NCBI RefSeq assembly: GCF_026210795.1
Contig: NC_089432.1
Span: 62,001-126,000 of the forward strand
DNA: 64,000 nt
From: Rhizophagus irregularis
Lineage: Eukaryota
Reading direction: 5' to 3'
Part shown: in pieces, positions 1 through 64,000 of the stretch
Layout: the number at the start of each line of letters is the position of its first letter
How positions within the stretch are numbered: position 1 is the stretch's first letter
Position numbers and translations under genes: made by a program
The notes under the pieces: generated by a model
Told to the model about the DNA's origin: nothing
Seen by the model: only the letters and a program-made list of their open reading frames with translations
Database searches by the model: none

Positions 1-105
1 TATATTTATTATACTGCATGTGATTTCTTAGTATTTATCTGTGCTAAGAAATGCGCAGATAAGCATCTAAATGAATGCATTGCTAAAATAGAGGAAAGGC
101 ATATC

Positions 106-349
106 TAAGGTTGCTTGCCAAAACCTAGGGGTTTAGGCAAGATAGCGTTTCGCTGAAAAGTGAAATTTTACTGAAACTATATTAAAGTTATATTAAAAAA
201 CTGGTGAAACTTTGAAGAAAGACAAAACTGCCGAAACTTATTATAAATGCCAAAACTGCTGAAACTCTGCCGAAACTATAATAAATCTATAGTAAAATTT
301 TAACGAAACTAATCGTAGAATTTTGAAGAGGTTTAGACAAGCAACCTTA
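106..349. mobile_element. hAT-like MITE
   Basis: TIR TAAGGTTGCTTG...CAAGCAACCTTA; 8-bp flanks GGCATATC (98-105) and GGCATGTC (350-357), one mismatch. Confidence 0.7.
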
Positions 350-889
350 GGCATGTCATATATTATAGATCTATATTATGAAAACAAAAAAATAAAAAAG
401 TGTTTAATGGTGATAAGATTGATGAAATTTATGGTAATATTTATTTTAAATACAGAAAAAGCTCTGAATTTTATTGTTCTTATACTTTAAAAGAAATTAA
501 GAAAAGTGTTGCATATCATTTAATTAATAGTGCACACTGGTCGAAATAAAAACTTTCGGTCATGTGACAAATCGGCTGATCTATCACACATTTCGACCAA
601 ATTTCGGAAATTATTAAAAATCGGCCAAATTTCAACATATATGATTTATGGTCGATTTATTGAATTATTTAATCAAACGTTACGCATTACGCGTTACACG
701 TATTAAAAGTTTAAAAAAGGATCATCCTTTTTTAAATTTTTTTTAATTTTTTTCTTCCCTTCCCTTCCCTTTCCTTTCCTTTGTTCCCCTTCCCTGTTTC
801 CCTTTCCCTTCCTTCGTTCTCCTTTCCCTTTCTTCCCTTTTTCTTCCTTCCCCTTTTCCCCCTTTCACTTTTTTTACTTTTTTTTTATA

Positions 890-2027
890 AGTTCGGCTTT
901 CGGGTGGGCTTCTGAAGTACAGAAACTCCAAAGATTCATAAGTATGAATACTTTGGAGTTTATTTTATTTTTTTTTAATACAAATGGTTACTAACTGTTC
1001 TTTTTTCTTTCTTTTTTTTTAGGTTCGGCCGTTCGGGTGGGCTTCCGAAGTACAGAAACTCCAAAGATTCGTAAGTACGAATACTTTGAAGTTTATTTTA
1101 TTTTTTTTTAATATGAACGGTTACTAACCGTTCTTTTTTCTTTCTTTTTTTAGGTTCGGCCGTTCGGGTGACTTCCGAAGAATGGAAAAAACTAAGTTTC
1201 GTAAGTTCAGAACTTGGTTTATTTTTTTTAATATTATGAACAGTTATTAACCGTTCTTTTTCTTTTATTTTTTATAGGTTCAGCGTCTCGGGTAGGGCTT
1301 CCGAGTTCCGAAGAACGAAAAAAACCAAGATTCGTAAGTATATACGAATCTTGGTTTTAATTTTTTTGTTTTTTTTAATTTTATTAATGAACGGTTACTA
1401 ATAACCATTCCTTTCTTTATTTTTTAGGTTCGGGTAGGCTTCTAGAGAATGAAAACCCAAAGATAAAGATTTGTAAGTACGAATCTTTTCTTTATAATTT
1501 TTTTTTTGTTTTTTCTTTATTACGGACAGTTACTAATAACCATTTTTTTCTTTATTTTTTAGGTTCGGGTGGGCTTCTGAAAAATGAAAACCAAAGGTAA
1601 AGATTCGTAAGTACGAATCTTTTCTTTATAATTTTTTTTTTTGTTTTTTCTTTATTATGAACGGTTACTAATAACCATTTTTTTCTTTATTTTTTAGGTT
1701 CGGGGTGGGTTCCTTAAAAAAGAAAAACAAAAACCCAAAGGTAAAGATTCGTAAGTACGAATCTTTACTTTTTTTTCTTTTTTTCTGTTTTTTTCTTTAT
1801 TATGAACGGTTACTAATAACCGTTCTTTTCTTTATTTTTTTAGGTGCGGTGGGCTTCCAAAAAACGAAAACCCAAAGATAAAGATTCGTAAGTACAAATC
1901 TTTACTTTATAATTTTTTTTTGTTTTTTCTTTATTACGAACGGTTACTAATAACTATTTTTTCATTTTTTTAGATTTGGGTGAGCTTCAAAAGAACGAAA
2001 ACCCAAAGGTAAAGATTCGTAAGTACA
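890..2027 (+). repeat. Tandem ~120-135-bp exon/intron-like units (array 1, left part)
   Basis: Repeated AAGATTC|GTAAGTACGAATCTT...GAACGGTTACTAATAACCGTTC...TTTTTAG|GTTCGGG units. Confidence 0.85.
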
Positions 2028-2487
2028 GTCGTCGGGCTGGATGTGGAAGGTGCAATCACCACCCACCTCCGGGTCTACGACCCGTCAAAGTACCTATATG
2101 GCCACTACGGGGTTCAGGAATCCCCATATATCCTCTACAATCCTCCACATAGATCCTCCACAAAAATATATAACAAAAAAAGATAAAATAAGGGAAAAGA
2201 GAGGAAAATAAAAGGGAATCAGAAGAGTGTGGAGGATGTGGAGGATGTGGAGGATATTTTAAAAATATCGGGAGAGGGATTCCCCCAGAAAAAAGTTTTG
2301 ATTTTACCCCCCCAGATCCTTCACATCCAGAACATCTTCCACATGTACAGGATTCCGTCCGATCATCTGTATAAGCTAATGAGATAGCAAACCAGGTAGA
2401 TTAACAGGTAAACCCCTAGAAGGTCTATAGACCAACCCCGTCCCGCCCCCATCAGAAAAAATAAGTAATTGAACAATGGGTATACCA
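2028..2487 (+). repeat. Left TIR of element A
   Basis: Reverse complement of 16695-17156; begins GTCGTCGGGCTGGATGTGG. Confidence 0.95.
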
Positions 2488-2497
2488 TAAGTAACCT

Positions 2498-2872
2498 ATA
2501 AGGACAGATAACATATATACCCCGCACGCAGTATCAGTAATCCCCGAACTTGTAGGCCATATCCTGAAACACATTCCAAGTAGCAATTTCGGGCCATATC
2601 TTTTAAAAGTCAGCCCAATCTGGAAAGCCGAAGCTAAACGAGTACTCTGGAAGCGGCATAAAAAAGCTGAGGAGGCATACGACAGGGCAGTAGAAAAGAA
2701 GGAAAAAGCAAATGATGCTCTTGGCCAATCATTGGATGAGGAGGGTATCCTCCGTGAACTTGAATGGGAGGCATATCAAAAGGCTTGTAAAGAGTTAACG
2801 GACACTAGAAAAGAGCTAACTATAGTAAAAGGAGCTCTTGAGCGGTTTGGATTTCAGATATATGTAGTTTGA
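2498..2872 (+). pseudogene. F-box-like plus coiled-coil ORF (no ATG; ATA at 2498)
   Basis: Open frame reads VIPELVGHILKHIPSSNFGPYLLKVSPIWKAEAKRVLW..., an F-box-like pattern; TGA at 2870-2872; absent from the ORF track. Confidence 0.5.
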
Positions 2873-3093
2873 AAAAAAGGAAGGGAAGATTTAGAGCAGT
2901 CGTAAAGGTTCGTGGTTTATAGTTTTTTTTTTTACCCCTAGAAGATAACCAGATATAACCGGAGGACCGCAGAATCGCAGGACCACAGGACTACAGGAGG
3001 ATAACCTGGTAGGAGTGCAGATCTTTGGAAAAAATATTCGGCAATTGAAGATTAGGTAACTATAAATTAGTACTCGATTTGATAGAACAAAAA

Positions 3094-5655
3094 ATGACTG
3101 CCCAAACTAGCACTCAAGCTCAAGTTATCCCCAAGTTTGGTGAACAGAAGAAGGCTTTTAGTATTGATGAGCTTAAACGGCTCATTAACGCTGCAAAGAA
3201 TATGAGGGATCTCAATCAAGCTAAAGGTTATCTTTGCAGTTACTTTATCCCCTGTTCCAACCCGCATGGAGTCTTCATGTGGCGGTCAGAAATTAAAAAC
3301 CTCGAGCACATCCCTGATAAAAATATTAGTAAACTTATCCGTCCAATTACCAAAGTCTTTTACACACAATCTGAACAAGGTCCTTCACAAAAGGTTGAAT
3401 TTAATATCAACAAATGGTTTATGATCGAATATAGTACTGTATGTGTAGCTACCTGTGACCCTCAAAAATCCCGTATCTTTAAACTAGGTGGCCAACTTTA
3501 TCTCAATATCTTTCCAGAATTCCTCCATATCCTGCGTCCGATATCCACTTTTGAATCTACAACCTACCTCGCGGTTAAATTTATCTTCTCTCACATTCAG
3601 GATATCTGGTGTTCAGGCGATTGGAATCTTACTGAGTATATCATAAAGTGGTTGGCCGGTGTGGCAGCTAAAAGGAAAATGTATTCGATTCTCTACCTGA
3701 AATCTGGACAGGGTTGGGGTAAGAGTATTATAACAGATTTCATTCAACGTAGTGTCTTAGGTACTCAACTTGTTTATAAGACCAGCGATCCTCAAACGAT
3801 TCTTGGAAGTTTCAATGGGCAATTACAAGGTAAGGTTCTTCTCCTCCTCGAGGAAATGCCTACAGAAAAAAGCCAGTGGAATAATCTGTATCGATCGTTG
3901 AAGGATAAGGTAACAGGTGACATAATGGAAATCCATGAAAAATACAAGACGCCAACACATTACAAAAACTTTATATCCACCATTGTACTCACTAATGAAA
4001 ATGCTCTCAGAGTGGAGAATGACGATAGGTGCACAGTGTTCTTGGATGTGTCACCATCCCGCAAGGGAGACCTCAACTACTTTAAGAAACTCAGTGACGC
4101 TATGAAATATCCAGGCGCCAGTGAGGCATTCTATGCTTACTTGAGAGCCATTGCAGACGCTTACCCGGACTTCAATGGGAATCCACCACCTATAACAATA
4201 TCTAAGTAGGATCACATCATATCAACTCTCCCACCCCTATTTCAATTCATAAAGGACACTTACCTCATAGTAAAAAATCATATAACCGACTTACCTGTTC
4301 AAGAATTTTATAGGGTATATACTTCATACTGTAAAACTCATTGCATTTCACCTCTATCAAAGATCAATGCATCCAGAATCCTATCAAATGAGCTAAGTAT
4401 AAAAAGTAAAAAAATACGTATAGGTAAAACAACACCACAAGTTTACAGTATATCTAGGGAGGATCTATACAAGAAGTTTCTTGGCAAAAACTGGATACAT
4501 GAAACAGATGAAATTGATATAGAAGGAATTGATATAGATACTCCTGAGAAGCCCACATCTGATCCAAATGCCTTGGTGAAGTTCTTGGCAAATATATATA
4601 ATCCAACTAGTAAATCGCAAGTAGATCAAGAGGAAGTGGAGCTAGTTGTTGAGAAACCTGTTGAAGAAAAACCTACTGAAGAGCAACCAGTTGCCAAAAA
4701 GGCTCCTCCACCAGTACCACCTAAACCTGATTGCTTGAAGGTAAAACCTGCACCTGTCATCAAAGAGGATCCTATTCCTGAGGAATCTCCAGCTCCCATA
4801 GAGTCAGATACTGATGAAATTATAGACAGTTTCTCAGACTGTTATCTATCTGATGAGGAACCCGATCAAGAAAATGAGCCGCCTGCTGAGGAACCTGCAT
4901 TTGAAGCTGATGATGACTACGACGTTTTAGATGACTTGCTATCTGACTCAGATCCTACAACTGCAGACCAAGTTCCTGAGCAACAACCCGAGTCTCCTGC
5001 AGAATCTTCTGCAAAATCTGAATCTCTCGCAGATTCCAAATCTTCTACAGAACCTGTAGTAGAACTGACTCTCAAAGAGCAACCTATCCCAGAACCCGAC
5101 ACAGAACTAGAAGTCGACCGGGATCCTGAACCAAAGGAAGGTACTCGAGCACACTGGGCTTGGCATGAAAGGCGCCGATGGGATCGTAAGCCATGGGTCA
5201 AGAATTCAAAGGACCAGGTCTTCAATGATCTCTACAATACAGGTAAGGATTTATGGGCTAAGTACTAAGACGCGTCAGACGAGTATGACTGGGAAATACT
5301 CGCGTTTGAAGTAGAGGAATGTCCCACAACACGTATTGAGGACAAGTACCAGTACTACTTTAGGGAGGTAGTAGACTACTTCAAGGACTGGATCGAATAT
5401 AATGGGAACTCACCTAAAACACCTAGCCGTAAAGAACTCGCAAATCTAATAAGAGTATACAAGGAGAATCGTGATGCCGAGATTATCCCTACTACCTCTG
5501 GTTATGAAACTATGAAGATGAATAAAGGTAAGGCACGAGAAATCCCAGAGGAACGTCCAAAAACTGATATGGAACGTGAATGGGAGGCCGCCAATGGAAT
5601 CATCGATGACTGGAACAAAGAGGATACTGAGGGCGCTATCAACGACATATTGTAA
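3094..5655 (+). pseudogene. SF3/D5-like helicase with winged-helix-like region and long acidic Pro-rich tail; two in-frame stops
   Basis: Walker A SGQGWGKS, Walker B LLLEE, motif C IVLTNEN, DDR; frame continues through TAG 4207 and TAA 5266 into ORF 4573-5268 and on to TAA 5653. Confidence 0.85.
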
Positions 5656-5745
5656 GCGCTATTTCAGATTATTTCTTTTTTTTTTCATATATATATAGAA
5701 AGATATTATTTATAGTTGAAGACAAATCATATACAGTACATAAAA

Positions 5746-7673
5746 ATGCAATACTCAAGAATCGCCCGCACTTTACCAATACGACCTGACATCAAGGAAC
5801 TTCAGTATTCCGGTGCCCGCTTTTCCAGAGGAGCTATCGCCAGACTCTGGTCAGACTCTCCAGCGCGCACGAGATAGAAAGCTTCCAGATCCTACTTCCC
5901 TATGAAAACTGGAAACCGTGGATGGACATCAGTAAACCAACCAGCCAGCCTCTTCTCACTCTTGGACCACTACGATGAAGCACAACTACCAGATGATGCA
6001 GATCCTGATTACTTTGAACGATTCATAATTTATGTGAGAGATGCTCCACCGGTTGCAGGGGATGCAATGGGGAGCTAAATGATTGCCTGTATGAATGCCT
6101 GAAGCATATCTATGGTATATTCTCTAAAATACCCGTACTATAAAAAAGCCTGAATATATCAAAAAGGCATTAGGTCTCAATCGTGATGCTCAGTTCCAGT
6201 CTCATATATGGATAAGGTTGAACAACTTGCAGGAAGCCTTGCACTTAATATTGTAGGGGATTCCACTCGAATTTCCAAGAGCAAATCTGACAGACATGCA
6301 ACCCTCATCCTGTCCGAGGCCACTACTCTCTTGCACTGAATCCTGGAAGACTTCACCCCTAGTAAATTAGATAGAAAACAAAAGTCTCCCTTTGTTTATC
6401 GTGAAGATGGGGTTAATAATGTAGTAACAATATACAATGGTAAGACAGTTAAGTCTCTTACAGTTGGACAGTTTCAGAAAGGTAAGAAGCTCTGATAGTT
6501 ACTCCTTCATCCTATTGAGAAGAATCGTAAAACTGGAATATATGAAACACTTGAGGAAACATACCAGAGGATCCATGAAGAGCGGGATTCCTTTCTACAG
6601 GCTACAAAGAAGTTCGGCTCCAGGAATCGACTTATCTTATCACAACTGGTCGTACAAGAGAACTGCTCTCTGGCTTTTTGAACGGTTTAGTGTAGGAGTT
6701 CCAGCTAATGATCCTCTTGATCCAGTCGAAGCAGAGTGGATAAGTGATGCGAATGATGGGAGGTCTTATCTGGGCAGATAATGAATGGAAGGGCTATGGA
6801 AGACAATACGACGTGACAAGTTTGTATCCAAGTATTCGGCAATCGAATGCTAACTTTCCAATCCAACAAGGTAAGTTTCAAATACTCAAAGACTTTGTAG
6901 ACCACAGAGGTTATGCCTTGTATGGATTATTTCGTGCTAAGGTAAGTGGTAATGACATTCTCTTCCGACAGAATAAGAGGGGAGTTTATACATTCATTGA
7001 CTTACAACAAGCAAAGAAACTTGGTCTTGATATACAGTTAATCCAGGATGGAAAGCCAAATGCCTTGATATATGACAGAGAAGCAAGAATTCCTGGGACT
7101 GTAATATTTGGTGAGTATGTTCACTTTCTCTTCAATATAAAGAACCAGGGTGGCGTGGCTGGTCGTGTTGCAAAGAGAGTTCTCAATACATTATGGGGAG
7201 CACTCTGCCAGGAGGAAACGCAATTACAAGACACTCACCACAGATCAAACAGATCCATTCAAGTTTCCGGAAGGCCACACACTTGACTCCATCATACCAG
7301 TAGGATCTGACCAGTGGCGATTCCAATTCACAAACCCAGGTAGTCCCTTCAAGCGAGAAATCCTCCCGGATTGCTCCATTCTTATTAAGACACATGGACG
7401 GAAGATGACTTCAGAGTTATTAGAACCATATAGGATAAAGGACGACGCATCCATACAGATGGATTTATTCTAGAGTAACAGCCGAGTAGTCCTACACTTA
7501 TCACTTGTCCAGAAAATGCATACAAAGCATTGAAAGCTCTCAAGTTTGAAACCGCAGGATACTGCCATGTAAAAAATGCAAACAAGGTTATCTGGACAGC
7601 GATTGGCAAGAATGCAGTTGGATTTACAGTAGGTATATATATTTTTTCTGCTTCGAATGTAAAGTCAATTTGA
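5746..7673 (+). pseudogene. Short protein-primed family B DNA polymerase, frameshifted
   Basis: MGG..YDVTSLYPS (motif A), AKRVLNTLWG (motif B), RIHTDGFI at 7446-7469 (motif C); N-terminal NDCLYECL...HYSL; several frameshifts. Confidence 0.85.
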
Positions 7674-7716
7674 AGATTCCTATTTATTACAAAGTACAAA
7701 AAAGTATAAGGAATCA

Positions 7717-8185
7717 TGTCAACATATACCGAATTAGCAAGCATTATTAACCGCACTGACAGCATTAGTGATGAAGTTATTTATGATGCATCACGCAATC
7801 AGTTCACCATTGTCTCGACGAAACTGTCCTCAAGATTATCCGTGCATTAAAAGACACTATAGTAGTCGCATTAGTATCTGGGTTTAGCAAAACCAGCTAC
7901 CTTGTCCAGGATCATGTGAAGTATATCAAGAGAATCCAGACAGCAAAGTCTCCTGTATCATATGTGAAGTTCGTGGCCAGAAAACTCTTCCCAGATAATG
8001 CAGCATATACTGCTAAGATAGCAAAGATTCGTGAATCATACAAGAATAAACAAGCTCTTTTAGACAAACTTGAGGCCCTCTTCGAGTTGTATTATAATGT
8101 AACTAAGGACTCATTAACAGGTCCCCCAAAGCGAGCTGTCACTATGAATGAGGCTGAGAAAACCTTAGCAGAACTTCTTGTATAA
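7717..8185 (+). pseudogene. Small helical protein similar to element B ORF 43649-44026; one frameshift
   Basis: KYIKRIQTAKSPVSYVKFVARKLFPDNAAY...LLDKLEALFELYYNVTKD aligns by eye with QRIIKLRQAEEPENFVLETAQSILPNETKY...LLSAINKLYRLYYELAKD. Confidence 0.65.
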
Positions 8186-8279
8186 GCGGCTCCCCGTACG
8201 AATTTAGTTTATATTTTTTATCCATTTGTAATGGGCATACAGTAATTGAAGATGGCTATAGTATAAGTAACATAACATC

Positions 8280-8700
8280 ATGTTGGACCGATTACCAGTA
8301 GAAATAGTCGAACGCATTGTTGCAAAGATCCCAGATACTGACCTTATTGCAGCGAAAGTAAAGTAGATAGATGTGTGGTGGCGGGGAGGTTCGTCAAGAA
8401 ATATAAGAGATGGAAAAATTACGCTACTACAATTGGGCATGTCCAAGCTCTTGGAAAGCCGTTTGAAAAAAGGAATATTGACTGGATATCATTTGAAGAT
8501 GTAAACGACTTCTATAAAAGATGGATAGACCGCCTCACCGAGGATCAGCTTTATATTATGGAGAAAATGCTTAGGAATGGGATGGTTGTGGACACCCCCA
8601 GGAAAGGGAAACCATAGAGCATGCATTAAGTGAACATAGATGGGGAGGCGATCCTTGGAGATTGGACTGGAAGTGGAATGATTGGACTCAACAGGAGTAA
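8280..8700 (+). pseudogene. F-box-like protein, frameshifted
   Basis: ATG 8280 gives MLDRLPVEIVERIVAKIPDTDLIAA.KV..VWW, an F-box pattern; continues into ORF 8375-8617; 3' end approximate. Confidence 0.6.
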
Positions 8701-9017
8701 GCATTTTGTACTTGACTTTCGTAGGAATTACCCTGCAGAGTCATATTTTTTAGATCCGGCCGGCATTACCGCGTAATCCCGAATTACCGAAAAAGGAAAT
8801 TTATGTTACACAAGGTTCCAAACGCATTCTTACCAAATCGATTTTTTGTGGAACGGGTATCGCCCAAAAAGGAAATGATCTACGTACCGCATGAAATCAC
8901 GTGACACTCTACACATTTGTTCAGGGTATCACGTGACATGAACTCCGTTCACATTTTCTGTAATATAATCCATAGTTTTTCCATGAATGCATTCTAGGCC
9001 AATAACCCAGTAACTTA

Positions 9018-9170
9018 TTTATCAGGTATCCTTGCATTTTTTCGACAAGGATTGATGACCATGTAACCTTATCATCAGGTATCCTTGCATTTTTTATAAG
9101 GACTGATGACCATGTAACCTCATCATCAGGTATTCTTGTATTTTTTGATAAGGACTGATGACCATGTCAC
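9018..9170. repeat. Three ~54-bp tandem repeats upstream of ORF 9230
   Basis: ATCAGGTATCCTTGCATTTTT...AAGGA(C/T)TGATGACCATGT x3. Confidence 0.85.
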
Positions 9171-9229
9171 TTGGTTATTATAAATTGAAGAAAACTATTA
9201 GGTATGTAGACACATACAGAAAAAAAGAC

Positions 9230-9811
9230 ATGTCTTACCCTTATATAGCTAACCCTATAACTGGACGTCCAATTATTATCGGTGGAGATACCTTTAATCG
9301 AATAGTTATGGAATCCCATGATTATATTGATGGAAGGCTTGTCCGTAGACAAACTGTACCTCCACCTGAAGAGCAACCTGTATATTTAAATACAGATACA
9401 GGACGTTATGTTCGACGTGGTACTAGAACATATCATAGACTGATTGAGAGTGACTATGAGGTAGTTGAGGATTACTACCTTGTCCATTATGAAGAAGAGG
9501 CGCTTATAGAGGAAATCATCAATGAAACACGCTATAATGAGGAAAATCTTGATGGGCAGCGGTTAACTTTCAATGATATATAACAAATCAGGGCCGCTAT
9601 TCAGGCTGACCAAGATGAATATGATGATTTTATCTTACAGCAAGATACGACTAACGGGACACCTTCCTCTGGTCCTTCCGGTCATCCACGAACTTTGGAG
9701 GACCATACCCCGAGACTTGCAGAGCTTAATATTGAGTTGTGTAGGGAATGTCTCATGCCTGTAAGTCCAAGTGACTTAACGGACAAGTTGTGCAAAGACT
9801 GCTCCGAATAG
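9230..9811 (+). pseudogene. Protein with two NPxTGR-type (2-cysteine-adaptor-like) repeats and a C-terminal CxxC...CxxC
   Basis: IANPITGRPIIIGGDTFNRI and LNTDTGRYVRRGTRTYHRL; after TAA 9581 and a frameshift reads LCRECL...LCKDCSE*. Confidence 0.55.
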
Positions 9812-9856
9812 TTACTTAATTTTGAATAATTCTTTTTTACATAAAGAAAGATAGCC

Positions 9857-10276
9857 ATGTCAACATCAATTGTAATAAACCAGTGCCAAAACTATGGAGT
9901 AATCACTCCAAAAACAGCACATAGAGGATTATCCAGTGTATTATACAGACAGATTATAAAGAAGATTAGTGATGAGAATGACCCTCTACAAGCCTTGGGA
10001 CTTGCTAGGGATAAGTTAGTTTAGATCATTCGTCGGGCAAGTAATGTGGACTTTACACAATTGTTTACACAAAGACTGGATATGAAAATTATGGATGGAG
10101 AGCCATATGAAGATATTAGGAAGTGGCTTCTCGAACAGTTTATAGCTATAGGTTGTGATAGTGGAGAAATTGCCTTATATCAATTTCTAAGGGATACATA
10201 TCCAGATAATATCGACGAGCCTTTCAATACATTCTATGAGAACTATGTAAATCATATAAGTAATTCAACGACTTAA
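9857..10276 (+). pseudogene. Hypothetical protein with one internal stop
   Basis: ATG 9857 is in frame with ORF 10046-10276; internal TAG near 10022. Confidence 0.45.
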
Positions 10277-10403
10277 GAACTTCGCTTAACGTCGTGCCAG
10301 GAGGAAATAGGGTTGAAGGCTAAGATGTTAAGGATTGACTTTGAAGGCCGTAAAAAAAGTGCTATGATTCTTAGAGCTTCTGCAGACGAATTATTTGATA
10401 TTC

Positions 10404-10826
10404 TCACAAGATACTATTAATCCCTACTTGTAATGCTCGACGGTCCATGTGGCTCTTAGAAAAGATCTGTAGAAGGACTTCAATACCTTCTATTATTTTT
10501 TTATTATCCAGAGGGCGACTAGACTTCAGGGCTTCATATCGGGAGAATAACTCCTTCACATTCTCAGTTTTCAGAGTTTCAGTCTTTGCAGTCCTACCCT
10601 GTACTTTTGCTAAGAAGTCCTGAAAGTCAGCTCCTAGGGTTTTACCAGACAGTCCATAAGCTTCCCGAAAGACAAATTTAATCCAGGTATCTGTATTCTT
10701 GGCTAAGACACCAGGTACAAGTAAATGTTGACGCTCTTTAGGGGATGGAAATACCCAAGCAAATTCAATCAAGTGTCCACCTTTTTTTGCTTCAGATACA
10801 CTTTCTGGCCAGGGGTAGGGACCCAA
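10404..10826 (-). CDS. Hypothetical protein downstream of the ATPase; probably disrupted
   Basis: 140-aa ORF inside element A, co-oriented with the ATPase, preceded by 10-bp tandem repeats. Confidence 0.4.
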   Translation of the reverse strand: MGPYPWPESVSEAKKGGHLIEFAWVFPSPKERQHLLVPGVLAKNTDTWIKFVFREAYGLSGKTLGADFQDFLAKVQGRTAKTETLKTENVKELFSRYEALKSSRPLDNKKIIEGIEVLLQIFSKSHMDRRALQVGINSIL

Positions 10827-10829
10827 ACT

Positions 10830-10955
10830 TGGATCGAACTGCGATTGAACTGGGTTCAGACTGAGATCGAACTGGGTTCAAACTTGGATCAAACTGAGAT
10901 TGAACTGAGATTGAACTAAGATTGAACTGAGATTGCTCTGTGATCGAACTGAGAC
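10830..10955. repeat. 10-bp tandem repeat (GATTGAACTG-like)
   Basis: About 12 degenerate copies of GAT(C/T)GAACTG(A/G). Confidence 0.8.
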
Positions 10956-11636
10956 TAGTATCCCATCTTCTTTCGAATGGACGGTGGATCACTTTTTAGA
11001 CCGTCCCCAAGATCAAACACTACAAATTCACGTTGCAAAGTAAGATCATCAATTACTGGTGCTAATGACTCTGATTCTTCTGTATATAGGCGAATGATTC
11101 TCTTAGTATCTGTAAGGCTCCCATGACCTCCATGCAGTGAGATGTAGTTAACATTTTCTCGAATAGCCTTAGGAATGGCAAAGAATCTTTGAGCTACATA
11201 AATACATAAAATATTTTTGTGTCGTCCATGTGTAAAGTAACCAGTGATGAGATCCTGGATTTTTTTAGGTGCATCCATCAGATTCTCGAAGATTACCACA
11301 GTAGCTTGAGTAGGGTCAAAGGAGTCAATCTCTGGAATCTCACTATGGGTTACTGCAGTGAATGGGATCTTCTCCTCTTCGAAAAAATCAGCGTACAACT
11401 GCCTACTTTGGCTCGTCAAGATATCTGCCAACTAAAAGTACTGCATCACATAGTACATACCGATTACCATCCTCCTTTGCCTTCTTGTCACCCATTAACA
11501 AGTTAATGATCATAGTTGTCTTACCTGAGTCTGAGCTACCTGCTACGGCTAATCGAAAGGGCCATGATGGAGCAAACTCATTGCCTTGTCTTGAGTCAGT
11601 CGTGTACTCGTCCAAATTGTATACATAAAGATCCAT
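10955..11636 (-). pseudogene. A32/FtsK-HerA-like DNA packaging ATPase; stop plus frameshift near 11400
   Basis: Walker A AGSSDSGKTT, Walker B VVIFEN(L), FTHGRHKNI, YVAQRFFAIPKAIREN. Confidence 0.88.
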
Positions 11637-11667
11637 TTGAATTTTATTCTTACTTAGTTTAAATACT

Positions 11668-14435
11668 ATGTCGACATCAACACCAATTCCAGTTTATACT
11701 CCTTCAGAACCTACTGGACCGCCTCCTGCACACTTGGCTAATGAAGAAGACGATGATGAATTAGTTAGAATACTAAAGGCTCATGCAAATTTATTGACTA
11801 CCAGGGGTCGTTTAACTGTTGATTCAGAGATACAGGAGGCAAATAATCAAATCAAACATATTATTAATATATTAATGTATCGCTGTAAAGCAAAACATGA
11901 AGAACTTGGTATTACAAAAGATTTGTTAGTTTTTGCACAAGGTAAGATAAATGCATTTGATGAAACGTTTACTAATTTAGAACGTCAATTAGTTATTATA
12001 CGTGCTGCCAATGATAATTTCATAGAAGAAAACCATAACCTGCAAAGAGATTATGATACTATGGTAGAGCTTCGTCGACGGGCTATAGGTGAACGTAATC
12101 AGGCACGATATGAACGTAATGTATTACAAGCAGATTATACTCAAGCAGTAATGGATCGTAATGAGACTCAAAATGCTGTGAATCGTGGTAATATCCTTCT
12201 AAATCATTGGCGGCTAAGGCTACTCGGACTGGGGGACAACTTGTATTGGCTAATGCGCAACTTGGACAGGTTAATGCACAGCTAGCACATGCTAATAATA
12301 GGGTGCGTTTTGGAATTCAGACATTAGGGAGACTTAGGAATAGACTTTTCCAACAGATAGCTGCTCTTAGAATTCAGGTACAATGGTTTCGAATTAGACA
12401 ATTGAACCCTCCTCCACCTCTTTTAAACAATCCACTAGAGACAATATGGCTACCACTGCGATAGGATTGCCGATTTTTGAGGGTAAAGCTACTGATGATA
12501 TTGATACATTTGTTAGGCTTTATATGGGTTATCTTGATACTATTAATCTTAACCCATATGCTGCTGGAGGGCCACCAGAGTTTTGGAAAAGAGCTATGGG
12601 TATACTTAAAAGCTGCATGGCCGGTGAAGCAGCTGAATGGTTTGATCGAGAAATTACAGGAAAAAATTGGGAACTTTCTGGTATCACTTCAGCTGGTGGA
12701 GCTAATTTAGCTGCTTTTGTAGCATTAGTGATACCAGAAGGTGTAGGAGGACCGAATGTAGGTACCTATGTAAATGGGTCTGAAGCACAAATCTATTCAA
12801 GAGATCCAGTTAATGCATTAGTAACTATTAGAGCAGCATTTATTCCTACTCATGATTTAATGGGTGGAGATGAAGCTTGGAAAAGAGCTGGTGCTCGTCC
12901 CACGGCAGATAGAGCTGCTCCGGCTACTGCAGATGCTGGTGTTGCTGTTAATAATAATCATCCTATAGTTTTTCCAGGTATTAAACCTAATCAGGCGCTT
13001 TATTGGCTTAGAACACAATTTCCAACTGTTTTAGATGAAAAGAAACGTATCCGTTTTAACAGTCTTTACCAGGAAAATGAGCCAGTTGATGCATTTTATA
13101 GAACTGTAAAGAGGGCTGGAAAATTACTAAGACTAACTGATGATCTTATTATCGACCAGTTCTTTAGAGGTCTTTCGGCTGATAATATTTTTGAAGCAGA
13201 AAGGTTTCACAATCTTAATCCTGATGACTTGGTTAAACATCTGAGAAATTTAGAACGGAGAAGGGCTGAAATGCGCTTGGGGTTACAAGATAGAAATCGG
13301 CGACTTCGAGCAGATTACAGTGATGTAACTCAACCTCCATTAGGAAAACAGGAACCTGTCGTACTGACATCAAAGTCATCTGGGGTTACTCAAGAACAAT
13401 TACAAGAGTTGCTTAAGGCTCAGGCTGAAGAACTTACCAAGAATTTTCAGGTGCAATTTAAACAATTACAGGCTCGGCCAGTTTGTAATCCACCAGTCTA
13501 TAGACAGCAGATTAAACCTTTTCGACAAAAACCATAGAGACGTGTTATTCAGGATCATCAGGATCCTGATTGGGATGATGGTTATGTAGAACCTGATGTT
13601 GGTGATGACCCTGATGCTCCTGAGTGGACTTTGGATGATCATCAACATGCTATTGATCTTATTATGGGATATAAACGTGGGACGTCTAAAATACTTACAA
13701 ATCAACTTCAGAAGGCTAAAGATAGACGTGATGATCTGGATTTGGCCCGAGCAATGAGAAACCTCGATCTTAACGATGATGCTATGGACATTGATACTGT
13801 GAGTTTTGGTTAAAGATGGTCATCAGTCCTAAAAGACCACGATCTCGCGGTCCTACACCTTAAAAAGACGGACCGGTCCGTCTTGATGTAGTACCGTGGT
13901 CTTTCGGTCCTGTAACACGTACAATAAGACCGACGGTCTTTTTAAGGACTGCAGTCTTTTTAAGACCGATCAGTCTTTTTTCCTTTTTCTGCAAATAAAA
14001 AATTTTCTATTACTTTACTAGGAACAGTCTTCCTTTATAAATGAACACTAATTGTATAAATTTATAGGAACCATTCCAGACGTATATTATAAGCAAATAA
14101 CATGTATAAAGACGGATTTACTATACTTTATTAACGTTAATTTTCTTTTTTTCCTTGGAGACAGGGAGACAGTCTTTTCTAAAAGTTTCAATATGCATGT
14201 AATAACTTTTATATAAAGACCGATACAAAGACCAGGCCAGTCTCAGGACCGGTCCTACTGCGCCAAGAAAAAATGAAAGACCGCGGTCCGGTCCTACAAG
14301 TCCTGGGACCGACCGGTCCAGAACCGAGTAGGACCTGTAGGACCGATGACCATCTTTAGTTTTGGTGAAAAGGTAGAATTGAGAGAAAAAGATGGTGATG
14401 TCTATATGGTTCGTGTTAGGTCAAAAAAAAAGTAG
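11668..14435 (+). pseudogene. gag: Gag-like polyprotein (coiled coil + retrotransposon capsid-like domain), with two frameshifts, a stop and a MITE insertion
   Basis: LPIFEG..DDIDTF, MAGEAAEWF, MHR-like LYQENEPVDAFYRTV...IIDQFFRGL, AMDID; frame resumes after the MITE (FG/EKVEL...RSKKK*). Confidence 0.8.
13811..14358. mobile_element. hAT-like MITE inserted in the element A gag
   Basis: TIR TAAAGATGGTCATC(A/G)GTCCT; exact 8-bp TSD GTTTTGGT (13803-13810, 14359-14366); GGACC/GGTCC subterminal repeats. Confidence 0.92.
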
Positions 14436-15172
14436 GTTCGAGTATCTCAAAACTTCTTAAGTCGTCTCCAAATAAGACAGCAGTTAGCTCTTCTAGTGTA
14501 CCCTTGAAAGGCAAAGCAACTTCTGTTAAGATTCCTGTAAAAGTTACTGGTAGTAAGTCTACACCTGCAAAAGCTGTTACTAAGAATGACTTATTAAGCC
14601 TGTTAAGGTCTGCAGACTTTAGGAAATTACTCTGTGAGATTCTTCAGGAGGAGATGATGTCTGCTAGAAAAGTCACAGAGATTTCAGATGACTTAGCTGA
14701 GGAGGAACAAGAAGAGGATATCAGGGAATACGATCCTATGGATATTGATATAGCTCGTTTGGAGAATACTAAAGATCTTTTAGCACTGGATGGAGAGGTT
14801 AATGGGATAGCAATTCAGTGTTTAGCAGACACTTGTGCTAATGCGTCTTTTATTCAGAGAGAAGCTGCTGAGGAATTAGGGTTGAATATCGACAAGAGTA
14901 TTACATACAACATATCTGGTGCTCCAGGAACAGGTAGGACATTCGGCATGGTAAAGGGAGTGTCAATCAAACTTACCCCTGATTATGCTATCACTGAGGA
15001 TCTTGCAGTTTTAGATGGATACAAGCATAGGGAAATTGGATTGAGCCGGACGTGTCTGAAACGTTACAATTATGATGTCCATGAATCACGTGAACATGTC
15101 GCCCTTACCTGTGATGGGAAGAATATTTTTATCCCGATAGTTCCTGATGTGAATAGAGAAGACAAAAAATAA
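14423..15172 (+). CDS. Retropepsin-like aspartic protease in the -1 frame of gag
   Basis: EVNGIAIQCLADTCANASFIQREAAEELGL, ISGAPG flap, IGLSRTCL; frame open from the A9 run at 14423. Confidence 0.8.
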   Translation, partial: KKKVGSSISKLLKSSPNKTAVSSSSVPLKGKATSVKIPVKVTGSKSTPAKAVTKNDLLSLLRSADFRKLLCEILQEEMMSARKVTEISDDLAEEEQEEDIREYDPMDIDIARLENTKDLLALDGEVNGIAIQCLADTCANASFIQREAAEELGLNIDKSITYNISGAPGTGRTFGMVKGVSIKLTPDYAITEDLAVLDGYKHREIGLSRTCLKRYNYDVHESREHVALTCDGKNIFIPIVPDVNREDKK

Positions 15173-15197
15173 GACCCTTTAATTCTTCTATTTTTTT

Positions 15198-16289
15198 TTA
15201 TTTCCAAAATTTGCGAATTAAGTCAGGGATATCTTCCTTCAATTGGTCAGCAGGTTCCCAAGTGGCTTCTGTATCTGGGTATCGCTCCCACTTAACCAAA
15301 TACTGGTCTTGACCTTTTCTAATGCGATGCCGAAGTATCTGCTCAGGTACAAATCTTTCAGGTTGTCCTCTTATCACAGAGTCAAGTGGAGGCTTTTCAT
15401 TAATAGGAACTACTTGCAATTCCTTTCGGGTATATGCACATTTGGATACACCTAATCGACCATGTGGTCCATTAAGGAGATATGTAGGAGGCTGTTCAGG
15501 TGAGAGTATCATTTTTTTGATTACACGAATGTTTGGGTTCCATCTTATGTCTCCTGTACAGAATTTTCCGTGAAGTTTGTTACCAAGTACAGAAATAGGT
15601 TCATCTAACTTGACTCTGACACGTGTTCCTTCAGAGAGGAGGTCTGTCTTTTTTGACACTTTGGGTGACCCTGTCGGAATGTCTGGGGGATTTCTCTGCT
15701 AGAGTTCATTTACTTTACTCACTATATTATGGAAATCTTCTGACCATTCCACGGATGTCACCCCAGTTTTCAACTCCTGTGCTACCATTCGTTTAAGAAG
15801 GGGTTCTTGGATGGCTTGGATAGCTCTTTCAGCATAAGATTGCTGTTTATGCCTTCCTGGTTCGCCGAACCTCATCATTACCCCTAGGCTGTTCAGGAAA
15901 AAATCACGTACCTGGTCGTTAGTGAATTCTGATCCGGAGTCCGTCTCCAGTCGGTGTGTTGGAGGCTTGATACGATTTCTTTTGTAGATTTTGACAAACC
16001 CGTTTAGAACTCTATTTGCAGTCTTATCCTTTAGGGGTTCTGCATCGACTCTCTTTCCTGCAACTTCCACCACTACGAGAAAATAGTGGAATCCTTTGGG
16101 GTCAACTGGCATCTCTGCAAGATCTGCCTGATGTGTTGCATTTGGTTTCCATACAATTACCTTTGGGCGTTCTGTTGACTTTTCCTTTAGGGGCTTTTTG
16201 TATAGGTTGTAATGCTCTTCACCTTTTAAAATTCGTACTGGTACTCTGGATAGACTGTAGTACTTGTAGTAATTCTCTAATTGTGACAT
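15198..16289 (-). pseudogene. Retroviral-type (rve) DDE integrase with C-terminal chromodomain; one in-frame TAG
   Basis: HQADL, ETDSGSEF, AERAIQ; ORFs 15699-16325 and 15198-15659 are in frame; chromodomain PEQILRHR...YLVKWERYPDTEATWEP. Confidence 0.92.
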
Positions 16290-16333
16290 ATTACGACAAA
16301 TTAAAGGAAAGATTTCAGACTTCAAATCTCAAG

Positions 16334-16654
16334 ATGTCACGATTTTACTGTCTAAAGTGCAAGAAGGAAACTGAGACTGCTAGTGAAATACAAGATATGA
16401 CTACAAATGGGCGTTATCGGCTGCATGGTGACTGCACAATTTGTGGTATGCATAAGAATACTTTTACTGGAATAGACTGGGTGATCAAGAAGAAGACTAA
16501 GGAGAAAAAGAAAGAAACCGCTGCTAAGAGACAGCAGACAGCTTACAATCGGCAATGCAAAAAACTTGGACAGAAAATCATAGATTCTGATGACGCGTGT
16601 AAACAGTGTATTGATAAATGCCTTAAAGAGGCAAAAAAGAGGAAGACGGATTAG
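16334..16654 (+). CDS. Small zinc-ribbon protein (DUF5679-like)
   Basis: MSRFYCLKCKKET...TTNGRYRLHGDCTICGMHK. Confidence 0.65.
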   Translation: MSRFYCLKCKKETETASEIQDMTTNGRYRLHGDCTICGMHKNTFTGIDWVIKKKTKEKKKETAAKRQQTAYNRQCKKLGQKIIDSDDACKQCIDKCLKEAKKRKTD

Positions 16655-16694
16655 TACTACCTTCTAAAAGTATTCTTTATCATCTGAATCATCT

Positions 16695-17156
16695 TGGTAT
16701 ACCCATTGTTCAATTACTTATTTTTTCTGATGGGGGCGGGACGGGGTTGGTCTATAGACCTTCTAGGGGTTTACCTGTTAATCTACCTGGTTTGCTATCT
16801 CATTAGCTTATACAGATGATCAGACGGAATCCTGTACATGTGGAAGATGTTCTGGATGTGAAGGATCTGGGGGGGTAAAATCAAAACTTTTTTCTGGGGG
16901 AATCCCTCTCCCGATATTTTTAAAATATCCTCCACATCCTCCACATCCTCCACACTCTTCTGATTCCCTCTTATTTTCCTCTCTTTTCCCTTATTTTATC
17001 TTTTTTTGTTATATATTTTTGTGGAGGATCTATGTGGAGGATTGTGGAGGATATATGGGGGATTCCTGAGCCCCGTAGGGGTCGCTATAGGTCTTGCGAC
17101 GGGTCGTAGACCCGGAGGTGAGTGGTGCTTGCACCTCCCACATCCAGCCCGACGAC
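16695..17156 (-). repeat. Right TIR of element A
   Basis: Reverse complement of 2028-2487; ends CCAGCCCGACGAC. Confidence 0.95.
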
Positions 17157-18030
17157 GTACAAATCTTTATAATTTTTTTTTTAATTTTATTAATGAACGG
17201 TTACTAATAACTGTTCTTTTCTTTTTTTATAGGTTCGGGTGGACTTCCAAAGAACGGAAAAAGGAGAACCTTTAAGATTCGTAAGTAATATACTTACGAA
17301 TCTTTTTTTTAATATTATGGAACAGTTACTAACTGTTCCTTTGATTTTTTTTTTATAGGTTCGGGTGGATTTCCGTCTTTCCAAGGAACGGAAAAAACTA
17401 AAGATTCAGTATGAATCTTTATTTTTTTATTTTTGTTTATTATTACGAACGGTTTCTAACCATTTTTTTCTTTTTTTTTTAGGTCAGTGTCTTCCGAAGA
17501 ATGGAAAAAACCAAGATTCGTAAATACGAATCTTGGTTTTATTTTTATTTTTTTTTATAATATTAACGAACGGTTACTGATAACTGTTCTTATTTTATTT
17601 TTTTAGCTCAGTAGGCTTCTGAAGAATAACGGAAAACTAAGATTCGTAAGTAAGTATGAATCTTGGTTCTTTTTTTTATTTTTTATTTTTATTTTTTATT
17701 ACTACGAACGGTTTACTAATAACTGTTCTTTTCTTTTTGTAGGTTTTGGAATCTTTAGAAAAGTGGAACCAAGATTCGTAAGTACGAATCTTGGTTTATT
17801 TTTTATTTTTTTTAATATTATTATAAACGGTTATTAATAACCGCTCTTTTTTTTTCTTTTTATAGGTTTGGTGTCTCAAGTGGATTCCGATAAACAGAAA
17901 AAACCAAAGATTCGTAAGTAGAATCTTGGGTTTTTTTGCTTTTTTTTAATATTATGGAATAGTTCTAACCGTTCTTTTCTTTTTTTTATAGTTTTGGTGG
18001 GTTTCCAAAAGATCAAGATTCATAAGTATA
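17157..18030 (+). repeat. Exon/intron-like tandem array 1, right part
   Basis: Same AAGATTCGTAAGT...ACTAA...TAG units as 890-2027. Confidence 0.85.
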
Positions 18031-19597
18031 TACGAATACATGAATTATGTGATTGTGGAATTGTAGATTAGCAATACTTATTTGTAATATGCATTTATAA
18101 ATAAAATTGTGATTTTATTGCGAATATCAAATAAAATGAGTTGTGGCTGAATATTAGTAAATAAATTTAGTACAAATTTGCAATATAAATTAAGTAATAT
18201 TCAGAAAACTATTCACCAAAATTTGCTATCTGAAATTGTTCTGAATGTTAACTGAATTTTGGCCAAAATTTCAAGCTGAACTTTAGGCGAGTGGCAGCGA
18301 ATTGCAGCTAAAAAATCTGCTAAAGTTTGACCAGCATTAGACCATAAATCAGCTTAAAATCGGCTGGCTGAATTTTGGCCGATTTGGACTATTTTGACCA
18401 GTGGCAAAAATTATCCAATGGATTTAAAGAACTTATAAGTCAATACCTGAAATTTGGGCAAAACGAGTTTAAAATATGATGAGAAATGATAATACTTCTG
18501 ACGAGAAGAAGTATTTAGGTATAATTTCTCATGATATAAGAATTCCTAATGATTGATATGTAGACTATTTTGGTCAAAGAATTCTAATTAGAGATGTACC
18601 TGTACATCATCAAAATGATCCTAGATTGCGTGGTTTGTATTATTATTATATTTTACATGACTGGGCAGAAAAGAAGAAAGACCAGTTATATGTTCGACTA
18701 ACTACTAGGCCTACATTAAATTTAAAATCTTGTATTAATTCTTCTGTACCCTTATCAAGAATAGAAAATTTTGATCTTGCGCAAGAAGATTTTGAAAATA
18801 ATAACAAGACAGAAATTACATATAAATTTCCTAAAATTGGTAGAAAATATACAAATAAATGTGAAAATAAAGAAGTTAATGTTAATGTAAATAATCAAAG
18901 CAGAAAAAAATCCAAAAATCATAGAGCTATTTTAGAAAATACAATTCAAAAGTGGATAGAGTAACAAGAAATTAAGTAAATAGAATTTGACAAAAGAAGA
19001 AAAGAAAAGAAAAAAGAGATCAGAGGGAAAATTCAGAATTGTTTACAATGAAACATCAATCAGATATAATGTTATTTGATTTATTAAATAATATTATAGA
19101 ATGTTTGAATTCTTCTCAAGGAAATTCAAATAATCAATCAGAAAAAAATTTACAAGGTATTTATTATTAATTCCGATGGTAATATTAAGTTTATTTTTAT
19201 GTTGCGTTCAAATTCAAATGTTTGTGTTATGTTCAAATCTGATTTTTGTGTCATATTTAAATTTTTGTCACATTTAAATTTTGATTTTTGTATCACGTAT
19301 AAATTCTAATTTTTATTTTACAATCAAAATTTGATTTTTTATATTAAATTCAATTCTAATTTTAATTCAATTTATAGATAATTTACCTTAATTTTCTTCA
19401 AATTTTATGTATTTGCAAAGAAATTTATAAACATCTTTACTATCTTTTGCACAATTGAATGATTCTGAATATAAAAGTGATAAAATGATAATTCACTTAA
19501 TAATAAATAATAATGTAATTCTTTTAATTGTTTTATGAAATAAATTGGAAAATATATATTTGTAACAATTTTTTTAATTCATTGATTTATTACTTAA

Positions 19598-20669
19598 TTT
19601 GTGATCCGCCTCAGAACCAGTGAAAGGTACTAATATATATCGGGGAACTATTATAGAGATTAATATTTCTTAAATAATTTTTTCGTGCAAATTTATCAAA
19701 TTTTTTTTAAATAAAAATGTTTGAAATGTTTAAAAAAATATAATTAAATTTTAATATAATCTTTGTAACTGTTGTATTTTTGGGCAAATTCAACATTTAT
19801 GCATTATTAAGGGTTAGGGCTGGAATCTGACATTGCTAAAGAAAAAATTTTTTAATTAATGGTGCTATGACAAAAATATTGTTATATTTAAATTTTTGTA
19901 ATTTTAAGCCATCATTTGATTAAAATCTTCAAATAATTTTAGCTCAATTCCAATTTCAAATTTAGTTATAATTTGTTATATTTGTAAATGTGTGATTTCT
20001 CACCATCTAGTGATCTTATAAGGATGAATTATAGCTCTTTGGAATCCTCTCATTATGATGAATTGAATGGTGGTAATTTCATATCTCTATCATCGATATA
20101 TAACTGGTTAATAATATGTTAATATTAAATAATTGCACATAATTGTTGTGTTATATATTGATTATAGAGATATAGAATTACCACCATTCAATTCATCATA
20201 ATGAGAGGATTCCAAAGAGCTATAATTCATCCTTATAGGATCACTAGATGGTGAGAAATCACATATTTACAAATATAACAAATTATAACTAAATTTGAAA
20301 TTGGAATTGAACTAAAATTATTTGAAGATTTTTAATCCAAAAGTAATGTAAATGATGGCTTAAATTACAAAAATTTAAATATAATAATATTTTTGTCATA
20401 GCACCATTAATTAAAAAATTTTTCTTTAGCAACGTCAGATTCCAGCTCCTAACCCTTAAAAATGCATAGATGTTGAATTTGCCCAAAGATACAACAGTTA
20501 CAAAGACTATATTAAAATTTAATTATATTTTTTAAACATTTCAAACATTTTTATTTAAAAAAATTTTGATAAATTTACACAAAAAAATTATTTAAGAAAT
20601 AATTGATTTACTATAGTAGTTCCCCGATATGTATTAGTACCTTTCACTAGTTCTGAGACGGATCACGAA
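19598..20669. mobile_element. ~1.07-kb foldback (palindromic) element flanked by TTAA
   Basis: Arms TTTGTGATCCGCCTCAGAACCAGTGAAAGGTACTAA and TTAGTACCTTTCACTAGTTCTGAGACGGATCACGAA, inverted over ~500 bp. Confidence 0.8.
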
Positions 20670-20699
20670 TTAATTATTATTTGTATTTAAATATCTTCT

Positions 20700-21060
20700 C
20701 TGATGATTATTCTATAATAAATCACATATTGCATTTCTTATAGTATTACCTTCTAATGTTTTATTAACATTTGTTTCACTATTTACATCAGTTTCTGTAT
20801 CATAATATTGTTCTTCTGGTAGTAAAAAATTACGTCTTTATTTACAAATATTATGAAGTATATAACAAGTAGTTATAATATCATGTGGTATTATTTCAAA
20901 TGAAATTTCTAAACTGTAAAGAAAACATCTTCACCTACTCTTTAATAACCCAAAAGCTTGTTCTACTTTGATTCTTATTTGTAAATGTTTACAATTAAAA
21001 TATGTTTGTTTTTGAATTAATTCTCTACCTACTGTATATCTTTATAAGAAACTATTAACC
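20700..21060 (-). pseudogene. PIF/Harbinger DDE transposase C-terminal remnant
   Basis: Minus strand reads FNCKHLQIRIKVEQAFGLLKSR*RC...IITTCYILHNIC. Confidence 0.7.
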
Positions 21061-21431
21061 AATCATTAAGATGCATCAATTGTGGTAATTTTATATTTTT
21101 AGAATTAATGGATAAAAAGATATTTCAATTTGAAAAATTTAGCTACTATTTGTTATAATTTGTCAATCATTTACTTTTAAAAAATCATTAATTAAATTGA
21201 TAAAAATATTGGTTTATGTAATAAAATATTTTAAGATATTTAAAAGTATCTTTAATTAAAAAATAAAATTGCAGGCAAATTTAGCTGCAAAACAGTTTAA
21301 GGGATAAGTATTGTATTGAAAAAAATGGTATTTAAATAAATAAAATAGATTTTAAAAAACAAAAATATATAAAGTTTTTATAATATATAAAGAAAATTTA
21401 TGTTAATATAAATATAAAAAATTATTATTTA

Positions 21432-21865
21432 TTATAGTGGCTATCACCTATAAATCGCTAATATTGTGTGACTTCAAATTTTTATAAATTGTAAATTAAA
21501 TAGTAAAAAGAAAAAATTAAACTGATAAAATGATAGAGCAATATGTACTGAACATTTCTATCAGATTATTTTATAGAATTTAATAAGAATTTTAATTAAT
21601 ATTATACGTTAAAGTTGGATAATTTTAATAAGTAGCAATAATAAAAACATAAAATTTTGGACTAGTTTTCATGTAATTTTTATGGATTTTACAAAATTCC
21701 ATGGAAATCTACAAAAATTCCATGTAATATGGCAAAAAAAATTATGCCGCTCATGTGGCAATTATTATATTTTAACAAAGTACTTTAAAAAATAAGTTAC
21801 ACAATATAAATAAATAAAATTTCAAATTTCGAACTATTGTTATTTATAGGTGACAGCCACCATAG
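21432..21865. mobile_element. MITE with TA flanks
   Basis: TIR (T/C)TAT(A/G)GTGGCT(A/G)TCACCTATAAAT. Confidence 0.6.
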
Positions 21866-22570
21866 TAATTATGATACCCTTAAAAAATATGATATGATTA
21901 CTGACTAATATATTTAAAGAATAAATCATTCCTTATCTGATAATATTTACATAAGGCTATTTGGTTAGAAAGAAAAATATATAGACAGATTGTCTATTGA
22001 ATTTATTTTTTAGTTTCACACCATTCCATATTTGATTATATTTACATATGGCAAAGTTTATTTGAAAGAAAAATATATAGATTTCTTTTAGTAGTTTTAA
22101 CGAATTATAGATATTTTAGTCGTTTCATCATTCTATATTTGATAATATGTACATACAGCTTTTTTAATAAAGAAAGAATCATACATGCACGTTATTTATA
22201 ACGTGTAGTGATTAAAAATTTTTTTAGTTAAAATTATACAGGAGTATTTAAGAGATGATATAGATATACAAGAATTAAAAAGTAAAATTAATGGGCTTGG
22301 TATGTGGGAAATTGGATGCTCATATAATTTTACATTTTTAATAAAGAATCAAGTCAGTTGTCAGTTAATAGAATTTAATAGAATTTTTAAGGTGCTTTAA
22401 AATAACTGAAGAAAAATTGTTATATAAAGTGCTAAAGCAAATAACTGGGAGAGTTTTATTAGAATTCAAAGTGCTTATTTGGGAACCAAGGAACGAGTTA
22501 CAAATAAAGGAAGAAATGCGGTGCGGTATTAGCGGTAAAGATAAAAAAGCTAAGTCACATAGTAAACACA

Positions 22571-23102
22571 GGACCCCGAGCAATATATATATAGGTAACA
22601 AGAAAGGTTAAAATTTTTATAATAGCTCTATGCAAGGTTTTTATTAAGATAAATAAGCAAACTCAACATGTGACTTCACAAATTGCCCAAAAATAAGCAA
22701 TCTAACCATATGACTTTATAATATTATATTTTACAAAAATTATTTGATCAAATTTTCTCGCATTTATGATTTACAATTTCACTTTTTTCAATAGTAATAT
22801 CATCTTAGCTAAAATATCCGTCTTAGTAATTCCTATTAACTTTTGCATATTAGCATAATACTATCGCTTATATAGTTAAATGTTATACAATGCATTATTA
22901 AATAATACTAAATTTACTCAATAAATAAGCAATTATAATATATGACTTTTCAAAAATTCTGTGAAAATAAGCAAATGAAAAATATGACATTGGCAAAAAA
23001 TATCATTAATTTTACGCAAATCGAACCTCTAACTGTGGCGGCTAAAATAGCATGTGACTAAGCAAACGATATTGTTACCTATACATATATTGCTCGGGGT
23101 CC
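22571..23102. mobile_element. MITE, possibly MULE-like
   Basis: TIR GGACCCCGAGCAATAT..TATAGGTAACA; flanks AGTAAACACA and TGTAAACACA. Confidence 0.65.
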
Positions 23103-23150
23103 TGTAAACACACTGAAGTGGATGTCAAAGATGTTGACTGTAATATGTTA

Positions 23151-23674
23151 CACAGGTTGAAAAGTGAAAAATCAGGCACCAATCGGTCACCAATCAGGTA
23201 GCTGATTGGTGACTGATTGGTGACTGATTGGCATTTTCGCTAAATACCATCACCAATCAGGCAGTTTGCTAACTTTTGATCCAGTAATCAGAAAAGGATG
23301 AAATATAGCTCATTGGAATCGTCTCAACAAGACGAATCTAATGGTAGTAAAATCGCATTTATAGGATTAATACTTAATGAGAAATTAAGTAAAATATAAA
23401 AATAAAATGTATCATTTATATTTTATTTAATTTTTTATTAACTATTAATCTTAAAGATGCGATTTTACTACCATTAGATTCATCTTGTTGAGACGATTCC
23501 AATGAGCTATATTTCATTCTTTCTGATCACTGGATCAAAAGTTAGCAAACTGCCTGATTGGTGACGGTATTTGGCGAAAATGCCAATCAGTCACCAATCG
23601 GTCACCAATCAGATACCTGATTGGTGACCGATTAGTGACTGATTGATACCTGATTTTTCACTTTTTGACCTGTA
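23151..23674. mobile_element. Palindromic CAC-ended MITE, copy 1
   Basis: CACAGGT..AAAAGTGAAAAATCAGG arms inverted over the whole length; 3-bp TSD TTA; second copy at 62663-63199. Confidence 0.85.
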
Positions 23675-24674
23675 TTAGAAAGTAATTGGAATAAATGGAA
23701 TGATTTGGCATTCCATCGTGGTGGTTATTGGGCAAATTTTTAGGTAGATCATAACAGTCACCTTTGAATTTGAGGTCGCATTATGGTTTTTAACAATGAT
23801 GTGATCGTTTAGGTGACAGGTCGACTTGTTCTTTATGAAAAGTAGTCTTGTTTTATAATGCTCAATTCTTATATGTATTTGTTTATCTTATATTTGTAAG
23901 TTTATATATGTAAGTAAACGTGATTATAATAAGACATAATTGCATCTATAATAAAGTTCTAAAAAAAAATATATATATATATATTTAAAGAATAAATTAT
24001 TCACAAGATACTTGATCATTTTACTTATTTTAAATAAATTTTTAGTTAAATTCTTAAAATGCATATTAATAATAATAAAAACCTGTATATAGAATTAATA
24101 TAAAAATTTTTGATTTTACTAAACCTATATACTGTATGTATAGCTCAGAATCCTGTTATACTTACTGGATAGCAAATTTTATATTTATTTATCCATTCCT
24201 AGGAAATTTTGCAGTAAAAATTAACTATTGATTATACTATAATAAATGGATTTGAAAATTTGAGTAATTCAAAAAGATTTGCATTTTCTAAATGAGAAAC
24301 CTTTTCTTAATTTATTTGTAATTTCAATATTATTTTTCAAGTGTAATAGTAATAGTAAAGCTTTTTAAAATTTACATTTTTTTAAAATCTTTTAAAATAA
24401 AAAAAAAACCATTTAGAATTTAATAATAAAATATACTATATTTATACTCATGATATACTATAAATACTTTACTATTGTGTATAAACCTGGCTAATTGTAT
24501 AAGTTAATATTAATCTAATATCTGAACTCAGATTTATTACTAATTCAGAAAAAAGCAGTGATGCAACTAATGATATTTCCTTCATATTCGTATACGTCTA
24601 AGAACAAATCAGATAATTTTTTGCGATTGATTTATGAAAATTTTTTCCATATTTATTAGAACGCTAAAATAAGA

Positions 24675-25973
24675 ATGAAAAATCTGAAAAAGACAAACAA
24701 AAAAGGGCAAGCAATAAGAAAGGATAAGCAACAAATGGAAGAGAATGTATTTTATAGTAAAACGTGTGTTACCAGAAGTATCAAATTTGCTGCCAAACAA
24801 CCAAGTAAAGAAGACCTTCAACTATTGGATAGTGAGAAATTTTCTTATTTTTTAGCAACGATATTAGCAAGAGACAGAGAAGTGGTAGCAGTAAACATGA
24901 CTATTACACCAATCAAGTGCAAAGTTTACATCGCTAAGAATGGTCCTTGGTCTCAAAAAGATAAGGATTTTATTAAAAAGATTGAAAAAACGTTGATAAA
25001 AATATCTAAAGACGCTCCTATATCTAATCAGATTTATGAAAGAGATGATATAAAGGAATTATATTTGGCTACAATGAAGCACTGTTCTCATAAGCTTGGC
25101 CATAGATTGAACAAACTTAGGACTGATATAACAAATGGGATGAGCGAAATGTACATCAAGTCTTTCTTGGAATATGCTCAAAATGAAGGTATTTCTATAG
25201 ATGATATATTTGATGATAAGAAACGACCATCTATGTCTAGTTTTTGTAATGAGTATTATCAAGTCACAAAAAATGATCCTAATGCTCCGAAAGTATTTTT
25301 AAGACATATCAAAAAGGTGGGATCCTATATCTCGCATTTAACGGAAATCATAGATTGCGCATGTAAAGGCAAGTACAAGGATCTATTTTCTTCTATTGAA
25401 ACGAATTTATTGGATTTTTGTGAAGAAATGCAACCGATATCTTCATGGAAGACTATTGTCATGAAATATATTTCTGATGAAAAGTATGAAGATTTCAAGA
25501 ACACATGTTTGGAAATTCGTGAAATAAAGTCAAGACTGGAAGATATATATGGTGGCATAAATAAGCAATTAGAAAGTAATAATTTTAATCACACATATTT
25601 GCACGCGGAGTTGAACGTATTGACCAAATTAATGGATATTGATAAAGGAAGTCAAGGAAGAAAATTTATAGCAGTCTCCAAGAAATGCTGTTATTTATGT
25701 AGATTATATATCAAATTTATACAATCAAAAGGACATAAATTTGTCATTTTTGGATCACATAATAAGTTATACCATAAATGGCAACTTCCAATTCCTTTCA
25801 GGAAAGATTTCATTCCACATGCTTCATTTTATCTCGATGAAATCATAGAAAATGAAATAAATCACCTTACTAGTTTACGTGCTACATCTGATAGTGATCC
25901 GGAAAGTGAGAATCGAGATTATAAAAAGATTAGATTTGTTCGTAAGATGGAACTTAGTGAAGAGGATCTCTAA
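24675..25973 (+). CDS. OTT_1508-like nucleic acid/nucleotide deaminase
   Basis: Intact 432-aa ORF; LHAELNVL, IAVSKKCCYLC, GSHNKLYHKW; N-terminal LATILARDREVVAV..VYIAKN. Confidence 0.75.
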   Translation: MKNLKKTNKKGQAIRKDKQQMEENVFYSKTCVTRSIKFAAKQPSKEDLQLLDSEKFSYFLATILARDREVVAVNMTITPIKCKVYIAKNGPWSQKDKDFIKKIEKTLIKISKDAPISNQIYERDDIKELYLATMKHCSHKLGHRLNKLRTDITNGMSEMYIKSFLEYAQNEGISIDDIFDDKKRPSMSSFCNEYYQVTKNDPNAPKVFLRHIKKVGSYISHLTEIIDCACKGKYKDLFSSIETNLLDFCEEMQPISSWKTIVMKYISDEKYEDFKNTCLEIREIKSRLEDIYGGINKQLESNNFNHTYLHAELNVLTKLMDIDKGSQGRKFIAVSKKCCYLCRLYIKFIQSKGHKFVIFGSHNKLYHKWQLPIPFRKDFIPHASFYLDEIIENEINHLTSLRATSDSDPESENRDYKKIRFVRKMELSEEDL

Positions 25974-25979
25974 ATGTTA

Positions 25980-26232
25980 AATATAGGTAAAAAGTATAGC
26001 TGCGTCAATAAAATTATAAAAATTAGCATAATAACGTATTCATTTAAAAGTTATATAGGTAAAAAGTATAGCTGTGTCAATAAAATTATAAAAATTAGCA
26101 TAATAACGTCATTTAAAAGTTATATAGGTAAAAAGTATAGTAACGTATTCATTTAAAAGTTATCTAGGTAAAAAGTATAGCTGTGTCAATAAAATTATAA
26201 ATTTAGCATAATAACGTATTCATTTAAAAGTT
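25980..26232. repeat. ~70-bp tandem repeat downstream of the deaminase
   Basis: ATATAGGTAAAAAGTATAGCTG(C/T)GTCAATAAAATTATAA...TCATTTAAAAG x3-4. Confidence 0.85.
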
Positions 26233-26379
26233 TCGTTGTTTGAATGACCAGTAAAATTTCATACAAGAATGTGAATTATTCAATGTTATGTTGCGAATGT
26301 AAAAGACTTGCTTTATTAATACAGAAATAAAAAATGAAGAAATTTCTATGTAATGTCTATACAATTATTTTTCAAACAA

Positions 26380-27500
26380 GACAAGACTATTTTATTTATC
26401 TTCTATTTTTACCCGCTTCAATGATTTCTGCGATTTGATCTGGCGATCAAACACCCACATGATTTGCCCGAACAAGTTCTGGAGTTTTTCAAGCATAAGA
26501 CTTTTATTGAACACACTCTCGTTATTCGTTAATGGGAAAAGTAAATGGTGTTCGAGAACTCAATAATACGTCGACATTCCCATTATCATTATCATTGCAT
26601 TCACCAGTAGTGACTAACTTAATTATGACCCAATCGACCCCTGTCGAAACAATACCATACATTTTCTTTTTATCACGCTGAGACGAAGCTTGTAACTGAA
26701 TTGCATTCTGACCAACACCTTGGTTAATACTTAATATTCTCTCTTTTAGCCTGGGTAACAACGATAATCGTATCTCCAAGTATCTCCAATCTTGATAACC
26801 CAATCCACTGGCCCTTTTCCATGGCTTGCGGATAACTCATATTCTGGACATACCTTCACTTCACCACCATAGCAAGAAGCAACGCCATGAAGAATGGATG
26901 AAATAAATTCGCGTCTTGTTGCTTCGTTTGCACTAGTGATGTGAATACAGGTCTTATACTTTGTAGCTATATCTTCCAAAACATGTCCAGAAACGTCCAC
27001 GATGAAAATGGTTGTTGTGCTGTATAAACGCCAAGGTTGCTCTCGTTAGAATCTGTTGCGTAAAACTCACGAAAAAAAACATAATACTTACATGTGTCCA
27101 CCATAATTGGGAGGTCCGTCTTGAATCCTTGAGTCCAGATTACGCTTACGCCATACGTTGCTGTGCAGTGAACTTCTTTCGTCTCAACAGGACGCTGTAC
27201 GATTATATGTATGTGTTTGTCGGCTGGCTGGGAGGAAAAGTGTTTGCTAATTTTCGAAAGTGGAGGAAGTTCCACACCATCAAGTTCGTCCTTGATATTA
27301 ACGTTAATTTTTGTGTTGATAATTTATCGTTTCCTTCTTCGAGGGAAATGTCGACCTTCCCATATCTTGAGATCTTTTGCTTTAACATGATCCCAATTTT
27401 TTCCTTGATAGCTTTTATAGGGATATTTGGCTCGGATAAAAAATAGTGTGTTACGTTCCGGAGTGAGATAAAAATTACTTCTGGGAAAGGGCTAATCATT
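26380..27500 (-). pseudogene. Crinkler-like (ubiquitin-like + restriction-endonuclease-fold) pseudogene
   Basis: HIHIIVQRP, ANEATRREFIS, GKGPVDWVI, GVGQNAIQL, YGIVSTG spread over several frames. Confidence 0.75.
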
Positions 27501-28109
27501 TTCTCATGTACATCGATAAAATAATAATACTTTATTTATGAAATAAAAAAAACGTTGCCGGAGCAACTGATACACAAAATTGCAAATATTATAAAATATT
27601 ATTTCGCATTACTAGTCATAATAATTATATCCTCTTTACAAGAACATGGTGAATGTCCATGGTGATATTCTCATTGAAAAATTCCGAAATAAAGCTCCCT
27701 CCTTCTCACATAGCAACGTATTTTACAGGCACAGAACGAAATGCGCCAAGATAAAATGGAACATTTCTGAATGGGTGTGGTAACTGTTGCTGAATCTGAG
27801 CATGAGGATTTCTGACCATATTTCCAGGGAAATTGTAATCGTTAGATTAACATTATTATGTAGGATTCCAATGAAGCAACCAGTGGGGATGGTCATATTT
27901 CATTTTCCTGGCCCATAATGAGAAAAACTTGTCCCATGTATACATAACTTCTGGTATATACATACCTTGTTTTTGCGCGAGAAAGTTGGCTGAACTTCTA
28001 TATACTCCTACACACTTTATATCTTGCCGGGAAAAAAGATAAGGAGGTATGAGACGTAATTAGTATTGTTGTCTGATGCTAAGAGCTCTATGGCCGAAGG
28101 CGCTAAAGG

Positions 28110-28375
28110 AAAAGCACATGCAAATGGATTCTTCATACCTTTTCACATGTAGATCTACCCTGCAAGAGATATAGTTGGCTTTACGCCTGGCGATCTCAAA
28201 ATTGCGAGTCCCTCAGCCTTTCATAACATATGCTTTTGCCGTCATTATTTGCTTATAGGGTAGGTCCTGTGTTGCGTATAGACATTCTTTCACATTTTTC
28301 TCATGTTTGGGAAAAAAATAGAGTTTGTATATTTTCTTTTCGTTTTATGCGAAAATTAATATGTCACACAAAACC
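28110..28375. repeat. Dispersed ~270-bp repeat also found at 53885-54160
   Basis: AAAGCACATGCAA...GCTTTACGCCTGGCGATCTC...CTCAGCCTTTCATAACATATGCTTTTG...CTTATAGGGTAG shared. Confidence 0.8.
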
Positions 28376-29418
28376 TGACTGATGATCCAAGTTTTTTTTT
28401 AAAATTTTTATAATAAATAATAGATATAATTATAAGATTAAATAATTTAATTAGATATTAAATTACTATTTTTTTTTTATTAATATACTTAAAAAGAGCA
28501 GTAATCTTTATTTAAAGAGGAATTTACATAAAATTACATCTTATTCAAAATAAATTTAACCTTATCCACCAGCAGATATACTTTAGAAGTTTAGATAATT
28601 ACATAATTTTTTTAATATTATATTAAATTTACTTATTCATAAATTTTTCTCATCATAATAAAATTATCAATTTTTAAGCTTATATAATATTTGCAAAATT
28701 TAATATTTTTCAATTTAACTTGATAAATTAATATATTTTATCAAAATTATCAGTTAAACTTAGAAATTGCATTATTTAAAGTTTAAAGTTTTAAGACCTT
28801 TGATAGAATTCCAAGAAATAATGCATAAAATAAGCTAAAATAATCATGAAAATCTTTCCTTTTTTAGATAAATTTTGATAACATTGGTAAAAAATATATT
28901 ACTTTATTTAGTAATTGGCTGATATTATTATAATTTTGACTCTAAAAAAATGTGTAAAGCTAATAGTAAATTTTGCCAATTTCCTATAACCTATTTATAT
29001 ATTGTTCAGAGTAAAGCTGCCGCTTGAAACTATTTCCGAATTCCAAAACTAATTTCGGGCCCAGAAATTTTTCTGAAACTTTTCTGAAATGCTGAAATTA
29101 TTCCAAAATTCTGATTGGTCTGTTACCAGCATTATGGCACGTAATTTATAATTCCGGCCGGAATTATATATTTTGTGTAATATATATTTCCATATAAGGA
29201 AATTATTGTTACACAAAGTGAGTATATACTTAAAATGAAGCTAATCTGCCATCGTAAGAATGCACATGAAATTCAAACGCTACAAAGCATGGCGGAGCAT
29301 CCCAATCCACCCTTTTTTGAGGCAGGTCAGCCAGTTTTGGTGGCTATTTTAGTTTGTTTATTATGACACAGTCAAATTAATTGACAGTTACAGTTAGCTA
29401 CACCTCACACGTAACCTG

Positions 29419-30117
29419 TAGTGCTCCTAACAGATCAGATCAGACCAGATTTTACTTAGATTCAATCTGATCTGAAATTAATTAAATCTGATCTGATCTG
29501 AATCAGATCGGTTTAAATTTAATCTGAATCAGATCAGATTTAATCATATTCAAATCTGATCTGATCTGATTCAAATCTGATTAAATCTGATCTGATCTGA
29601 ATCTGATCTGAATCTAAATAAATATGTTATAAATTCTAAAGTTATAATTTGTAATTCCAGTCAAATTCAAAATTCTGAAATTTCAGCCAAAATGCTAAAA
29701 TTAAATATATAATTCGGCCAGAATTATGCACTTAACTCTGGCAGGAATTATTGAATTTCCCAAAAAGGAAATTTAGGTTACACAAAATGCCAAATTTGTT
29801 CCTATAAAAATTGATTTTTGTGGAATGGCTATCGCCAAAAAAAGGAAATGATCGACATATCCATTTTGACTGGAGTTTAAAATTATGAATTAATTCCAGC
29901 CGGCATTATGAATTCAGCTGAAATTATTAGTAAAATCAAATCTGAGATCTGAATCAGATTTTAAATAAGCCTAATCTAAATCTGATCTGATCTCGATCTG
30001 ATCTGAAATTAATTGATTTCGATTCGTTCGCATCAAATTTTTGATCGAATCGAACTGCAGATTAAATTTATCGATTCGATCTGAAATCTGATCGATCAGA
30101 TTTTTTTCGAAAGACTA
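29419..30117. mobile_element. hAT-like MITE with GATCA/ATCTG subterminal repeats
   Basis: TAGTGCTCC... and ...AAAGACTA termini; exact 8-bp TSD GTAACCTG. Confidence 0.8.
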
Positions 30118-30429
30118 GTAACCTGGTATAGATTTCAAACATGCAGGCCATCCAAGTGTTTTATGTAGCATAAATGTGTCATTACTGCATTTATTTAAAT
30201 CTAACATAATACTTCCAATTGTATTCTTAGTACATCTAGTGTTTTAGCAACTCACTTGTATAATTTAAGCTTCAGATGGCTTTCTTCTGTAAAATTAATC
30301 TTAGAAGAATAATTGTGCACACTTAATATTATTAATTTTTTATTGTTAATTAGTGGTCCACCTCTTTATTTTGAGGAAGAAGGAAGCATCATATAATAAA
30401 AAAATTTTAGCAGCAAATTTGGACAATTA

Positions 30430-31389
30430 CAGTCAACTCCATCTATAGTCACTCCCGTTATAGTTACATTCTACTATATAGTCACACCAGTTGAATGTTC
30501 AAAACACTTTATTATTAAAAACTATCCTATATAGTTACAATCTATCTATAGTCACTATCACACCTATCCTCAAAAATCTTATATTAAAAAGAACCGTTTA
30601 TAATCACAGTTATATAAAGAATATATTAAATAACTTGGCATCTAATAATCGTACAAAGATGTATCATACCTTGTTAGAATCGTCTCACTGAGATGAATCA
30701 AATGGTGGTAGTTTTATCCTTTTGTGACCACTGGCTGATGAGTTATTCAACAAAATGTTAAGTATCGGCATTATTATATTTCTTGATTTACGTTTACTGC
30801 GCCATTTAACATTTTGCTAAATTTCTTGGTACCTAGTAATTGTAAAAGGACGATTAATAGCTCGTTGGAATCGCCTCATCGAGACGAATCGAATGATGAT
30901 CAGCTCATCTCTCTATGATCAATATTGACGGAGTTACTACTTAAAAACTATTTAATATTTTTTAATTTCGAAAATTGATCTAGTGATTGGATTTCAATGT
31001 ATTTTATACCATTAGATTCGTCGCATTAAGACGAATCGAATGGTAGTAAGATTGTCTCTCTAGGATCAATATTGGCAGACTTATTACACAAAAACCATTA
31101 ATATTTTTTAATTTCGGAAATTAATCTAGTGATTGGAATTCGATGTATTTTATACCATTAGAACCGTCTCATCAAGATGAATCGAATGGCGGTAAGATTA
31201 TCTCTCTAAGATTAATGTTGGCGGAGTTACGATACAATAAAGTTTTGAGTATAATTTTGGCTAAAATTATGTTAATTTTTGGCCGGAATTATGATATACT
31301 AATATAAGAAATTTTTTATATAGTCACATCTCTTTATAATCACCAAATATGGACTGTCCCAAATGTGTGACTATAAAGAGAGTTGACTG
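30430..31389. mobile_element. Tc1/mariner-like MITE
   Basis: CAGTCAACTC...TATAGTCAC and GTGACTATA...GAGTTGACTG; TA on both sides. Confidence 0.8.
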
Positions 31390-32597
31390 TATATCCTAAT
31401 AAATATATAAATCTCAGTTTGTTATATTTAGTTATACAAAATTTTTCCTTAGTGTAAATCTTATCCTTTTTTTGTGAGATACATATCTTTTTACACCAGA
31501 TCATAAAAAAAAAGAAAAAGCAAATAATATATATTTATGTATTTGCATTTTTTTAATTTATATCTAGAAATATATTAAATAATTTATAAATAAAAAGAAA
31601 ACAGTCAATTTTGAAAATATTAATATTAAAATTAGTCAATGTGAGTCATTTATTAATATCTAAATAACTTTATTATAAAAAAAAATTAATAATATATATA
31701 TAATAATATATATATTCAGATTTCAGACTGATAAATAAAAACTAATAAAATTTATCTTCTTATTGGAAGTTAATTATGTATGTATTTGTATTTAAAACTA
31801 TACTGTGTAAAACTATATATACTATATAGTGCATAGTGCTCCAAAAAAAATCTGATCCGATCAGATTCAGATTGGATCAGATCAAACACGAGAAAATCTG
31901 ATCCGATCTGAACAGATTTTGGATCAGATTTTTTTTTTAAATTTTTTAAAAAAAAAAAATTCATTTTTTTAAAAACCCTTTCCTGGACAAACGGACGCCG
32001 GACGACCAAGATTTAAAAGAACGAACTAGGTAAGTTCATTTCTTTTTTTTTGTTATTTTTACTTGAGGGAACTTAATTAACGGTTCCCTTATTTTTTATT
32101 AGGAAGCCTGGATGAATGAAGCCTAACGACCAGGATTTAAAAAAAAAGAACGAACCTATGGTGAGTTCGTTCTTTTTTTTAAGGTTTTTTTTTTATTTTT
32201 TATTTAAGAGAACGTAATTAATGTTCCCTTTCTTTTTTTTAGGAAACCTGGACGTGGATGAAGTCATTAACGACCAGGATTTAAAAAAAGAACGAACTAT
32301 AGTAAGTTCGTTTCTTTTTTTAAGTTTTTTTTTTATTTTTACTTAAGGGAACGTAATTAACGTTCCCTTTCTTTTTTTTAGGAAACCTGGACGTGGACGA
32401 AGCCATTAATGACCAGGATTTAAAAAAAAAATGAACTATGGTAAGTTCGTTTTTTTTTTAAGTTTTTTTTTATTTTTACTTAAGGGAACGTAATTAACGT
32501 TCTTTTCTTTTTTTAGGAAACCTGGATGTGGATGAAGCCATTAACAACCAGGATTTAAAAAAAGAACGAACTATGGTAAGTTCATTTCTTTTTTTAA

Positions 32598-35500
32598 GGG
32601 ACCGATCGCGACTCAATAGGTGAAATTTATTAATTACGATTTACGCAAATCTTTACCGAAAATTGCTAAAACTCCTATTTTACCGGATCGTCGTCTCATC
32701 ATGTGATATAATATGCAAATTTTAAATACAGTAATTAATAATGTCGATCCTAACTAAGCCACTTGAAGAGTTTGAAGTCGCCAGAGTTCCACGTCTTCGA
32801 TTTTACTATGGAAGAACGTAAGATTCCGATCATATATTTTTGGCTATTTCAAGCTTTAAATAAATTATTTATGAGCAATTTTAACCAAAATCGGTTAGTT
32901 TTAGATTTTTTTTTTGGGTTTAACCCTATATATAGTTTATTTAGGCATCGTTCCTTTATTTTATTTTTTTTTTAAAACATACTGAGCGGTGTTTAATCAT
33001 AAACATTTACTTTCTACCAGTTTATTTATTATATTATAGTGCGTTATTTACCATATTTTCTGTAGCTTGTTCCTTGAACGTTCGTGCATAAGCTGAGATC
33101 CAATTTTGTATTGTTGTTATCTTAGGGACGTTTTCAGCTTTCAATTCACCAGATTCAACAAATGTCAGCAGTTCATTATACATATCCTTTGCTGACATCT
33201 TATCCTTTTGATTAAGATTTCCATTCAAAAAAAAACTTTTCAACAACTCCTTTACCTGCTTTGTCATTCTTTTTCCCTTTCCTTTTCCTCCTACTTTTTG
33301 ATTGCTTTTTAGCGCCCATCCCATAGGAAATTGAAAATTCATGTCAACAGAACTAATTCAATACAAATCATGTAGGTTTATAATTTGAATTATGTTTGTT
33401 TAAGTTTCACATCTATTTACCTTACATCTTCTAATTCACCATCACCATTATTATTATTATCCATGAATTCTGGTATGCTAGGTGTATCTATATATAGAAA
33501 ATTATTAGTCAAATGTTATGATGAAAAAATTTTATTTCAATCAATCACCTAACAGAGGAATTGTCCAAGTTAATTCAGGTTCAGTTTGTTCAGAAATCTT
33601 TGGATGGGGACGAATAATTGGTTTGGTGCATAGTTTGGCAATTGCAGCAGGAGAAAAATTATTCCATGGACCAAAATGTGGAAGTGATCGGGCACATACA
33701 TAACCTGTCATTTCGCCAGAAATTGGCCATTTCCAGTAAAACAAATTTGAAATACCTTTTATAGTTTTGACATTGGGCTTTGAATTTTGTCCTTTTTTGC
33801 TAATATTATATATTTTTTCATCTTCAGGTTCAAATTGACTTCGATTTGGTTCTAAATTTGCCAGTGATGTACCAGCTAAATGTTTAGCTGCTTCCACTAT
33901 ATCCTCTCCATCACGAATATCATATCCAATCCGAATATATCGTTTGATTGAATGGGAAATCTAAAAAGAAAAGGTAATTTTAATATGAAATTTATTGCAA
34001 TGACTATAACAATAATACTTACTGCAGCATGATGCGAATCAATAGTTGTTTTAGCTTCGCCTGGTTCAAGAAATTGCCAATCACGAACCTCAATTTGATA
34101 CCACTCATTCCAATGTGCAACTATAGCCATAAGTTCTGATGAATGGTAATGTGCCCCATTATCTGAAATTACTCTAATCCACTTTGGTTTATGTTTTATT
34201 GTTTCAAAAACAGCTTCAAATGAGGAGGCTGTAAACCAAGCATCCTGTTTGGTATCAGTTGACCAGTGATCGTAGGCCCTTACATCTAACTCTTTGCAAT
34301 CTTTTTTTTTTGTAAAAACCAGAATTGTATGAAGTGTCCATCCACGTTTTCCAAAAAATTCTGCTTTAGTTTCCCGAGCAGATCTTGGCAAAATTCTCAT
34401 CTTATAATCAACAATAAATAATGCACCATTCTCATCAAGACTGGCCAACGTAGTTTTAAATTGAGCATTCAAGTATATCTTTCGTGTTGTATAGGCTAAA
34501 AAATATTGCAAGTGTTCCTTTATTTCGTCTAAAGAAGCAACTTGATCCTCCATTATATGTAGGTGCATAAATTCAAAAAATTCAAAAAATTTATCACATT
34601 CTGAGCACCGTGAAGTATGTTTTTCAGAACACTTTCCAAAAGCATATGGCAAACAATGGGAAATACAGGGATTATGTATTGTTGTACCATCAGCATTAAC
34701 CACTAATTCTCTTTCATAACCACGACGCAGATGACGCTTTAAATCATCAATTTTTCGCAATACATTATCCTAAAGATATTTAGAAAAGGTAAATTATAAT
34801 ATAATCAAACTAAATAATTTATTTATCAAAATAGATTCCACTTACTAATTGCTCCTTTTGCAAAAATGTATTGCATGCAATAGCTGTTAAAGATTCAAAT
34901 GGAGTATAGCCATATTCATTACAAGTAAGACAAAGTCCACCCATATCATCCCGATATTTAATGTTACTACAGTTTGCTAATCGGCCCATAAATGATGTCT
35001 TTTTCATACCGTTAGGAAAGGTTTCTTCAAATTTTTTCCACAATTTGATTTTTTGATCACGCATATATAATATTGGGGATCCATTTTTATCCACCTGGTA
35101 GGAACTTTGTGCAACTACACTTCGATCCTGAAAAAAAATTAGAAATTGTCTTTCTTTAATTTCAGACATCCGTTTAACAATTCTTTTTGGCTTTATTAGG
35201 CTTGGTGCACCTGGTCCATTAAGTCTTGCATGTTTTCGTGCAGAATTAATTATATCACTTCCTATCTGTAATAATTTAGATTTTTTAAGATTTATTTTAT
35301 AATGAATTCAATATGAATTTTATCTTTACCTTAAACTTTTCTTTGAGTTTTTTGTATGTAAAATTTTCGGCAATTATTGAAAGAATCCTAACATTTCCAT
35401 CAATTCCTCTTTTATTTGTTTCTAAAGCTTTTTGTAAACTTTTCCAAAATGTTTCACTTTCATTATCAGGTTGAGAAAAAGATTTATTTTCTATTACTAA

Positions 35501-36726
35501 TAACATTCCCGATTCAAAGAGTTTTGCTAGATTTTCCCTATCAGATGAAGGATCTGGTGCTTTTGTCCAAAATTCAATCAAATGCCGTTTTTTCATAAAT
35601 GGTGTAATATTTGTACAACCAGAAGCGCAAAACATTGCTCGCCATGCACCTAATTCTTTTTCTTGAAATTGATAATTTTTTGGATAAATCTGATATAAAA
35701 TTGTAGGAAATTGAATTATTGTATTAGTTTGATCGTACCAGTTTGTGAATAATTTTGACCAACTTGAAAATGTGTTGGCAATTTTACGTTTTTTTATATT
35801 TTGTTCGAATATAAGATTCAATATATCAATGTTTTTCCAATTATCACTCGTACAAATAATTAAATTTTTACTCTTTTCTAATTTATTCAATTCTGTCAAT
35901 ATTTGTTGAATGTTATAATCAGTAATTCCAAATAAAGTCGCACCATCATATTTTTTAAGAATACCGATAGTTTCCCAAATTTTATTAGGTGTAGTATCCT
36001 TATTATGATATAATTTTATACCTTCATTATAAATATCTAAACTGCATTCATCTTCTATAGATTGTACAAAAAGTGAACGTTTGTCTGCATATTTTGTTAT
36101 AAGTGTAGAAAGAGATCCATGACCAGCACCATAACATCCTTCACGAGATGAAACACCAATTTTACTAACTACAATTAATATCTGATCTAAGCGAATAAAT
36201 ATTGGAATAAATGAAATATCAGCTACTAACTCATGAACAATTGCTTCATTATCAAATCCCATTACAGCTAATCCTGAATATTTTGTTTTATTACTAAAAA
36301 TTTGGCTATACGTGTTATTAATAGCTGCAGTAGCTGTTAGTTGAGTTCCGGAATCTTTACCATCACAAATACAACGAAAACATGGGTTATGTGTTTGCTC
36401 ATCATTAAGAACTGTTATTGCAAAGTTCTTACCGTTAAGACAACAATTAACAGACATAAATAGTCGATAAGGTATTGGATTTATGCAGTTTTCGTTAAAT
36501 TTGCACGGTTCCCACCAATTTCGTGCATATATTCCATAATGCAAGTCTTCTGAAATAATTCCTTTAGCTAAAAGAGTTACTATATACTGTTTTTTTTTGC
36601 TCATTGTAAAAGTTTTTATAACAAAGAAACCGAAATTCCAAAAAAAGTTTTTTTATTAATAACGAAACTCGTAAAATTAATTATAGATTGTCGATCATTT
36701 TATCCTATCGAGTTCCGATCTGTCAC
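32598..36726. mobile_element. Sola3-like DNA transposon, TTAA target
   Basis: TIRs GGGACCGATCGCGACTCAATAGG and CCTATCGAGTTCCGATCTGTCAC; TTAA on both sides; contains a multi-exon DDE transposase. Confidence 0.8.
33034..36604 (-). CDS. Multi-exon Sola3-like transposase
   Basis: IVDYKMRILPRSARETKAEFFGKRGWTLH, ISDNGAHYH, FLEPGEAKTTIDSHH, C-terminal GWALK; ORFs separated by short GT-AG introns; exon borders approximate. Confidence 0.72.
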
Positions 36727-39289
36727 TTAAGTTTTTTTTTATTTTTACTTAAGGGAACGTAATTAATTCCCTTTCTTTTATTTTTAGGAAACCTGGACGT
36801 AGATGAAGCCATTAACGACCAGGATTTAAAAAAAGAACGAACTATGGTAAGTTTGTTTCTTTTTTTAAGTTTTTTTTTATTTTTACTTAAGGAAACGTAA
36901 TTAACGTTCCCTTTCTTTTTTTTAAGAAACCTGGACGTGGACGAAGTCATTAACGACCAGAATTTAAAAAAAGAACGAACTATGGTAAGTTTGTTTCTTT
37001 TTTTAAGTTTTTTTATTTTACTTAAGGGAACGTAATTAACGTTCCCTTTTCTTTTTTAGTACGAAGGACCAGATCCGAATCGGATTCGGATCGTTCAAAT
37101 TGGATTCAAATGGATCTAAACCAGATTCAGATCAAATTGAACCAGATCTGATCAGATTCGGATCAGATCAGATCTATTAAAATAAAAATCAGATCAGATC
37201 AGATTTAAGTTAAATCCAATCTGAACCGATCTGTTAGGAGCACTAATAATGCATATATAAAAAATTATACTATATATAATTGCTATAAGATGAAAGGTAA
37301 ATCCATATAGGATATCAATCTGCTATATTAGAATTTCGCTTACTTATAATAAAGGTCACCATAGAAAATTGATTCTTTACTAATAATTTTTACCTTACTT
37401 TTTTTTTAAATTCTATTGGTTAATTAGCTAAAAAGGAAAAAATCATAACAATATAACAAATTTCCTTTTATAGTAAAATTTGCAAAGAATTTTATATATG
37501 ATTTATATAAGCATATGTTTATTTTTATATATATGTTGTTATCCCTGTCTGCTACCCAGCGGTAAACAAAGTTTCCTGCTTCTGTTATATGTACTCTCAG
37601 CAAAACATTAATATTCTTGCTTGGTTTAGTTTTAAATCTTTAACTCAATTTTCATCATTTTCTAAGTCACACACAGACTTCTCAATATACATTAGCCACA
37701 CTTGGGCTTTAAAGTCACTAGTCTCGGACTTTCTTAATATACAAGCCACACTTAGGCTTCTCAATAAACCACACTCGGGTTTCTCAAAATAATACGAGTC
37801 ACACTTGGGACTCCTTAATTCTTTATATTCATATTCATTCCATTATTTTAATACTTATTTAACATTAATTAAAACTTAGGCGAACCATAAGAATATTCAA
37901 AATAACTTTTAATAATTAACGTTTTTACAAACATTTATGAACCCTTCATCCATATGATTGTGTACATTCCGACTAATCGAACTACCATGTTCGTGCGTTT
38001 CTCATATATCAAATGGTAAAGGAATTCATTATTTAACATACTTTTTCATCATAAGAAAACAGTATAAAAGAGTCGATAATAATTAATTATGTGTAAAAAG
38101 TATTTTATTTATATTTTGATCTTCATAAAATTCACAACTAATCTAATTACTTAAAATTCAAAATCCTCACTGATGACTGTGGAATTCACTTCCCATTTCG
38201 CTCCTATTTAAACCAACTTTCTTATTATTTCTTTTCTTACTTCTTATTTCTTTCTAATATTTTATGTTATGTGTTATCTTTTATGTACTATCTTTTATGT
38301 ACTATCTTTTATATGCTATCTTTTTGATATACTATTTTTAATATGCTATCTTTTTAATATGTTATTTTTAATATACTATTTTATATACTATTTTATATGT
38401 TATCTTTTTTATCTTTCAAATATTACATTGTAAAGAAATAATTTATAACCCATCTTTATGGCTGTGCTATCTTTTCTTTAAAATAACATAATCTTTCAAA
38501 TATTATATCGTAAAGAAATAATGTTTTTCTGTATCATCTTTTCATATTATCTTTTATATTATCTTTTGTATTATCTTTTATATTATCCTTTGTTTTTCAA
38601 TATTTTATGTATTTTCATTAAATTCAATTTTAATTCGCTATTGTCTCATTTTATATGTTATTTCCATAATCTATCTTTTGTAGCTTATAGTTACTCCTCC
38701 TAATTATTTCTGTTGATGAACTTGATAAACTGGTTGCTAAACCGCATCGATCGACCCTCTTGATTGATCTACTGGTTCGTCGTTAATCATTTAATAAACA
38801 TTACATCATGTAGACCATTTCTTCTCCTAAACATTTATCCTTTCTGGCTAATTATTTATCCGATTATGTGACTTTCTACCATGTAATCTTTTATTCGATA
38901 TATTATTTATCTATTCCATTAAGTTCAATATCTATGGTTACAATGTATATATCATTCTATACAATATTTCTTTTTTATATACTCCATATTAAGGATGGTG
39001 CTGCAAATATGTAATTGCGGAATAATTGTAATTTACAGTATTGCAGAACATTGCAGATTTTTAAATCTAAAAATCTGCAGATCTGCAAATCCGCAATTAT
39101 CTGCAATTCCACAAATACTGTATTTGGCGGTAAATAAGCATATTTTTTTGCTATGAGGGTGCTTAGTTTTGGGGTACTTTTCTTGTGCTAGTAACCATGA
39201 TCGTTTGTACAACAAATTAAATACGGTATGATACTCGCGTTGCTCCTGGTACTTCTCGTAATGCGAGACGACGCATACCTATTAAAATC

Positions 39290-40850
39290 ATGGTTGCTAA
39301 AATCACCAAACATAGACGAGTTAGACAAGCCGCCAAATATGAACAAGATAAACTAGCCGTAAAACGTAGACGAGTTAGATTAGCCGCCAAATATGAACAA
39401 GCTAAACTAACCGCCAAACGTAGACAATCTAAACGTAAAAAAGCTTTCACAAGTAAACGCAGTTCATACTCTATCGAGCAGAAAAAACAAGTTGTAGCTT
39501 ACGCTAAGTCAAATGGAAGAAATGAAGCGGCAAGGCATTTTCTACTTAACGGTAGTATGATTGGTCGTTAGATCAAAGCTAGCGAAAAGTGGACAACCGA
39601 GACAAGGAGATACACCATGAAAGTTGGTTCTGGCCAAAAAGCTTTTTATCCTGAAACCGAAAAGAAATTATATAACTGGATTATTGAACAGCGAATGCAG
39701 GGATTAGCCATGACCTATACAACTGCAAAATTTACCATGTTTGACATTTTAGAAGAACCAGAAATGATTGCGCTTTACGGTAATTCTACAGAAAAGTTTA
39801 AGGCATCATTTCGTTGGTTAACCTTGTTCATGAAAAGGTACAAATTGTCTTTGCGTTGACGTACAAAAATCTCCCAAAAACTTCTGAAGCAAACCGAAGA
39901 ATCATTGGAAAAATTTCAGCAATTCATCACTTGTCTTAGAATTCAAAAGTCTTTCGAATTTAGTAATATTTTCAATATGGACGAGACTCCAGTTTGGTTC
40001 GACATGGCGGGAAATTTCACTATTAACGTAATAGGTGACAAGACGGTTCATATTCACAGAACAAGTAACAAAAAAAATCGCTTTACCGTTGTCTTAACTT
40101 GCGCTGCCGGCAAGTTTCATTTTTTTTACCTGATTTTACACGAAAATTTAAAAGATTCTCTTAAATTGTCAGTAAAATCAAAGGATTGTGCTGGTTAATG
40201 ATTAATTCTTCATTACAGATGGAAGCAAGTTACCTCTGATCTGTATTTTTAAAAAAAAGAAGAAACCTCGTGGTGAACAATTTCCTGATGGCGTTATAGT
40301 TTGGTTTCAAGAGAACGGTTGGATGGATGCAAATATAATGAAAAATTATATTGATTACCTTGTTGAGGAAGTTGATGAACCCGAACTTCTGAAAATGATG
40401 GTATACGATTCCTTTAGGGAGCATTTAGAAGAGTCTGTGAAAAAGAAGTTTCGTGAAAATGGTTTCAACTTAGCGGTGATTCCAGGAGGATTGACAAGTA
40501 TTTGTCAACCTCTGGATGTAGCAATAAACAAGCCGTTTAAAGACAATCTTCGTAGGGAGTGGCACCTATGGATAGCAAATGGTGGTGCTGGACAAACCGC
40601 GGCTGGAAACCTGTGACGTGCTAGATTGAGTAAAGTTTGTGGGTGGGTAAAACGTTCGTAGGACAACATCTCTGACGAAGTAATTATTCAGTCTTTTAAA
40701 AAATGTGGAATATCAAATTCTTTGAATGAATTGGAAGATATAAAGAATAATGATGTTGATGAAATTATCGAAAAAAGAGACGAGAAACTTGTGATCGAAG
40801 TACATGAAAATTTGGTTGATACGGCAAGGCTACAAGCCAGGTATTTTTAA
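39290..40850 (+). pseudogene. pogo-family (HTH + CENP-B-type HTH + DDE_1) transposase pseudogene
   Basis: SYSIEQKKQVV, FKASFRWLTLFMKRY, IFNMDETP, MMVYDSFREH, QPLDVAINKPFK; several in-frame stops. Confidence 0.85.
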
Positions 40851-41189
40851 ATTGAATTTTTTGTAAAAATTAAAGTATTAATTGCAGCTCTTTATCATAC
40901 TTTAAAGTAGAGGTGTGCTCCAGTGAAATCCGTTCAATCCATCATCCGATCTGATCAAAAAATGGATCATCCGGATTAAGAATGAACGGATTGCGAATAA
41001 TCCGGATGGATCTGTTGGATGATATCGGATTGATCGGATGTTACATGGATAACCAGATTGACCAGATTGATCAGATAATCTGGTCCAATCCGGTCAAATT
41101 TATACTATTTTTTTTCATTATTATTATTTTTTTTTTTTAAAAAAAAAACACTTTGAACTTGAACTTGGACTTCAGAACGACTTGGATGG

Positions 41190-42470
41190 CTTGGATTTCA
41201 AAAGGTAAGCGTAAATTTCTTTTTTCTTTTGTCTTGGGAATGTCATTAACGTTCCTTTTGCTTCTTTTCTTTAGGGGACGCCTTCCTGAACCCGGTTTTC
41301 AGCTTGGGCTATTGAAGGTAAGTTAATAATAGAGGTTTTCATTTTTTTTTGTCATTAGGAACATCATTAACGTTCCTTTACTTCTTTTCTTTAAGGGACG
41401 TCTTCCTGGACTTTTTTTTCAGCTTGGATTATAAAGGTAAGTTGGAGGAAGAGTTTTTTTATTTTTTCTTGTCTTTAAGAACGTAATTAACGTTCCTTTT
41501 ACTTCTTTTCTTTAGAGGAACGCCTTCCTGGACTTGTTTTTTGGCTTGGGTTATAAAGGTAAGTTGGAGAAAGAGTTTTTTCTTGTCTTTAGGAACGTAA
41601 TTAACGTTTCTTTTACTTTTTTTCTTTAGGGGAACGCCTTCTTGGACTTTGATTTTGGCTTGGGTTATAAAGGTAAGTTGGGGAAGGGTATTTTGTTTTT
41701 TTGTCTTTAGGAACGTCATTAACATTCCTTTTTGCTTCTTTTCTTTAGAGGGACGCCTTCCCGGACTTGGATCTCAGGCTTGGGTTATAAAGGTAAGATG
41801 GGGAAGTGTATTTTTTTTATTTTTGTCTTTAGGGACGTAACTAACGTTCCTTTTTGTTTCTTTTCTTTAAAGGGACGTATTCTTGGACCTGGATTTCGGC
41901 TTGGGTTATAAAGGTAAGATGGGAAAGTGTATTTTTTTTTTTTGTCTTTAGGAACGTAATTAACGTTCCTTTTGCTTCTTTTTTTAGGGAAACACCTTCT
42001 TGGTCTTGGATTTCGGTTTGGGTTATAAAGGTAAGTTGGGAGGGAGGGCATTTTTTTTTTTTTGTCTTTAGGAACGTAACTAACATTCCTTTTGCTTCTT
42101 TTCTTTAGGAGGACGCCTCTTGAACCTGGATTTTGGCATGGATTATAAAGGTAAGTTGGGGGAAAGGTATTTTTGTTTTTTTGTTTTTAGGAACGTAATT
42201 AACGTTCCTTTAGCTTCTTTTTTTAGGGAGACACCTTCTTGGACCTGGATTTCGGCATGGGTTATAAAGGTAAGTTGGGAAAAAAGTATTTTTGGTTTTT
42301 TCTTGTCTTTAGGAACGTAATTAACGTTCCTTTTGTTTCTTTTTTTAGGGGACGCCTTCCTGAACCTGGATTTCAGTTGGGATATAAAAATAAGTCAGGG
42401 AGGGGTAATTTTGTTTTTTTAGTCTTTGGATAGTCTTTAACATTCTCTTCTTTTTTTTTCTTTAGGGGTC
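41190..42470 (+). repeat. Exon/intron-like tandem array 3 (~120-bp units)
   Basis: About 11 copies of TATAAAG|GTAAG...AGGAACGTAATTAACGTTCCT...TTTAG|. Confidence 0.88.
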
Positions 42471-42735
42471 TTCAAACTGGTTTGATCCAAATCTTAAACT
42501 TTTTATAAATATTGTGTCAAATAATTTGTTAAAAATCATGTGTAATAACGTAAAATAAATACTATGTTTATTATTAAAAAATTTTTAATTGTCAATTAAT
42601 ATTAATAAAAAGTATTAAGTAGAAAAAATTGAATTCGGATTCATCGGATTCACCGGATTAACCAGATTATTCAGATATCCGGTCAACCATCCGGTCAAAT
42701 TGGTGAGCAAGTATTGACCAGATATCCGATGATCC

Positions 42736-43416
42736 AGTAGGACAATCTTGGGGGTTCTGGGACAGCGGCTATCACATAGGTCTACCATAATTTAGTGTAC
42801 CCCCAGACCACCTAGCCTTGTTTTCTGATATGATAACACTATACCTGTTTTTCTATCCCCAGACCACCTAACCTTGATTCCCGATATGTTATTACTTGAT
42901 AGCTAAAAAGAACCCCCTAAGCGTTATAGATAAGATTAACATCATTTATTCCTAGGCATTATTACCACGCATGAATCCATTCCAGGGTATCATAATTTTA
43001 TGCTATATCAGATTGCCTTTATAAGTGCCAAAGGTATGAAGGACACGAAGTGTCTGTAATACCGATGGCACGATTCAGCAATCCATTGTGGCATACTATT
43101 TTTATGATACTCTAAAAGGGATTCATTCGATGATTTAAGCCATTCATGCTCTAACCAAAAATGTATAGCAGGAAGGCAACTAGACATATTGTAAAGCTTT
43201 CCCTGCTATACGAAAAAATCTGGGACAGTGAAGTCTAACCAAAAATCTGACCCAGGCTTCAACCAAAAATGTATAGCAGGAAGGCAACTAGATATGTTTT
43301 AAAGCTTTTCCTCCTATACGAAAAATTCTGGGACAATGAAGTCTAACCAAAATTTAACCCTAATCATAAATTGCTCTGATTCTTTGACGAAGCCTATTTT
43401 CATACCGATTTTGATA
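42736..43416 (+). repeat. Left TIR of element B
   Basis: Reverse complement of 59033-59715; contains internal direct repeats. Confidence 0.95.
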
Positions 43417-43596
43417 ATAACTCCCAATATGAGATTGACATCGACCACTAGATGAACCTGTAGGTTTACCACATACAGCACAAGGAAAGCGTGATTTTGT
43501 CTTCCAATGAATGCGACAACCTTCTGGCCTCACACAAGGACGACCACAAGGCTTGCCTGTGTTATGTAAATATTCACAAGTATATTCTCCAATCAT
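43360..43596 (-). CDS. Small Cys/His zinc-binding protein whose 3' end lies inside the TIR
   Basis: MIGEYTCEY...KPCGRPC..PEGCRIH...CAVCGKP...RCQSH. Confidence 0.6.
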   Translation of the reverse strand: MIGEYTCEYLHNTGKPCGRPCVRPEGCRIHWKTKSRFPCAVCGKPTGSSSGRCQSHIGSYYQNRYENRLRQRIRAIYD

Positions 43597-43648
43597 TTTT
43601 ATTAAGTATAAATAAGTTAAATTAAAAAAAAGTTTACATGATATAAAA

Positions 43649-44026
43649 ATGATGTCTACCCAAGCTATACCAGCTAAGCCAACATACCGTGAAATTGAAT
43701 CAGCTCTAATTGCTGTAATTAAAGCAGGCATCCTTTACAAGAAACCAAAGGATGGTAAATTCATGTTATGTTACAAACAAAGGATAATCAAATTGCGTCA
43801 AGCAGAAGAACCAGAAAATTTTGTTCTTGAAACAGCACAATCTATTCTACCTAATGAGACAAAGTATCAGCAAATCTTGGAAAATTATAAGACCTGGTAT
43901 AGCAGAGAGCCAAAACTTTTGTCTGCTATTAATAAGCTATACAGGTTATACTATGAATTGGCAAAAGACTACTTCCTCACAGACTCCCAAGCAGATGATG
44001 AGGTAGAAGACTATCTTAATTCATAA
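43649..44026 (+). CDS. Small helical protein shared with element A
   Basis: Intact 125-aa ORF; by-eye similarity to 7717-8185. Confidence 0.7.
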   Translation: MMSTQAIPAKPTYREIESALIAVIKAGILYKKPKDGKFMLCYKQRIIKLRQAEEPENFVLETAQSILPNETKYQQILENYKTWYSREPKLLSAINKLYRLYYELAKDYFLTDSQADDEVEDYLNS

Positions 44027-45125
44027 GTACCCATTGTGGTGGAAGTTCTGTATCATCTGGTATAACCAAAAGTTCTTCCCTCACAAAGGATCTCTCTGAT
44101 TCTTTACCATCATCATCAATAAGCCAGTACAAAACTGGTTGATTTTTCTGTGTTAAAGACATATGGATATGATAAATCTTAGGTGACCAATTCATATCTC
44201 CTGCTCGACGTCTTCCACCTTCCAGATCATTTGGTTCAAGTAAGTACCTTACACTTATATTAGGTGGTAGTTTCTCTTCTTCATACCCAACAGGTCCATC
44301 ACGAGGATAAGAAGATCTGGAAGACACTCGTGATTTTTTTATAGCTATAGCAGGAGATATACCAAGTTGTTGGGTCACTGAGTTATTTATACTTTCTACA
44401 GCAATAGGTAAGTTTTTTACCCAGACTCGAGATCTCGTTTTACCTAAAGTTAGTAAGTCAGATGCATCTTGAGAGGGAAATAGTTTCTCAACCAAGGTAC
44501 GATTATATCGCTCCACAATGCCAACAGTACGCTTAGACTTGGCCTTTTGAATCTTTACACCATGGGAAGTCATCAGCTTTTCACACTCACCTTTAAACTC
44601 TGAACCCCTATCTGTAATCAATAATTTTGGCCAAGTGAGCGGACATGTTGTATCATCATATACCTTTTCAAAAGCCCGAGCAATAGTATGAGAAGTTAGG
44701 ATTCCCTGTCGATTTTTAACACTGGTTGAACCTATAGGAACACTTTCTTTATACCTCGATGCTATATCAACTATATTGAGACAGAAAAGATAAGTCACAT
44801 GTCCAACCTTGTCATATGGCATATACAAAATGTCAGCTTGATGAACTTCATTGGGAACTTGTATAGAACTAAAACTTACACGAGAGATAAATCGGGGACG
44901 AGGTTTGTGGACTTGATGTACTGCCTGTCTTTCAAGCCAATCCTGCACTTCATCTAAGGTGAAATCATATCCAGCATTTTGTGATGTCTCATACAACTTT
45001 TTGGCAGTCCTCTGATATCCAGATGGTTGGTAGAATATCCTGCATAAAGCCGAAGTCACCTCTACATTTCGTGCTTCATCAGAATCTATTGGAATAATAG
45101 GAATCAATGGGAGTTGAACAGGCAT
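44016..45125 (-). CDS. Polinton-type rve integrase, intact, no chromodomain
   Basis: FYQPSGY..KKLY...VQDWLERQAVHQVHKP, HQADI, ITDRGSEF, VERYNRTL, NWSPKIY...FVREEL; ATG at 45125. Confidence 0.93.
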   Translation of the reverse strand: MPVQLPLIPIIPIDSDEARNVEVTSALCRIFYQPSGYQRTAKKLYETSQNAGYDFTLDEVQDWLERQAVHQVHKPRPRFISRVSFSSIQVPNEVHQADILYMPYDKVGHVTYLFCLNIVDIASRYKESVPIGSTSVKNRQGILTSHTIARAFEKVYDDTTCPLTWPKLLITDRGSEFKGECEKLMTSHGVKIQKAKSKRTVGIVERYNRTLVEKLFPSQDASDLLTLGKTRSRVWVKNLPIAVESINNSVTQQLGISPAIAIKKSRVSSRSSYPRDGPVGYEEEKLPPNISVRYLLEPNDLEGGRRRAGDMNWSPKIYHIHMSLTQKNQPVLYWLIDDDGKESERSFVREELLVIPDDTELPPQWVLMN

Positions 45126-47191
45126 ATCTTGATTTGTTAAATAGCAACTTTGATTTGCGCAAACAGCTAGTTCAAGAGGAAACAAATAATATTTCCAATA
45201 AGGAGAAAATCCGTAAACTCACAAAGGAGATAGAGGCATGTGAACGATATATCTTCTATCTTGAAAAAAATCTTGTTTCACGTGAGGATGAAATCGATCG
45301 GTTAAAGGCAGAGTGTCAGTCCACTTTAGTTGAACTTGGAAAGTATCGAGATCACTTAGAGTTAAAGGAAGAGGCACTTGTTGCCCAGGATGAACGTATC
45401 ATTCAGCTTGAAGACACAGTAGATAAACTCAAAAAACGCATTCAAGAATTATCTTTATGTAAAGGAAAGATAGAAATGGATGAAGATAATGAATTATTCA
45501 ATCCTATTCTAAGAATACTAGACCGCCGACGGGCAGTTGCAGATTGTGTGTCTGAGATTAGACTATTTTTTGATCGGAATAGGATTCCAATTCCACAAGA
45601 CATAGATGATGTCTTTAATGCTACACTCAAAGTCTTGATGAAATTATTCGTCAAGCTGCTCTAATGCAAGAAATTGGTGTAGACCAACTAAATCAGATAG
45701 AAGGATTGCAGACATTACTTGGAGAATCTTTAGATCGTACAAATACTCTTAATCAAGACTTAATAAGAGTACGTGATGATTTTACATATGAGAGAAATGC
45801 TCGTAGACACTGGGAAACTATTGCACAACAGAATCAAGCACGTATTGCAGGAATACAAATAGCCAATCTAGGTATACGTTTTCTGAATAGACGCAAAGAT
45901 GCACAACTGGCAAACCAACAGAATCAGCTGGTAAATCAACAGAATCAGATAGCAAACCAACAGAATCAGATAGCTGAGCATAGAAGGAATGCACACAAGC
46001 TGATGTTACGCTATAATGCTGATACAGAACGTTGGAGAAGAAGGCATGCAGGTTGTATACGTCAGGCACAAAACTGGCAAAGACAATATAGGATTTCACA
46101 GACCCAGGTACAAGCACAGGCCCAAAATATTTTAAATTTACAACAACAAATATTAGCGTTACAAAACAATCCTCCAAACATGGCTACAATACAAGATGTC
46201 ATGCATACTATATCACCAGGTCTTGCACAGTTACCATTTTATGATGGACAAGAGCCGCCAGACTCTTATTATCAAAAGCTTAGAGCTGTCAATGAGATGG
46301 CTCGTCCACTAGCTTTTGCTGGTTTTAATGCTGCTATGAGATGCAGTGTTATGAAAAATAAAATGTCTGGTAGATTTATTCCTATTCCAGCAAATAATCC
46401 ATATAATGCCAATGCTGCTATTAATACAGAACCAGAGTTTCTAAACTGGCTGCAAGGAAAATATAGAGATGTGATGGTTGGAACAAATCAAGGTGCTATA
46501 ATAGCACTCATGAATGAATCATTTTCTTCTATAGATACACCAGATACATATGCAAAAAGGATTCGATCATTAGCACAAGGACAAGTATATGCTGAAATTT
46601 TACCTTATCTATATAATCATTTGCCTGATGTTTTAGAAATGAGAGTTAGAATTGCTGCTCCTGCTGATCTTGATGCTTTCTTTAATGAGTTACGTAATAA
46701 ATGGTATGAAAGTGGAGGGCGAAAAAATCCAACCACTATAGTAGAACAACCACAGAATAGAACTGCATTAGAAAAGCTTGCAGATATAGCAGTACGTCTT
46801 GGCTATACTGGTGACATAACAAATCCCTGTAGCAATACATACTTTCATTGAGAGTGATCTTACCAGAAAGTTAGGTGGACAAACACAACATCTAAGAAGA
46901 GATCACTTCGGAACTGGTCAGGTTAAAAAGGTGACAAAGACAACCAAATCTTCTCCTAAACGTCATTGCTCAAACTGTGGTAGAACAGGTCATTCCAAGA
47001 ACAAGTGTTCACGGAGTAGATGTACTAAGAAAGTTAACAATACTCACATAGTTGACTATGAAGAATCTGAAAGTGATGAGGAAACTGATGAAGAAACTGA
47101 GGAAGAGTTAACTGAAGAAGAGGAGGAGGAGGATGAACCTCAGAATTGCTTTAGTGTAAAAAAAAAACTTGTCGACGTGGAGTTTTGGTAA
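45107..47191 (+). pseudogene. gag: Gag-like polyprotein (coiled coil, capsid-like domain, CCHC zinc knuckle, acidic tail); two 1-nt frameshifts
   Basis: LPFYDGQEPPDSYYQKL, WLQGKY, DTPDTYAKRI...HLP..LEMRV, CSNCGRTGHSKNKC (CX2CX4HX4C); frameshifts near 45630 and 46830. Confidence 0.8.
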
Positions 47192-48099
47192 AAAACAAAG
47201 GGAAGAAATCCCGTACTTCCAAATCTAAAAGAGAACCTATTCTCAAGAAAACTGATGAAGTCTTTCATGCAGCACTGAAGTCTATAATTGCTTCACTAGC
47301 AGCACAATGTCCTAAAGAAATCCTCCTACAGATTAATGCTTATACCAATCAAGCATATGAGAATCTGAAAGACCCGCTTTTAAATCATTTTGTTAGTGAC
47401 TATCCAGTTAGTGAAAGAAAGAAACTCTGGGATGTTCTTTCAGCAAATATGCAAGACATTTTATCTCCTTTGGTTCATATTGTTAATACTACAATAACGC
47501 CGCTATTGCCAACTCCTCCTGTAGATGCGCCACCTGAAGTAGAACAAAAAGATGATAAAACATTGAATCATGCAATTCGTGCTTATCAGCAGAAAAACTT
47601 ATACTGGCCAAGACCCATAGAAATCAACTTTCTGCGGTTAGATGATCCCAATGATGTTGCGACCATTTCCTGTAAAATCAAAAATGTATGCATACCCTAT
47701 GCCATGATCGATACAGGGTCTGACTCCTCAGTAATCTCTGAAAATGTAGCTAAGCATCTAGGTCTCAAAATAGATCGGAAGAATGTGCATGCGCTTAATG
47801 GTGTAGCTGGATCAACCAAAACTCTTGGCACTATCAATGAGATCCCTATAACCATCGGAGAAGGAGAAAATTTGATCACCATTTCAGATGAATTTTCTGT
47901 CATACCTACTGAGAAGGATCGAAATGGTAAGGACAAATCATTGCTAATACTTGGTACACAGTGGCAGTATCGTGCAGGATGGGAACCGGTAGTAAAGGGA
48001 GAATTCAAAGCTAATGTGAATGGTAAGTCTATTTCCATTCCTCTTTCTGTTCACAAGGCTCAGCGAAATGTCTTTTCAGTTGAGGTTAAAAAAAACTAA
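47155..48099 (+). CDS. Retropepsin aspartic protease in the -1 frame of gag
   Basis: YAMIDTGSDSSVISENVAKHLGL, LNGVAG flap, LLILGTQW; frame opens after TAG 47152 just before the A10 run. Confidence 0.88.
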   Translation, partial: CKKKTCRRGVLVKNKGKKSRTSKSKREPILKKTDEVFHAALKSIIASLAAQCPKEILLQINAYTNQAYENLKDPLLNHFVSDYPVSERKKLWDVLSANMQDILSPLVHIVNTTITPLLPTPPVDAPPEVEQKDDKTLNHAIRAYQQKNLYWPRPIEINFLRLDDPNDVATISCKIKNVCIPYAMIDTGSDSSVISENVAKHLGLKIDRKNVHALNGVAGSTKTLGTINEIPITIGEGENLITISDEFSVIPTEKDRNGKDKSLLILGTQWQYRAGWEPVVKGEFKANVNGKSISIPLSVHKAQRNVFSVEVKKN

Positions 48100-48416
48100 C
48101 TGATCGCACCTGCCAGTATTGTAATAAGGAGTTTCCCTATCCTTCTTATCTCAGACAACATTTTTTACGAAAAAACCCATGTGCAATAAAAGAATCCCAT
48201 GTGCATCCCACGCAAAGCCCATGCGAAGTTAAAAAATCTCATGTGCAACCCACGCAAAGCCCATGCGAAGTTAAAAAATCCCATGCGCAACCCATGCAAA
48301 TTCTATGCGCAGTTACCACTGAAGGAGGAGGAAAAAAATCCCATGTGCAAACCATGCAAAGACCGGAGCAAGCAACTGTTCCTATTCGACTATTTCTCTC
48401 CTCTGGTTATGAATAG
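48090..48416 (+). CDS. Zinc-finger/repeat ORF in the -1 frame of the protease, with no ATG upstream of the finger
   Basis: KKLTDRTCQYCNKEFPYPSYLRQHFLRKNPC followed by SHVQPTQSPCEVKK repeats; starts at A AAA AAC right after TAA 48087. Confidence 0.6.
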   Translation, partial: KKLTDRTCQYCNKEFPYPSYLRQHFLRKNPCAIKESHVHPTQSPCEVKKSHVQPTQSPCEVKKSHAQPMQILCAVTTEGGGKKSHVQTMQRPEQATVPIRLFLSSGYE

Positions 48417-48853
48417 ATGTAAAATAACGTTCTCTAACGTAATTCAAATCATATCCAGGATGAAGATTATTGGGTTTAGGAAGACGATCTCCACATAAAA
48501 CAATATCATAGGCCATGTTTGGTGATGATTTACGAAGTTTATAACAGTATTAGTGTTTATATGATGATTTGCGAAGTTTATACTATGTATTTATCAGATT
48601 CAGTCGATCAGAGGTCCCTTAGGACCGGACAACTCGAAGGATTACCAGCTCGGAGGATGTTCATCAAGCCACATGCGTGTACTCCTGTGCAACAAAATAA
48701 ATGATCACACGGCAGGGTCTGTACAACATCCACATTTTTCACATATACCCCCACTTGGTATTTTTGCGCAAATAAAATTCTTTTTTATTCTTGTCCTCAC
48801 ACACCGTACTTTGAGCCAATAACATTTCGCAAAAAACAGTATAAAACCCGAAA

Positions 48854-50354
48854 ATGTCAGTCACGTTATTCTGCCTTGTCAAAGGAAATACGACCGCGAA
48901 CGCTTTCGAAGTTGATATTGAGAAGGACAAGTCTATTAGCAAACTCAAGGACGCCATAAAGGCGAAAAAAGCACCAGAGTTCGACAATTTTCCTGCGGAC
49001 AAGCTCAGGCTATGGAAAGTGGAAATTGGTGGCGATCACCTTGACGATCAGTTGAAGAATCTCAAACTCAATGGCAATGACGAGTTGTCTGCAATAAACG
49101 AAATTGGAGAGTACTGGACCGAGACGCCGCCTAAGAAACATATTCATGTCTTAGTCGAACCACCCGTGTCAACCGTCACTTCAAGTCGCGAACAGGAATT
49201 ACTTGACCAAGTCGCTTCGTTGCAGGCATTACTCAACAAGTCCGTGCATGGTACGTATTTTTTACTTACGAGCCGTCAGCGAAATCTTCAGGTCATGAGA
49301 CTAACCCGGTTATTGCATTATAGCGTTCGATGTCGTCGTGAGTCCGAAGCGAACGAAGAGCTTCAAGTGGACAGTGAATATCGAACACGCGACTCTCGAA
49401 GGACTAAAAGAACATATACGTGGAGTTCACAAGACACCGGCCCTCGACAATGATGGAGCGGAACTTAGCATGTTAAACGACAGTGGGAAATTCTCTCCTC
49501 GAAACGATCAGGGTCTTCGTGAGATGCTTAACGTATTCGTGTCGAAGAACAATCTCAAGTTCACCGTGTTCATTGAGACGCCATCAAAACCATTTTCAGA
49601 TTGGTCATTCCCGAAGGTGTGCCAGCTTTATGGTCTTGGCGAGTCAGACGATCCCTCGTTATCAGTGTTCCCGCCTTTCACTTGCGAGTATAAAGAACTG
49701 GAAGAGGATTCTTCCAAGGCAATACTCAAACATCTTACTGCGGAGCTGAATGCTCGTCTCAAGGCTATTCCAATCAGCGGGAATGAAGCATCGAAATCAC
49801 AATATGTCTGCTCCTATCTTGTCGCCGGGGTAAATCTGTACGAGAGGAAGTTCGAGCTTCGACCAGAAAAAAACATCACAGGACCCAATGGACACGGACC
49901 GGTTGATTTCGCAATAGACTTGCTCCAAACTGCGAAAACTGTCGGTGTGACAGAGGTAAAGGACGAAGATTTTTTTAAGGGTATTGCTCAGAATGCCGTT
50001 CAACTCGAATCCGCATTATCAAACCGTAAACGTAAGGCGAATGAGATGGAGGAAGAGAGTGTGTTTGTAGGTAAGGTATTCGGGATAATCACAGATGCGG
50101 AAAAATGGTACTTTATGGAATGTTCGCTCGATGATCAGGACAGGCTAAGATTCAAACTATCCGAACCTATTGTCGTTGTATACAAGGACGAGAATATGGA
50201 AAACATGGTTAGGAAAGTTCTCGGACATATTGCATGGTTATTGGAGGAGGTGCAGAAGCCGGATTCAGCTTCACAAAGTGAAGAGAGGGCAATAAAAAAG
50301 CCTAGGTCATCGGGTAATCTTAAGGAAAAATCGGATACGGTCGTTAAGTCATAG
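48854..50354 (+). CDS. CRN: Crinkler-family effector (CRN ubiquitin-like N-terminus + REase-fold C-terminus), two exons
   Basis: TLFCLVKG..AFEVDI..LKDAIK..LRLWKV..HIHVLVEPP; intron 49251-49323 (GTACGT..GACTAAC..TAG) joins in frame; GPVDFAI..TEVK..GIAQNAVQL. Confidence 0.88.
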
Positions 50355-50652
50355 GATAGAAAATTAGTCATGTATCACGGGCAAAGTCCCGAGCATTTTA
50401 ACTCGTACTTCAACACCTGTATAATGGGATGCGTCCCGAACCAATGTATTTATTTTTTATCCTCAGTCTGTATTAATAAAACATTCACTCGAAAACACGT
50501 ACACACACGTTTTAAATGGCAAAGAAATAGATTTTATTATTCATGATATATAGGTTTTGCAAACGAAAAATAAAACGGATAGCGGATGTTTCAAGTGAGG
50601 AATTTGCCGGCCACTAGACCATATAATGGCAGTTCCTTCCCGCTATCCTTTA

Positions 50653-51392
50653 CTAACTATTGTTAATTTCATTATTGATATTACTACTGCTATTGATATT
50701 ACTACTACTATTACTCGCGAAACTAACTACCCTTTTCCCCTCCCTTTCTATCCATGGAGTTAATTTATCCATCGTAGTTTTTCTTGGATTCGTTCTGTGA
50801 TGATAGAAACTGGCTAATGTGCCAGGACTTAGTCCGATCTCATCGGATAATATATTGTACATTTGTGTAGGAGAGCGATTCCCCTTTTTTCTTCTCTGAT
50901 CGAAAATGGCAGTGAATTCAACCCAATACATTTCTGTTTCGTCGTCATACTCGGAACGTTTGCCAGTAGTTGAACGACTTGCAGAAGAGAATCGGTTTGA
51001 TCCTACTAGAAGAAATGAGGCGCAGGTTATTATGTAACGTCACGGGCAATGAATCATATGCGGACTGCGGACTGCGGACTGTGACGTGCATGCTTACCTT
51101 GTGAGATTACGTCATTCCGCCACTCATTTTCAGCGCGCATTTTTTGAAGTTCATTATTTAGCGCCAGGACCGTTCTTTCAAGTTCATTATTTGTCCCGGA
51201 CTGATATTTACGAAAAAATGACAATGCACCAGCTAAAATTGCGTATGTGAAAACATTTCCCGAAAAAACATTCTGGAGCATATCCATTGTTAAGATGCCT
51301 CGGGTATGCAGGGTTCCCAAAAGAACCGGCATCTCATGGATTACGATTATGGAAATGAAGAGTGTAATCAAAAAAATATCACGTCTGTTCAT
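50653..51392 (-). CDS. Two-exon gene: hydrophobic N-terminus, coiled coil, C-terminal HTH-like domain
   Basis: Intron 51097 to ~51003 (GTAAGC...TAG) joins ORF 51054-51392 in frame with ORF 50653-50931 (LSDEIGLSPGTLASFYH..TNPRKTTMDKL). Confidence 0.55.
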
Positions 51393-52051
51393 GCTATCTG
51401 TAGTTTAAATTGTTTCAAAAAGCACTATGCAATTTTATTTGGGACTTTTGAGATAATAACAGTTGAAGAGTGTTAACTTTAAAAACGGGAAACAAGGTCC
51501 TTTTATACTTTATTAATACTGCGCGAGAGATTTAACCGCATGATTACTAAAGGGGTATCCGTAGTTTTTTTATTAACACCCAAAATTGGTAGAGAATGAG
51601 TAATTGCGCAATCTAGAATATAGGTTAACAGTTAAATAATGCCCCTTTTCATTGTTATACAGTCACTTCGATCGCCTTATAATGCAATAGAAATCGATCG
51701 ACGGTACCACAGCATCAAATCAGGGGCATAACAAACATTGTTGACTCATGGTCTGTTTTAATTAACGTAATTTACGCTACACAAAATTTATGCCAGAACT
51801 TTCAGGACCGCCTATTACTCAGTATTTTTACGTATATACTGCGGCATATTTTACATATGATTTCGTGACTTATTCTCACATAATTCAAAAAAATTCTGCG
51901 GCTGCGGTAGTCACATGGTTGAGCAATAGATTATATGCGGTTACGCACTACACAATTATTATGAATTATAGGTGATCAAGCAAGGATCAGGTAATTCATG
52001 TCAGCAGGCAAATGAAGATAAGTATTTTAGTACAAACTACAAACCGTAGCT

Positions 52052-52402
52052 ATGGAACCAGTCTTACCAAATGATTCTATCCTTAGTGCAGAATACGAGA
52101 CCCTAGGGTTAATAGACAATGATAACAGCAATGGATCTGTGATAGATAATGAAGACGATGAAGTTTGGGATGATGGTGATGAAGATGACTCTGATGATGA
52201 TCACGACATTTTGGGTATCAGAGACGGACACGATTACATAGCTTGTTATGGTAGAGATGCTTGGGATAAACTTATTCAAGCCCAGGAGGCTCGTCATCGT
52301 ATATCCTTCTTAGGTTATTTACCCAACGCCTTCCAAATATTTCTGAGCAAGCAAAGAATGGACTATTTGATATATTTACCGAATCATCTGCTTTTGGAGT
52401 AA
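52052..52402 (+). CDS. Acidic hypothetical protein
   Basis: 116-aa ORF with a D/E-rich stretch, inside element B. Confidence 0.4.
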   Translation: MEPVLPNDSILSAEYETLGLIDNDNSNGSVIDNEDDEVWDDGDEDDSDDDHDILGIRDGHDYIACYGRDAWDKLIQAQEARHRISFLGYLPNAFQIFLSKQRMDYLIYLPNHLLLE

Positions 52403-52885
52403 GGGAACACAATGCACTTTTAGACGCACTAGCTGATCCAGTGAATGGTTTAAGTCTTTTCGAATATGATCAACTGTATTACTAATTCATCGGAAGACTT
52501 GCTTTATTAATACGCGAAAAAACAAATAGAGGATCAATCCGGCATTGGTTCGGGACGAAGCCCGCAATACATGACGCCTGTGCTAATATACACGCTTAAT
52601 TTTTTAGCCTTTGGCAGTGATACTGCGGCCACTTTACATATGATATCAATGACGTAATACTGCGGTGTGATTTCGTGACCTTTCTCACATGATTCAAAAA
52701 ATGTTACTTTATTTATTCGTAACAGCAATCGATACATAAAAAACGAATATATTACGTTACAAGTCATAATAATAGCAGGTTCGCCCATGTCACAACACCG
52801 AAAAAGGACCCCCTAGATCGGTGTAGTAATTATAACTTTCTTTTCCTGATAGGTGCTATTGAAGGGACATAATAGATAATAGTAA

Positions 52886-53190
52886 TTATTTTTGCCCTGA
52901 GCAGACCAATCCCCCCATATGCCTGAAACTGCTGACGTTGTTGGACTGATGCTCATTCACCACCGAAGAGTCCTGTTCCACTTTTGCGAGTCTGGATTCG
53001 GCATCCTCTCCATTCTTCTCCAACTCCTCGATCTTATTCCCTAGTTCCTTCCTGAGATTTGCTACCTCGCGTTTAAGATTGAAATTCTCAGCCTCAAAGC
53101 TCAGTACTACACCGTTTAAATACGTTAAGTTCGGCATTCTCAGCCTTCAGCTCAGAGATACACTGTCTCAAAACTTCAAGTTGGTTAGCT
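52886..53190 (-). pseudogene. Coiled-coil protein fragment
   Basis: Heptad-rich EAENFNLKREVANLRKEL; appears rearranged. Confidence 0.35.
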
Positions 53191-53359
53191 TTGTTAACGG
53201 ACATTATAGAAATTATATTCGACATGAATTTGTTTAATGTTATGAGAAAAAAAAATTACGAAAGCGGGACACTGCGTACTTTATTTAATAAAACATTGCC
53301 GAAAGTCGGCTTACAATACATAAAAATTGCGAATATATCGCTACATGATACAAAAATTA

Positions 53360-53656
53360 TTATTCTGATTCTTTTTCCTTCGGTAATACAGGGTGTACGG
53401 TGATATGAACGTAGTCTGTATCGGGTTGACCATTAAAATATTCAGAAATTAAAGTCTGCGATTGCATACGTCTTTCATTAACACTGCTAGGATGAATTTG
53501 ACGAATATCTAGAGGAATGTTATTAAAAGACGCCCCTAGATTGTTTCGAATTGCGGTTTCAAGAGCGCTAACTGTTTGTCCCCTGTCAATTGTAATTCTT
53601 CTATCACATAGAAGATCATTAGAAACAATACGGCAGTTGAGAGTAATATCGGTCAT
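53360..53656 (-). CDS. Stand-alone CRN-N-like ubiquitin-like domain protein
   Basis: MTDITLNC..ITIDRGQTVSALETAI...ISEYFNGQP..VHITVHP. Confidence 0.6.
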   Translation of the reverse strand: MTDITLNCRIVSNDLLCDRRITIDRGQTVSALETAIRNNLGASFNNIPLDIRQIHPSSVNERRMQSQTLISEYFNGQPDTDYVHITVHPVLPKEKESE

Positions 53657-53884
53657 ACTGGAATCCTGAATACATATGGAGGCCCTTAGTGAGATTATTT
53701 GCATGAAAACATTTTCATTATTTTCAATCTCTTGCATATACGCACCTTAATTTTTTGCGAGAAGGTTGAGTAAACTTCTACCTGTCCTTTTACGCTTTAT
53801 ATACTGGAACTTGCAGAATAAGAAGCCGAATACCGAATATAAGAAAGATGATTAACATTGTCGTATGATGCCAAGAAACCTTTG

Positions 53885-54160
53885 AAAGCACATGCAAGCG
53901 GAATTTTCAAACCTTTTCACATGAAGATCTTCCTCGCAAGTCTCAAAGTAGCTTTACGCCTGGCGATCTCGGAATTGCAAAGTCCTCAGCCTTTCATAAC
54001 ATATGCTTTTGACGTTAATATTGACTTATAGGGTAGACCTGTGTTGCGTGTAGACTTTCTTTCACATTTTTCTCACATTTGTTTGGGGAAAAAAATAAAG
54101 GTACTAGTTGGCATGAATATTTTTTCAATATATGCGAAAATTAATATGTCGCACAGACTT
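53885..54160. repeat. Copy of the dispersed repeat at 28110-28375
   Basis: Collinear matching blocks in the same orientation. Confidence 0.8.
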
Positions 54161-54529
54161 GCCTTGTGATCTGCCTATTTTTGTCGCACAATCAGTGGCT
54201 CAGCAAAAATTGATGATCGTCTCTCCGCAATGCCTGACCTGTTGATCATATTCTCCGGGACTAGGGCACCTGTCTGTTGACCTTTAGCGTTTCCGACACT
54301 TGTCCGCGACGAGGACCATGTCGTTTTTTATGTCAATGACAGTATCCTTGTCAACAACCTCGTCAATATCATCTTCAAGTGATTTAAGACGGGAGCAGTT
54401 TTCCTCGCCGGATGAATGTTTTTGTCGTACCATGTCATTTGTCATTTTAGTGATGTGTCCTAATACTAACCGCACGTCTAAACAGATAATACGTTATATA
54501 TGCTATATCTTGTTTGAAAAAATAAATTC

Positions 54530-54826
54530 TCACCTTGACCGATTCTCCAGGATCGCCTTCTCTTGCCCTTCTGGGCACTCTACAGAAGCTAGTAGTGAAT
54601 AATAAAATGCCTCTACTAAGTCATAAAAGGCTTTTGGAATGTTTGGTACAGGGCATTTCATAAATGCATCAATACTAGTCTTAGAACTTATGACCATTTT
54701 AGCTAATGCCTTTATACTTTTTATTGCATCCTCTACATCTTTAAAGAGACCTCTCTGAATTGTAACATGCACTAGGTCATCGATATATTCTTTACTATGT
54801 ATATCATAGATTGGATCGTCTTCCAT
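54530..54826 (-). CDS. Hypothetical protein downstream of pPolB
   Basis: MEDDPIYDIHSKEY... ORF co-oriented with pPolB; may be spliced to 54284-54475. Confidence 0.4.
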   Translation of the reverse strand: MEDDPIYDIHSKEYIDDLVHVTIQRGLFKDVEDAIKSIKALAKMVISSKTSIDAFMKCPVPNIPKAFYDLVEAFYYSLLASVECPEGQEKAILENRSR

Positions 54827-54899
54827 TTTAACTACTGAGAAAAAAATATAATTTATTATTAATATATGCCTAAGTATCACTAAACTATTCTATATCATT

Positions 54900-57800
54900 C
54901 TAATATTTCTCTGGTAATCTGGTTCCTATAGCTATTTTTTCTGCTGTCTCATGACTTGTGCCACGCTCAAGAAGTTTCTTATATACTTTAATACGCCAGT
55001 GTCCGAATGGTAAGGAGGATATACCATCTGACCAAATCCAGCGTTTTGTATCAATTGGGGATAATGCCTTCTTCTCTGACTCAATTAGTGATATTACATG
55101 ATTTTTTGTACGCATTCCTACATTCTTGGCATAGAAGATATTATTTTCAAAAAGACAGTCCCGATATACTTGAGTCATAGGATCGAAGATTTCATCTTTT
55201 TCTACTGTATCATCTAATAAAGTTCCACCTAAAGATGGGAAATATGTGTCCTTAGCCATATCACTCATACCCTTCTTGCTTACTCCTTTATGTTTGGACT
55301 TTGTAGACTTGTCAGCCAAGATATAGTGGTAAGATTTTGCACGGATGTGGTAGGATTCAGTAATTACATTTCCAGGAGTCTCATCCTTGAAAAGTCCGAT
55401 AGTCTTGGTATCATTAAGGTCAAAGAGATCTGGACGCTCTGCCATATCCTTGTAAATATCTTCTGTCTCAACATGGTAGATAAAGGAGTCAGTATCCATA
55501 TATCCAAGTCGTGCCTTGTCTCCATACTTCTCCTTGACAAAACCATACCAGAAGCAGTACATTAAGAGTTTACTGAGACCGAGGACTGATGCACCAATGA
55601 TAATAGGCTTATTGAGAATAACACTAGCCTTACCCATATGTGCTCCTACAAGTGTGTTGCCAAGTTGACGAGCATACTTGAAGGAGGGCTTGCGGATTTT
55701 CTTAAGGAATTTCTTCTCATCATTTTCATTGATCATTCTCATAAGCTTGACATCCTGATATTTACGTACATTCTCCATAGTCTTGCCATAGACTGAGTTA
55801 TTCATGAGTTTAAAGAAGTCTTTCTCAAATGAATTCTTGGATTGTTGACGTAAATTTGTATTTTTTGCAATATAAGGAGCTAACCAGTTATCCTGATCAA
55901 ATGATAGGACTTGTGTAATCTCATCTACAACCATGCCTAACTTAATGTAATACTGGAGCTCTTGGTAATGTATGACATAATCTTCATGTTTACCAAGATG
56001 TGGAACTAACTTCTCTGTTTCAGGGAATCGCCCTCCATCTAAGTTATTAACAAGTTTGGTTATATATGGACTTAACCTATCCTTTTTTACAGCTATACTA
56101 TTAACTGCAGGAGGTAAATCTTGTAGATAATCATGAGTCTTAAGAGGGAAGTGCGCTTTGATATTTAGGAAGTAACCACGGGCAGCATCTGGTTTTGTAT
56201 TAAGAATTACATTAAGTATTTGCTTCTGCTTATCTGGATTCTGTTTGAAATATTCTGGAGATGCTTCCCATCTGTAATTACCAATAGGTAAGTACTGGCT
56301 CATAGCCCATCCATACAGATTGTTTGCATCTACATAGGAAATCCAAGTAGTAGGTTTAGAGGGATTAAAGGAGTCACCCATCTTAGGGTTATTGGCTTTT
56401 AAGAAACGGTGTCCAGCCATAGCTATTCCTCCACGTTTAGCCTTTTCAGTAAAATCATGCATGGTCATGTCAGTGAATAGCTCTATCCTGATTCCAGTCA
56501 TCTTGAGCATGCCATCCCAAGAAAGTGCTGGAGCAGAGACATAATGACTTGGGTCAAGTCCATAATGATGCATCGCTGTCTGTCGAAATTTTGTCCAGAC
56601 ATCTGCTAGGAGAAGAACATCAGTCTTAAGGTAAAGGTCATGATACTCGCCCAAGTTCTTGCAGCCAAATTCCTTCCAAACTTTTTGTGCATGTTTGTAA
56701 TTATTCTGAGTGATCTCTCCTCCAAGAGTACTATAAAAGTCATGAATAGATGGGAGTTCTGTCTCCTTGAAACGATCATGTGAATCAATATATTCATAAG
56801 GATAAACCCCCTTACGTGTGATTAGGTCAATATGTTCAGACGAGAAGTTTTTAAAGTGTCGCTTTGTGAGAGGTTTATCTGTCCCTAAATTCTTTGCAAG
56901 GTTTGCAAGACTGGAGGCCATGAACTGCATGCTGTCAATGTACTTGAATTGCCCTACCTTCATGGATTTGTAACGTTCGAATGTCTCTGCAATAACTTTG
57001 ATTTAATGTGCTCCAATTGATCGTCCAACAGATTCACAAACTAAATGGGAGTCATAGCCACGGAAATTGTGGAAGACTACAGGAATTGGAGTCTTCCATG
57101 CTTCAATTTGAAGCTTAAGATTGCATGCATTATGAGCAGCCCCACGAAATTTACCTGTGATGTGGCAGTGATCCCAAACTTTTTTGTCCTGATCGAAATT
57201 TCCATTACATATCCAACAATTAACTGCTTCAGTGAATTCCTTTTTAGCTTCCTCTGTTACAATACGTTCTACTTTTACTTCTAAAACATCATTAATCCTT
57301 CTTAATTCTTTATCAAGTCTGCGGACAAACTCTTCTGTTGCATTTGGTCCTCGGTATAAAAATGGCCCCCATGTCTCATCAGTTTCAATCCAGTGGACCA
57401 TATAGCAGAAGCTATTAGCCTTTTGCTCCATAATCTTATGCATATTTCCACCATAGTTTTCATTACACTTTCTATTATCAGCCTCAAAGTCTGCAATAAT
57501 TACACATGGAGCATACATTGTTCGGTTAAAATTCTTAAACTCCTCAAAATCATTCTTACCTTTAACTGGTAACTCAACTCTTTGTGGTGCCTCACCTAAT
57601 CCAAAACACCATTCCTGATGATTAGTTAGAGATTTAGACGATGGAAAGCTTTGGAAGCACCGATTGCAAAGATACTTCTTTCCCTTGTGGGATGTATCTT
57701 TGTATATTAAAGCATCAGGATTCTTAATCCAAAGGAAGTGGTTCTTCTGACCATACTTCCCTTCATCTGATTTTGTAATATCTGTAAGGGCCATGAGGTG

Positions 57801-58958
57801 AATGATATGTTGACGGTTGTAATTTTTACTTGCAATAACAGGTTTTGGAATACCAGTTTTCTCCTCCCATTCCCATACATTAATGGAGATCTCAGGATTG
57901 AGGTCCTCAATCTTGCTAAATATGCGTGGACAAACAGGAGTGGGCATGGGAATTGCATTGAGATTGACTTGTTCCAAGTATGGCTTAAATTTTTCTGCCT
58001 GAAAGATTCGCTCAAGTTTTTGTGTATGTCCATCTTTATATGCAAAGTAAGCACCTAAAGCCCCTTGCAAACATTTTTCAGAAGGCAAACCTGTGTCCGG
58101 ATCTATGAGATCTTTGTTATCCGGATTGATAGTGCACTTCTTATTTGCAAGTGCCTTAGGTGTGAGAATGTATGAGCCTCCTTCTGCTCGGCGGTAAGTA
58201 TACGTCTCAATAGTTAATATATCTATACTAACAATTTTCCAACCAGACCCTCCTTTCATAAATTTGACAATTTTATCTGTGATATCCACTGCTGATTTCG
58301 TTAAATGATCATCTATATCATTCTTTAAAAGAAGTACACGCATGACTCCTCTATGATAAACTTGCTTATATGTTCCACTATTATCTGTATATGTAGCCAA
58401 TATAGTGATAGCTGATTTGATTTGCCCCTTTTCTTCAAGTTCACTCTCAAGAATTTCTGTTATTTTCTGACGGGTATCAGCTATTATACTTGGGAAATAT
58501 GGTATATCTCTAACATTTGGTTTAAGATCAGCTTGCCATACTGTCTTATGTTTTAGAGATTTATGTGGACGTGCAGGATCATGACCTCTTTTTACAAATT
58601 GAATATCACACCATCTTCCTCTATAATCTCCTTGCATATAAGCAAACCATTCATTATCTGTTTGTGGAGCTCTTCTTCTTCGTGGAGTATATTGATTGTA
58701 ATCACCAGGTCCTGCTAACCATTTTGCTAGTTCATCAATTGTTAAGTTAGGAGTTTTCTCTGTATGAGATGGGATAACTTCAGGTGTGGGATCCTGGAGT
58801 TGCTCCGGTTGTGGTTGCAATTGTACAATCTCAGGTGTGGGATCCTGAGGTTTAGCTGCAGGTTTGCATAGAAACTTTCTATTTTGATGCCCACGAAGCT
58901 TTTGTGGAGTTGCAAAAGCCTTTCCACATCTATCACAAGTTCGATTACTTGTTGCCAT
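54900..58958 (-). pseudogene. Full-length protein-primed family B DNA polymerase (~1350 codons) with a single TAA at 57003
   Basis: N-terminal Zn finger; SEKCL..NHFLWIKN; ExoI IIADFEA; CWIC..WDHCHITGKFRGAAHNACNL; ExoII FHNFRGYDSH; ExoIII YLKTDV; YVDANNLYG, KLMNNSVYGK, YMDTDS; the two ORFs are in frame (GAH*IKVIAE). Confidence 0.95.
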
Positions 58959-59032
58959 ACTGGTTGTGTACTAATAACCTAAAAATTTTTTTCTTCAATT
59001 AATAAATTCTAAAATGTTTCCCATCTTATTAC

Positions 59033-59715
59033 TATCAAAATCGGTATGAAAATAGGCTTCGTCAAAGAATCAGAGCAATTTATGATTAGGGTTAAATTTT
59101 GGTTAGACTTCATTGTCCCAGAATTTTTCGTATAGGAGGAAAAGCTTTAAAACATATCTAGTTGCCTTCCTGCTATACATTTTTGGTTAGACCTGGGTCA
59201 GATTTTTGGTTAGACTTCACTGTCCCAGATTTTTTCGTATAGCAGGGAAAGCTTTACAATATGTCTAGTTGCCTTCCTGCTATACATTTTTGGTTAGAGC
59301 ATGAATGGCTTAAATCATCGAATGAATCCCTTTTAGAGTATCATAAAAATAGTATGCCACAATGGATTGCTGAATCGTGCCATCGGTATTACAGACACTT
59401 CGTGTCCTTCATACCTTTGGCACTTATAAAGGCAATCTGATATAGCATAAAATTATGATACCCTGGAATGGATTCATGCGTGGTAATAATGCCTAGGAAT
59501 AAATGATGTTAATCTTATCTATAACGCTTTAGGGGGTTCTTTTTTAGCTATCAAGCAATAACATATCGGGAATCAAGGTTAGGTGGTCTGGGGATAGAAA
59601 AACAGGTATAGTGTTATCATATCAGAAAACAAGGCTAGGTGGTCTGGGGGTACACTAAATTATGGTTAGACTTATGTGATAGCCGCTGTCCCAGAACCCC
59701 CAAGATTGTCCTACT
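59033..59715 (-). repeat. Right TIR of element B
   Basis: Reverse complement of 42736-43416. Confidence 0.95.
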
Positions 59716-60409
59716 GATCCATCCAGTCAATCTGATAAATTATCCGGATCAATCTGAATCTGGTCAAATTTTGGATGGATGACCGGATATCCAGATTGAC
59801 CAGATTCAGAGCATACTTCTACTTTAAAGATTTGAAACGATCACCTTGGAAGATGATCCTTTTTTCGAAATTGAGGTAAATTTTGCCATGCATAATAGCG
59901 AATTTGTTGATTTTAACAAAAATGATTGGGTGTAAATAATTCATGATGTAAATTTTATAACTAAGCCACTATTAATAAATAATTTGTGAAACCGTTATTT
60001 GTAATTAAACAGTGATAAATATTATTGTGATCCATTTTGGCTGATTTTCTGATAGGGTGCTTATTTTTGGTATTATTTAAAATGTGAAGGTGCTTATTTT
60101 TGGGGTGCTTAATATCAGCAAAATATGGTATTCCACAAATCTGCAAATATCCAAAGTACCACAATTCAATTGGGAATATTTGCGAGATTGCGGAATATTT
60201 GCGGATTTGTGGAATGTCTGCAAAAAAAACCAAAGTTTTTTTTAATGAAATATAATTTTTTAATTTAACTAATAAAAAATATATTTCCTCTTATTATTAA
60301 TCATAAAAAAAAATCATTTTTCATTAACAAAATTTAAAAAAAATGATTTTATTTTTTAGAAAAAGATGGATCGGTAATTGGAAAAAACTGTCAGAAACGG
60401 CATTTTCTC

Positions 60410-61165
60410 TTATTATAACTGCAAAAAAAATGCTGAAACTAATAGTTCTGGCAATTTTAATAAAAAAAATAAAAAAAAATGCCGGAAATAATAGTTTCAG
60501 CGTTTTTATAAAAAATTAAATAAAAAATGCCAAAATTAATAATTCTGGCGTTTTTATATAAAAAAAATAAAAATTGAAATGCCAGAACAAATAGTTCTGG
60601 CATTTTAATAAAAAAAAGTCAAAAAAAAATGCCAGAACTTATAGTTCTGGCATTTTTATATAAAAATTTAAAAAAACGTTAAGACCCATAGTTCTGGTGT
60701 TTTTATATAAAAAAAAATTAAAAGAAAATGCTGGAACTATAGTAGTTCTGACGTTTTTATATAAAAAAAAATTAAAGAAAATGCTGGAACCATAGCTCTG
60801 ACGTTTTTATATAGAAAAAAATCAAAGAAAATGCTAGAACTATAGTTTTGGCATTTTTATATAAAAAAAATCAAAAGAAAATACCAGAACTATGATTCCA
60901 GCGTTTTTATACAAAAAAAAATTAAAAGAAAACGTCAGAACCATAGTTCCAGCATTTTTATATAAAAAAAAATTAAAGAAAATACCGGAACTATAGTTTC
61001 GGCATTTTTATATAAGAAAAAATCAAAAGAAAATGACAGAACTATAGTTCCAGCGTTTTTTATATAAAAAAAATTAAAAGAAAATGCCAGAACTCATAGT
61101 TCTAGCGTTTTTATATAAAAAATTAAAAGAAAACTCCAGAACCTATAGTTCTGACATTTTTATAA
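60410..61165. repeat. ~60-bp tandem array with an internal palindrome
   Basis: About 12 copies of AAATGCCAGAACTATAGTTCTGGCATTTTTATATAAAAAAA. Confidence 0.88.
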
Positions 61166-61179
61166 CTAACAGTTATGGG

Positions 61180-62539
61180 TAAAGATGTTAGCCGTAACTG
61201 TAATATTACAGATGTCGTATGTAATAGGTTGCAACCTATCTACATTAAAAAGCAAAAGTTGTAATGCTGTAATTAGGTTGTAATGCCATAATTAGGTCGT
61301 AATACTGTAATTAGGTCTTAATGCCGTAACTAATCCGTAATGCCGTAATTCCGAAATTACATATGTAATTTCGGCCAGAATTATGCACTTAATTTTAGCA
61401 GAAATTAACAAATATCCTAAAAAGGAAAGTGTTGTTACACAAAATTCTAGTGTCGTTCCCACTAAAATCAATTTTTGTGGAATGGCTATCGCCAAAAAAG
61501 GAAAGATCTGGATTCCCGTTTTGGCTGAATTATGATTTTCAGCTGAAATTACATGTTTAGGCTGCTCCAATTTAATAGTTTGTTTAACGTCCTAACTTTA
61601 TATAAAAATTGAGGGGAGGGAGGGGGTCAAATTAAGTAAACATTTAAAAATAAACATAGTTTTTTCTTTATTACTCAATGCATTTTTACTAAAAATACAT
61701 CTTAATTTATTACAGATAATGCAATTAATAAGTTTACATATATTACTTTTATTAATTATACCATTTTCTTTGGTAGATTCAAATACACTGGAAAGAAATT
61801 CTTTTAAATATTATACAGATTGGTGATGTTATTATAAGTCACGTGATATAACATATGTTTGTTTATTTTTAAAAATTTTTCAAAAATGTAGGGGGTGGTG
61901 ACGTTAAACAAACTATTAAATTGGAGTGGTCTTAAGTGAAATTACGTTAATTTTGGCCGGAATTATATTTCGGATTTCAGATTTCAGATTTTAGGAAATA
62001 TGTGACCGTGTAATTTCAATTTTAAGGGGTAAATAATATTAATAATAATAATAATAATAATAATTTTTTTTTTGTAAAAAAGTTTATATGTAAATTATGC
62101 ATAAAATCATCTAATTATTAAAGATATTATGCTAATTTAATATAAATTTTTTGAAAAAAACTTAATATTTCCCTCCTTCCACTTCCGACCACCCACCCCT
62201 AGGGATTTTAGTTCATTATATAATTTTTTTCTTTACATGAACGCGTATACAAAATACAAAAAAAAACGCGACGCGTCTTATGTACCCCTAAAAATTAAAA
62301 TTACACAACATATAAACTATTGTAATTTACTTTTATAATTCATTACTTTTATTTTAAATTTTTATGGCATTAAAAATTACGACATTACAGCCTAATTATA
62401 GTATTGCGACCTAATTACAGCATTACGACCCAATTACAGCATTACGGCCTAATTACAGTATTACGAAAAGTGTCATAACTGTAATGCTTTATGCTGTAAT
62501 ATTACGGCATCGGCCAATCAATTACGGCTAACATCTTTA
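61180..62539. mobile_element. hAT-like MITE
   Basis: TAAAGATGTTAGCCGTAA...TTACGGCTAACATCTTTA; exact 8-bp TSD GTTATGGG. Confidence 0.88.
61560..61931. mobile_element. PIF/Harbinger-like MITE
   Basis: TIR G(G/A)C(T/C)(G/A)CTCCAATTTAATAGTTTGTTTAACGTC; TTA on both sides. Confidence 0.75.
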
Positions 62540-62662
62540 GTTATGGGCAGCCAATTAGAATTGCAGAATTGCGAGTTACTAACTGCAATTCAACTCCAAA
62601 ATCTGCAATATTGCAGATTTTAAAAATCATTTGCAGACCCATCCTTACTCCATATATAATTT

Positions 62663-63199
62663 CACAGGTCAAAAAGTGAAAAATCAGGCATCAATCAGGC
62701 ACCAATCGGTCACCAATCAGGTACCTGATTGGTGACAGATTGGTGCCTGATTGGCATTTTTGCCAAATACCGTCACCAATCAGGCAGTTTGCTAACTTTT
62801 GATCCAGTGATCAGAAAAGAGTAAAATATAGCTCATTGGAATCACCTCAACAAGACGAATCTAATGGTAGTAAAATCGCATTTTTAGGATTAATACATGA
62901 TGAGAAATTAAGTAAAATGTAAAAATAAAAATATATCATTTATATTTTATTTAATTTTTTATTAACTATTAATTCTAAAAATGTGATTTTACTACCATTA
63001 GATTCATCTTATTGAGACGATTCCAATGAGCTATATTTCATCCTTTTCTGATCACTAGATCAAAAGTTAGCAAACTGCCTGATTGGTGACAGTATTTGGC
63101 GAAAATGCCAATCAGGCACCAATCAGTCACCAATCAGTCACCAATCAGCTACTTGATTGGTGACCGATTGGTGCCTGATTTTTCACTTTTTGACCTGTG
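62663..63199. mobile_element. Palindromic CAC-ended MITE, copy 2
   Basis: CACAGGTC...GACCTGTG; 3-bp TSD TTT; same family as 23151-23674. Confidence 0.85.
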
Positions 63200-64000
63200 T
63201 TTGAAAAAATCAAGTATATATACATATATAGACAAATATATATAGAAATTCTAATTATCAGTTAAAAGTAACTTTAACTACAATTAATATAATGGTTAAA
63301 TTATTTTCAAATGGATTTTCTCAATCACAAGATGATTAGCTAATCAGATTTTACCTTATCTCATACTCAAAATTAGTAATATATACAATCACAATGATGT
63401 TATAGATGTCATATAAATATTTGCATATTACATTATCCCAGTAAAAAGTCATCATATGGAAATTGTACAATTTTTGTTTAGTTTTTGTAATTATTGTCCA
63501 ATTTTCATTCAGTATTCGTATAATTGAATCAAATTTTATTTTTTTGTAAAATTTAAATGTACAATTATTGTAAGATCTATTACATTTAATAAATAGAAAT
63601 TGTACAATTTTTATATTTTAAATTTGTAACTATTATTTATTATATTCATTTAAACAAAATTCGTACAATTTGTTCAATTTTTTAAATTTAGTTGAAAAAT
63701 TAATTATATTGATTTTCAGACTACTTTTGTAATGATTTTCGCGTTATAAAAATATGACTGTACATCAGTATATGATATAATCCGCAGTTCGATGACTTCA
63801 ATCAACTTTTTTCTTTTAAACTTTTTTTTCATTTTAAACTTTTTTTTTCTTTTAAACTTTTTTTTTAAATTTTTTTTACATTTTTCCCTTTTCCTTCAAT
63901 TCGTTTGCCCTTTTACTTTCCTTTGTACCTATATATGGCCTGGTAATTCTCTATTTTCGTATAAATACATAATTCGTAATTCTGGTAATTAATTACCAGA

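Follow-up and report, generated by a model that had tools for sequence, protein, structure and literature searches.

Polintons of Glomus intraradices (Rhizophagus irregularis) have been reported to have no detectable major capsid protein (PMC7805220), and the locus described here raises the question of what might occupy that slot. The window, a stretch of 64,000 nucleotides of R. irregularis (contig NC_089432.1, positions 62,001 to 126,000), contains a 15-kb element, element A, in which genes for DNA replication, integration, and packaging lie beside a Gag and an aspartic protease. From the gene set, its order across lineages, the predicted folds, the −1 register of the protease, and the termini, we conclude with high confidence that element A represents a TIR-bounded architecture of mycorrhizal fungi combining a mavirus-type replicon, an A32-type ATPase, and a retrotransposon-type Gag-protease.

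Termini and gene content of element A

Element A spans window positions 2028 to 17156. Its TIRs of ∼460 bp (2028 to 2487 and 16695 to 17156) align with 448 identities in 463 columns, with 99% identity over the inner 366 nt, and GTACA stands on either side, giving a target-site duplication (TSD) of 5 bp as read from one copy. The insertion interrupts one unit of a ∼135-bp satellite, of which an uninterrupted unit at 1883 represents the empty form. The TIRs and GTACA duplication proposed in the initial annotation are therefore borne out by alignment, identical flanks, and the uninterrupted satellite unit. Sequence joints spanning element A fall within the satellite and are uninformative.

The initial annotation preferred GT...AC termini but allowed for an AGT start, and other copies favor GT. 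Summed contig depth in four runs was ∼1/8 to 1/40 as high at 2024 to 2027 as at 2028 to 2031. Among 30 listed left-hand loose-ended contigs, 14 stop at 2028 with mixed flanks (consensus last base T, T, C, or T), 6 at 2027, 5 at 2024 to 2026, and 5 at 2031 to 2032. Because of this drop in depth and the mixed flanks at 2028, the element end is GT, and the AGT reading is disfavored. The Polinton consensus AG...CT is thus absent from element A. The many insertion flanks among the contig ends indicate high-copy genomic spread by repeated integration. The features of element A are as follows.

2023..2027, +: left TSD (5 bp), inside a satellite unit; empty unit at 1883
2028..2487, +: left TIR, starting GT
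2495..2872, +: small F-box-like ORF, by pattern alone; no Pfam match
3091..5658, +: SF3 (D5-like) helicase with long acidic tail (DUF5906, E 3e-17); two in-frame stops
5746..7601, +: mavirus-type pPolB with N-terminal TP-like domain, vOTU, putative exonuclease remnant, and palm; frameshifted, end approximate
7787..8185, +: small ORF, present in relative L014 (48%); the element B version is 32% identical to that of L014
8280..8617, +: second F-box-like ORF, by pattern only; broken, start approximate
9152..9811, +: 2C_adapt-like ORF (E 5e-4, below cutoff) with C-terminal Cys cluster; one in-frame stop, homolog in L013
9926..10411, +: small ORF, broken; homologs in L013 and L008
10404..11636, −: A32-type packaging ATPase with C-terminal extension of ∼170 aa; frameshifted (Pox_A32, E 2e-11 on intact P0338)
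11668..12464, +: coiled-coil ORF with one frameshift; stop 19 nt past the Gag ATG start
12446..14435, +: Gag; two-domain CA fold, N-terminal domain enlarged by an insertion of ∼100 aa, CCHC absent; interrupted by one in-frame stop and a MITE insertion
13811..14358, no strand: 548-bp MITE with short TIRs and 8-bp TSD (13803-13810, 14359-14366), within the Gag 3′ end
14423..14432, +: A-run slippery site in X XXY YYZ register, immediately before the Gag stop; predicted −1 frameshift into protease
14420..15172, +: retropepsin-type aspartic protease (Asp_protease_2, E 7e-8) in the −1 frame versus Gag; own start unneeded
15198..16289, −: rve integrase with C-terminal chromodomain, convergent on the protease across a 25-bp gap; one in-frame stop
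16334..16654, +: DUF5679 zinc-ribbon protein (E 1e-16)
16695..17156, −: right TIR, terminating in AC
17157..17161, +: right TSD (5 bp)

Pfam detected the DUF5906 helicase, DNA_pol_B_2, Asp_protease_2, rve, Chromo, and DUF5679 in the window, with Pox_A32 below the cutoff. Together with the mapping of intact homologs, these matches uphold the gene order originally proposed, in which the F-box-like ORF at 2495 to 2872 is placed by pattern only. Absent from the earlier list were the 548-bp MITE, the −1 register of the protease, and the coiled-coil ORF that runs into the start of Gag. The view of element A as a decayed copy of a multigene virus-like element also holds: stops interrupt helicase, Gag, and integrase in frame, pPolB and ATPase are frameshifted, and the MITE lies in Gag, while the genes of relatives are largely open. 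Some of the 1-bp indels in this copy could be assembly errors. Gene content alone suggests that the intact element may be autonomous, as first proposed.

Replicon, Gag-protease block, and relatives

The best structural match of the element A pPolB is mavirus pPolB (E 4e-41, TM 0.69); adintovirus PolBs match far more poorly. An OTU fold lies at residues 107 to 204, a phi29 fold begins at 214, and the catalytic residues are kept in 42 to 43 of 43 sequences. The window copy is 35 to 76% identical, by segment, to intact P0140. Full-length family members measure 617 to 646 aa, and the short pPolB is the normal family length rather than a product of decay. It is of the TP-vOTU-palm type (∼620 aa) and lacks a full exonuclease, the loss being read from length, alignment span, and the mavirus match and the TP from position and alpha/beta fold only. 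The mavirus pPolB is likewise short and of the TP-vOTU-palm type, with little of the exonuclease left and motif C missing its first Asp, and it is accompanied by a separate SF3 helicase (10.1101/2024.03.18.585575). The long, exonuclease-bearing pPolB of Polintons/Mavericks is not the type found in the element A family.

Both pPolB and the retroviral-type integrase lie between the TIRs, and a separate SF3 helicase and an rve integrase are both present, as in mavirus-like virophages. The nearest viral relatives of the pPolB are six virophage/PLV contigs, all of which carry an integrase (34 to 41% identical to the fungal integrase) and three of which (L021, L023, and L024) carry a Sputnik-type major capsid protein (Pfam Sputnik_MCP). 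For replication and integration, the genes are of mavirus type and not of classical Polinton type. No donor is named by the trees, which are unrooted.

Packaging ATPase genes of this kind in Rhizophagus have been grouped near Polinton ATPases (10.64898/2026.06.19.733378). The element A ATPase is Pox_A32-like, and L020, a PLV-like contig, stands nearer to it than the virophage contigs do. Walker A/B and arginine motifs are kept among 66 aligned of 247 matches. The C-terminal extension of the ATPase had no Atlas match, and pPolB and ATPase profiles compared with solved-structure sequences returned nothing useful.

Gag has no Pfam match in the window and is identified by profile and fold only. 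The profile match is to the PEG10 CA (E 8e-4), and the top 32 of the 50 structural matches listed are all retroviral, retrotransposon, or Arc/PNMA capsid proteins. The best of these covers both CA domains with a Z of 9.2, in a range (8 to 9) close to the noise noted for helical folds, and the model itself is of modest confidence (mean pLDDT 69, pTM 0.52); Foldseek gave no match at an E of ≤0.001. The CCHC nucleocapsid motif is absent from Gag in this lineage, and its C terminus has KK/KR within 7 residues in 19 of 20 chosen near-full-length Gags. At all 11 loci where the protease was located, and in the window too, an A-run slippery site precedes it and its frame is −1 to that of Gag. A stable (stimulatory) hairpin was not found after the gag A-run. 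The active-site motif is D-T/S-C/G/A, not always DTG, and the frame ends after ∼240 codons, with the convergent integrase 23 to 49 bp beyond. Values of dN/dS were 0.10 to 0.43 in six of eight Gag pairs and 0.22 to 0.44 in seven of eight protease pairs (the remaining one saturated); the two other Gag pairs, both involving L002, gave 0.82 to 0.86, and the L002/L003 value was traced to a locally frame-shifted stretch.

Internal genes that do not travel together would have refuted the initial annotation, but relatives carry the same genes in the same order. These comprise 18 loci from ∼11 lineages; because all were retrieved with a Gag query, Gag-less family members would escape detection. Soil metagenome relatives with 36 to 60% Gag identity keep the gene order with frames mostly open. 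The ATPase (minus strand) followed by the coiled-coil ORF precedes Gag at all eight loci with >900 bp upstream, and a convergent chromo-integrase follows the protease at seven of eight with ≥200 bp downstream. In L012 no integrase stands behind the protease, and in L017 a helicase comes right after a truncated Gag. L001 (whose helicase is a single open 797-codon frame), L002, and L010 overlap at 95 to 99.8%, have a common 659-bp inverted repeat, and together tile a whole element. IMG/VR scans with the helicase and with the Gag alignment gave no match.

Of the 10 relatives that have an ORF upstream of Gag, all but L005 show the same overlap between the coiled-coil ORF and the Gag start. Since the two stand in a −1 register both in the window and in 9 of 10 relatives, a second frameshift fusing them was considered; it was rejected because the slippery heptamer is present in the window only, and splicing or reinitiation may apply instead. 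The coiled-coil ORF itself had low-recognition, unnamed Atlas matches only.

No RT matched in the long frames scanned of element A and its relatives, and neither RNase H in pol nor an integrase in the protease frame was found in the family. Within element A there is no LTR-like direct repeat, only a 66-bp local repeat at 9002 to 9170. Sputnik_MCP Pfam models likewise had no match in the scanned frames of element A and relatives, where neither a virophage major capsid nor a penton was found. Most Polintons have a double-jelly-roll (DJR) major capsid protein and some do not; here, no frame emerged as a candidate for one in a search made without a Polinton/PLV MCP profile set and without folding of small ORFs; among the unassigned frames of the tiled element, only the coiled-coil ORF is big enough for a jelly-roll capsid. 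No ORF of the window or relatives was assigned as a cysteine maturation protease, although the probable protease ORFs of the virophage contigs escaped Pfam as well.

Element B has AG...CT termini, belongs to a long-pPolB lineage, and carries Crinkler-domain genes as cargo. Its Gag-like frame, recognized by pattern, a weak CCHC match, and the protease, had no match to the element A Gag profile or Pfam. Under the cross-realm proposal discussed below, element B suggests a second, long-pPolB lineage with the same Gag solution, and Gag would therefore be the “missing capsid” of Glomus Polintons. The published Glomus Polinton could be of element A or element B type.

Proposed packaging and rival explanations

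On the best reading, Gag-protease has taken the place of the capsid module in a mavirus/Polinton-type replicon. We lean toward Gag, in place of a jelly-roll capsid, packaging the element's own DNA in particles. The fuller proposal, a cross-realm virus in which a Varidnaviria replicon shed its jelly-roll capsid and gained an Ortervirales Gag-protease, with the ATPase pumping protein-primed linear DNA into the shell, we give an even chance. Under this proposal, the element would replicate as protein-primed linear dsDNA, with the division of labor proposed for mavirus: cleavage by the vOTU would free the polymerase from the terminal protein, and the helicase would open the template. As in retroviruses, Gag would be the excess product, and −1 frameshifting would add a smaller amount of Gag-protease; the shell would assemble from Gag, be matured by the protease, and be loaded with 14 to 15 kb of DNA by the retained ATPase. 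The integrase would insert new copies with a 5-bp duplication, steered by the chromodomain to silent chromatin such as the satellite at the insertion site, and particles may take the element from one nucleus to another within the coenocytic hypha or through fusions between hyphae.

A32/FtsK ATPases operate with jelly-roll capsids, and Gag shells normally form around RNA, without a DNA portal; we know of no case in which an ATPase fills a Gag shell with dsDNA. This, with the lack of CCHC, lends some weight to a genuine, selected Gag-protease that does not package DNA but acts as a scaffold in the cytoplasm or nucleus, as a carrier of element RNA or integrase complexes, or in restriction of Ty3/Gypsy (truncated Ty1 Gag restricts competing elements), the ATPase having another role. 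Synteny, frame, and selection data fit such a role equally well. We nevertheless consider it unlikely, as Gag, a maturation-type protease at frameshift stoichiometry, and an intact packaging-type ATPase form a block kept across lineages and the jelly-roll genes of viral relatives are missing, as one-for-one replacement predicts. More improbable is a satellite that, as mavirus and transpovirons do, relies on a giant virus as helper, being copied or packaged only during helper infection and with Gag-protease as an accessory. The mavirus-type replicon, virophages among the nearest viral relatives, and the giant endogenous viral region reported in R. irregularis all suit a satellite, but hitch-hiking needs no full Gag-protease-ATPase block; high-copy spread with many flanks shows repeated integration and leaves the matter undecided.

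Retrotransposons are known to insert in mavirus-like elements (PMC8547959), and this copy has itself received a MITE. Gag-protease, perhaps with the integrase, might on that basis be an LTR retrotransposon remnant nested in an ordinary capsid-less Polinton. That explanation is largely refuted and highly improbable: no LTR-like direct repeat in the element and no RT in the frames scanned were found, the integrase is on the opposite strand and 34 to 41% identical to virophage/PLV integrases, and lineages at 36 to 60% Gag identity have the block in the same position and orientation with the same frame offsets.

With the capsid slot of one R. irregularis family filled by Gag and a frameshifted protease, the missing-capsid question becomes testable. 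If Gag shells package protein-primed dsDNA, they would be a virion type without known example and, if the proposal is true, the outcome of capsid swapping across the two largest groups of virus-like elements in eukaryotes. Mavericks are described among recently expanded R. irregularis elements (PMC8647823), and a particle stage could thus let DNA pass between nuclei and isolates of this plant symbiont, which is largely clonal; the Crinkler-domain genes of element B are an example of cargo that might travel.

Comparison with known systems

A literature search, with the 2006-2007 Polinton/Maverick papers and Repbase outside its scope, returned no description of the gene combination. It may have been glimpsed already by Starrett et al. 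in 2021 (PMC8502044), because the legend of their Fig. 5 lists Gag/retropepsin and S3H labels on an unnamed element; that of Fig. 3 mentions Rhizophagus PolBs. The labels suit element B better, as element A lacks an NC motif. The available text of that paper discusses no family, frameshift, mavirus ancestry, or capsid replacement, and the first 4 million characters of its supplement contain no match.

Element A shares with mavirus and EMALEs the short TP-vOTU-palm pPolB, SF3 helicase, rve integrase, TIRs, packaging ATPase, and a TSD (5 bp) within the 3 to 6 bp reported (PMC8547959). It differs in its fungal host, Pox_A32-like ATPase, and Gag and aspartic protease, with no DJR major capsid, penton, or cysteine maturation protease found. 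A polymerase type called unique to mavirus (10.1101/2024.03.18.585575) is thereby extended to a large integrated fungal family. With Polintons/Mavericks it has in common a length of 15 kb, TIRs several hundred base pairs long, a pPolB, an rve integrase, and an A32 ATPase, and its 5-bp TSD lies within their 5 to 6 bp, but its pPolB is half as long and mavirus-type, and the SF3 helicase, Gag-protease, and GT...AC ends set it apart.

The CA fold, retropepsin, chromodomain integrase, 5-bp TSD, and predicted −1 frameshift between gag and protease are those of Ty3/Gypsy elements (Metaviridae) and retroviruses. In contrast to these, element A has DNA replication genes, no RT, RNase H, or LTR that could be found, and a virophage-type integrase encoded as a separate gene on the opposite strand. 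Bidnaviruses have a parvovirus-like replacement capsid and an ssDNA genome without an integrase. Their pPolB is described as Polinton-derived and their DJR capsid as replaced by an unrelated capsid protein (10.1101/2024.03.18.585575), which provides a precedent for capsid swapping beside a pPolB; in element A, the replacement is Gag.

Borders and decay of element A

Element A (window 2028 to 17156) is bounded by inverted repeats of 460 to 462 bp with 448 identities over 463 columns, in agreement with the ~460-bp terminal inverted repeats (TIRs) of the initial annotation, and its GC content is 38 to 44% versus ~30% in the flanks. The element splits one unit of a ~135-bp satellite; GTACA lies at both flanks and is present once in the intact satellite unit at 1883, which upholds the target site duplication (TSD) proposed earlier. 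In contigs of four public runs, depth is 8- to 40-fold lower on the left of 2028; among the 30 loose contig ends listed for the left side, 14 stop at 2028, versus 6 at 2027. The flanks of the ends stopping at 2028 are mixed, and their final base is not A. The depth drop and the loose-end positions settle the terminus as a GT start rather than the AGT start previously left possible. One contig from run X1, which may be the source run, spans the 2028 junction with no difference from the window; coverage reached 30 of 30 bins of the region in each of four runs compared, and the closest Gag proteins (94 to 100% identical) belong by name to Rhizophagus irregularis.

The description of this copy as decayed also holds: the helicase, Gag, and integrase contain in-frame stops, pPolB and the ATPase are frameshifted, and a MITE, presumably hAT-like from its TSD length, interrupts the 3' end of Gag. 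At several of these stop or frameshift sites other copies differ from the window, and assembly error may account for some of the single-base indels. Within the element, ~100 bp at 8781 to 8886 is 76 to 80% similar to 29753 to 29859 and 61416 to 61509; this is a short dispersed repeat that either inserted into element A or was captured by it. Several AT-rich satellite arrays, with 120- to 140-bp and 50-bp units, occur in the window; element A lies inside one, and element B adjoins another.

Features of the window
~950 to 2027 and 17157 to 18070; 32000 to 32600, 36700 to 37060, and 41200 to 42470; 60460 to 61130: satellite arrays
13811 to 14358: MITE in the 3' end of Gag, 548 bp, 8-bp TSD
19588 to 20679, 23141 to 23684, 62664 to 63200, and 61261 to 62445: long palindromic or foldback repeats, MITE-like elements (23170 to 23522 and 62693 to 63046 are copies, 93% identical)
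24660 to 25973, plus strand: frame of 437 codons encoding an OTT_1508-like deaminase domain (E 4e-16)
29419 to 37245: element with AGATC-rich inverted ends (74 to 79%) enclosing long minus-strand frames at 33541 to 36652; probably a DNA transposon, with no Pfam match for the two frames scanned
39221 to 40616, plus strand: putative broken pogo/Tigger-like transposase, from its sequence pattern
42736 to 59715: element B, with 685-bp TIRs (680/689 identity), AG...CT ends, and a 5-bp TSD
48845 to 50354, plus strand: Crinkler N-terminal-domain gene in element B (Pfam E 2e-27)
53360 to 53746, minus strand: Crinkler N-terminal-domain gene in element B (Pfam E 2e-6)

Structural module and its relatives

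The structural module of element A is of the retrotransposon type. The Gag profile matches the PEG10 capsid domain (CA) with an E value of 8e-4, and Retrotrans_gag is matched by 14 of 21 scanned Gag homologs, mostly below the cut-off. The Gag model (pLDDT 69) gave Foldseek matches to PEG10, MOAP1, Ty1, and retroviral CA, none at an E value of ≤0.001; against 48,161 chains, ranks 1 to 32 were all CA or Arc/PNMA domains, both lobes included. The N-terminal domain of Gag carries an insertion of ~100 residues, and related Gags are also found in Entrophospora and Diversispora.

The Gag query recovered 18 soil metagenome loci from 152 pattern matches, representing ~11 lineages at 36 to 60% identity; all were found via Gag, and the counts therefore cover Gag-bearing relatives. 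An A-run ends Gag in every locus with a Gag 3' end (13/13), with a stop within two codons. In the window and in 11/11 loci with a located protease, the protease is in the −1 frame. Such an arrangement predicts a programmed frameshift; no stimulatory hairpin was found after the A-run. Ratios of dN/dS were <0.45 for most Gag pairs and for every protease and integrase pair that could be measured, distant pairs being near saturation, and 0.82 to 0.86 in two Gag pairs involving L002, one of the soil loci.

Upstream of Gag, an ATPase on the minus strand and a coiled-coil ORF were present in 8/8 loci with >900 bp of upstream sequence, and a chromo-integrase converged on the protease in 7/8 loci with at least 200 bp behind the protease, followed by a DUF5679 zinc ribbon wherever the locus extends far enough. 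The internal genes thus travel together, as initially annotated. One locus, L001, also holds the helicase and pPolB in the order of the window; its overlaps with L002 and L010 are 95 to 99.8% identical, and the three, with a 659-bp inverted repeat, tile a near-complete element. The exceptions to this order are L012, which is element B-like, and L017, a rearranged or internally deleted derivative in which a truncated Gag abuts a minus-strand helicase fragment (positions 150 to 1443).

The coiled-coil ORF (window 11668 to 12464) stops 19 nt downstream of where the Gag ATG begins, as it does in 9/10 relatives (among L001 to L013), and the coiled coil is fused ahead of Gag in more distant homologs and in element B. 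Its product is possibly a matrix-like or fibre-like part.

Mavirus-type replicon and element B

The replicon of element A is of the mavirus type. Among the 89 homologs of its pPolB, dozens are full length (617 to 646 amino acids), and for the model of P0140, an intact R. irregularis homolog (pLDDT 88.5), mavirus pPolB is by far the best structural match (E 4e-41, TM 0.69). From residue 214 the model matches phi29 pPolB (Z 19.9), and residues 107 to 204 match OTU proteases (Z up to 6.6). All 43 aligned pPolBs carry the OTU Cys and His, the Lys of motif B, and the single Asp of motif C; 42 of the 43 keep the motif A Asp. The account of mavirus in the relevant part of Krupovic et al. (10.1101/2024.03.18.585575) gives the same pPolB architecture, an exonuclease remnant, a missing first Asp, and a separate S3H helicase.

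The pPolB profile retrieved six IMG/VR contigs (26 to 32% identity), all with a helicase and an integrase, the latter 34 to 41% identical to the fungal one; four have the order helicase-integrase-pPolB, and a major capsid protein of the Sputnik type is encoded in three. The remaining contigs (L019, L020, and L022) encode a mavirus-type pPolB and integrase and a Pox_A32 ATPase, with no capsid recognised by Pfam; they may represent the nearest capsid-bearing ancestors of the fungal elements. In unrooted trees with these contigs, fungal integrases form one clade (100/100), as do fungal polymerases, with no sister resolved.

Element B encodes an rve integrase 24 to 30% identical to the element A type, a coiled-coil/Gag-like frame with a weak CCHC match, an aspartic protease behind an A-run, and a long pPolB with zinc fingers and an endonuclease VII domain; neither helicase nor ATPase was seen among the frames scanned. 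This gene set hints that another polymerase lineage uses the same module, with a putative Gag. Pairing of an element A-type Gag with a B-type protease in L012 and several Glomeromycotina proteins hints at module exchange. The two Crinkler-domain genes are candidate effectors carried as cargo by a mobile element.

Proposed mechanism and comparison with known systems

A module swap is the simplest account of element A: the helicase, pPolB, integrase, and ATPase would have been kept from a mavirus- or PLV-type ancestor, and the capsid and cysteine protease would have been replaced by Gag and an aspartic protease. From what is known of these families, the DNA may be copied by protein priming, Gag-protease made by frameshifting, particles assembled from Gag, DNA loaded by the ATPase, and insertion guided by the chromodomain.

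We lean somewhat towards packaging of element DNA by Gag. The ATPase has 247 homologs, and its Walker A, Walker B, and arginine motifs are kept in a 66-sequence alignment. We know of no DNA portal in Gag shells, and DNA loading is therefore the weak link; a role for Gag other than packaging is rather unlikely but deserves consideration. Dependence of element A on a helper appears improbable. Pfam scans of long frames of element A and its relatives and a repeat comparison of the element found no reverse transcriptase, long terminal repeat, or jelly-roll capsid, and we give very little credence to Gag-protease being a nested retrotransposon.

Polintons are already known in R. irregularis and are cited as having no detectable capsid in the sections concerned (PMC7805220, PMC11296320), and Rhizophagus A32 ATPases are remarked on in part of a 2026 preprint (10.64898/2026.06.19.733378). 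In Starrett et al. (PMC8502044), Gag, retropepsin, and S3H labels appear in one figure legend, and the section concerned does not discuss them. A literature search outside subscription journals and Repbase returned no description of the element A family, its frameshift, or its link to mavirus. Because capsid-less Polintons of R. irregularis are on record and particles are predicted from family knowledge, we do not set element A apart as categorically new; it would be a categorically new kind of element if DNA packaging is true. Element A has in common with mavirus the pPolB architecture described in the relevant part of 10.1101/2024.03.18.585575, and it departs from each known family in a defining feature.

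Follow-up and report, generated by a model that had tools for sequence, protein, structure and literature searches.

A 64,000-nt stretch of the Rhizophagus irregularis genome (contig NC_089432.1, positions 62,001 to 126,000; hereafter the window) contains an element, A, that is very probably a chimeric Polinton, in which the gene for an A32/FtsK-family ATPase stands head to head with a Gag cassette of retroviral type. We propose that this Gag-protease block took the place of the jelly-roll module and that the ATPase is the motor by which the linear genome enters a Gag-type shell, a proposal for and against which we see the chances as equal. The features of element A and of a second, sister element, B, are listed in Table 1.

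Table 1. Features of elements A and B in window coordinates
Feature	Position	Strand	Remarks
Element A, complete Polinton/Maverick-type insertion	2028..17156		15.1 kb; TIR pairs and TSD scan
Left TIR of A	2028..2487	+	366-nt core 99% complementary, plus 71-nt outer arm
D5-like superfamily 3 helicase of A	3049..5655	+	Stops split the ORF; DUF5906 E 3e-17
Short family B (pPolB-type) polymerase of A, fragments	6428..7473	+	DNA_pol_B_2 E 9e-7
Accessory ORF with 2-cysteine-adaptor-like motif	9152..9583	+	Also in several relatives
A32/FtsK-family ATPase of A	10404..11636	-	Broken here; about 400 aa when intact
11-bp tandem repeat	10824..10966	-	Codes ATPase interdomain linker; repeat detection
Divergent AT-rich spacer	11637..11667		31 nt; putative shared promoter region
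ORF-N, coiled-coil first ORF of Gag cassette	11668..12464	+	One frameshift near 12216-12243 here
Capsid (CA) ORF	12446..14435	+	Retroviral CA fold (predicted) in first ~290 aa; stop 13535-13537 and MITE here
MITE-like insertion in CA ORF tail	13811..14358		14-bp inverted ends, 8-bp duplication
A-run slippery site before CA stop	14423..14435	+	Predicted -1 frameshift into protease; -1 frame open
Retropepsin-type aspartic protease of A	14420..15172	+	Asp_protease_2 E 7e-8
rve integrase with C-terminal chromodomain of A	15198..16328	-	One stop 15699-15701; PF00665 E 1e-9
DUF5679 small ORF of A	16334..16654	+	Conserved beside integrase
Right TIR of A	16695..17156	-	Inverted-repeat pairing with left TIR
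Element B, sister Polinton	42736..59715		17.0 kb; AGTAG...CTACT ends; 5-bp duplication GATCC; no ATPase
rve integrase of B	44016..45125	-	
Gag of B	45107..47191	+	Coiled coil, CA-like region, CCHC knuckle near 46964-47011; three pieces here
Aspartic protease of B	47155..48099	+	After A-run
Long pPolB-type polymerase of B with endonuclease VII domain	54900..58958	-	One stop 57003-57005

The TIRs of element A are about 460 bp long and end in GTC, unlike the AG ends of element B, and the TSD scan found the 5-bp target duplication, GTACA, at 2023-2027 and 17157-17161. The copy in the window is a dead element: its Gag, integrase and helicase are broken as well as its ATPase. In relatives, the A-type integrase is 363-364 aa long, the helicase of L047 has 780 aa with matches to Pox_D5 and primase PHROGs, and the short polymerase has 624-628 aa (L014, L035 and L047). 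PF03175 scored above the cut-off in both the polymerase fragment of A and L047, and the short form is of the pPolB type by sequence; no exonuclease motifs were spotted in it by eye. A 200-aa accessory ORF gave a weak Pox_D5 lead in the ESM Atlas (0.87).

We also searched for the capsid genes expected of a Polinton. No Pfam match to a DJR MCP or penton was obtained in 100 ORFs taken from both elements and four long relatives, nor was one found via PHROGs for 17 ORFs, and the conserved ORFs without assignment in that set are all 200 aa or shorter. The 100 ORFs also gave no Pfam match to an Ulp1/adenain protease, an aspartic protease being present instead, and none of them matched RT or RNase H; the element ends are inverted repeats, not LTRs. 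The first-pass annotation had held that finding a DJR capsid partner would refute its idea, and sequence searches revealed none in TIR-bounded A or in the long relatives.

The same annotation had read the minus-strand gene as an A32/FtsK-like ATPase. This assignment is sustained by the Walker A motif (GSSDSGKT in the window), by a Pox_A32 match at E 3e-9 in one intact relative and by fold searches, in which the ATPase model hit A32 packaging ATPases at E 6e-8 and members of the FtsK/HerA clan, among them STIV2 B204 (Z 11.2); the best solved-structure matches were VirB4 (Z 12.6) and HerA (Z 11.4-11.5). However, the gene does not stop at 10955, as had been indicated, but runs on to 10404, and in the window it is interrupted by stops at 11405-11403 and near 10880 and by frameshifts near 11390 and 10990. 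Its motor-motif set is not intact, and Walker B reads FEN, versus FED in relatives. Intact relatives encode 393-421 aa, consisting of a motor domain (1-225), a low-complexity linker (pLDDT <50 in the model of relative L002) and an all-helical C-domain (about 260-400). At about 400 aa with this extra domain, the A-type ATPase is unlike most other matches (about 230-255 aa), and its sister ATPases have 240-257 aa and no C-domain. The C-domain was found in six of 138 ATPase representatives; four of the six were placed in the tree, all within the Gag-linked clade (SH-aLRT 98). It was unmatched in fold searches run with the whole ATPase model, and the ESM Atlas returned nothing for it at 0.9 or more. 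The ATPase, the CAs of A and B, and two sister ATPases gave no matches as IMG/VR queries.

The dN/dS values were 0.089 for the ATPase motor domain, 0.144 for the C-domain and 0.160 for CA; on the same 11 loci, omega was 0.094 for the ATPase versus 0.156 for CA. The ATPases are mostly 52-61% identical to that of L002, and the pairwise NG86 median was 0.14 (57 usable of 190 pairs). Walker A and the RH and Q motifs, the last two of which we take to be the arginine-finger region and the Q sensor, are kept in 20 of 20 full-length relatives, and Walker B in 19 of 20. Among 23 loci spanning the gene, the ATPase is intact in 18 and truncated in five. Neutral evolution of the ATPase across Gag-bearing copies had been named as an outcome that would refute the original idea; the low omega together with the kept motor motifs refutes neutral decay and indicates strong purifying selection. 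The ATPase is almost certainly functional in the A lineage.

On the opposite strand, the ATG at 11668 had been taken as the start of the Gag ORF. It opens ORF-N; the CA ORF begins at a separate ATG, at 12446, and is read in a different frame. The term Gag is still apt for the cassette, because ORF-N resembles the N-terminal coiled coil of the B-type Gag (hhalign prob 97.8, E 1e-12, although coiled coils may match spuriously). ORF-N is 162-441 aa long in 20 relatives and was called in 26 of 27 relative loci having a CA start, in none of which (0/26) is it in frame with CA. It ends 19 nt beyond the CA ATG in the window; among the 26 loci, 20 end 16 or 19 nt beyond it, two end 26 nt short of it, and four are broken. 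We considered a -1 frameshift fusing ORF-N to CA at T-TTA-AAC in the window and rejected it, given that the frame is correct in just two of 27 relatives and that a stop lies 6 nt above the CA ATG in five. The intron placed at this junction by the NCBI gene models was rejected on the same stop, and no splice joint was seen there in RNA reads (about a quarter of each of four runs).

The CA ORF has 437-487 aa in 11 complete relatives and is predicted to adopt the two-domain retroviral CA fold. In the VIA comparison, the best 33 rows for the CA model were all retroviral or retrotransposon CA (best row Z 9.5, rmsd 2.4, 84 residues; MLV CA Z 8.9 over 182 residues), and the first unrelated row reached only Z 5.0. 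The matches listed by Foldseek were likewise all CA, with a best E of only 0.012, and Retrotrans_gag matched in relative L033 at E 4e-5. In the model, the N-domain carries a 110-residue insertion. An in-frame A-AAA-AAx is found in 11/11 complete relative CA ORFs. RNA reads jump 556 nt at the site of the MITE-like insertion. With mapping at 85%, 53-107 reads were placed over 6.4 kb, mostly as partial matches (about a quarter of each run, four runs); poly(A) RNA depth averaged <1 over the ATPase and was for the most part 0 over ORF-N and CA, which counts against our preferred reading.

The ATGs at 11636 (minus) and 11668 (plus) do diverge with 31 nt between them, as first described. This spacing is nothing special, as the corresponding spacers in 43 relatives measure 31-78 nt (median 51, 77% AT). 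With the CA of the window as query, CA was found head to head with the ATPase in 20 of 20 soil-metagenome loci having at least 1.5 kb upstream, representing about 10 distinct lineages as judged by eye. ORF-N or CA was detected in 45/45 loci with at least 300 nt upstream, by profiles made from the same loci. Because these soil-metagenome loci were fetched with the ATPase as bait, the test covers only the presence of Gag given an ATPase, and because all of them belong to one clade, the linkage could be inherited. The ATPase occurs with either polymerase: the short form in L014 and L047, and a long B-like form in L023 (with CA) and L028. The polymerase type and the downstream accessory genes vary while the ATPase stays beside Gag. 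In quick, unsupported trees of 11 loci, the position of L027 differs between ATPase and CA. We consider it likely that the ATPase is functionally tied to the Gag cassette.

Element B provides a comparison from the same window. Its type of Gag is a single ORF of about 680 aa in homologs, its polymerase is related to a 1176-aa ORF in L028, and it carries Crinkler-domain cargo. A CCHC knuckle is absent from all six frames of 11601-15200 in A, whereas B has a canonical one; across the families, knuckles were found in 0/103 A-type proteins and 0/11 complete ORFs, versus 56/88 B-type proteins. ATPase profile matches are confined to 10407-11693, so there is no second ATPase in the window and B is without one. 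The proposed contrast of an ATPase without a knuckle in A and the reverse in B therefore holds in the window and, for the A side, across the family (0/103, 0/11); "B-type without ATPase" refers to one element in the window and one row in the literature. Given that B has a Gag cassette but no ATPase, a Gag-bearing Polinton is possible without a motor. Comparison of the A-type with the B-type CA profile gave no match (prob 0.5), and a GTDB scan with the B Gag gave no match. In B-type elements, the knuckle would drive packaging through co-assembly, possibly with single-stranded products of replication.

The original suggestion was that A couples a DNA pump to a Gag-type shell. The conserved linkage, the purifying selection and the failure to find a DJR capsid agree with it, but the ATG at 11668 starts ORF-N rather than CA. 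Whether the ATPase acts in encapsidation is, in our judgement, a matter of equal chances, and phage-style pumping into a preformed shell seems rather unlikely. Somewhat short of even, we tentatively envisage a hybrid virion module in which a Varidnaviria A32 motor with a new C-domain loads 15-kb dsDNA into a shell of retroviral-fold CA, so that A-type elements would be DNA viruses or virus-like transposons. The ATPase and the Gag cassette would be co-transcribed from the spacer, CA would be translated from its separate start and would need no RNA scaffold to assemble, and the shell would be matured by a CA-protease fusion that the frameshift yields as a minority product. In the least certain step, an ATPase ring would dock on the shell, perhaps via its C-domain, the CA N-domain insertion or the ORF-N coiled coil, and drive in terminal-protein-capped DNA. 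If the shell had a cavity of 20-nm radius, the 15.1-kb genome would take up 0.48 of it, which speaks for the motor reading; a 25-nm cavity would give a fill of 0.25, in which case a pump is not needed. We also know of no portal in retroviral-type CA lattices, which counts against the pump reading. On the other hand, Polintons losing the MCP are reported often to lose the ATPase and protease as well (PMC4028283), which makes the retention of the ATPase in A notable.

As an FtsK/HerA-like translocase, the ATPase might instead handle DNA in a step that takes place outside the shell, for instance to separate, translocate or condense the replicated linear genomes, while Gag self-assembles on DNA or RNA and the head-to-head arrangement serves co-expression only. 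This fits the non-packaging nature of the best solved fold matches (VirB4, HerA), the lack of an ATPase in B and the disagreement of the ATPase and CA trees at one locus. We nevertheless regard it as unlikely, since the ATPase stays with Gag though polymerase type and accessory genes change, the A-type CA is without the usual nucleic-acid-binding knuckle, and the nearest family, Pox_A32, is described as acting in genome packaging (PMC4028283). Less probable still is that the Gag particle holds a protein-primed template or ssDNA with polymerase and integrase, copying takes place inside the shell as in retroelements, and the ATPase remodels or loads the nucleoprotein complex in co-assembly. Here the polymerase and integrase are separate genes unfused to Gag, so that the usual entry to the particle is missing, although the retroelement layout of Gag, slippery site and protease is retained and the knuckle of B is a single-strand binder. 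Some weight is also lent to it by the bidnavirids, whose Polinton pPolB is described as virion-borne and as accompanied by an ssDNA genome and a capsid of unrelated origin (PMC11161782). It is very improbable that another Polinton or an endogenous giant virus provides, in trans, a jelly-roll capsid into which the ATPase packages the element, with a separate role for Gag. A helper was seen in none of the loci, a motor would have to match its capsid, and the 20/20 Gag linkage and the gained C-domain would be left unexplained; still, sister ATPases without the C-domain exist, and R. irregularis is reported to have a 1.5-Mb endogenous viral region (PMC10640383). That the ATPase is a neutral relic of a lost jelly-roll module, lying beside Gag since Gag replaced the adjoining capsid genes, is scarcely credible: the window copy is broken and five of the 23 spanning loci are truncated, but Gag, integrase and helicase of the window copy are broken too, and the omega, the kept motor motifs and the NG86 median largely refute it.

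We found no paper on ATPase-Gag coupling in open-licence PMC and bioRxiv. Capsid-less Glomus Polintons with and without ATPase are already in print in tabulated form, as is Gag/retropepsin in a related element, in a 2021 legend. Table S1 of PMC4028283 lists two elements from the same host genus (Glomus/Rhizophagus): P_Gi1.2 with the ATPase but no MCP, penton or protease, like A, and P_Gi1.1 (Polinton-1_GI) lacking all four, like B. Their listed sizes (11.0 and 12.0 kb) are below those of A and B, and the table has no Gag column. We infer from tabulated gene content that A is P_Gi1.2-like and B is P_Gi1.1-like. The Gag cassette would explain why no capsid was scored for the Glomus Polintons. 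The legend to Fig. 5 of Starrett et al. 2021 (PMC8502044) labels a "related element" with Matrix/Capsid/NC/Pro, i.e. Gag/retropepsin; the NC label suggests a B-like element, and neither the legend nor section 3.4 mentions an ATPase-Gag link. Glomus/Rhizophagus A32 genes are reported to group with Maverick-Polinton ATPases (bioRxiv 10.64898/2026.06.19.733378), and Mavericks to belong to the elements that have expanded recently in R. irregularis (PMC8647823). Given this expansion and the Crinkler-domain cargo of B, particles could offer genes a further way to move in these fungi.

Element A has TIRs, a target duplication, an rve integrase, a family B polymerase and an A32-like ATPase in common with Polintons/Mavericks (Polintoviricetes), and differs from them in its Gag CA and aspartic protease and in that no DJR MCP, penton or Ulp1/adenain was found. 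We know of no A32 ATPase in the Bidnaviridae. For the combination of a Polinton pPolB and a capsid of unrelated origin, this family is a reported precedent, but unlike A it is described as parvovirus-derived, with an ssDNA genome and no Gag (PMC11161782). Element A would thus represent the second capsid replacement in the Polinton lineage, after that of the bidnavirids. With Ty3/Gypsy retrotransposons and retroviruses, A shares the CA fold, as judged from the fold matches, Gag followed by a frameshifted aspartic protease, and a chromodomain integrase, but it has TIR ends rather than LTRs and no RT or RNase H was found in it. Caulimoviruses hold dsDNA inside a Gag-like shell and have a separate coiled-coil virion protein gene just upstream of the coat gene, a position like that of ORF-N. 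Ty3/Gypsy elements, retroviruses and caulimoviruses package RNA and synthesize their DNA from it within the shell, and to our knowledge they have no ATPase. It is commonly held that a capsid fold and its packaging machine evolve together as a single module, A32/FtsK motors going with the jelly-roll shell, and RNA co-assembly and reverse transcription with retroviral CA. Element A, an RT-less DNA element, joins parts of both modules, and selection keeps both, so that CA, ORF-N, ATPase and protease offer a small system in which to ask whether a retroviral-type lattice fills with DNA after assembly. If our preferred reading is true, this would be the first motor-fed retroviral-type capsid, and the knuckle-bearing, motor-less sister family would represent the other packaging route in the same host.

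Element A, one of two TIR-bounded elements in the window, carries an A32-like ATPase paired head-to-head with a Gag cassette, and this pairing is real, conserved and under selection. The divergent ATGs (ATPase 11636, minus; cassette 11668, plus) lie 31 nt apart, as the first-pass annotation had reported. However, 11668 opens a coiled-coil ORF (ORF-N), the capsid ORF (CA) starts at 12446, and the ATPase gene runs on past the annotated end at 10955 to 10404. The copy in A is dead, interrupted by a stop after codon 77 and by frameshifts; 20 relatives have full-length ORFs of 393-421 aa.

We scanned soil metagenomes with the ATPase as query and recovered 53 loci, 49 with the ATPase N-terminus; because the ATPase was the bait, linkage counts measure Gag given ATPase. 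CA, searched by tblastn with the copy from the window, was head-to-head with the ATPase in all 20 loci having at least 1.5 kb of upstream sequence; these include several near-copies and represent about 10 lineages counted by eye. ORF-N or CA profiles, built from the same loci, matched in 45/45 loci with at least 300 nt upstream, and the ATPase-ORF-N spacer was 31-78 nt across 43 loci. Neighbours were variable, with an F-box ORF following the ATPase in some loci. It is absent from A; in L014 it is convergent with the ATPase and overlaps its end, and similar ORFs occur in L008, L011, L017, L035 and L040.

The first-pass annotation had proposed a dN/dS check of the ATPase, and neutral evolution fails: the codon model, run on 19 sequences and 228 codons, gave the motor domain an omega of 0.089, and 18 of 23 spanning loci were intact, the other five being truncated. 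Values for the ATPase C-domain and CA were 0.144 and 0.160 (17 sequences for CA); on identical 11 loci, motor and CA gave 0.094 versus 0.156. NG86 pairwise medians were 0.14 for the motor (57/190 usable pairs), 0.29 for the C-domain (50/190) and 0.47 for CA (110/136); for ORF-N, which aligned poorly, the median was 0.71 (64/190). In the ATPase model from locus L002 (19 sequences, pLDDT 72.8), a disordered linker joins the motor domain to an all-helical C-domain; the model matches A32 packaging ATPases (BFVD) and the FtsK/HerA clan (PDB).

For the model of 12446-13534 (34 sequences, pLDDT 75.1), the best 33 matches among 48,161 chains were all retroviral or retrotransposon capsids; the Foldseek matches listed were likewise capsids, none reaching E 0.001. 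The CA N-domain carries a ~110-residue insertion. CA starts with ATGG in 27/27 relative loci having a CA start. The ORF-N stop lies 16 or 19 nt beyond this ATG in 20 of them and 26 nt before it in two; ORF-N is broken in four, uncalled in one, and in frame with CA in none. The conserved overlap follows a proline-rich run and points to coupled translation or to a transcript of its own for CA. An in-frame A-AAA-AAx heptamer ends the CA ORF in 11/11 complete relatives. The -1 frame beyond it, which encodes the protease, is open for 222-268 aa in nine and to the contig end in two. The protease motif of A is shared with L021; it is D-S-C-A in L046, D-S-A-S in L008, L011, L019 and L034, and D-S-G in L020, L033 and L038. 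At the sequence level, Pfam scans of 100 ORFs (A, B, L014, L047, L028, L033) detected neither RT or RNase H nor a jelly-roll capsid or adenain, and unassigned conserved ORFs were all at most 200 aa.

The first-pass annotation had also contrasted A, lacking a CCHC knuckle, with element B, having a knuckle and no ATPase, as two packaging strategies. The contrast itself holds, at family level for A: the knuckle was found in 0/103 A-type proteins (many partial) and 0/11 complete CA ORFs, and in 56/88 B-type proteins (32/43 of those reaching 140 residues beyond CA), and no ATPase was found in B. B-type Gag is one ORF of ~680 aa (coiled coil, CA-like region and knuckle), whose N-terminus matches ORF-N residues 1-115. 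In a quick ATPase tree of 56 rows, made up of 11 loci and 45 of the 95 near-full representatives, the Gag-linked ATPases and four representatives formed one clade (SH-aLRT 98). The C-domain was matched in 6/138 representatives; sister ATPases (240-257 aa) lack it. The claim of two strategies is limited because these sisters could adjoin either a jelly-roll gene or a Gag of the B type.

The DNA of the window is AT-rich and eukaryotic, and its proteins are up to 94-100% identical to named Rhizophagus irregularis proteins. A and B are both Polinton-type. A also encodes a D5-like helicase, family B polymerase fragments, an aspartic protease, a chromodomain integrase and DUF5679; B encodes an integrase, an aspartic protease, a long polymerase and Crinkler-domain cargo. 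A is inserted within one unit of an AT-rich array, and B lies just beyond another.

Features of the window and of related loci (window positions unless a locus is named)
Feature	Position	Remarks
Element A	2028-17156	TIRs; target duplication GTACA
Element B	42736-59715	ends AGTAG...CTACT; duplication GATCC
AT-rich array	943-2026 + 17156-18074	115-150 bp units
AT-rich array	41207-42466	115-150 bp units
AT-rich array	32046-32615 + 36715-37064	115-150 bp units
ORF-N stop/CA ATG overlap	12398-12464	16-19 nt
Protease active-site motif	14420-15172	D-T-C-A
Crinkler N-terminal-domain ORF	48854-50354	cargo of B
Crinkler N-terminal-domain ORF	53360-53737	cargo of B
Region with inverted ends	29419-37245	100-nt ends, 74%; possibly an older TIR transposon
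ORF in this region	33897-34568	no clear Pfam match
ORF in this region	35297-36604	no clear Pfam match
OTT_1508-like deaminase-domain ORF	24675-25973	432 aa; E 4e-16
Long palindromic MITE-like repeat	19588-20679	
Long palindromic MITE-like repeat	23141-23684	same family as 62664-63200
Long palindromic MITE-like repeat	62664-63200	same family as 23141-23684
F-box ORF	L014:6269-6790	
A-type polymerase	L014:8629-10512	624-628 aa
A-type polymerase	L047:5311-7182	624-628 aa
A-type polymerase	L035:3408-5291	minus; 624-628 aa

How the pair works we can only infer. The likeliest course, to which we give about even odds, is a replacement in which a retroelement Gag and protease would have displaced the jelly-roll capsid and cysteine protease, the ATPase motor being retained and adapted to load DNA. 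Loading is argued for by the known role of the ATPase family, the strict Gag linkage, the gained C-domain, the lost knuckle, and a computed genome fill of 0.48 when 20 nm is taken as the cavity size of such a shell. Counting against it, B does without an ATPase, the ATPase and CA trees (without support values) disagree over L027, CA lattices are not known to have a portal, and RNA coverage, taken from parts of four runs, was close to zero. A DNA translocase acting independently of the shell is a possible but rather doubtful alternative, and copying within a co-assembled shell appears unlikely. Supply of the capsid by a helper is improbable, and a relic ATPase is scarcely credible beside the omega values. 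Proof of motor-driven filling of a CA shell would make this a virion module of a categorically new type.

These elements have been seen before. In Table S1 of PMC4028283, Glomus P_Gi1.2 has the ATPase but no MCP, penton or protease, and P_Gi1.1 has none of the four; matched by gene-content description, they likely correspond to A and B. Their Gag has probably been seen as well, as a figure legend of PMC8502044 mentions Gag and retropepsin for a related element. According to PMC8647823, Mavericks recently expanded in R. irregularis; passages of PMC5751038 and PMC10799480 add nothing further on the subject. Our search of open-licence PMC and bioRxiv found no report of a conserved, selected ATPase-Gag module.

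Replication modules have been swapped between the families: in L023 and L028 a long B-like polymerase with an endonuclease VII domain (1176 aa in L028) is linked to the ATPase and replaces the short one; A-type CA is present in L023. Besides an N-terminal region and palm motifs, the short A-type polymerase has an OTU-like Cys/His pair, and inspection by eye revealed no exonuclease motifs. It recalls the mavirus TP-vOTU-palm polymerase described in PMC11161782, where bidnavirids also provide a precedent for capsid replacement.

Follow-up and report, generated by a model that had tools for sequence, protein, structure and literature searches.

Element B occupies positions 42736..59715 (16,980 bp) of the 64,000-nucleotide window analysed here, which comes from the arbuscular mycorrhizal fungus Rhizophagus irregularis, and it is bounded by terminal inverted repeats (TIRs). 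The left TIR (42736..43420, plus strand) starts with AGTAGG and contains two internal repeats of about 100 bp, and the right TIR (59029..59715, minus strand) has CCTACT as its final letters; the two are 685 and 687 bp long and are identical in 680 of 689 aligned columns, with 3 mismatches and 6 gap columns. The 5-bp target-site duplication GATCC is present on both flanks (42731..42735 and 59716..59720, plus strand). An alternative reading of the junction has GT..AC ends flanked by a 7-bp repeat, TGATCCA, and none with 6 bp fits. The AGT...ACT termini, the near-identical TIRs of about 680 bp and the GATCC duplication had been described in the first-pass annotation, and its view of the locus as a recently inserted, Gag-bearing Polinton-like element with host-like cargo is upheld. 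The empty-site joint (42729 to 59715) was found in contigs of X1 and X14, with 7 letters shared at the joint. Contiguity was confirmed as far as the check could be run: the tiling of the left 10 kb by exact-match contigs extends into the cargo, and exact-match pieces in X4 span the cargo borders (48251-48786 and 54129-54625). No one contig covers the whole element from TIR to TIR, and the polymerase region of this copy has no exact-match contig in X1. Read depth over the core versus the cargo is about 560-720 versus 34-51 in X4 and 140-190 versus 11-13 in X2, ratios which hint at roughly ten or more element copies and are not a copy number.

At the left end, a small Cys/His-rich ORF (43360..43596, minus strand) has a 68% match in locus L029. 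It is followed by orf136, a conserved ORF of about 125 aa (43649..44026, plus strand), which is also present in the relatives L004, L006 and L029 and in element A of the same window (ORF 7787-8185, E 4e-7). The search of ESM Atlas gave no match for orf136, and no family was assigned to it or to the small ORFs by Pfam or PHROG. The next gene (44016..45125, minus strand) encodes an rve integrase with D-D-E motifs and a Polinton-type C-terminal tail; its Pfam match (PF00665, E 8.5e-7) is under the curated cut-off, and it aligns with a coral Polinton-derived protein at 25% over 255 aa (E 3e-16). The frames of the integrase and of the protease described below are both open, as had been reported.

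The gag gene (45107..47191, plus strand) lies head-to-head with the integrase gene, their start codons overlapping, and comprises a coiled coil of about 350 aa, capsid (CA) domains, a CCHC knuckle and an acidic tail. The length of the coiled coil ahead of CA is unusual. The CA region (46168..46725, plus strand) is predicted to fold into N- and C-terminal domains of retroviral or retrotransposon type (AF2 pLDDT 86.7; VIA, Foldseek and ESM Atlas). In a structure search of 48,161 chains, all 37 chains at Z>=5 were retro-type capsids and the first unrelated row stood at Z 4.9. The best match was the PEG10 CTD (Z 10.9, rmsd 2.4, 82 aligned) and both domains together matched MLV (Z 7.5, 161 aligned), a Z of 8-11 being moderate for helical domains of this kind. 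The top ESM Atlas matches were Retrotrans_gag clusters (0.94). Foldseek with the CA model gave nothing at E<=0.001 (best 0.022 in PDB and 0.0071 in BFVD), Pfam matched a Gag family in 0 of 68 members, and the whole-length profile found coiled coils only among PDB sequences. The nucleocapsid-like CCHC zinc knuckle (46964..47011, plus strand) is weakly matched by Pfam zf-CCHC (E 0.009-0.03), and its Cx2Cx3GHx4C motif is present in 47 of 120 homologues. The identification as Gag is supported by the predicted fold, the zinc knuckle and the aspartic protease that follows in the -1 frame.

Gag had been considered broken by two 1-nt indels, and the assembly does contain them, one near 45623 and one near 46825. 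They are probably not true lesions: a 4,161-nt short-read contig of X1 matching 43263-47423 with 0 substitutions has neither, family contigs of X14, X2, X3 and X4 likewise lack both, and the indels are therefore probably assembly errors.

The aspartic protease ORF (47155..48099, plus strand) has a DTG motif, is matched by Pfam Asp_protease_2 (E 8.2e-7) and lies in the -1 frame relative to gag; an in-phase A10 run (47158..47167, plus strand) is the predicted site of the -1 frameshift between them. Of the 17 full-length gags, 16 have an in-phase A AAA AAA at most 36 nt from the stop and 13 have the protease next, in the -1 frame; other long frames have such a run in 10 of 91 cases, and several of these are gag 3' halves themselves. 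The third change of frame, from gag into protease, is conserved and apparently programmed. A second A-run (A AAA AAC, 48090-48096) leads in the -1 frame into a C2H2 zinc-finger ORF (48088..48416, plus strand) with no Met ahead of the finger, and the same layout is repeated in L001, L003, L005, L009 and L037. This heptamer is that of MMTV gag-pro. A pseudoknot 3' of the A-run, which seemed credible from five loci, was rejected: only 73% of cells are paired across 11 rows, 101 of 500 shuffles were equally good and covariation was not above chance, so that no conserved frameshift-stimulating structure is backed by covariation in these rows.

The right part of the element is taken up by a protein-primed family B polymerase (pPolB; 54900..58958, minus strand) having a C2H2 motif, a putative TP-vOTU region, an endonuclease VII-like insert, an exonuclease and a palm, with the exonuclease and palm motifs present. 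At its N-terminus, where terminal protein and vOTU domains would be expected in a Polinton, EKCL (Cys) and HFLWIK (His) are candidate motifs conserved in fungal relatives. The search gave 4,832 homologues, adintovirus PolB among them; the protein is 40-44% identical to marine-invertebrate Polinton polymerases, and the fungal pPolBs form a separate clade (SH-aLRT 100, unrooted tree). The in-frame stop by which pPolB was said to be broken exists in the assembly (57003-57005); it is absent from the displayed rows of the reads, where the contigs over the site come from other copies.

Between the zinc finger and the polymerase lies the variable cargo of host-like genes (48500..54590), which is absent from the relative L001. 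The variable part is placed at about 48.2-54.6 kb because L001 joins 48144 to 54928 via about 280 bp and other copies diverge left of about 54590. One cargo gene (48854..50354, plus strand) encodes a Crinkler N-terminal domain (PF20147, E 1.7e-27), and 87 X24 RNA reads, as well as contigs of X15 and X17, show its GT..AG intron (49250-49323) spliced out, which agrees with the spliced, host-like genes proposed for this region. A second, weaker Crinkler-domain exon region (53360..53746, minus strand; PF20147, E 1.9e-6) has an RNA joint near 53671-53751. The cargo RNA reads are mostly 90-95% alike and 71% continue into unlike sequence, therefore much of the cargo RNA signal comes from paralogues; the X15 contigs over 49036-50312 are mostly exact matches. 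In X24, the one run of raw RNA reads examined, depth is close to zero over the integrase, gag, protease and pPolB genes, and the core genes are absent from X15 and X17. The proposal that this copy is close to an active form finds no support here: the core genes are near-silent in X24, pPolB has a stop in the assembly, and relatives with open frames and no cargo exist (L001 and P0121).

Genes expected of a virion-forming Polinton were searched for in the element. In none of the 47 stop-free frames of at least 70 aa did Pfam recognise a family of capsid, ATPase, helicase or reverse transcriptase (RT), and the searches for A32 ATPase, primase/helicase and RT gave no match within element B, in keeping with the reported lack of an ATPase, helicase or double jelly-roll capsid. 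For the double jelly-roll major capsid and penton, which have no Pfam capsid match in element B, the absence rests mainly on lack of room, because the element is taken up by its core genes and L001 has about 280 bp to spare between zinc finger and pPolB. Similarly, there is no Pfam match to an adenovirus-like cysteine maturation protease and no core ORF of such a size is left. Three fungal A32 proteins (four query pieces) matched only element A in the window, and self-comparison of 42600-59900 gave only the TIRs and their internal repeats, with no LTRs. Element A has an A32 ATPase at 10955-11693, a 5-bp target-site duplication, a different replication module, a protease, and a CA-fold protein of its own for which the top 36 rows are all of retro type; the CA domains of A and B gave no alignment by BLASTP or hhalign. 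An A32 ATPase also adjoins a B-family Gag in L023 and L034.

The relatives of element B were 64 metagenome loci retrieved with the CA profile. The integrase is head-to-head with gag in 15 of the 19 loci having at least 1.3 kb upstream, with CA identities from 89% down to 32%. Because of short contigs only 3 of the 64 loci extend to a pPolB, and TIRs are seen on none. L001, an independent contig, has the same gene order as element B (integrase, gag, protease, zinc finger, pPolB) with open frames, and this order is also present in L006. The gag-protease module, expected to recur in other copies, is thus accompanied in relatives by the same integrase and polymerase, on contigs lacking the TIRs. 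P0001 (gag) and P0122 (pPolB) are both on 9,188-bp contigs, which is a linkage hint only. Between element B and L001, dN/dS is 0.17 for CA, 0.14 for the integrase, 0.21 and 0.085 for pPolB and 0.056 for the protease domain (0.06-0.24 across compared genes), values by which gag and protease are under purifying selection, as are integrase and polymerase. RT occurs just once among the scanned loci, in L057, where it belongs to a LINE on the opposite strand, and none of the 24 longest new CA-bearing proteins has RT or RNase H. Neither the CA, as a sequence or as a profile, nor the polymerase nor an 18-nt TIR motif found a relative among IMG/VR viral contigs.

We interpret element B as a Polinton-type DNA element in which gag and protease take the place of the jelly-roll virion genes, are predicted to form a capsid of retrotransposon type and likely serve to package its own DNA, an explanation that we hold slightly better than even. 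The gag-protease module is very probably an integral working part of the element, and it probably forms particles; that these hold the element's DNA without a motor has about an even chance. Through slippage on the A-run a minor share of Gag would be fused to the protease, and another slip would add the zinc finger. Gag would build an intracellular shell which the protease would mature, while pPolB would replicate the excised linear element, with protein priming at its TIR ends. The zinc knuckle may bind the displaced strand, a panhandle closed by the TIRs, which would be enclosed as the shell assembles, and because of this proposed enclosure a packaging ATPase would be dispensable in the lineage. 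The integrase would insert the double-stranded product, making the 5-bp duplication. Particles may then shelter the DNA and move it among nuclei of the shared cytoplasm or through hyphal fusions. Particles and their contents in element B are deduced here from its genes.

Such deduction, along with the unusual coiled coil, leaves some place for a gag-protease that works for the element otherwise than as a genome container, either as a replication or pre-integration scaffold or as a restriction factor poisoning the capsids of competing LTR retrotransposons; several of the best matches to the fold are CA proteins that have been put to other uses (PEG10, Arc and the Ty1 restriction factor Drt2). 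We regard this as unlikely, since CA, knuckle and a frameshift-rationed protease are all kept under purifying selection, and the three together are the stoichiometric design of particle maturation in retroviruses. A Gag shell filled with double-stranded DNA by an A32 ATPase, supplied to B in trans by relatives such as element A, is rather improbable. Element A, L023 and L034 retain the ATPase beside Gag, which speaks against the motor-free model, but B and its open-framed twin L001 have none, and we know of no retro-type capsid that is filled by a motor. One published Glomus Polinton is ATPase-positive and MCP-negative in the available part of its description (PMC4028283), which would suit this mode of filling.

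Packaging of the element's RNA by Gag, with copying by the RT of another retroelement, is very improbable: the cargo genes are transcribed and CA with CCHC knuckles normally packages RNA, but the ends are TIRs and not LTRs, the relatives have a conserved, open pPolB, both strands bear genes and an intron is retained in the cargo. A decaying LTR-retrotransposon piece nested in a capsid-less Polinton, or an assembly chimera, is equally hard to credit, for although nested insertions are common in such genomes and the contigs leave the element unspanned, the gene order shared by L001 and L006, the low dN/dS, the lack of LTR and RT and the X4 pieces across the cargo borders all stand against it.

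Returning to the Polinton-type element that packages its own DNA in a Gag shell, a wider reading can be offered tentatively. Mycorrhizal fungi may harbour hybrid viruses which copy DNA to DNA by a Polinton polymerase, use a retrovirus-type Gag capsid and dispense with reverse transcription, in at least two deeply different lineages (A and B, with unalignable capsids), and whose particles move host genes, such as those with Crinkler domains, between nuclei or strains. To our knowledge, a retro-type CA shell occurs only in reverse-transcribing elements and their domesticated descendants. If the interpretation is true, an RT-free, protein-primed DNA replicon keeping CA, knuckle and a frameshift-rationed protease under selection would be a chimera of two virus realms, and a retro-type shell would be able to house a genome replicated as DNA. 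The puzzle of the undetectable capsid of Glomus Polintons would likewise be answered. Mavericks are reported to have expanded in Glomerales with recent activity in R. irregularis, and together with the host-gene cargo this gives a testable route of gene shuffling in fungi long thought asexual.

Among known systems, Polintons/Mavericks (Polintoviricetes, adintoviruses) share with element B the pPolB, the rve integrase and the long TIRs, and their end motif (AGT)2//(ACT)2, as given in the accessible part of the source, is like its AGT..ACT ends (PMC8097293). They differ in having jelly-roll major and minor capsids, an ATPase and a cysteine maturation protease, where element B has gag and an aspartic protease, and in a 6-bp duplication instead of 5 bp; the fungal polymerases form their own clade. 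From the same host group, Polinton-1_GI elements of Glomus intraradices (Rhizophagus irregularis) are described, in the portion at hand, as P_Gi1.1 and P_Gi1.2, one of 11,954 bp without MCP, penton, ATPase or protease and one of 11,019 bp with the ATPase only (PMC4028283). Element B may belong to the 11,954-bp family, compared by description only, because it measures about 10.6 kb less its cargo and lacks an ATPase. Glomus Polintons are presented as capsid-less transposons in the available text (PMC7805220), the accessible parts of these accounts make no mention of a Gag or aspartic protease in them, and we found no published report of this gag-protease module. With LTR retrotransposons and retroviruses (Ortervirales: Metaviridae, Pseudoviridae, Retroviridae) element B shares the predicted two-domain CA, the CCHC knuckle and a -1-frame aspartic protease behind a slippery site, whereas it has no RT, RNase H or LTRs, its integrase is encoded separately and on the opposite strand, and its replication would be by a protein-primed DNA polymerase. 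Bidnaviridae, which combine a Polinton pPolB with an unrelated capsid, are a precedent for capsid swapping in this lineage, according to the part of the source available (10.1101/2024.03.18.585575); their capsid is parvovirus-derived and their particles are known, whereas element B is integrating, has a retro-type capsid gene and is known from its genes alone. The elements themselves were already known; the novelty lies in the capsid module and the role predicted for it.

Element B, a recent copy of a Gag-bearing Polinton-like element, occupies 42736-59715 (16,980 bp). Its left terminal inverted repeat (TIR; 42736-43420) starts with AGTAGG and its right TIR (59029-59715) ends with CCTACT; the pair is identical in 680 of 689 alignment columns, the rest being 3 mismatches and 6 gaps, and GATCC flanks the element on both sides as a 5-bp target-site duplication. 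The AGT..ACT termini, near-identical TIRs and GATCC duplication proposed in the first-pass annotation were thus confirmed by alignment. An alternative parse of the junction, a 7-bp repeat enclosing GT..AC ends, is possible, but one of 6 bp does not fit; the 5-bp duplication is preferred because AGT..ACT resembles a Maverick end motif given in PMC8097293 and because the duplication of element A, the second TIR element, is also 5 bp. Element B lies within a high-depth, GATC/CCGG-rich repeat (flanks 42630-42735 and 59716-59830). A joined empty site is present in sequencing runs X1 and X14, and since the flank is a high-depth repeat this site may derive from other copies of it. Apart from small gaps, exact-match pieces of X1 (which may be the source sample) cover 43263-53546, and pieces of X4 extend to both cargo borders; no single contig spanned the whole element.

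From the left, the element carries a small Cys/His ORF, a conserved ORF of ~125 aa, integrase (45125-44016, minus strand), gag (45107-47191, plus strand), protease (47155-48099), a C2H2 ORF (48090-48416), cargo and a protein-primed family B polymerase (pPolB; 58958-54900, minus strand). The start codons of integrase and gag overlap head-to-head at 45107-45125, leaving no intergenic promoter, and the arrangement looks similar in locus L005. The two 1-nt indels said to break gag are probably assembly errors, because both are absent from a 4,161-nt X1 contig that covers 43263-47423 with 0 substitutions and from the family contigs of X14, X2, X3 and X4. The single stop reported in pPolB is seen in the assembly at 57003-57005; the site is open in 7 of 7 fungal relatives covering it, the contigs over it belong to other copies, and X1 depth declines rightward in the element. 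Exonuclease and palm motifs are retained in the polymerase, which outside the fungi is closest to Polinton polymerases of marine invertebrates (40-44% identity); in an unrooted tree of 33 rows, built by a quick search, the nine fungal-type rows formed one clade with SH-aLRT 100. A coral Polinton-derived protein matches the integrase (E 3e-16), and the alignment takes in the C-terminal tail. Among named proteins, the best matches come from Rhizophagus irregularis (84-98%); relatives occur in R. clarus, R. diaphanus, Glomus, Diversispora, Acaulospora, Entrophospora and Paraglomus. None of the 47 frames of at least 70 aa had a Pfam match to a capsid, ATPase, helicase or RT family, and three fungal A32 ATPase queries, the element A primase/helicase and a LINE RT had no match within the element, which upholds the reported lack of ATPase and helicase.

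The capsid domain (CA) of Gag was modelled at 46168-46821 from a 68-row alignment (mean pLDDT 86.7) and compared with 48,161 solved chains. All 37 matches at Z>=5 were retroviral, retrotransposon or domesticated CA, led by the PEG10 CTD (Z 10.9, rmsd 2.4, 82 residues) and including Copia (Z 9.6) and dArc (Z 9.2); the first unrelated chain came at Z 4.9. Both CA domains align with RSV (Z 7.8, 156 residues) and MLV (Z 7.5, 161 residues). Foldseek gave nothing at E<=0.001, all its listed PDB rows being CA and its top BFVD row a Gag; Pfam assigned no Gag family to this type of gag, and in the ESM Atlas Retrotrans_gag clusters ranked first (0.94). Downstream of CA lie a CCHC knuckle and then an aspartic protease with DTG.

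A metagenome search with the CA profile gave 64 loci. Integrase stands head-to-head with gag as in element B in 15 of the 19 loci with 1.3 kb or more of sequence before CA, across CA identities of 32-89%; it was not seen upstream of CA in L034, L039, L057 and L060. Polymerase was reached in three loci: in L001, a cargo-free twin of element B, the frames of gag, protease and polymerase are all open; L006 shares the gene order but holds different filler; and the third is L017. Among 18 loci with listed ORFs (30 ORFs scanned) RT occurs only in L057, as a LINE on the opposite strand. A profile search of 1.84 billion proteins gave 254 clusters; among the best 150 the longest CA protein has 913 aa, and none of the 24 new CA proteins above 400 aa carries RT or RNase H. 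Simple counting on one pair, element B and L001, gave these dN/dS values: gag 0.16-0.24, protease domain 0.056, integrase 0.14, and the two polymerase halves 0.21 and 0.085. The element is real, on firmer support than first offered: its Gag-protease module is under selection and belongs integrally to a family of fungal Polinton-type elements.

In L017 (L017:2-4557) the order is polymerase(-) integrase(-) gag(+), the polymerase lying on the other side compared with element B, and an 11-bp tandem array separates polymerase from integrase; a TIR junction was sought there and none was found. An unannotated ORF family absent from element B stands beside gag and protease in several relatives (L006:4710-5297, L009:2409-3314, L018:2513-2926, L034:778-1368, L037:3841-4965), and L009 also has an F-box gene at this position.

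The gag-protease junction was examined in 46 loci and the window, a full-length gag being one with ~280+ codons past CA and a stop near the likely gene end (n=17; L020, with 282 codons and without an A-run, was left out as not full-length). In-phase A AAA AAA lies within 36 nt of the stop in 16 of 17, and a -1 frame of at least 100 codons, which is the protease ORF where identifiable, opens in 13 of 17; this does not hold for L003 (+1, one A seemingly missing), L023 (24 codons), L040 (contig end) and L026 (without the run). As a control, 10 of 91 other long frames had an in-phase A-run, of which 8 lie on the gag strand and 2 or more are visibly gag 3' halves. At the end of the protease ORF comes a second A-run; in the window and five loci the C2H2 ORF opens at -1 and lacks a Met ahead of the finger. 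A pseudoknot downstream of the A-run was tested and found no support; transcriptional slippage on A9-A11 may be an alternative to frameshifting.

Element B looks silent in the poly(A) RNA run X24 because its core genes have depth near 0. The Crinkler-domain cargo gene reaches a depth of ~100-145 (both mates summed), much of it from paralogues, and its intron at 49250-49323 is spliced in 87 reads, which bears out, for this gene, the host-like spliced cargo described earlier. A 26-29-nt motif with inverted copies at 50367-50446 and 52543-52575, near the 3' ends of cargo genes, together with the joining of 50381 to 51908 in other copies, suggests that cargo is shuffled in modular fashion.

Element A (2028-17156) is a decayed element with TIRs of about 470 bp and GTC..GAC ends; its 5-bp duplication is GTACA, and it has inserted into a ~130-nt repeat array. 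Its replication module is unlike that of element B, with a short broken pPolB, a DUF5906 primase/helicase, an A32 ATPase and a chromo-integrase. It has a homologue of the conserved ~125-aa ORF, a protease that starts at an A-run, and a predicted CA-fold protein whose top 36 rows are retro-type (best Z 9.9). This CA does not align with that of element B, suggesting either an ancient common origin or two captures.

Other repeats in the window are two AT-rich inverted-repeat elements of roughly 1.1-1.2 kb (19588-20679, a near-perfect palindrome centred at 20127, and 61261-62464) and a ~540-bp palindromic MITE-like element in two copies (23141-23684, 62664-63200) with 11-bp internal repeats. Transposase-like ORF clusters (33034-36652, 39221-40616) are flanked by arrays (32046-37064, 39221-42466) whose ~120-140-nt units end in TTTAG; they are probably further DNA transposons carrying sub-terminal repeats.

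We adopt a capsid swap as the reading of element B, that is, a retrotransposon-type shell in a Polinton-type element. It starts from the observed anatomy, conservation and selection, to which particle formation, packaging and protein priming would be added from family knowledge. In this scheme Gag would form the shell and a protease rationed by frameshifting would mature it. Copying of the linear element by pPolB would start at its TIRs, and the displaced strand would be enclosed by the knuckle as the shell assembles, without a motor; integrase would put the DNA back into the genome. The TP-vOTU-pPolB organisation and a bidnavirus precedent are found in 10.1101/2024.03.18.585575. Supply of the motor in trans, by an ATPase from relatives, stays alive because the A32 ATPases in element A and on two contigs with B-family Gag (L023:3-497, L034:6298-7146) fit a motor-free model poorly. 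A non-packaging role of the module is likewise kept alive by the apparent silence of the core genes in X24.

Mavericks are reported to have expanded in Glomerales and to have been active recently (PMC11952901, 10.1101/2021.03.30.436303, PMC11075540). Glomus Polintons are given as lacking MCP, penton and protease, an ATPase being present in one and absent from another (PMC4028283), and as having lost the capsid (PMC7805220); for Glomus and Rhizophagus, the available text of a 2026 preprint notes only A32 genes (10.64898/2026.06.19.733378). The available portions of PMC5751038, PMC6431247 and 10.1101/2025.06.16.659975 hold nothing on Gag in Polintons, and no report of a Gag-bearing Polinton appeared in the full-text literature searched, a scope outside which lie subscription journals, Repbase and bioRxiv supplements. 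On their defining features, element B belongs neither with the polintoviruses nor with the LTR elements.

Follow-up and report, generated by a model that had tools for sequence, protein, structure and literature searches.

Shells made of Gag are associated with elements that reverse-transcribe, and jelly-roll capsids with Polintons. Polintons and adintoviruses are recognised by a protein-primed family B DNA polymerase (pPolB), an rve integrase, terminal inverted repeats (TIRs), a 5-bp target duplication, AG...CT ends and their size (PMC10748475). Table S1 of Krupovic et al. 2014 (PMC4028283) lists three Glomus/Rhizophagus Polintons without MCP, penton or adenain-type protease, one of them with an ATPase. 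Fig. 5 of Starrett et al. 2021 (PMC8502044) carries the labels 'Matrix/Capsid/NC/Pro' in elements with an adintovirus-like PolB, a 2026 preprint describes A32-like ATPases in Glomus and Rhizophagus, and Mavericks are among the recently expanded elements in mycorrhizal fungi (PMC8647823). A literature search conducted largely outside subscription journals found no paper analysing Gag in a Polinton. The comparisons reported here indicate that a Gag-Pro module in Polinton-like fungal elements is real and conserved.

The window analysed is a 64,000-nt stretch of Rhizophagus irregularis DNA, in which the gag gene sits within a Polinton-like element of 16,982 bp (42736-59717); homologues of its product at 92-97% identity are R. 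irregularis proteins. The left TIR (42736-43420) begins AGTAGG and is preceded by GATCC (42731-42735), and the right TIR (59029-59717) ends CCTACT and is followed by GATCC (59718-59722). The arms, of ~690 bp, are 97-99% complementary, and both they and the 5-bp target duplication (GATCC) on the two sides fall within the ranges used for Polintons/Mavericks (TIRs of 100-1500 bp, duplications of 5-8 bp). Direct repeats of 43 and 100 nt within the TIR (42798-42896 and 43145-43352) are candidate binding sites for element proteins. A small Cys/His-rich ORF (43360-43734, minus strand) extends into the TIR and has tblastn matches in two metagenome loci (L007, L023). A conserved ORF of ~125 aa (43616-44026, plus strand), tail-to-tail with the integrase gene, has matches in four (L005, L006, L007, L023) and zero matches to Pfam or PHROG families.

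The rve-type integrase expected of a Polinton/Maverick is encoded by an open frame of 369 aa (44016-45125, minus strand), whose Pfam rve match (E 8.5e-7) scores 29.6 bits, below the curated cut-off of 32.6. At the other end of the element lies a Polinton-type family B polymerase gene with an EndoVII domain (54900-58970, minus strand), which in this assembly has an in-frame stop at 57003-57005; the contigs from sequencing run X1 that cover this position belong to another copy. The window PolB ORF gave no direct Pfam PolB match, and its assignment as the protein-primed type of family B polymerase that defines Polintons/Mavericks was made via homologues. Those of the PolB of a metagenome relative, L001, carry PF03175, one being an adintovirus PolB at 41%, and PolB homologues occur in Paraglomus, Entrophospora, Cetraspora, Scutellospora and Glomus. 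Between gag-pro and PolB, a C2H2-finger ORF (48090-48416, plus strand) followed by 42-nt tandem repeats adjoins ~6.2 kb of variable cargo (48420-54590), in which 48845-50354 is a Crinkler-domain gene and 53360-53746 a further Crinkler-like ORF. This cargo is missing from L001, and contigs from runs X4 and X6 diverge at 54590; the core element is ~10.8 kb without it and 17 kb with it. In locus L009, an F-box ORF was seen at the position equivalent to the Crinkler cargo of the window.

None of the 82 element ORFs of at least 55 aa matched RT or RNase H in a Pfam scan that also missed PolB and was thus not fully sensitive. The same scan, whose profile set did not include Polinton MCP, gave no match to jelly-roll capsid, penton or adenain and no A32/FtsK-type packaging ATPase; the same library did flag the ATPase of a neighbouring element, weakly (Pox_A32, E 0.0019). 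RT was likewise missing from the selected metagenome-locus ORFs scanned, and the element contains no LTR-like direct repeat, only short local repeats of 42-100 nt. In L001, the ~310-bp gap between protease and PolB leaves no room for RT, and the span from integrase to PolB is occupied by gag, protease and the C2H2 ORF. An earlier sequence-only reading of this DNA had described an element with no RT in a Polinton-like setting without an ATPase, and on both points the TIRs, target duplication, integrase, PolB and ORF scans agree with it. The genes are on mixed strands (integrase and PolB on the minus strand, gag on the plus strand), so that no single sense RNA encodes the whole element.

The gag gene (45107-47191, plus strand) lies head-to-head with the integrase gene, and their first ATGs overlap by 19 nt (45107-45125). 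In 11 of 11 sequences checked (the window, L001, L004, L006, L007, L022-L025, L027 and L038) the two first ATGs were found head-to-head, overlapping or at most 52 bp apart; since this leaves almost no space for a promoter or 5' UTRs, the transcripts must overlap or be spliced. The motifs quoted by the sequence-only reading are all present in the window (LPFYDG, starting at 46231, then PDSYYQKL, DTPDTYAKRIRSL, HLP and LEMRV, and the knuckle CSNCGRTGHSKNKC at 46967-47008), but they do not form one protein as assembled: the CA-like part falls in one ORF (45619-46851) and the knuckle in another (46820-47191), which is in a different frame. Aligned with the intact L001, the window gag is one base short after 45623 and has one extra base at 46825. 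Both indels are absent at full depth from four runs from four studies (X1, X2, X4, X6), and a 4161-nt contig from X1, which may be the source of the window, is otherwise identical to the window, differing by these two gaps only. Since they are missing from four sequencing runs, the two indels are likely assembly errors. Gag is most likely a single ORF of ~695 codons (45107-47191), and in the run contigs and in relatives the CX2CX4HX4C knuckle does share one ORF with CA. Three more single-base indels, at 42551, 42783 and 43257, do not occur in any of the four runs; as the assembly carries indel errors, other frameshifts in the window may also be artefacts.

Gag begins with a predicted coiled-coil region of ~355 aa (45107-46179) that has weak coiled-coil Pfam matches and is kept in relatives. 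A CA-like domain of predicted fold (46180-46719) follows, starting at a conserved Met that might also serve as the start of a shorter CA-NC product lacking the coiled coil. Beyond it lie a single CX2CX4HX4C knuckle (46967-47008) with basic flanks and without an aromatic base-stacking residue, and an acidic Glu/Asp tract (47060-47137), which in L001 has a net charge of -20. Relatives are single ORFs of ~620-740 aa with a coiled coil, the conserved Met, CA, a basic knuckle, an acidic tail and a terminal KKK. Homologues of Gag numbered 64 at E<=1e-3 and 377 in a library clustered at 50%, and the CCHC is intact in 47 of the 54 relatives that reach the end of gag, which argues that the motifs are not chance. 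The CA part had no Pfam, PHROG or PDB sequence match apart from those in the knuckle region, and the knuckle alone matched Pfam zf-CCHC below cut-off (E 0.028). A cluster look-up with 10 proteins returned none named Gag or Polinton among the members listed. The CA-start Met (46180) is conserved in the window and 17 loci, mostly in the context aacATGG. One 157-aa member of a Gag cluster (P0494) is filed under a Mycoplasmataceae endobacterium MAG, by contamination or transfer. IMG/VR scans with both Gags of the window and PolB found zero relatives, a result that says nothing on the absence of particles, and metatranscriptome X19 contained four small contigs at depth 2-4, one of them over the knuckle, which falls short of proof of transcription.

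An AlphaFold2 model of 46180-46818, built from 24 sequences, had a pLDDT of 82 and a pTM of 0.50. Foldseek with this model returned no match at E<=0.001, its top rows nonetheless being MLV, HIV and Copia capsids. In a wide VIA-align search, the first 38 rows were all CA or Gag-derived (PEG10, Copia, dArc, Ty1 Drt2, MLV, RSV). The best match, the PEG10 CA-CTD (rmsd 2.5 over 82 residues), reached Z 10.9, below the value of ~13 under which the tool advises caution with helical models, followed among others by Copia CA (9.4), dArc2 (9.1), Ty1 Drt2 (8.3) and MLV (8.2). Two-domain CA alignments had an rmsd of 10-13 A, and the N-terminal helical lobe was aligned within whole-CA matches only (Copia, 151 residues, rmsd 13.5). 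For a helical model, Z values of this size are moderate; the CA call draws its weight from the uniform list of 38 CA rows. In the ESM Atlas, neighbours of the homologue P0011 carried Retrotrans_gag, Ty3_capsid, zf-CCHC or PNMA (scores 0.92-0.94, 130-162 shared features). These models support a CA-type fold for the Gag domain, including the CA C-terminal-domain fold expected of a retroviral Gag, and structure prediction, which the sequence-only reading had proposed as a check on its CA-like domain, has come out in that domain's favour. A complex prediction with four CA copies scored 0.29 against a mark of 0.32, which is evidence neither way.

Downstream, a linker and retropepsin (47155-48099, plus strand; DTG at 47710-47718) are encoded in the -1 frame relative to gag, with no ATG near the 5' end; the protease matches Pfam Asp_protease_2 above cut-off (E 8.2e-7). 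At the end of gag lies a run of ten A (47158-47167, plus strand), the sole run of at least 9 A on the plus strand of 44016-48100 and the predicted site of a -1 slip into the protease frame. Of 16 loci tested, 13 have 9-10 consecutive A followed by a protease in the -1 frame; the exceptions are L003, L014 and L035, two of which have broken gag frames. No conserved stimulatory RNA structure was found behind the A run in 12 sequences (z -2.05 to +1.31). A minority Gag-Pro fusion is predicted as the product of a -1 slip on the A run, which would be ribosomal or transcriptional.

The relatives bear on whether gag-pro is a core gene or a passenger. Forty of 42 metagenome loci match the CA region, although most are short and several are near-copies; the other two (L041, L042) had no tblastn match and were treated as spurious. 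The integrase is head-to-head with gag in all 13 loci that extend far enough upstream, and PolB is present in 5 of the 42, mostly short, loci. L001 contains integrase, a gag frame of 697 codons, protease, the C2H2 ORF and an open PolB frame of 1413 codons within 8.5 kb. The position of gag is fixed in relatives down to 36-45% CA identity. Between the window and L001, dN/dS was 0.21 for CA, 0.27 for NC, 0.05 for protease, 0.13 for integrase and 0.22 for the coiled coil. Across loci, the medians were 0.32 for CA (149 of 253 pairs usable), 0.30 for NC (29 of 45), 0.30 for integrase (18 of 66), 0.26 for the coiled coil (10 of 55) and 0.23 for protease (22 of 45), and dN/dS was below 1 in all usable pairs, indicating purifying selection. 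Distances measured on integrase correlate with those measured on CA (rho 0.54, p 0.011; 12 loci, some of them with partial integrases). The conserved integrase-gag-protease order, purifying selection, co-variation of integrase with CA and absence of an LTR together argue that gag-pro is a core gene of the element, not a passenger. The synonymous distance between the window and L001 is 0.24-0.27 in gag versus 0.66-0.89 in integrase, protease and PolB, which may reflect a swapping of modules between copies or, alternatively, constraint on the silent sites of gag.

A second, degraded Polinton-like TIR element occupies 2028-17156 of the window and carries an SF3/D5-like helicase, PF03175 PolB pieces, an A32-like ATPase and an rve-chromo integrase. 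It also encodes a Gag that differs from the first (11641-13810), with a predicted CA fold and no knuckle, and a retropepsin in the -1 frame (14420-15172). The model of this second Gag matches CA in its first 34 rows (HERV-K Z 9.3, PEG10 8.6), and none of 120 homologues listed for its family has a knuckle. When the profiles of the two families were compared (probability 2.7%, E 0.017), the result did not show a shared origin. Many homologues in the second family are called from a Met equivalent to that at the start of CA in the first. The second element is inserted in a host repeat array of ~130 bp and has many frameshifts. The end of its gag is interrupted by a ~550-bp insertion (~13811-14361) that has short inverted ends and what looks like an 8-bp duplication, and which we take to be a hAT-like MITE. 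Elsewhere in the window, palindromic MITE-like repeats were seen at 19588-20679, 23141-23684 and 62664-63200, and a 7.8-kb stretch bounded by inverted repeats (29419-37245) has transposase-like ORFs.

Pointing to the single-strand binding of this type of knuckle in retroviral NC, the sequence-only reading had suggested that Gag might package ssDNA or RNA without an ATPase, which in detail was not supported. In MMLV, HIV-1 and RSV, the NC proteins stack single-stranded bases on an aromatic residue that follows the first Cys (PMC1635273, PMC7599994). The residue at this position is aromatic in 0 of 59 distinct knuckles of the present family and Ser in 53, so that the knuckle gives no pointer to ssDNA or RNA binding in the retroviral manner. 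Four divergent Gag relatives have a DPMEID-like motif and no knuckle; on the CA tree, knuckle loss (5 knuckle-less rows among 50) clustered no more strongly than in shuffles. L025 has both a knuckle and, beside the integrase, an A32-like ATPase with Walker A, and the two are therefore not alternatives. Since the second element also combines CA with an ATPase and no knuckle, and some relatives are knuckle-less, these gene sets indicate that Gag-Pro is the constant, and that knuckle and ATPase vary among elements.

We give an even chance to a model in which the Gag shell co-assembles on the element's own replicated DNA and would carry it, with the integrase, to other nuclei. The excised linear element would be copied by its own polymerase, and Gag would assemble on that DNA together with the integrase, the basic knuckle region binding DNA mainly by charge, so that no motor would be needed. 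Slippage would yield a minority of Gag-Pro, whose protease would mature the shell, cutting the coiled coil and the acidic tail away from CA and NC, and the shell would then bring DNA that is ready for integration to a further nucleus within the coenocytic hypha. As the cargo, a double-stranded form is preferred to a single-stranded panhandle, given that rve integrases work on duplex ends and that the stacking residue is missing from the knuckle. Support for this model comes from the predicted CA fold, the signs that gag-pro is a core gene, the lack of LTR-like repeats, the mixed strands of the genes, and the second Polinton-like element, which has another polymerase type and also encodes a CA-fold Gag and a -1 protease. 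Counting against it are the moderate fold scores, the A run without a conserved structure behind it, the three loci with a protease outside the -1 frame, the empty IMG/VR scans, the PolB stop in this copy and the length of 17 kb with cargo, which exceeds the 10.8-kb core, and it offers no explanation for why some relatives do without the knuckle and others keep an ATPase.

Gag particles might instead pack RNA, either their own or element mRNAs, as PEG10 and Arc do, and spread integrase and PolB messages or proteins and not the genome. The nearest folds (PEG10, Copia, Arc), the knuckle kept in 47 of 54 complete relatives and the selection of RNA by retroviral CCHC knuckles (PMC1635273, PMC7599994) are consistent with this. 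However, there is no RT or LTR to turn RNA into a TIR-bounded element, the gene layout is divergent, the stacking residue is missing from 59 of 59 knuckles and the second Gag family is knuckle-less, all of which make RNA packing quite unlikely. It is also unlikely that no transmissible particle is formed and that Gag serves as an intracellular scaffold or chaperone, or as a decoy restricting LTR retrotransposons in the manner of Ty1 p18/Drt2. Restriction factors are truncated CA pieces, whereas here strong selection maintains a whole CA, the knuckle and a frameshift-linked protease whose DTG is intact, a combination that usually signals assembly and subsequent maturation. Such a role would nonetheless fit the presence of Drt2 among the top folds, the empty IMG/VR scans, the ATPase retained in some Gag-bearing elements and the existence of capsid-less Polintons as pure transposons (PMC4028283).

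Selection of a single-stranded panhandle by the knuckle, which would thereby replace the ATPase, starts from an intermediate that the sequence-only reading described correctly, since a racket-like ssDNA form is part of the published model of Polinton replication (PMC4196379). Long TIRs permit a panhandle, and this element and L001 have a knuckle without an ATPase match, and the neighbouring element has an ATPase without a knuckle. We nevertheless regard this reading as very unlikely in view of L025, with its knuckle and Walker A-bearing ATPase, the missing stacking residue and the loss of the knuckle in four divergent relatives. Two points would fit a reading of gag-pro as what remains of an LTR retrotransposon that had inserted into a Polinton: Ty3/Gypsy insertions in Polinton-like elements have been reported (PMC10120064), and the window copy of gag looks frameshifted. 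This origin is largely refuted and extremely improbable: the frameshifts are missing from four runs and are likely assembly errors, gag occupies a fixed position in relatives at 36-45% CA identity and is under purifying selection, and there is no LTR or RT. A nested retrotransposon was rejected on these grounds.

The element family itself is probably known. By description, not sequence identity, this element and its neighbour appear to belong to the same families as the 2014 Glomus Polintons: Polinton-1_GI / P_Gi1.1 (11,954 bp) and P_Gi1.2 (11,019 bp) of Glomus (Rhizophagus) intraradices come from the same host; P_Gi1.1, like the present element with its core of ~10.8 kb, is without an ATPase, and P_Gi1.2 has one, like the neighbour. 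Unlike the Gag-bearing element described here, these are listed in a table without a Gag column, and the main text of that paper does not use the word 'gag' (PMC4028283). As far as seen, the mix of Gag and Polinton genes has been labelled once before, without analysis: Fig. 5 of Starrett et al. ('MELD viruses and related elements'), going by its legend, labels Gag/retropepsin in a like context. Section 3.4 of that paper does not discuss that element, and analysis of frameshift, selection, knuckle or mechanism is absent from that part. The searched part of its supplement mentions neither Rhizophagus nor Gag, and its figures and Table S1 may name this element.

A Polinton with Gag-Pro as its sole structural module would amount to a capsid swap between two virus realms. 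It would explain the 'capsid-less' Glomus Polintons of the 2014 list and offer a route for gene movement among nuclei of mycorrhizal fungi, and it opens to experiment the question of whether DNA with no RNA stage behind it can be packaged in a CA shell. More tentatively, and at somewhat less than an even chance, we suggest a chimeric virus lineage of Glomeromycota: a Polinton-kind DNA-to-DNA replicon with linear DNA in a retropepsin-matured Gag shell, without reverse transcription and, in this branch, without a packaging motor, which would have arisen with two Gag families that differ greatly and with two types of polymerase, and would ferry host cargo such as Crinkler genes between nuclei. 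With LTR-retrotransposon and retroviral Gag-Pro, PEG10, Arc and PNMA, the element shares a predicted, possibly two-lobed CA, a CCHC knuckle and a -1 retropepsin. It differs in lacking RT, RNase H and LTRs, in encoding its integrase as a separate gene on the opposite strand, and in its long coiled-coil N-terminus, its knuckle without an aromatic residue and its bare A run without conserved downstream structure. With Polintons/Mavericks and adintoviruses (the EndoVII-bearing PolB type) it has in common pPolB, rve integrase, TIRs, target duplication, AG...CT ends and size; where those encode jelly-roll MCP/mCP, adenain and an ATPase, none of which was recognised here, this element carries a Gag-retropepsin module instead.

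Follow-up and report, generated by a model that had tools for sequence, protein, structure and literature searches.

The 64-kb stretch of DNA analysed here (the window) contains two TIR-bounded elements, A and B, and the zinc-finger frame under study belongs to B, a Polinton-like element without assigned strand (42736–59715) that has the ends AGTAG...CTACT, a 5-bp target duplication (GATCC), and 107–108 bp repeats in its TIRs. Its RVE integrase gene (44016–45218, minus strand; Pfam rve, E 8.5e-7, under the curated cut-off) is divergent from gag, and its pPolB gene (54900–58970, minus strand; Pfam DNA_pol_B_2, E 1.5e-10), whose product has an N-terminal C2HC finger beginning at 58937 on the minus strand, is convergent with the gag-protease-finger unit. 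Between the finger and pPolB lies cargo (48845–53746, no strand assigned) with ORFs for Crinkler N-terminal domains recognized by Pfam at 48845–50354 on the plus strand (ORF 48845–49453) and at 53360–53746 on the minus strand. This cargo is missing in two related loci (L002 and L003), in which pPolB directly adjoins the finger, tail-to-tail. Long TIRs, the 5-bp duplication, pPolB, and the RVE integrase are all Polinton traits; a Pfam scan, using sequence only, of 15 element-B ORFs recovered no double jelly-roll capsid, penton, adenain, or packaging ATPase. The other element, A (approximately 2028–17156), contains a D5-like helicase region, a weak Pox_A32 ATPase match, broken PolB-like pieces, a Gag-like ORF, and an integrase, together with a retropepsin-like ORF that starts at an A-run (14423–14432), ends in DKK*, and has no finger behind the protease. 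Arrays of 50–140 bp A/T-rich repeats lie around both elements (957–1973, 17170–17991, 32046–32523, 36715–37064, 41207–42466, and 60423–61133), element A being located within one of them, and the window also holds long near-perfect palindromes (19922–20332, 23170–23644, and 62720–63142).

The element-B gag gene (45101–47191, plus strand) encodes a coiled-coil N-terminal part, a capsid-fold domain, a CCHC knuckle detected by weak Pfam matches, a basic stretch, and an acidic tail. In the window copy gag is split into three frames; compared with sister contigs, one base is missing near 45623 and one is extra near 46825, and both forms are present in run X2. The gene is intact as one ORF of 670–785 codons in L003, L006, L012, L024, L035, and L040. 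Because Gag is broken upstream, the window copy is probably unable to make a Gag-protease-finger product itself, and its pPolB is likewise interrupted, by an in-frame stop near 57004. These interruptions go beyond what the preliminary description of this DNA had noted. The middle domain of Gag was modelled for L003 from a 9-row alignment (pLDDT 82.5), and the model resembled the capsid domains of PEG10 (CA C-terminal domain; Z 9.8, rmsd 2.5, 81 residues aligned), Copia (Z 8.8), and Arc (dArc2; Z 8.4), and the best 35 fold-match rows were all retro-type capsids, with Z values in the range in which helical folds can match by arrangement alone. Foldseek returned the same retro-type capsid class with no match at E ≤0.001. 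From this model, Gag is predicted to adopt a retro-type two-lobed helical CA fold followed by the CCHC knuckle.

The linker and retropepsin ORF (47155–48099, plus strand; Pfam Asp_protease_2, E 8.2e-7) is in the -1 frame relative to gag and ends in KKN*. The junction between the two, as identified from the sequence and from relatives, is an A10 tract (47158–47167), and a tract of A9–A13 was present in 22 of 22 sequences showing that junction. A candidate 6–7 bp stem, GAAGUG(G) with (C)UACUUC, follows this first slip site (47174–47220, one pair broken in the window copy); it occurs in one group of relatives at a spacer of 6–7 nt, with a loop whose length differs by multiples of three and without covariation. 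The sequence TACTTCC after the site is invariant in 11/11 rows of alignment A3. We rejected TACTTCCAAR as a splice acceptor, since AG is present in 7 of the 11 and AA in 4. Five eukaryotic gene models (P0006, P0040, P0064, P0071, and P0092) join Gag to the protease across the first site via differing apparent introns, which are probably invented and hide a frameshift. The protease has 187 homologs. Of the 120 listed, KKN is the terminal tripeptide in 58; in 31 others a KK lies among the final five residues, in 16 it is found somewhere in the last 25, and in the remaining 15 it is absent from that stretch. Homologs with species names come from Rhizophagus irregularis, R. clarus, R. diaphanus, and Glomus cerebriforme, which makes a Glomeromycotina fungus the likely host. 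A typical member ending in KKN (P0057) is filed under a Mycoplasmataceae endobacterium MAG and is possibly host DNA binned with the symbiont.

At its 3' end the protease ORF reads GTT AAA AAA AAC TAA (48085–48099) and so contains the heptamer A AAA AAC, as the preliminary description had stated. This second slip site (48087–48099, plus strand) consists of a -1-frame TAA (48087–48089), an A8 tract (48088–48095), the heptamer (48090–48096), and the zero-frame TAA (48097–48099). Among the 67 stop-terminated ORFs of at least 100 aa in the window, the protease alone ends in AAAAAA[CT] plus a stop. The -1 ORF (48090–48416, 108 aa) begins KKLTDRTCQYCNKEFPYPSYLRQHFLRKNPC... and has its first Met at 48294, past the finger. 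It encodes a single C2HC finger, C-x2-C-x12-H-x6-C, recognized by Pfam and by alignment (48111–48182, plus strand), 3.0 copies of a 42-nt (14-aa) repeat detected by TRF (48187–48315), which form a variable spacer that keeps the frame, and a C-terminal motif, VPIRLFL (48378–48398; VPI[RHY]LxL in the family), which is conserved in relatives and had not been mentioned in the preliminary description. The -1 stop at 48087, the lack of an ATG before the finger, and the 14-aa repeats had thus all been read correctly. From this stop to the first Cys (48111), the sequence contains neither an ATG nor a near-cognate start nor an AG; the nearest AGs are at 48083, upstream, from which the frame runs into the -1 stop, and at 48115, past the first Cys. 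The resemblance of the finger to the N-terminus of element-B pPolB that had been pointed out was also found, with the same spacing and 13/26 residues identical by eye. Blastn returned no DNA match between the two fingers, and we therefore rejected a recent duplication of the finger out of the pPolB gene.

To analyze conservation, sister copies were drawn from metagenome contigs, read contigs, and protein sets. The metagenome scan gave 62 loci, of which 8 were dropped for lack of a C-terminal anchor, 3 because they ran off the contig, and 3 for having fewer than 50 nt downstream, leaving 48. The finger was in the -1 frame behind an A8–A10 tract in 35 of these (including L051, whose finger contains a stop), in the +1 frame in 4, in which the tract is apparently one base short by eye, and in frame 0 in none; 9 loci had no finger. 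Among these 9, one carries a decayed finger (L052), two are disrupted (L046 and L056), and six (L008, L031, L035, L043, L059, and L062) have a different tail of 20–42 aa that is not a finger but again follows the same tract in the -1 frame. In L008, L059, and L062, the protease stop and an ATG overlap as ATGA. In a 30-row protease tree, from which short or broken proteases were left out, the finger was found on both sides of the deepest split. The 28 distinct finger junctions, including that of the window, have A8 in 3 cases, A9 in 19, and A10 in 6, never fewer than eight, and all 28 contain an in-phase heptamer, A AAA AAC/T or A AAA AAA. Lys codons at the junction are AAA in 76/76 cases, compared with 300/508 (59%) upstream, counts that include near-identical copies and are not independent. 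Heptamer and finger in sister copies, which the preliminary description had named as a point to check, are therefore conserved. Viral contigs yielded one marginal locus (L001, unused) and then none, and prokaryote genomes none. A single-sequence search for the finger ORF (59–189 aa) gave nothing that scored among 11 candidates. A profile search showed that short gene-caller products of this ORF exist, with many different starts. Two database proteins (P0055 and P0121) are natural in-frame fusions of protease, finger, repeats, and motif. P0121 reads IKKKLVDRTC, which is the predicted shift product, and both are probably copies that have gained a base at the tract.

We then asked whether the frame is coding. 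In 32 distinct 60-nt blocks, pN/pS was 0.33 in the finger frame vs 1.16 and 1.30 in the other forward frames, the blocks having been picked by the finger pattern and the ratios calculated over non-independent pairs without multiple-hit correction; the protease control gave 0.24 and the VPIRLxL motif 0.38 (19 blocks). Third-position entropy in the 32 distinct finger blocks was twice that of the other positions. In 19/19 aligned tails C, C, F, P, H, and C are invariant, and these include the ligands C8, C11, H24, and C31, which makes the tail finger a C2HC finger. The spacer between finger and motif keeps the frame in 27/28 cases across 21 different lengths, from 123 to 315 nt (41–105 aa), with repeats whose sequence differs from lineage to lineage. 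The motif is missing in 12/40 finger blocks, many of them at contig ends. Altogether, these comparisons confirm, as far as sequence can, that the gag-protease unit has a third coding segment, the finger frame, which is conserved and kept under purifying selection. That it is instead the dead remnant of a captured finger gene, with the A-tract inherited by chance in an A-rich genome, is very improbable. Such a remnant would fit with the abundance of finger look-alikes, mostly in clusters labelled Nucleocytoviricota (a low recognition score makes this label a lead only), and with the A-tracts found elsewhere in the protease ORF of one clade. However, the pN/pS ratios, which largely refute this explanation, the variation at third positions, the frame-keeping spacers, and conservation across proteases that are approximately 40% to 90% identical all speak against it.

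Stand-alone proteins of the MxDRTC type (with MADRTC, MSDRTC, or MDDRTC starts) share the finger signature and start point of the tail, in which Leu replaces Met. Unlike the tail, which is single-fingered and start-less and continues into repeats and VPIRLxL, these proteins are 250–550 aa long and have their own ATG, a second finger, and other domains. The tail may derive from a captured gene in which the slip took the place of the start codon; three of the non-finger tails (L008, L059, and L062) still show the ATG at the protease stop. In L024, a convergent neighbour ORF (3441–3794, minus strand) has at its end a C2HC finger closely resembling that of the tail.

How ribosomes or transcripts enter the finger frame was considered next. 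Readthrough of the stop was rejected, the finger being in frame 0 in 0/48 loci. Production of the finger as a separate small protein, via splicing or from its own ATG or near-cognate start, is improbable. An AG of some kind is found upstream in 27/28 junctions, and the TAG stop itself supplies one in 18/28; an upstream ATG in the finger frame is present in 6/28 and absent in 22/28; three junctions have TTG where the stand-alone finger proteins have Met; and the five gene models mentioned above bridge the first site with an apparent intron. Yet these models use differing junctions, the stop at the second site varies (TAG in 18, TAA in 7, and TGA in 3 of the 28 distinct junctions), and none of the 22 models named Rhizophagus or Glomus (172–550 aa) among the 120 listed homologs enters the finger. 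The window copy, moreover, offers neither AG nor ATG nor near-cognate codon in the stretch that leads from the -1 stop to the first Cys, so that the splicing or own start which, according to the preliminary description, would undo its reading was not found there. With readthrough, an own start, and splicing set aside for the window copy, a one-base slip remains.

Because the finger frame is conserved and selected, because the window copy has no start or acceptor of its own for it, and because the A-tract at the first -1 junction is also conserved, a two-step shift leading to Gag-protease-finger is likely the best reading of these sequences. A ribosome that has already shifted once, from gag to protease, would slip back one base on the A-run before the protease stop, and this second slip would yield a minor Gag-protease protein carrying the finger, the variable spacer, and the VPIRLxL end. 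A_AAA_AAC is listed among the shiftiest heptamers for mammalian ribosomes in passages of a review (PMC5009743). Downstream of the second site we detected no conserved RNA stimulator within local stretches of 60–80 nt: the mean folding z was -0.12 (28 junctions), the RNAalifold consensus was empty (20 junctions), and stems or pseudoknots at a spacer of 4–9 nt were not in excess. Two overlapping A-rich heptamers, present in most copies, and the immediate stop would replace the missing structure. We consider a second -1 ribosomal slip on the A-run the best explanation and a reasonably probable one; 13/48 loci have no -1 finger, which counts against it.

The same one-base change could arise earlier, if RNA polymerase stuttered on the A8–A10 tract and added one A, after which ordinary translation would enter the finger frame. 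Several features agree with stuttering: the tract has at least eight A in the 28 distinct intact junctions, with a mode of nine, and is longer than the heptamer needs; the base before the KK codons is also A in 25/28; no structure follows the second site; and slippage on runs of 9 A/T has been described for bacteria in passages of PMC5009743. Against it, the tract ends in phase, most loci having A AAA AAY immediately ahead of the stop, and the candidate stem at the first site (no covariation) has a spacer of 6–7 nt, as at ribosomal sites. In addition, a third tract would be hit equally, at the cost of the protease. This internal A8–A11 tract is located in the protease ORF just before the YWP motif and the protease domain in 23/36 distinct loci (L005, L007–L018, L021, L023, L024, L029, L030, L032, L034, L042, L046, and L055), and in each of them the -1 frame stops one codon on. 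The window has only A5 at this place (47594–47598), the tract being missing in its clade and in one other. A slip at the internal tract would lead to a stop and may possibly yield a Gag-linker protein without protease; that the tract is tolerated means either that a bare A-tract is weak or that it has a job of its own. We infer from these sequence features that the slip would be ribosomal rather than transcriptional, and we favour the ribosomal slip, held to be fairly probable, over polymerase stutter, which seems unlikely. Of the MMTV-like second -1 frameshift that had been proposed, two successive -1 overlaps and a conserved heptamer thus stand, but the conserved stem or pseudoknot is lacking at the second site. 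Likewise, the low-abundance product joining Gag, protease, and finger agrees with a two-step, probably ribosomal, shift on the grounds of frame, selection, and tract.

Element B resembles beta- and deltaretroviruses in having three overlapping frames, each -1 to the last, with Gag followed by a retropepsin and with A AAA AAC as a slip site. Passages of PMC3835772 describe a double -1 frameshift through gag-pro-pol in these viruses (MMTV, HTLV, and BLV), with AAAAAAC as the gag-pro site of MMTV and HTLV and with structures downstream of those sites; what the preliminary description had said about both viral groups and the MMTV heptamer matches this source. In contrast to these viruses, element B is a DNA element with TIRs and pPolB, its A AAA AAC lies at the second junction and not at gag-pro as in MMTV, its second site has no conserved pseudoknot or stem, and its integrase is encoded separately, on the opposite strand, and not as a part of Pol. 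The third frame of the element-B family is a finger tail of 60–120 aa and not Pol, reverse transcriptase, RNase H, or integrase, and no reverse transcriptase was seen in element B or downstream in 16 longer translated loci. The earlier phrase that the finger stands where a retrovirus would have pol can hence be upheld for position only. The family would work like a retroviral double frameshift, as judged from its frames and tracts, yet it fails two defining features, the 3' structure and Pol as the third frame.

With Polintons/Mavericks element B shares TIRs starting with AG, a short target duplication, pPolB, and an RVE integrase, and Polintons in Rhizophagus irregularis are cited in a passage of PMC11296320. 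Unlike them, it has a predicted retro-type capsid fold and a retropepsin where jelly-roll capsids and adenain are expected, as well as likely expression by frameshift. Gag and retropepsin are labelled on some PolB element in Fig. 5 of Starrett et al. 2021 (PMC8502044; bioRxiv 697771), so the Gag-plus-PolB architecture has probably been noted already; the portions of the PMC8502044 text and supplement that bear on it hold neither a frameshift nor a finger tail, and the relevant passages of PMC5751038 and PMC10328495 add nothing to prior knowledge here. In the literature outside most subscription journals and Repbase Reports, we found no DNA transposon reported to use a double -1 frameshift, and no Polinton-like element with Gag reported to have a finger tail. 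Potato virus M reportedly passes from its capsid to a zinc-finger protein at a shifty stop. This parallel was considered but not leaned on, owing to the caution with which passages of PMC5009743 treat the case.

Several roles may be considered for the tail. A doubtful one is binding of the finger to the element's own DNA, e.g., to the 107–108 bp TIR repeats, which would tether the genome to the Gag shell. Each of the 19 aligned tails has a zf-C2H2 match in Pfam (best E 3.7e-5; under the curated cut-off for the window member), their nearest PDB sequences are mostly DNA-binding multi-finger proteins, the TIRs do contain repeats, and, as no jelly-roll capsid was seen, any particles that form would need something to connect the DNA with the shell. 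However, in contrast to classical C2H2 arrays, the tail has one finger only, with Cys instead of His as the fourth ligand, and a lone finger rarely recognizes a specific DNA sequence. At helix positions 3 and 6 of the finger, where bases would be contacted, the residues vary, and position 3 is often hydrophobic by eye. Moreover, Gag already has a knuckle and a basic stretch, and six loci have a tail without a finger.

The role that we tentatively put first, although we would not give it even chances, is that of an adaptor for protein binding, of which each Gag shell would hold a few copies and whose most likely partner is the N-terminal finger of pPolB. The single C2HC finger and the six loci in which the same tract leads into another short -1 tail are consistent with an adaptor, which fits somewhat better than DNA tethering. 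A C2HC finger begins pPolB in both the window and L003. In pPolB proteins the terminal protein is part of the N-terminus, and certain C2HC fingers associate with one another or with other proteins. By pairing with the pPolB finger, the tail finger would let the polymerase and the linked genome ends enter the particle without a covalent Gag-Pol fusion. Regulation of the fused protease by the tail, through dimerisation or cleavage timing and with VPIRLxL as a pseudo-substrate or added strand, appears unlikely. Selection acts on the motif, whose distance from the finger is free (41–105 aa) and which resembles PIEINFL at the N-terminus and TIPLSV at the C-terminus of the protease; this resemblance, though, was judged by eye, and the conserved finger would be left unexplained. 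Complex prediction of the protease dimer with the tail, run without alignments and with the fold of the partner uncertain, gave a score of 0.02, which counts neither in favour of binding nor against it.

A wider reading, which we offer as speculative, is that Gag-bearing, protein-primed elements of fungi have swapped the jelly-roll capsid for a retro-type shell, and that up to three structure-free A-tract slips per message (gag to protease, slip-to-stop before the protease in one clade, and protease to tail) would set protein ratios. The last slip would add an exchangeable adaptor that pairs with the pPolB finger and packages the polymerase and terminal-protein-linked DNA, a non-covalent stand-in for Gag-Pol. 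Because the start-less tail escapes gene callers, a conserved coding segment is missing from the annotations of arbuscular mycorrhizal fungi. The family also constitutes a natural series, with A8–A10 tracts, three stops, no structure, and the internal tract as a control, for asking whether recoding in fungi is driven by nothing more than the adjacent stop or the length of the tract. The tail itself is a tangible starting point for asking how a retro-type shell could come to be loaded with the genome or the polymerase of a DNA element.
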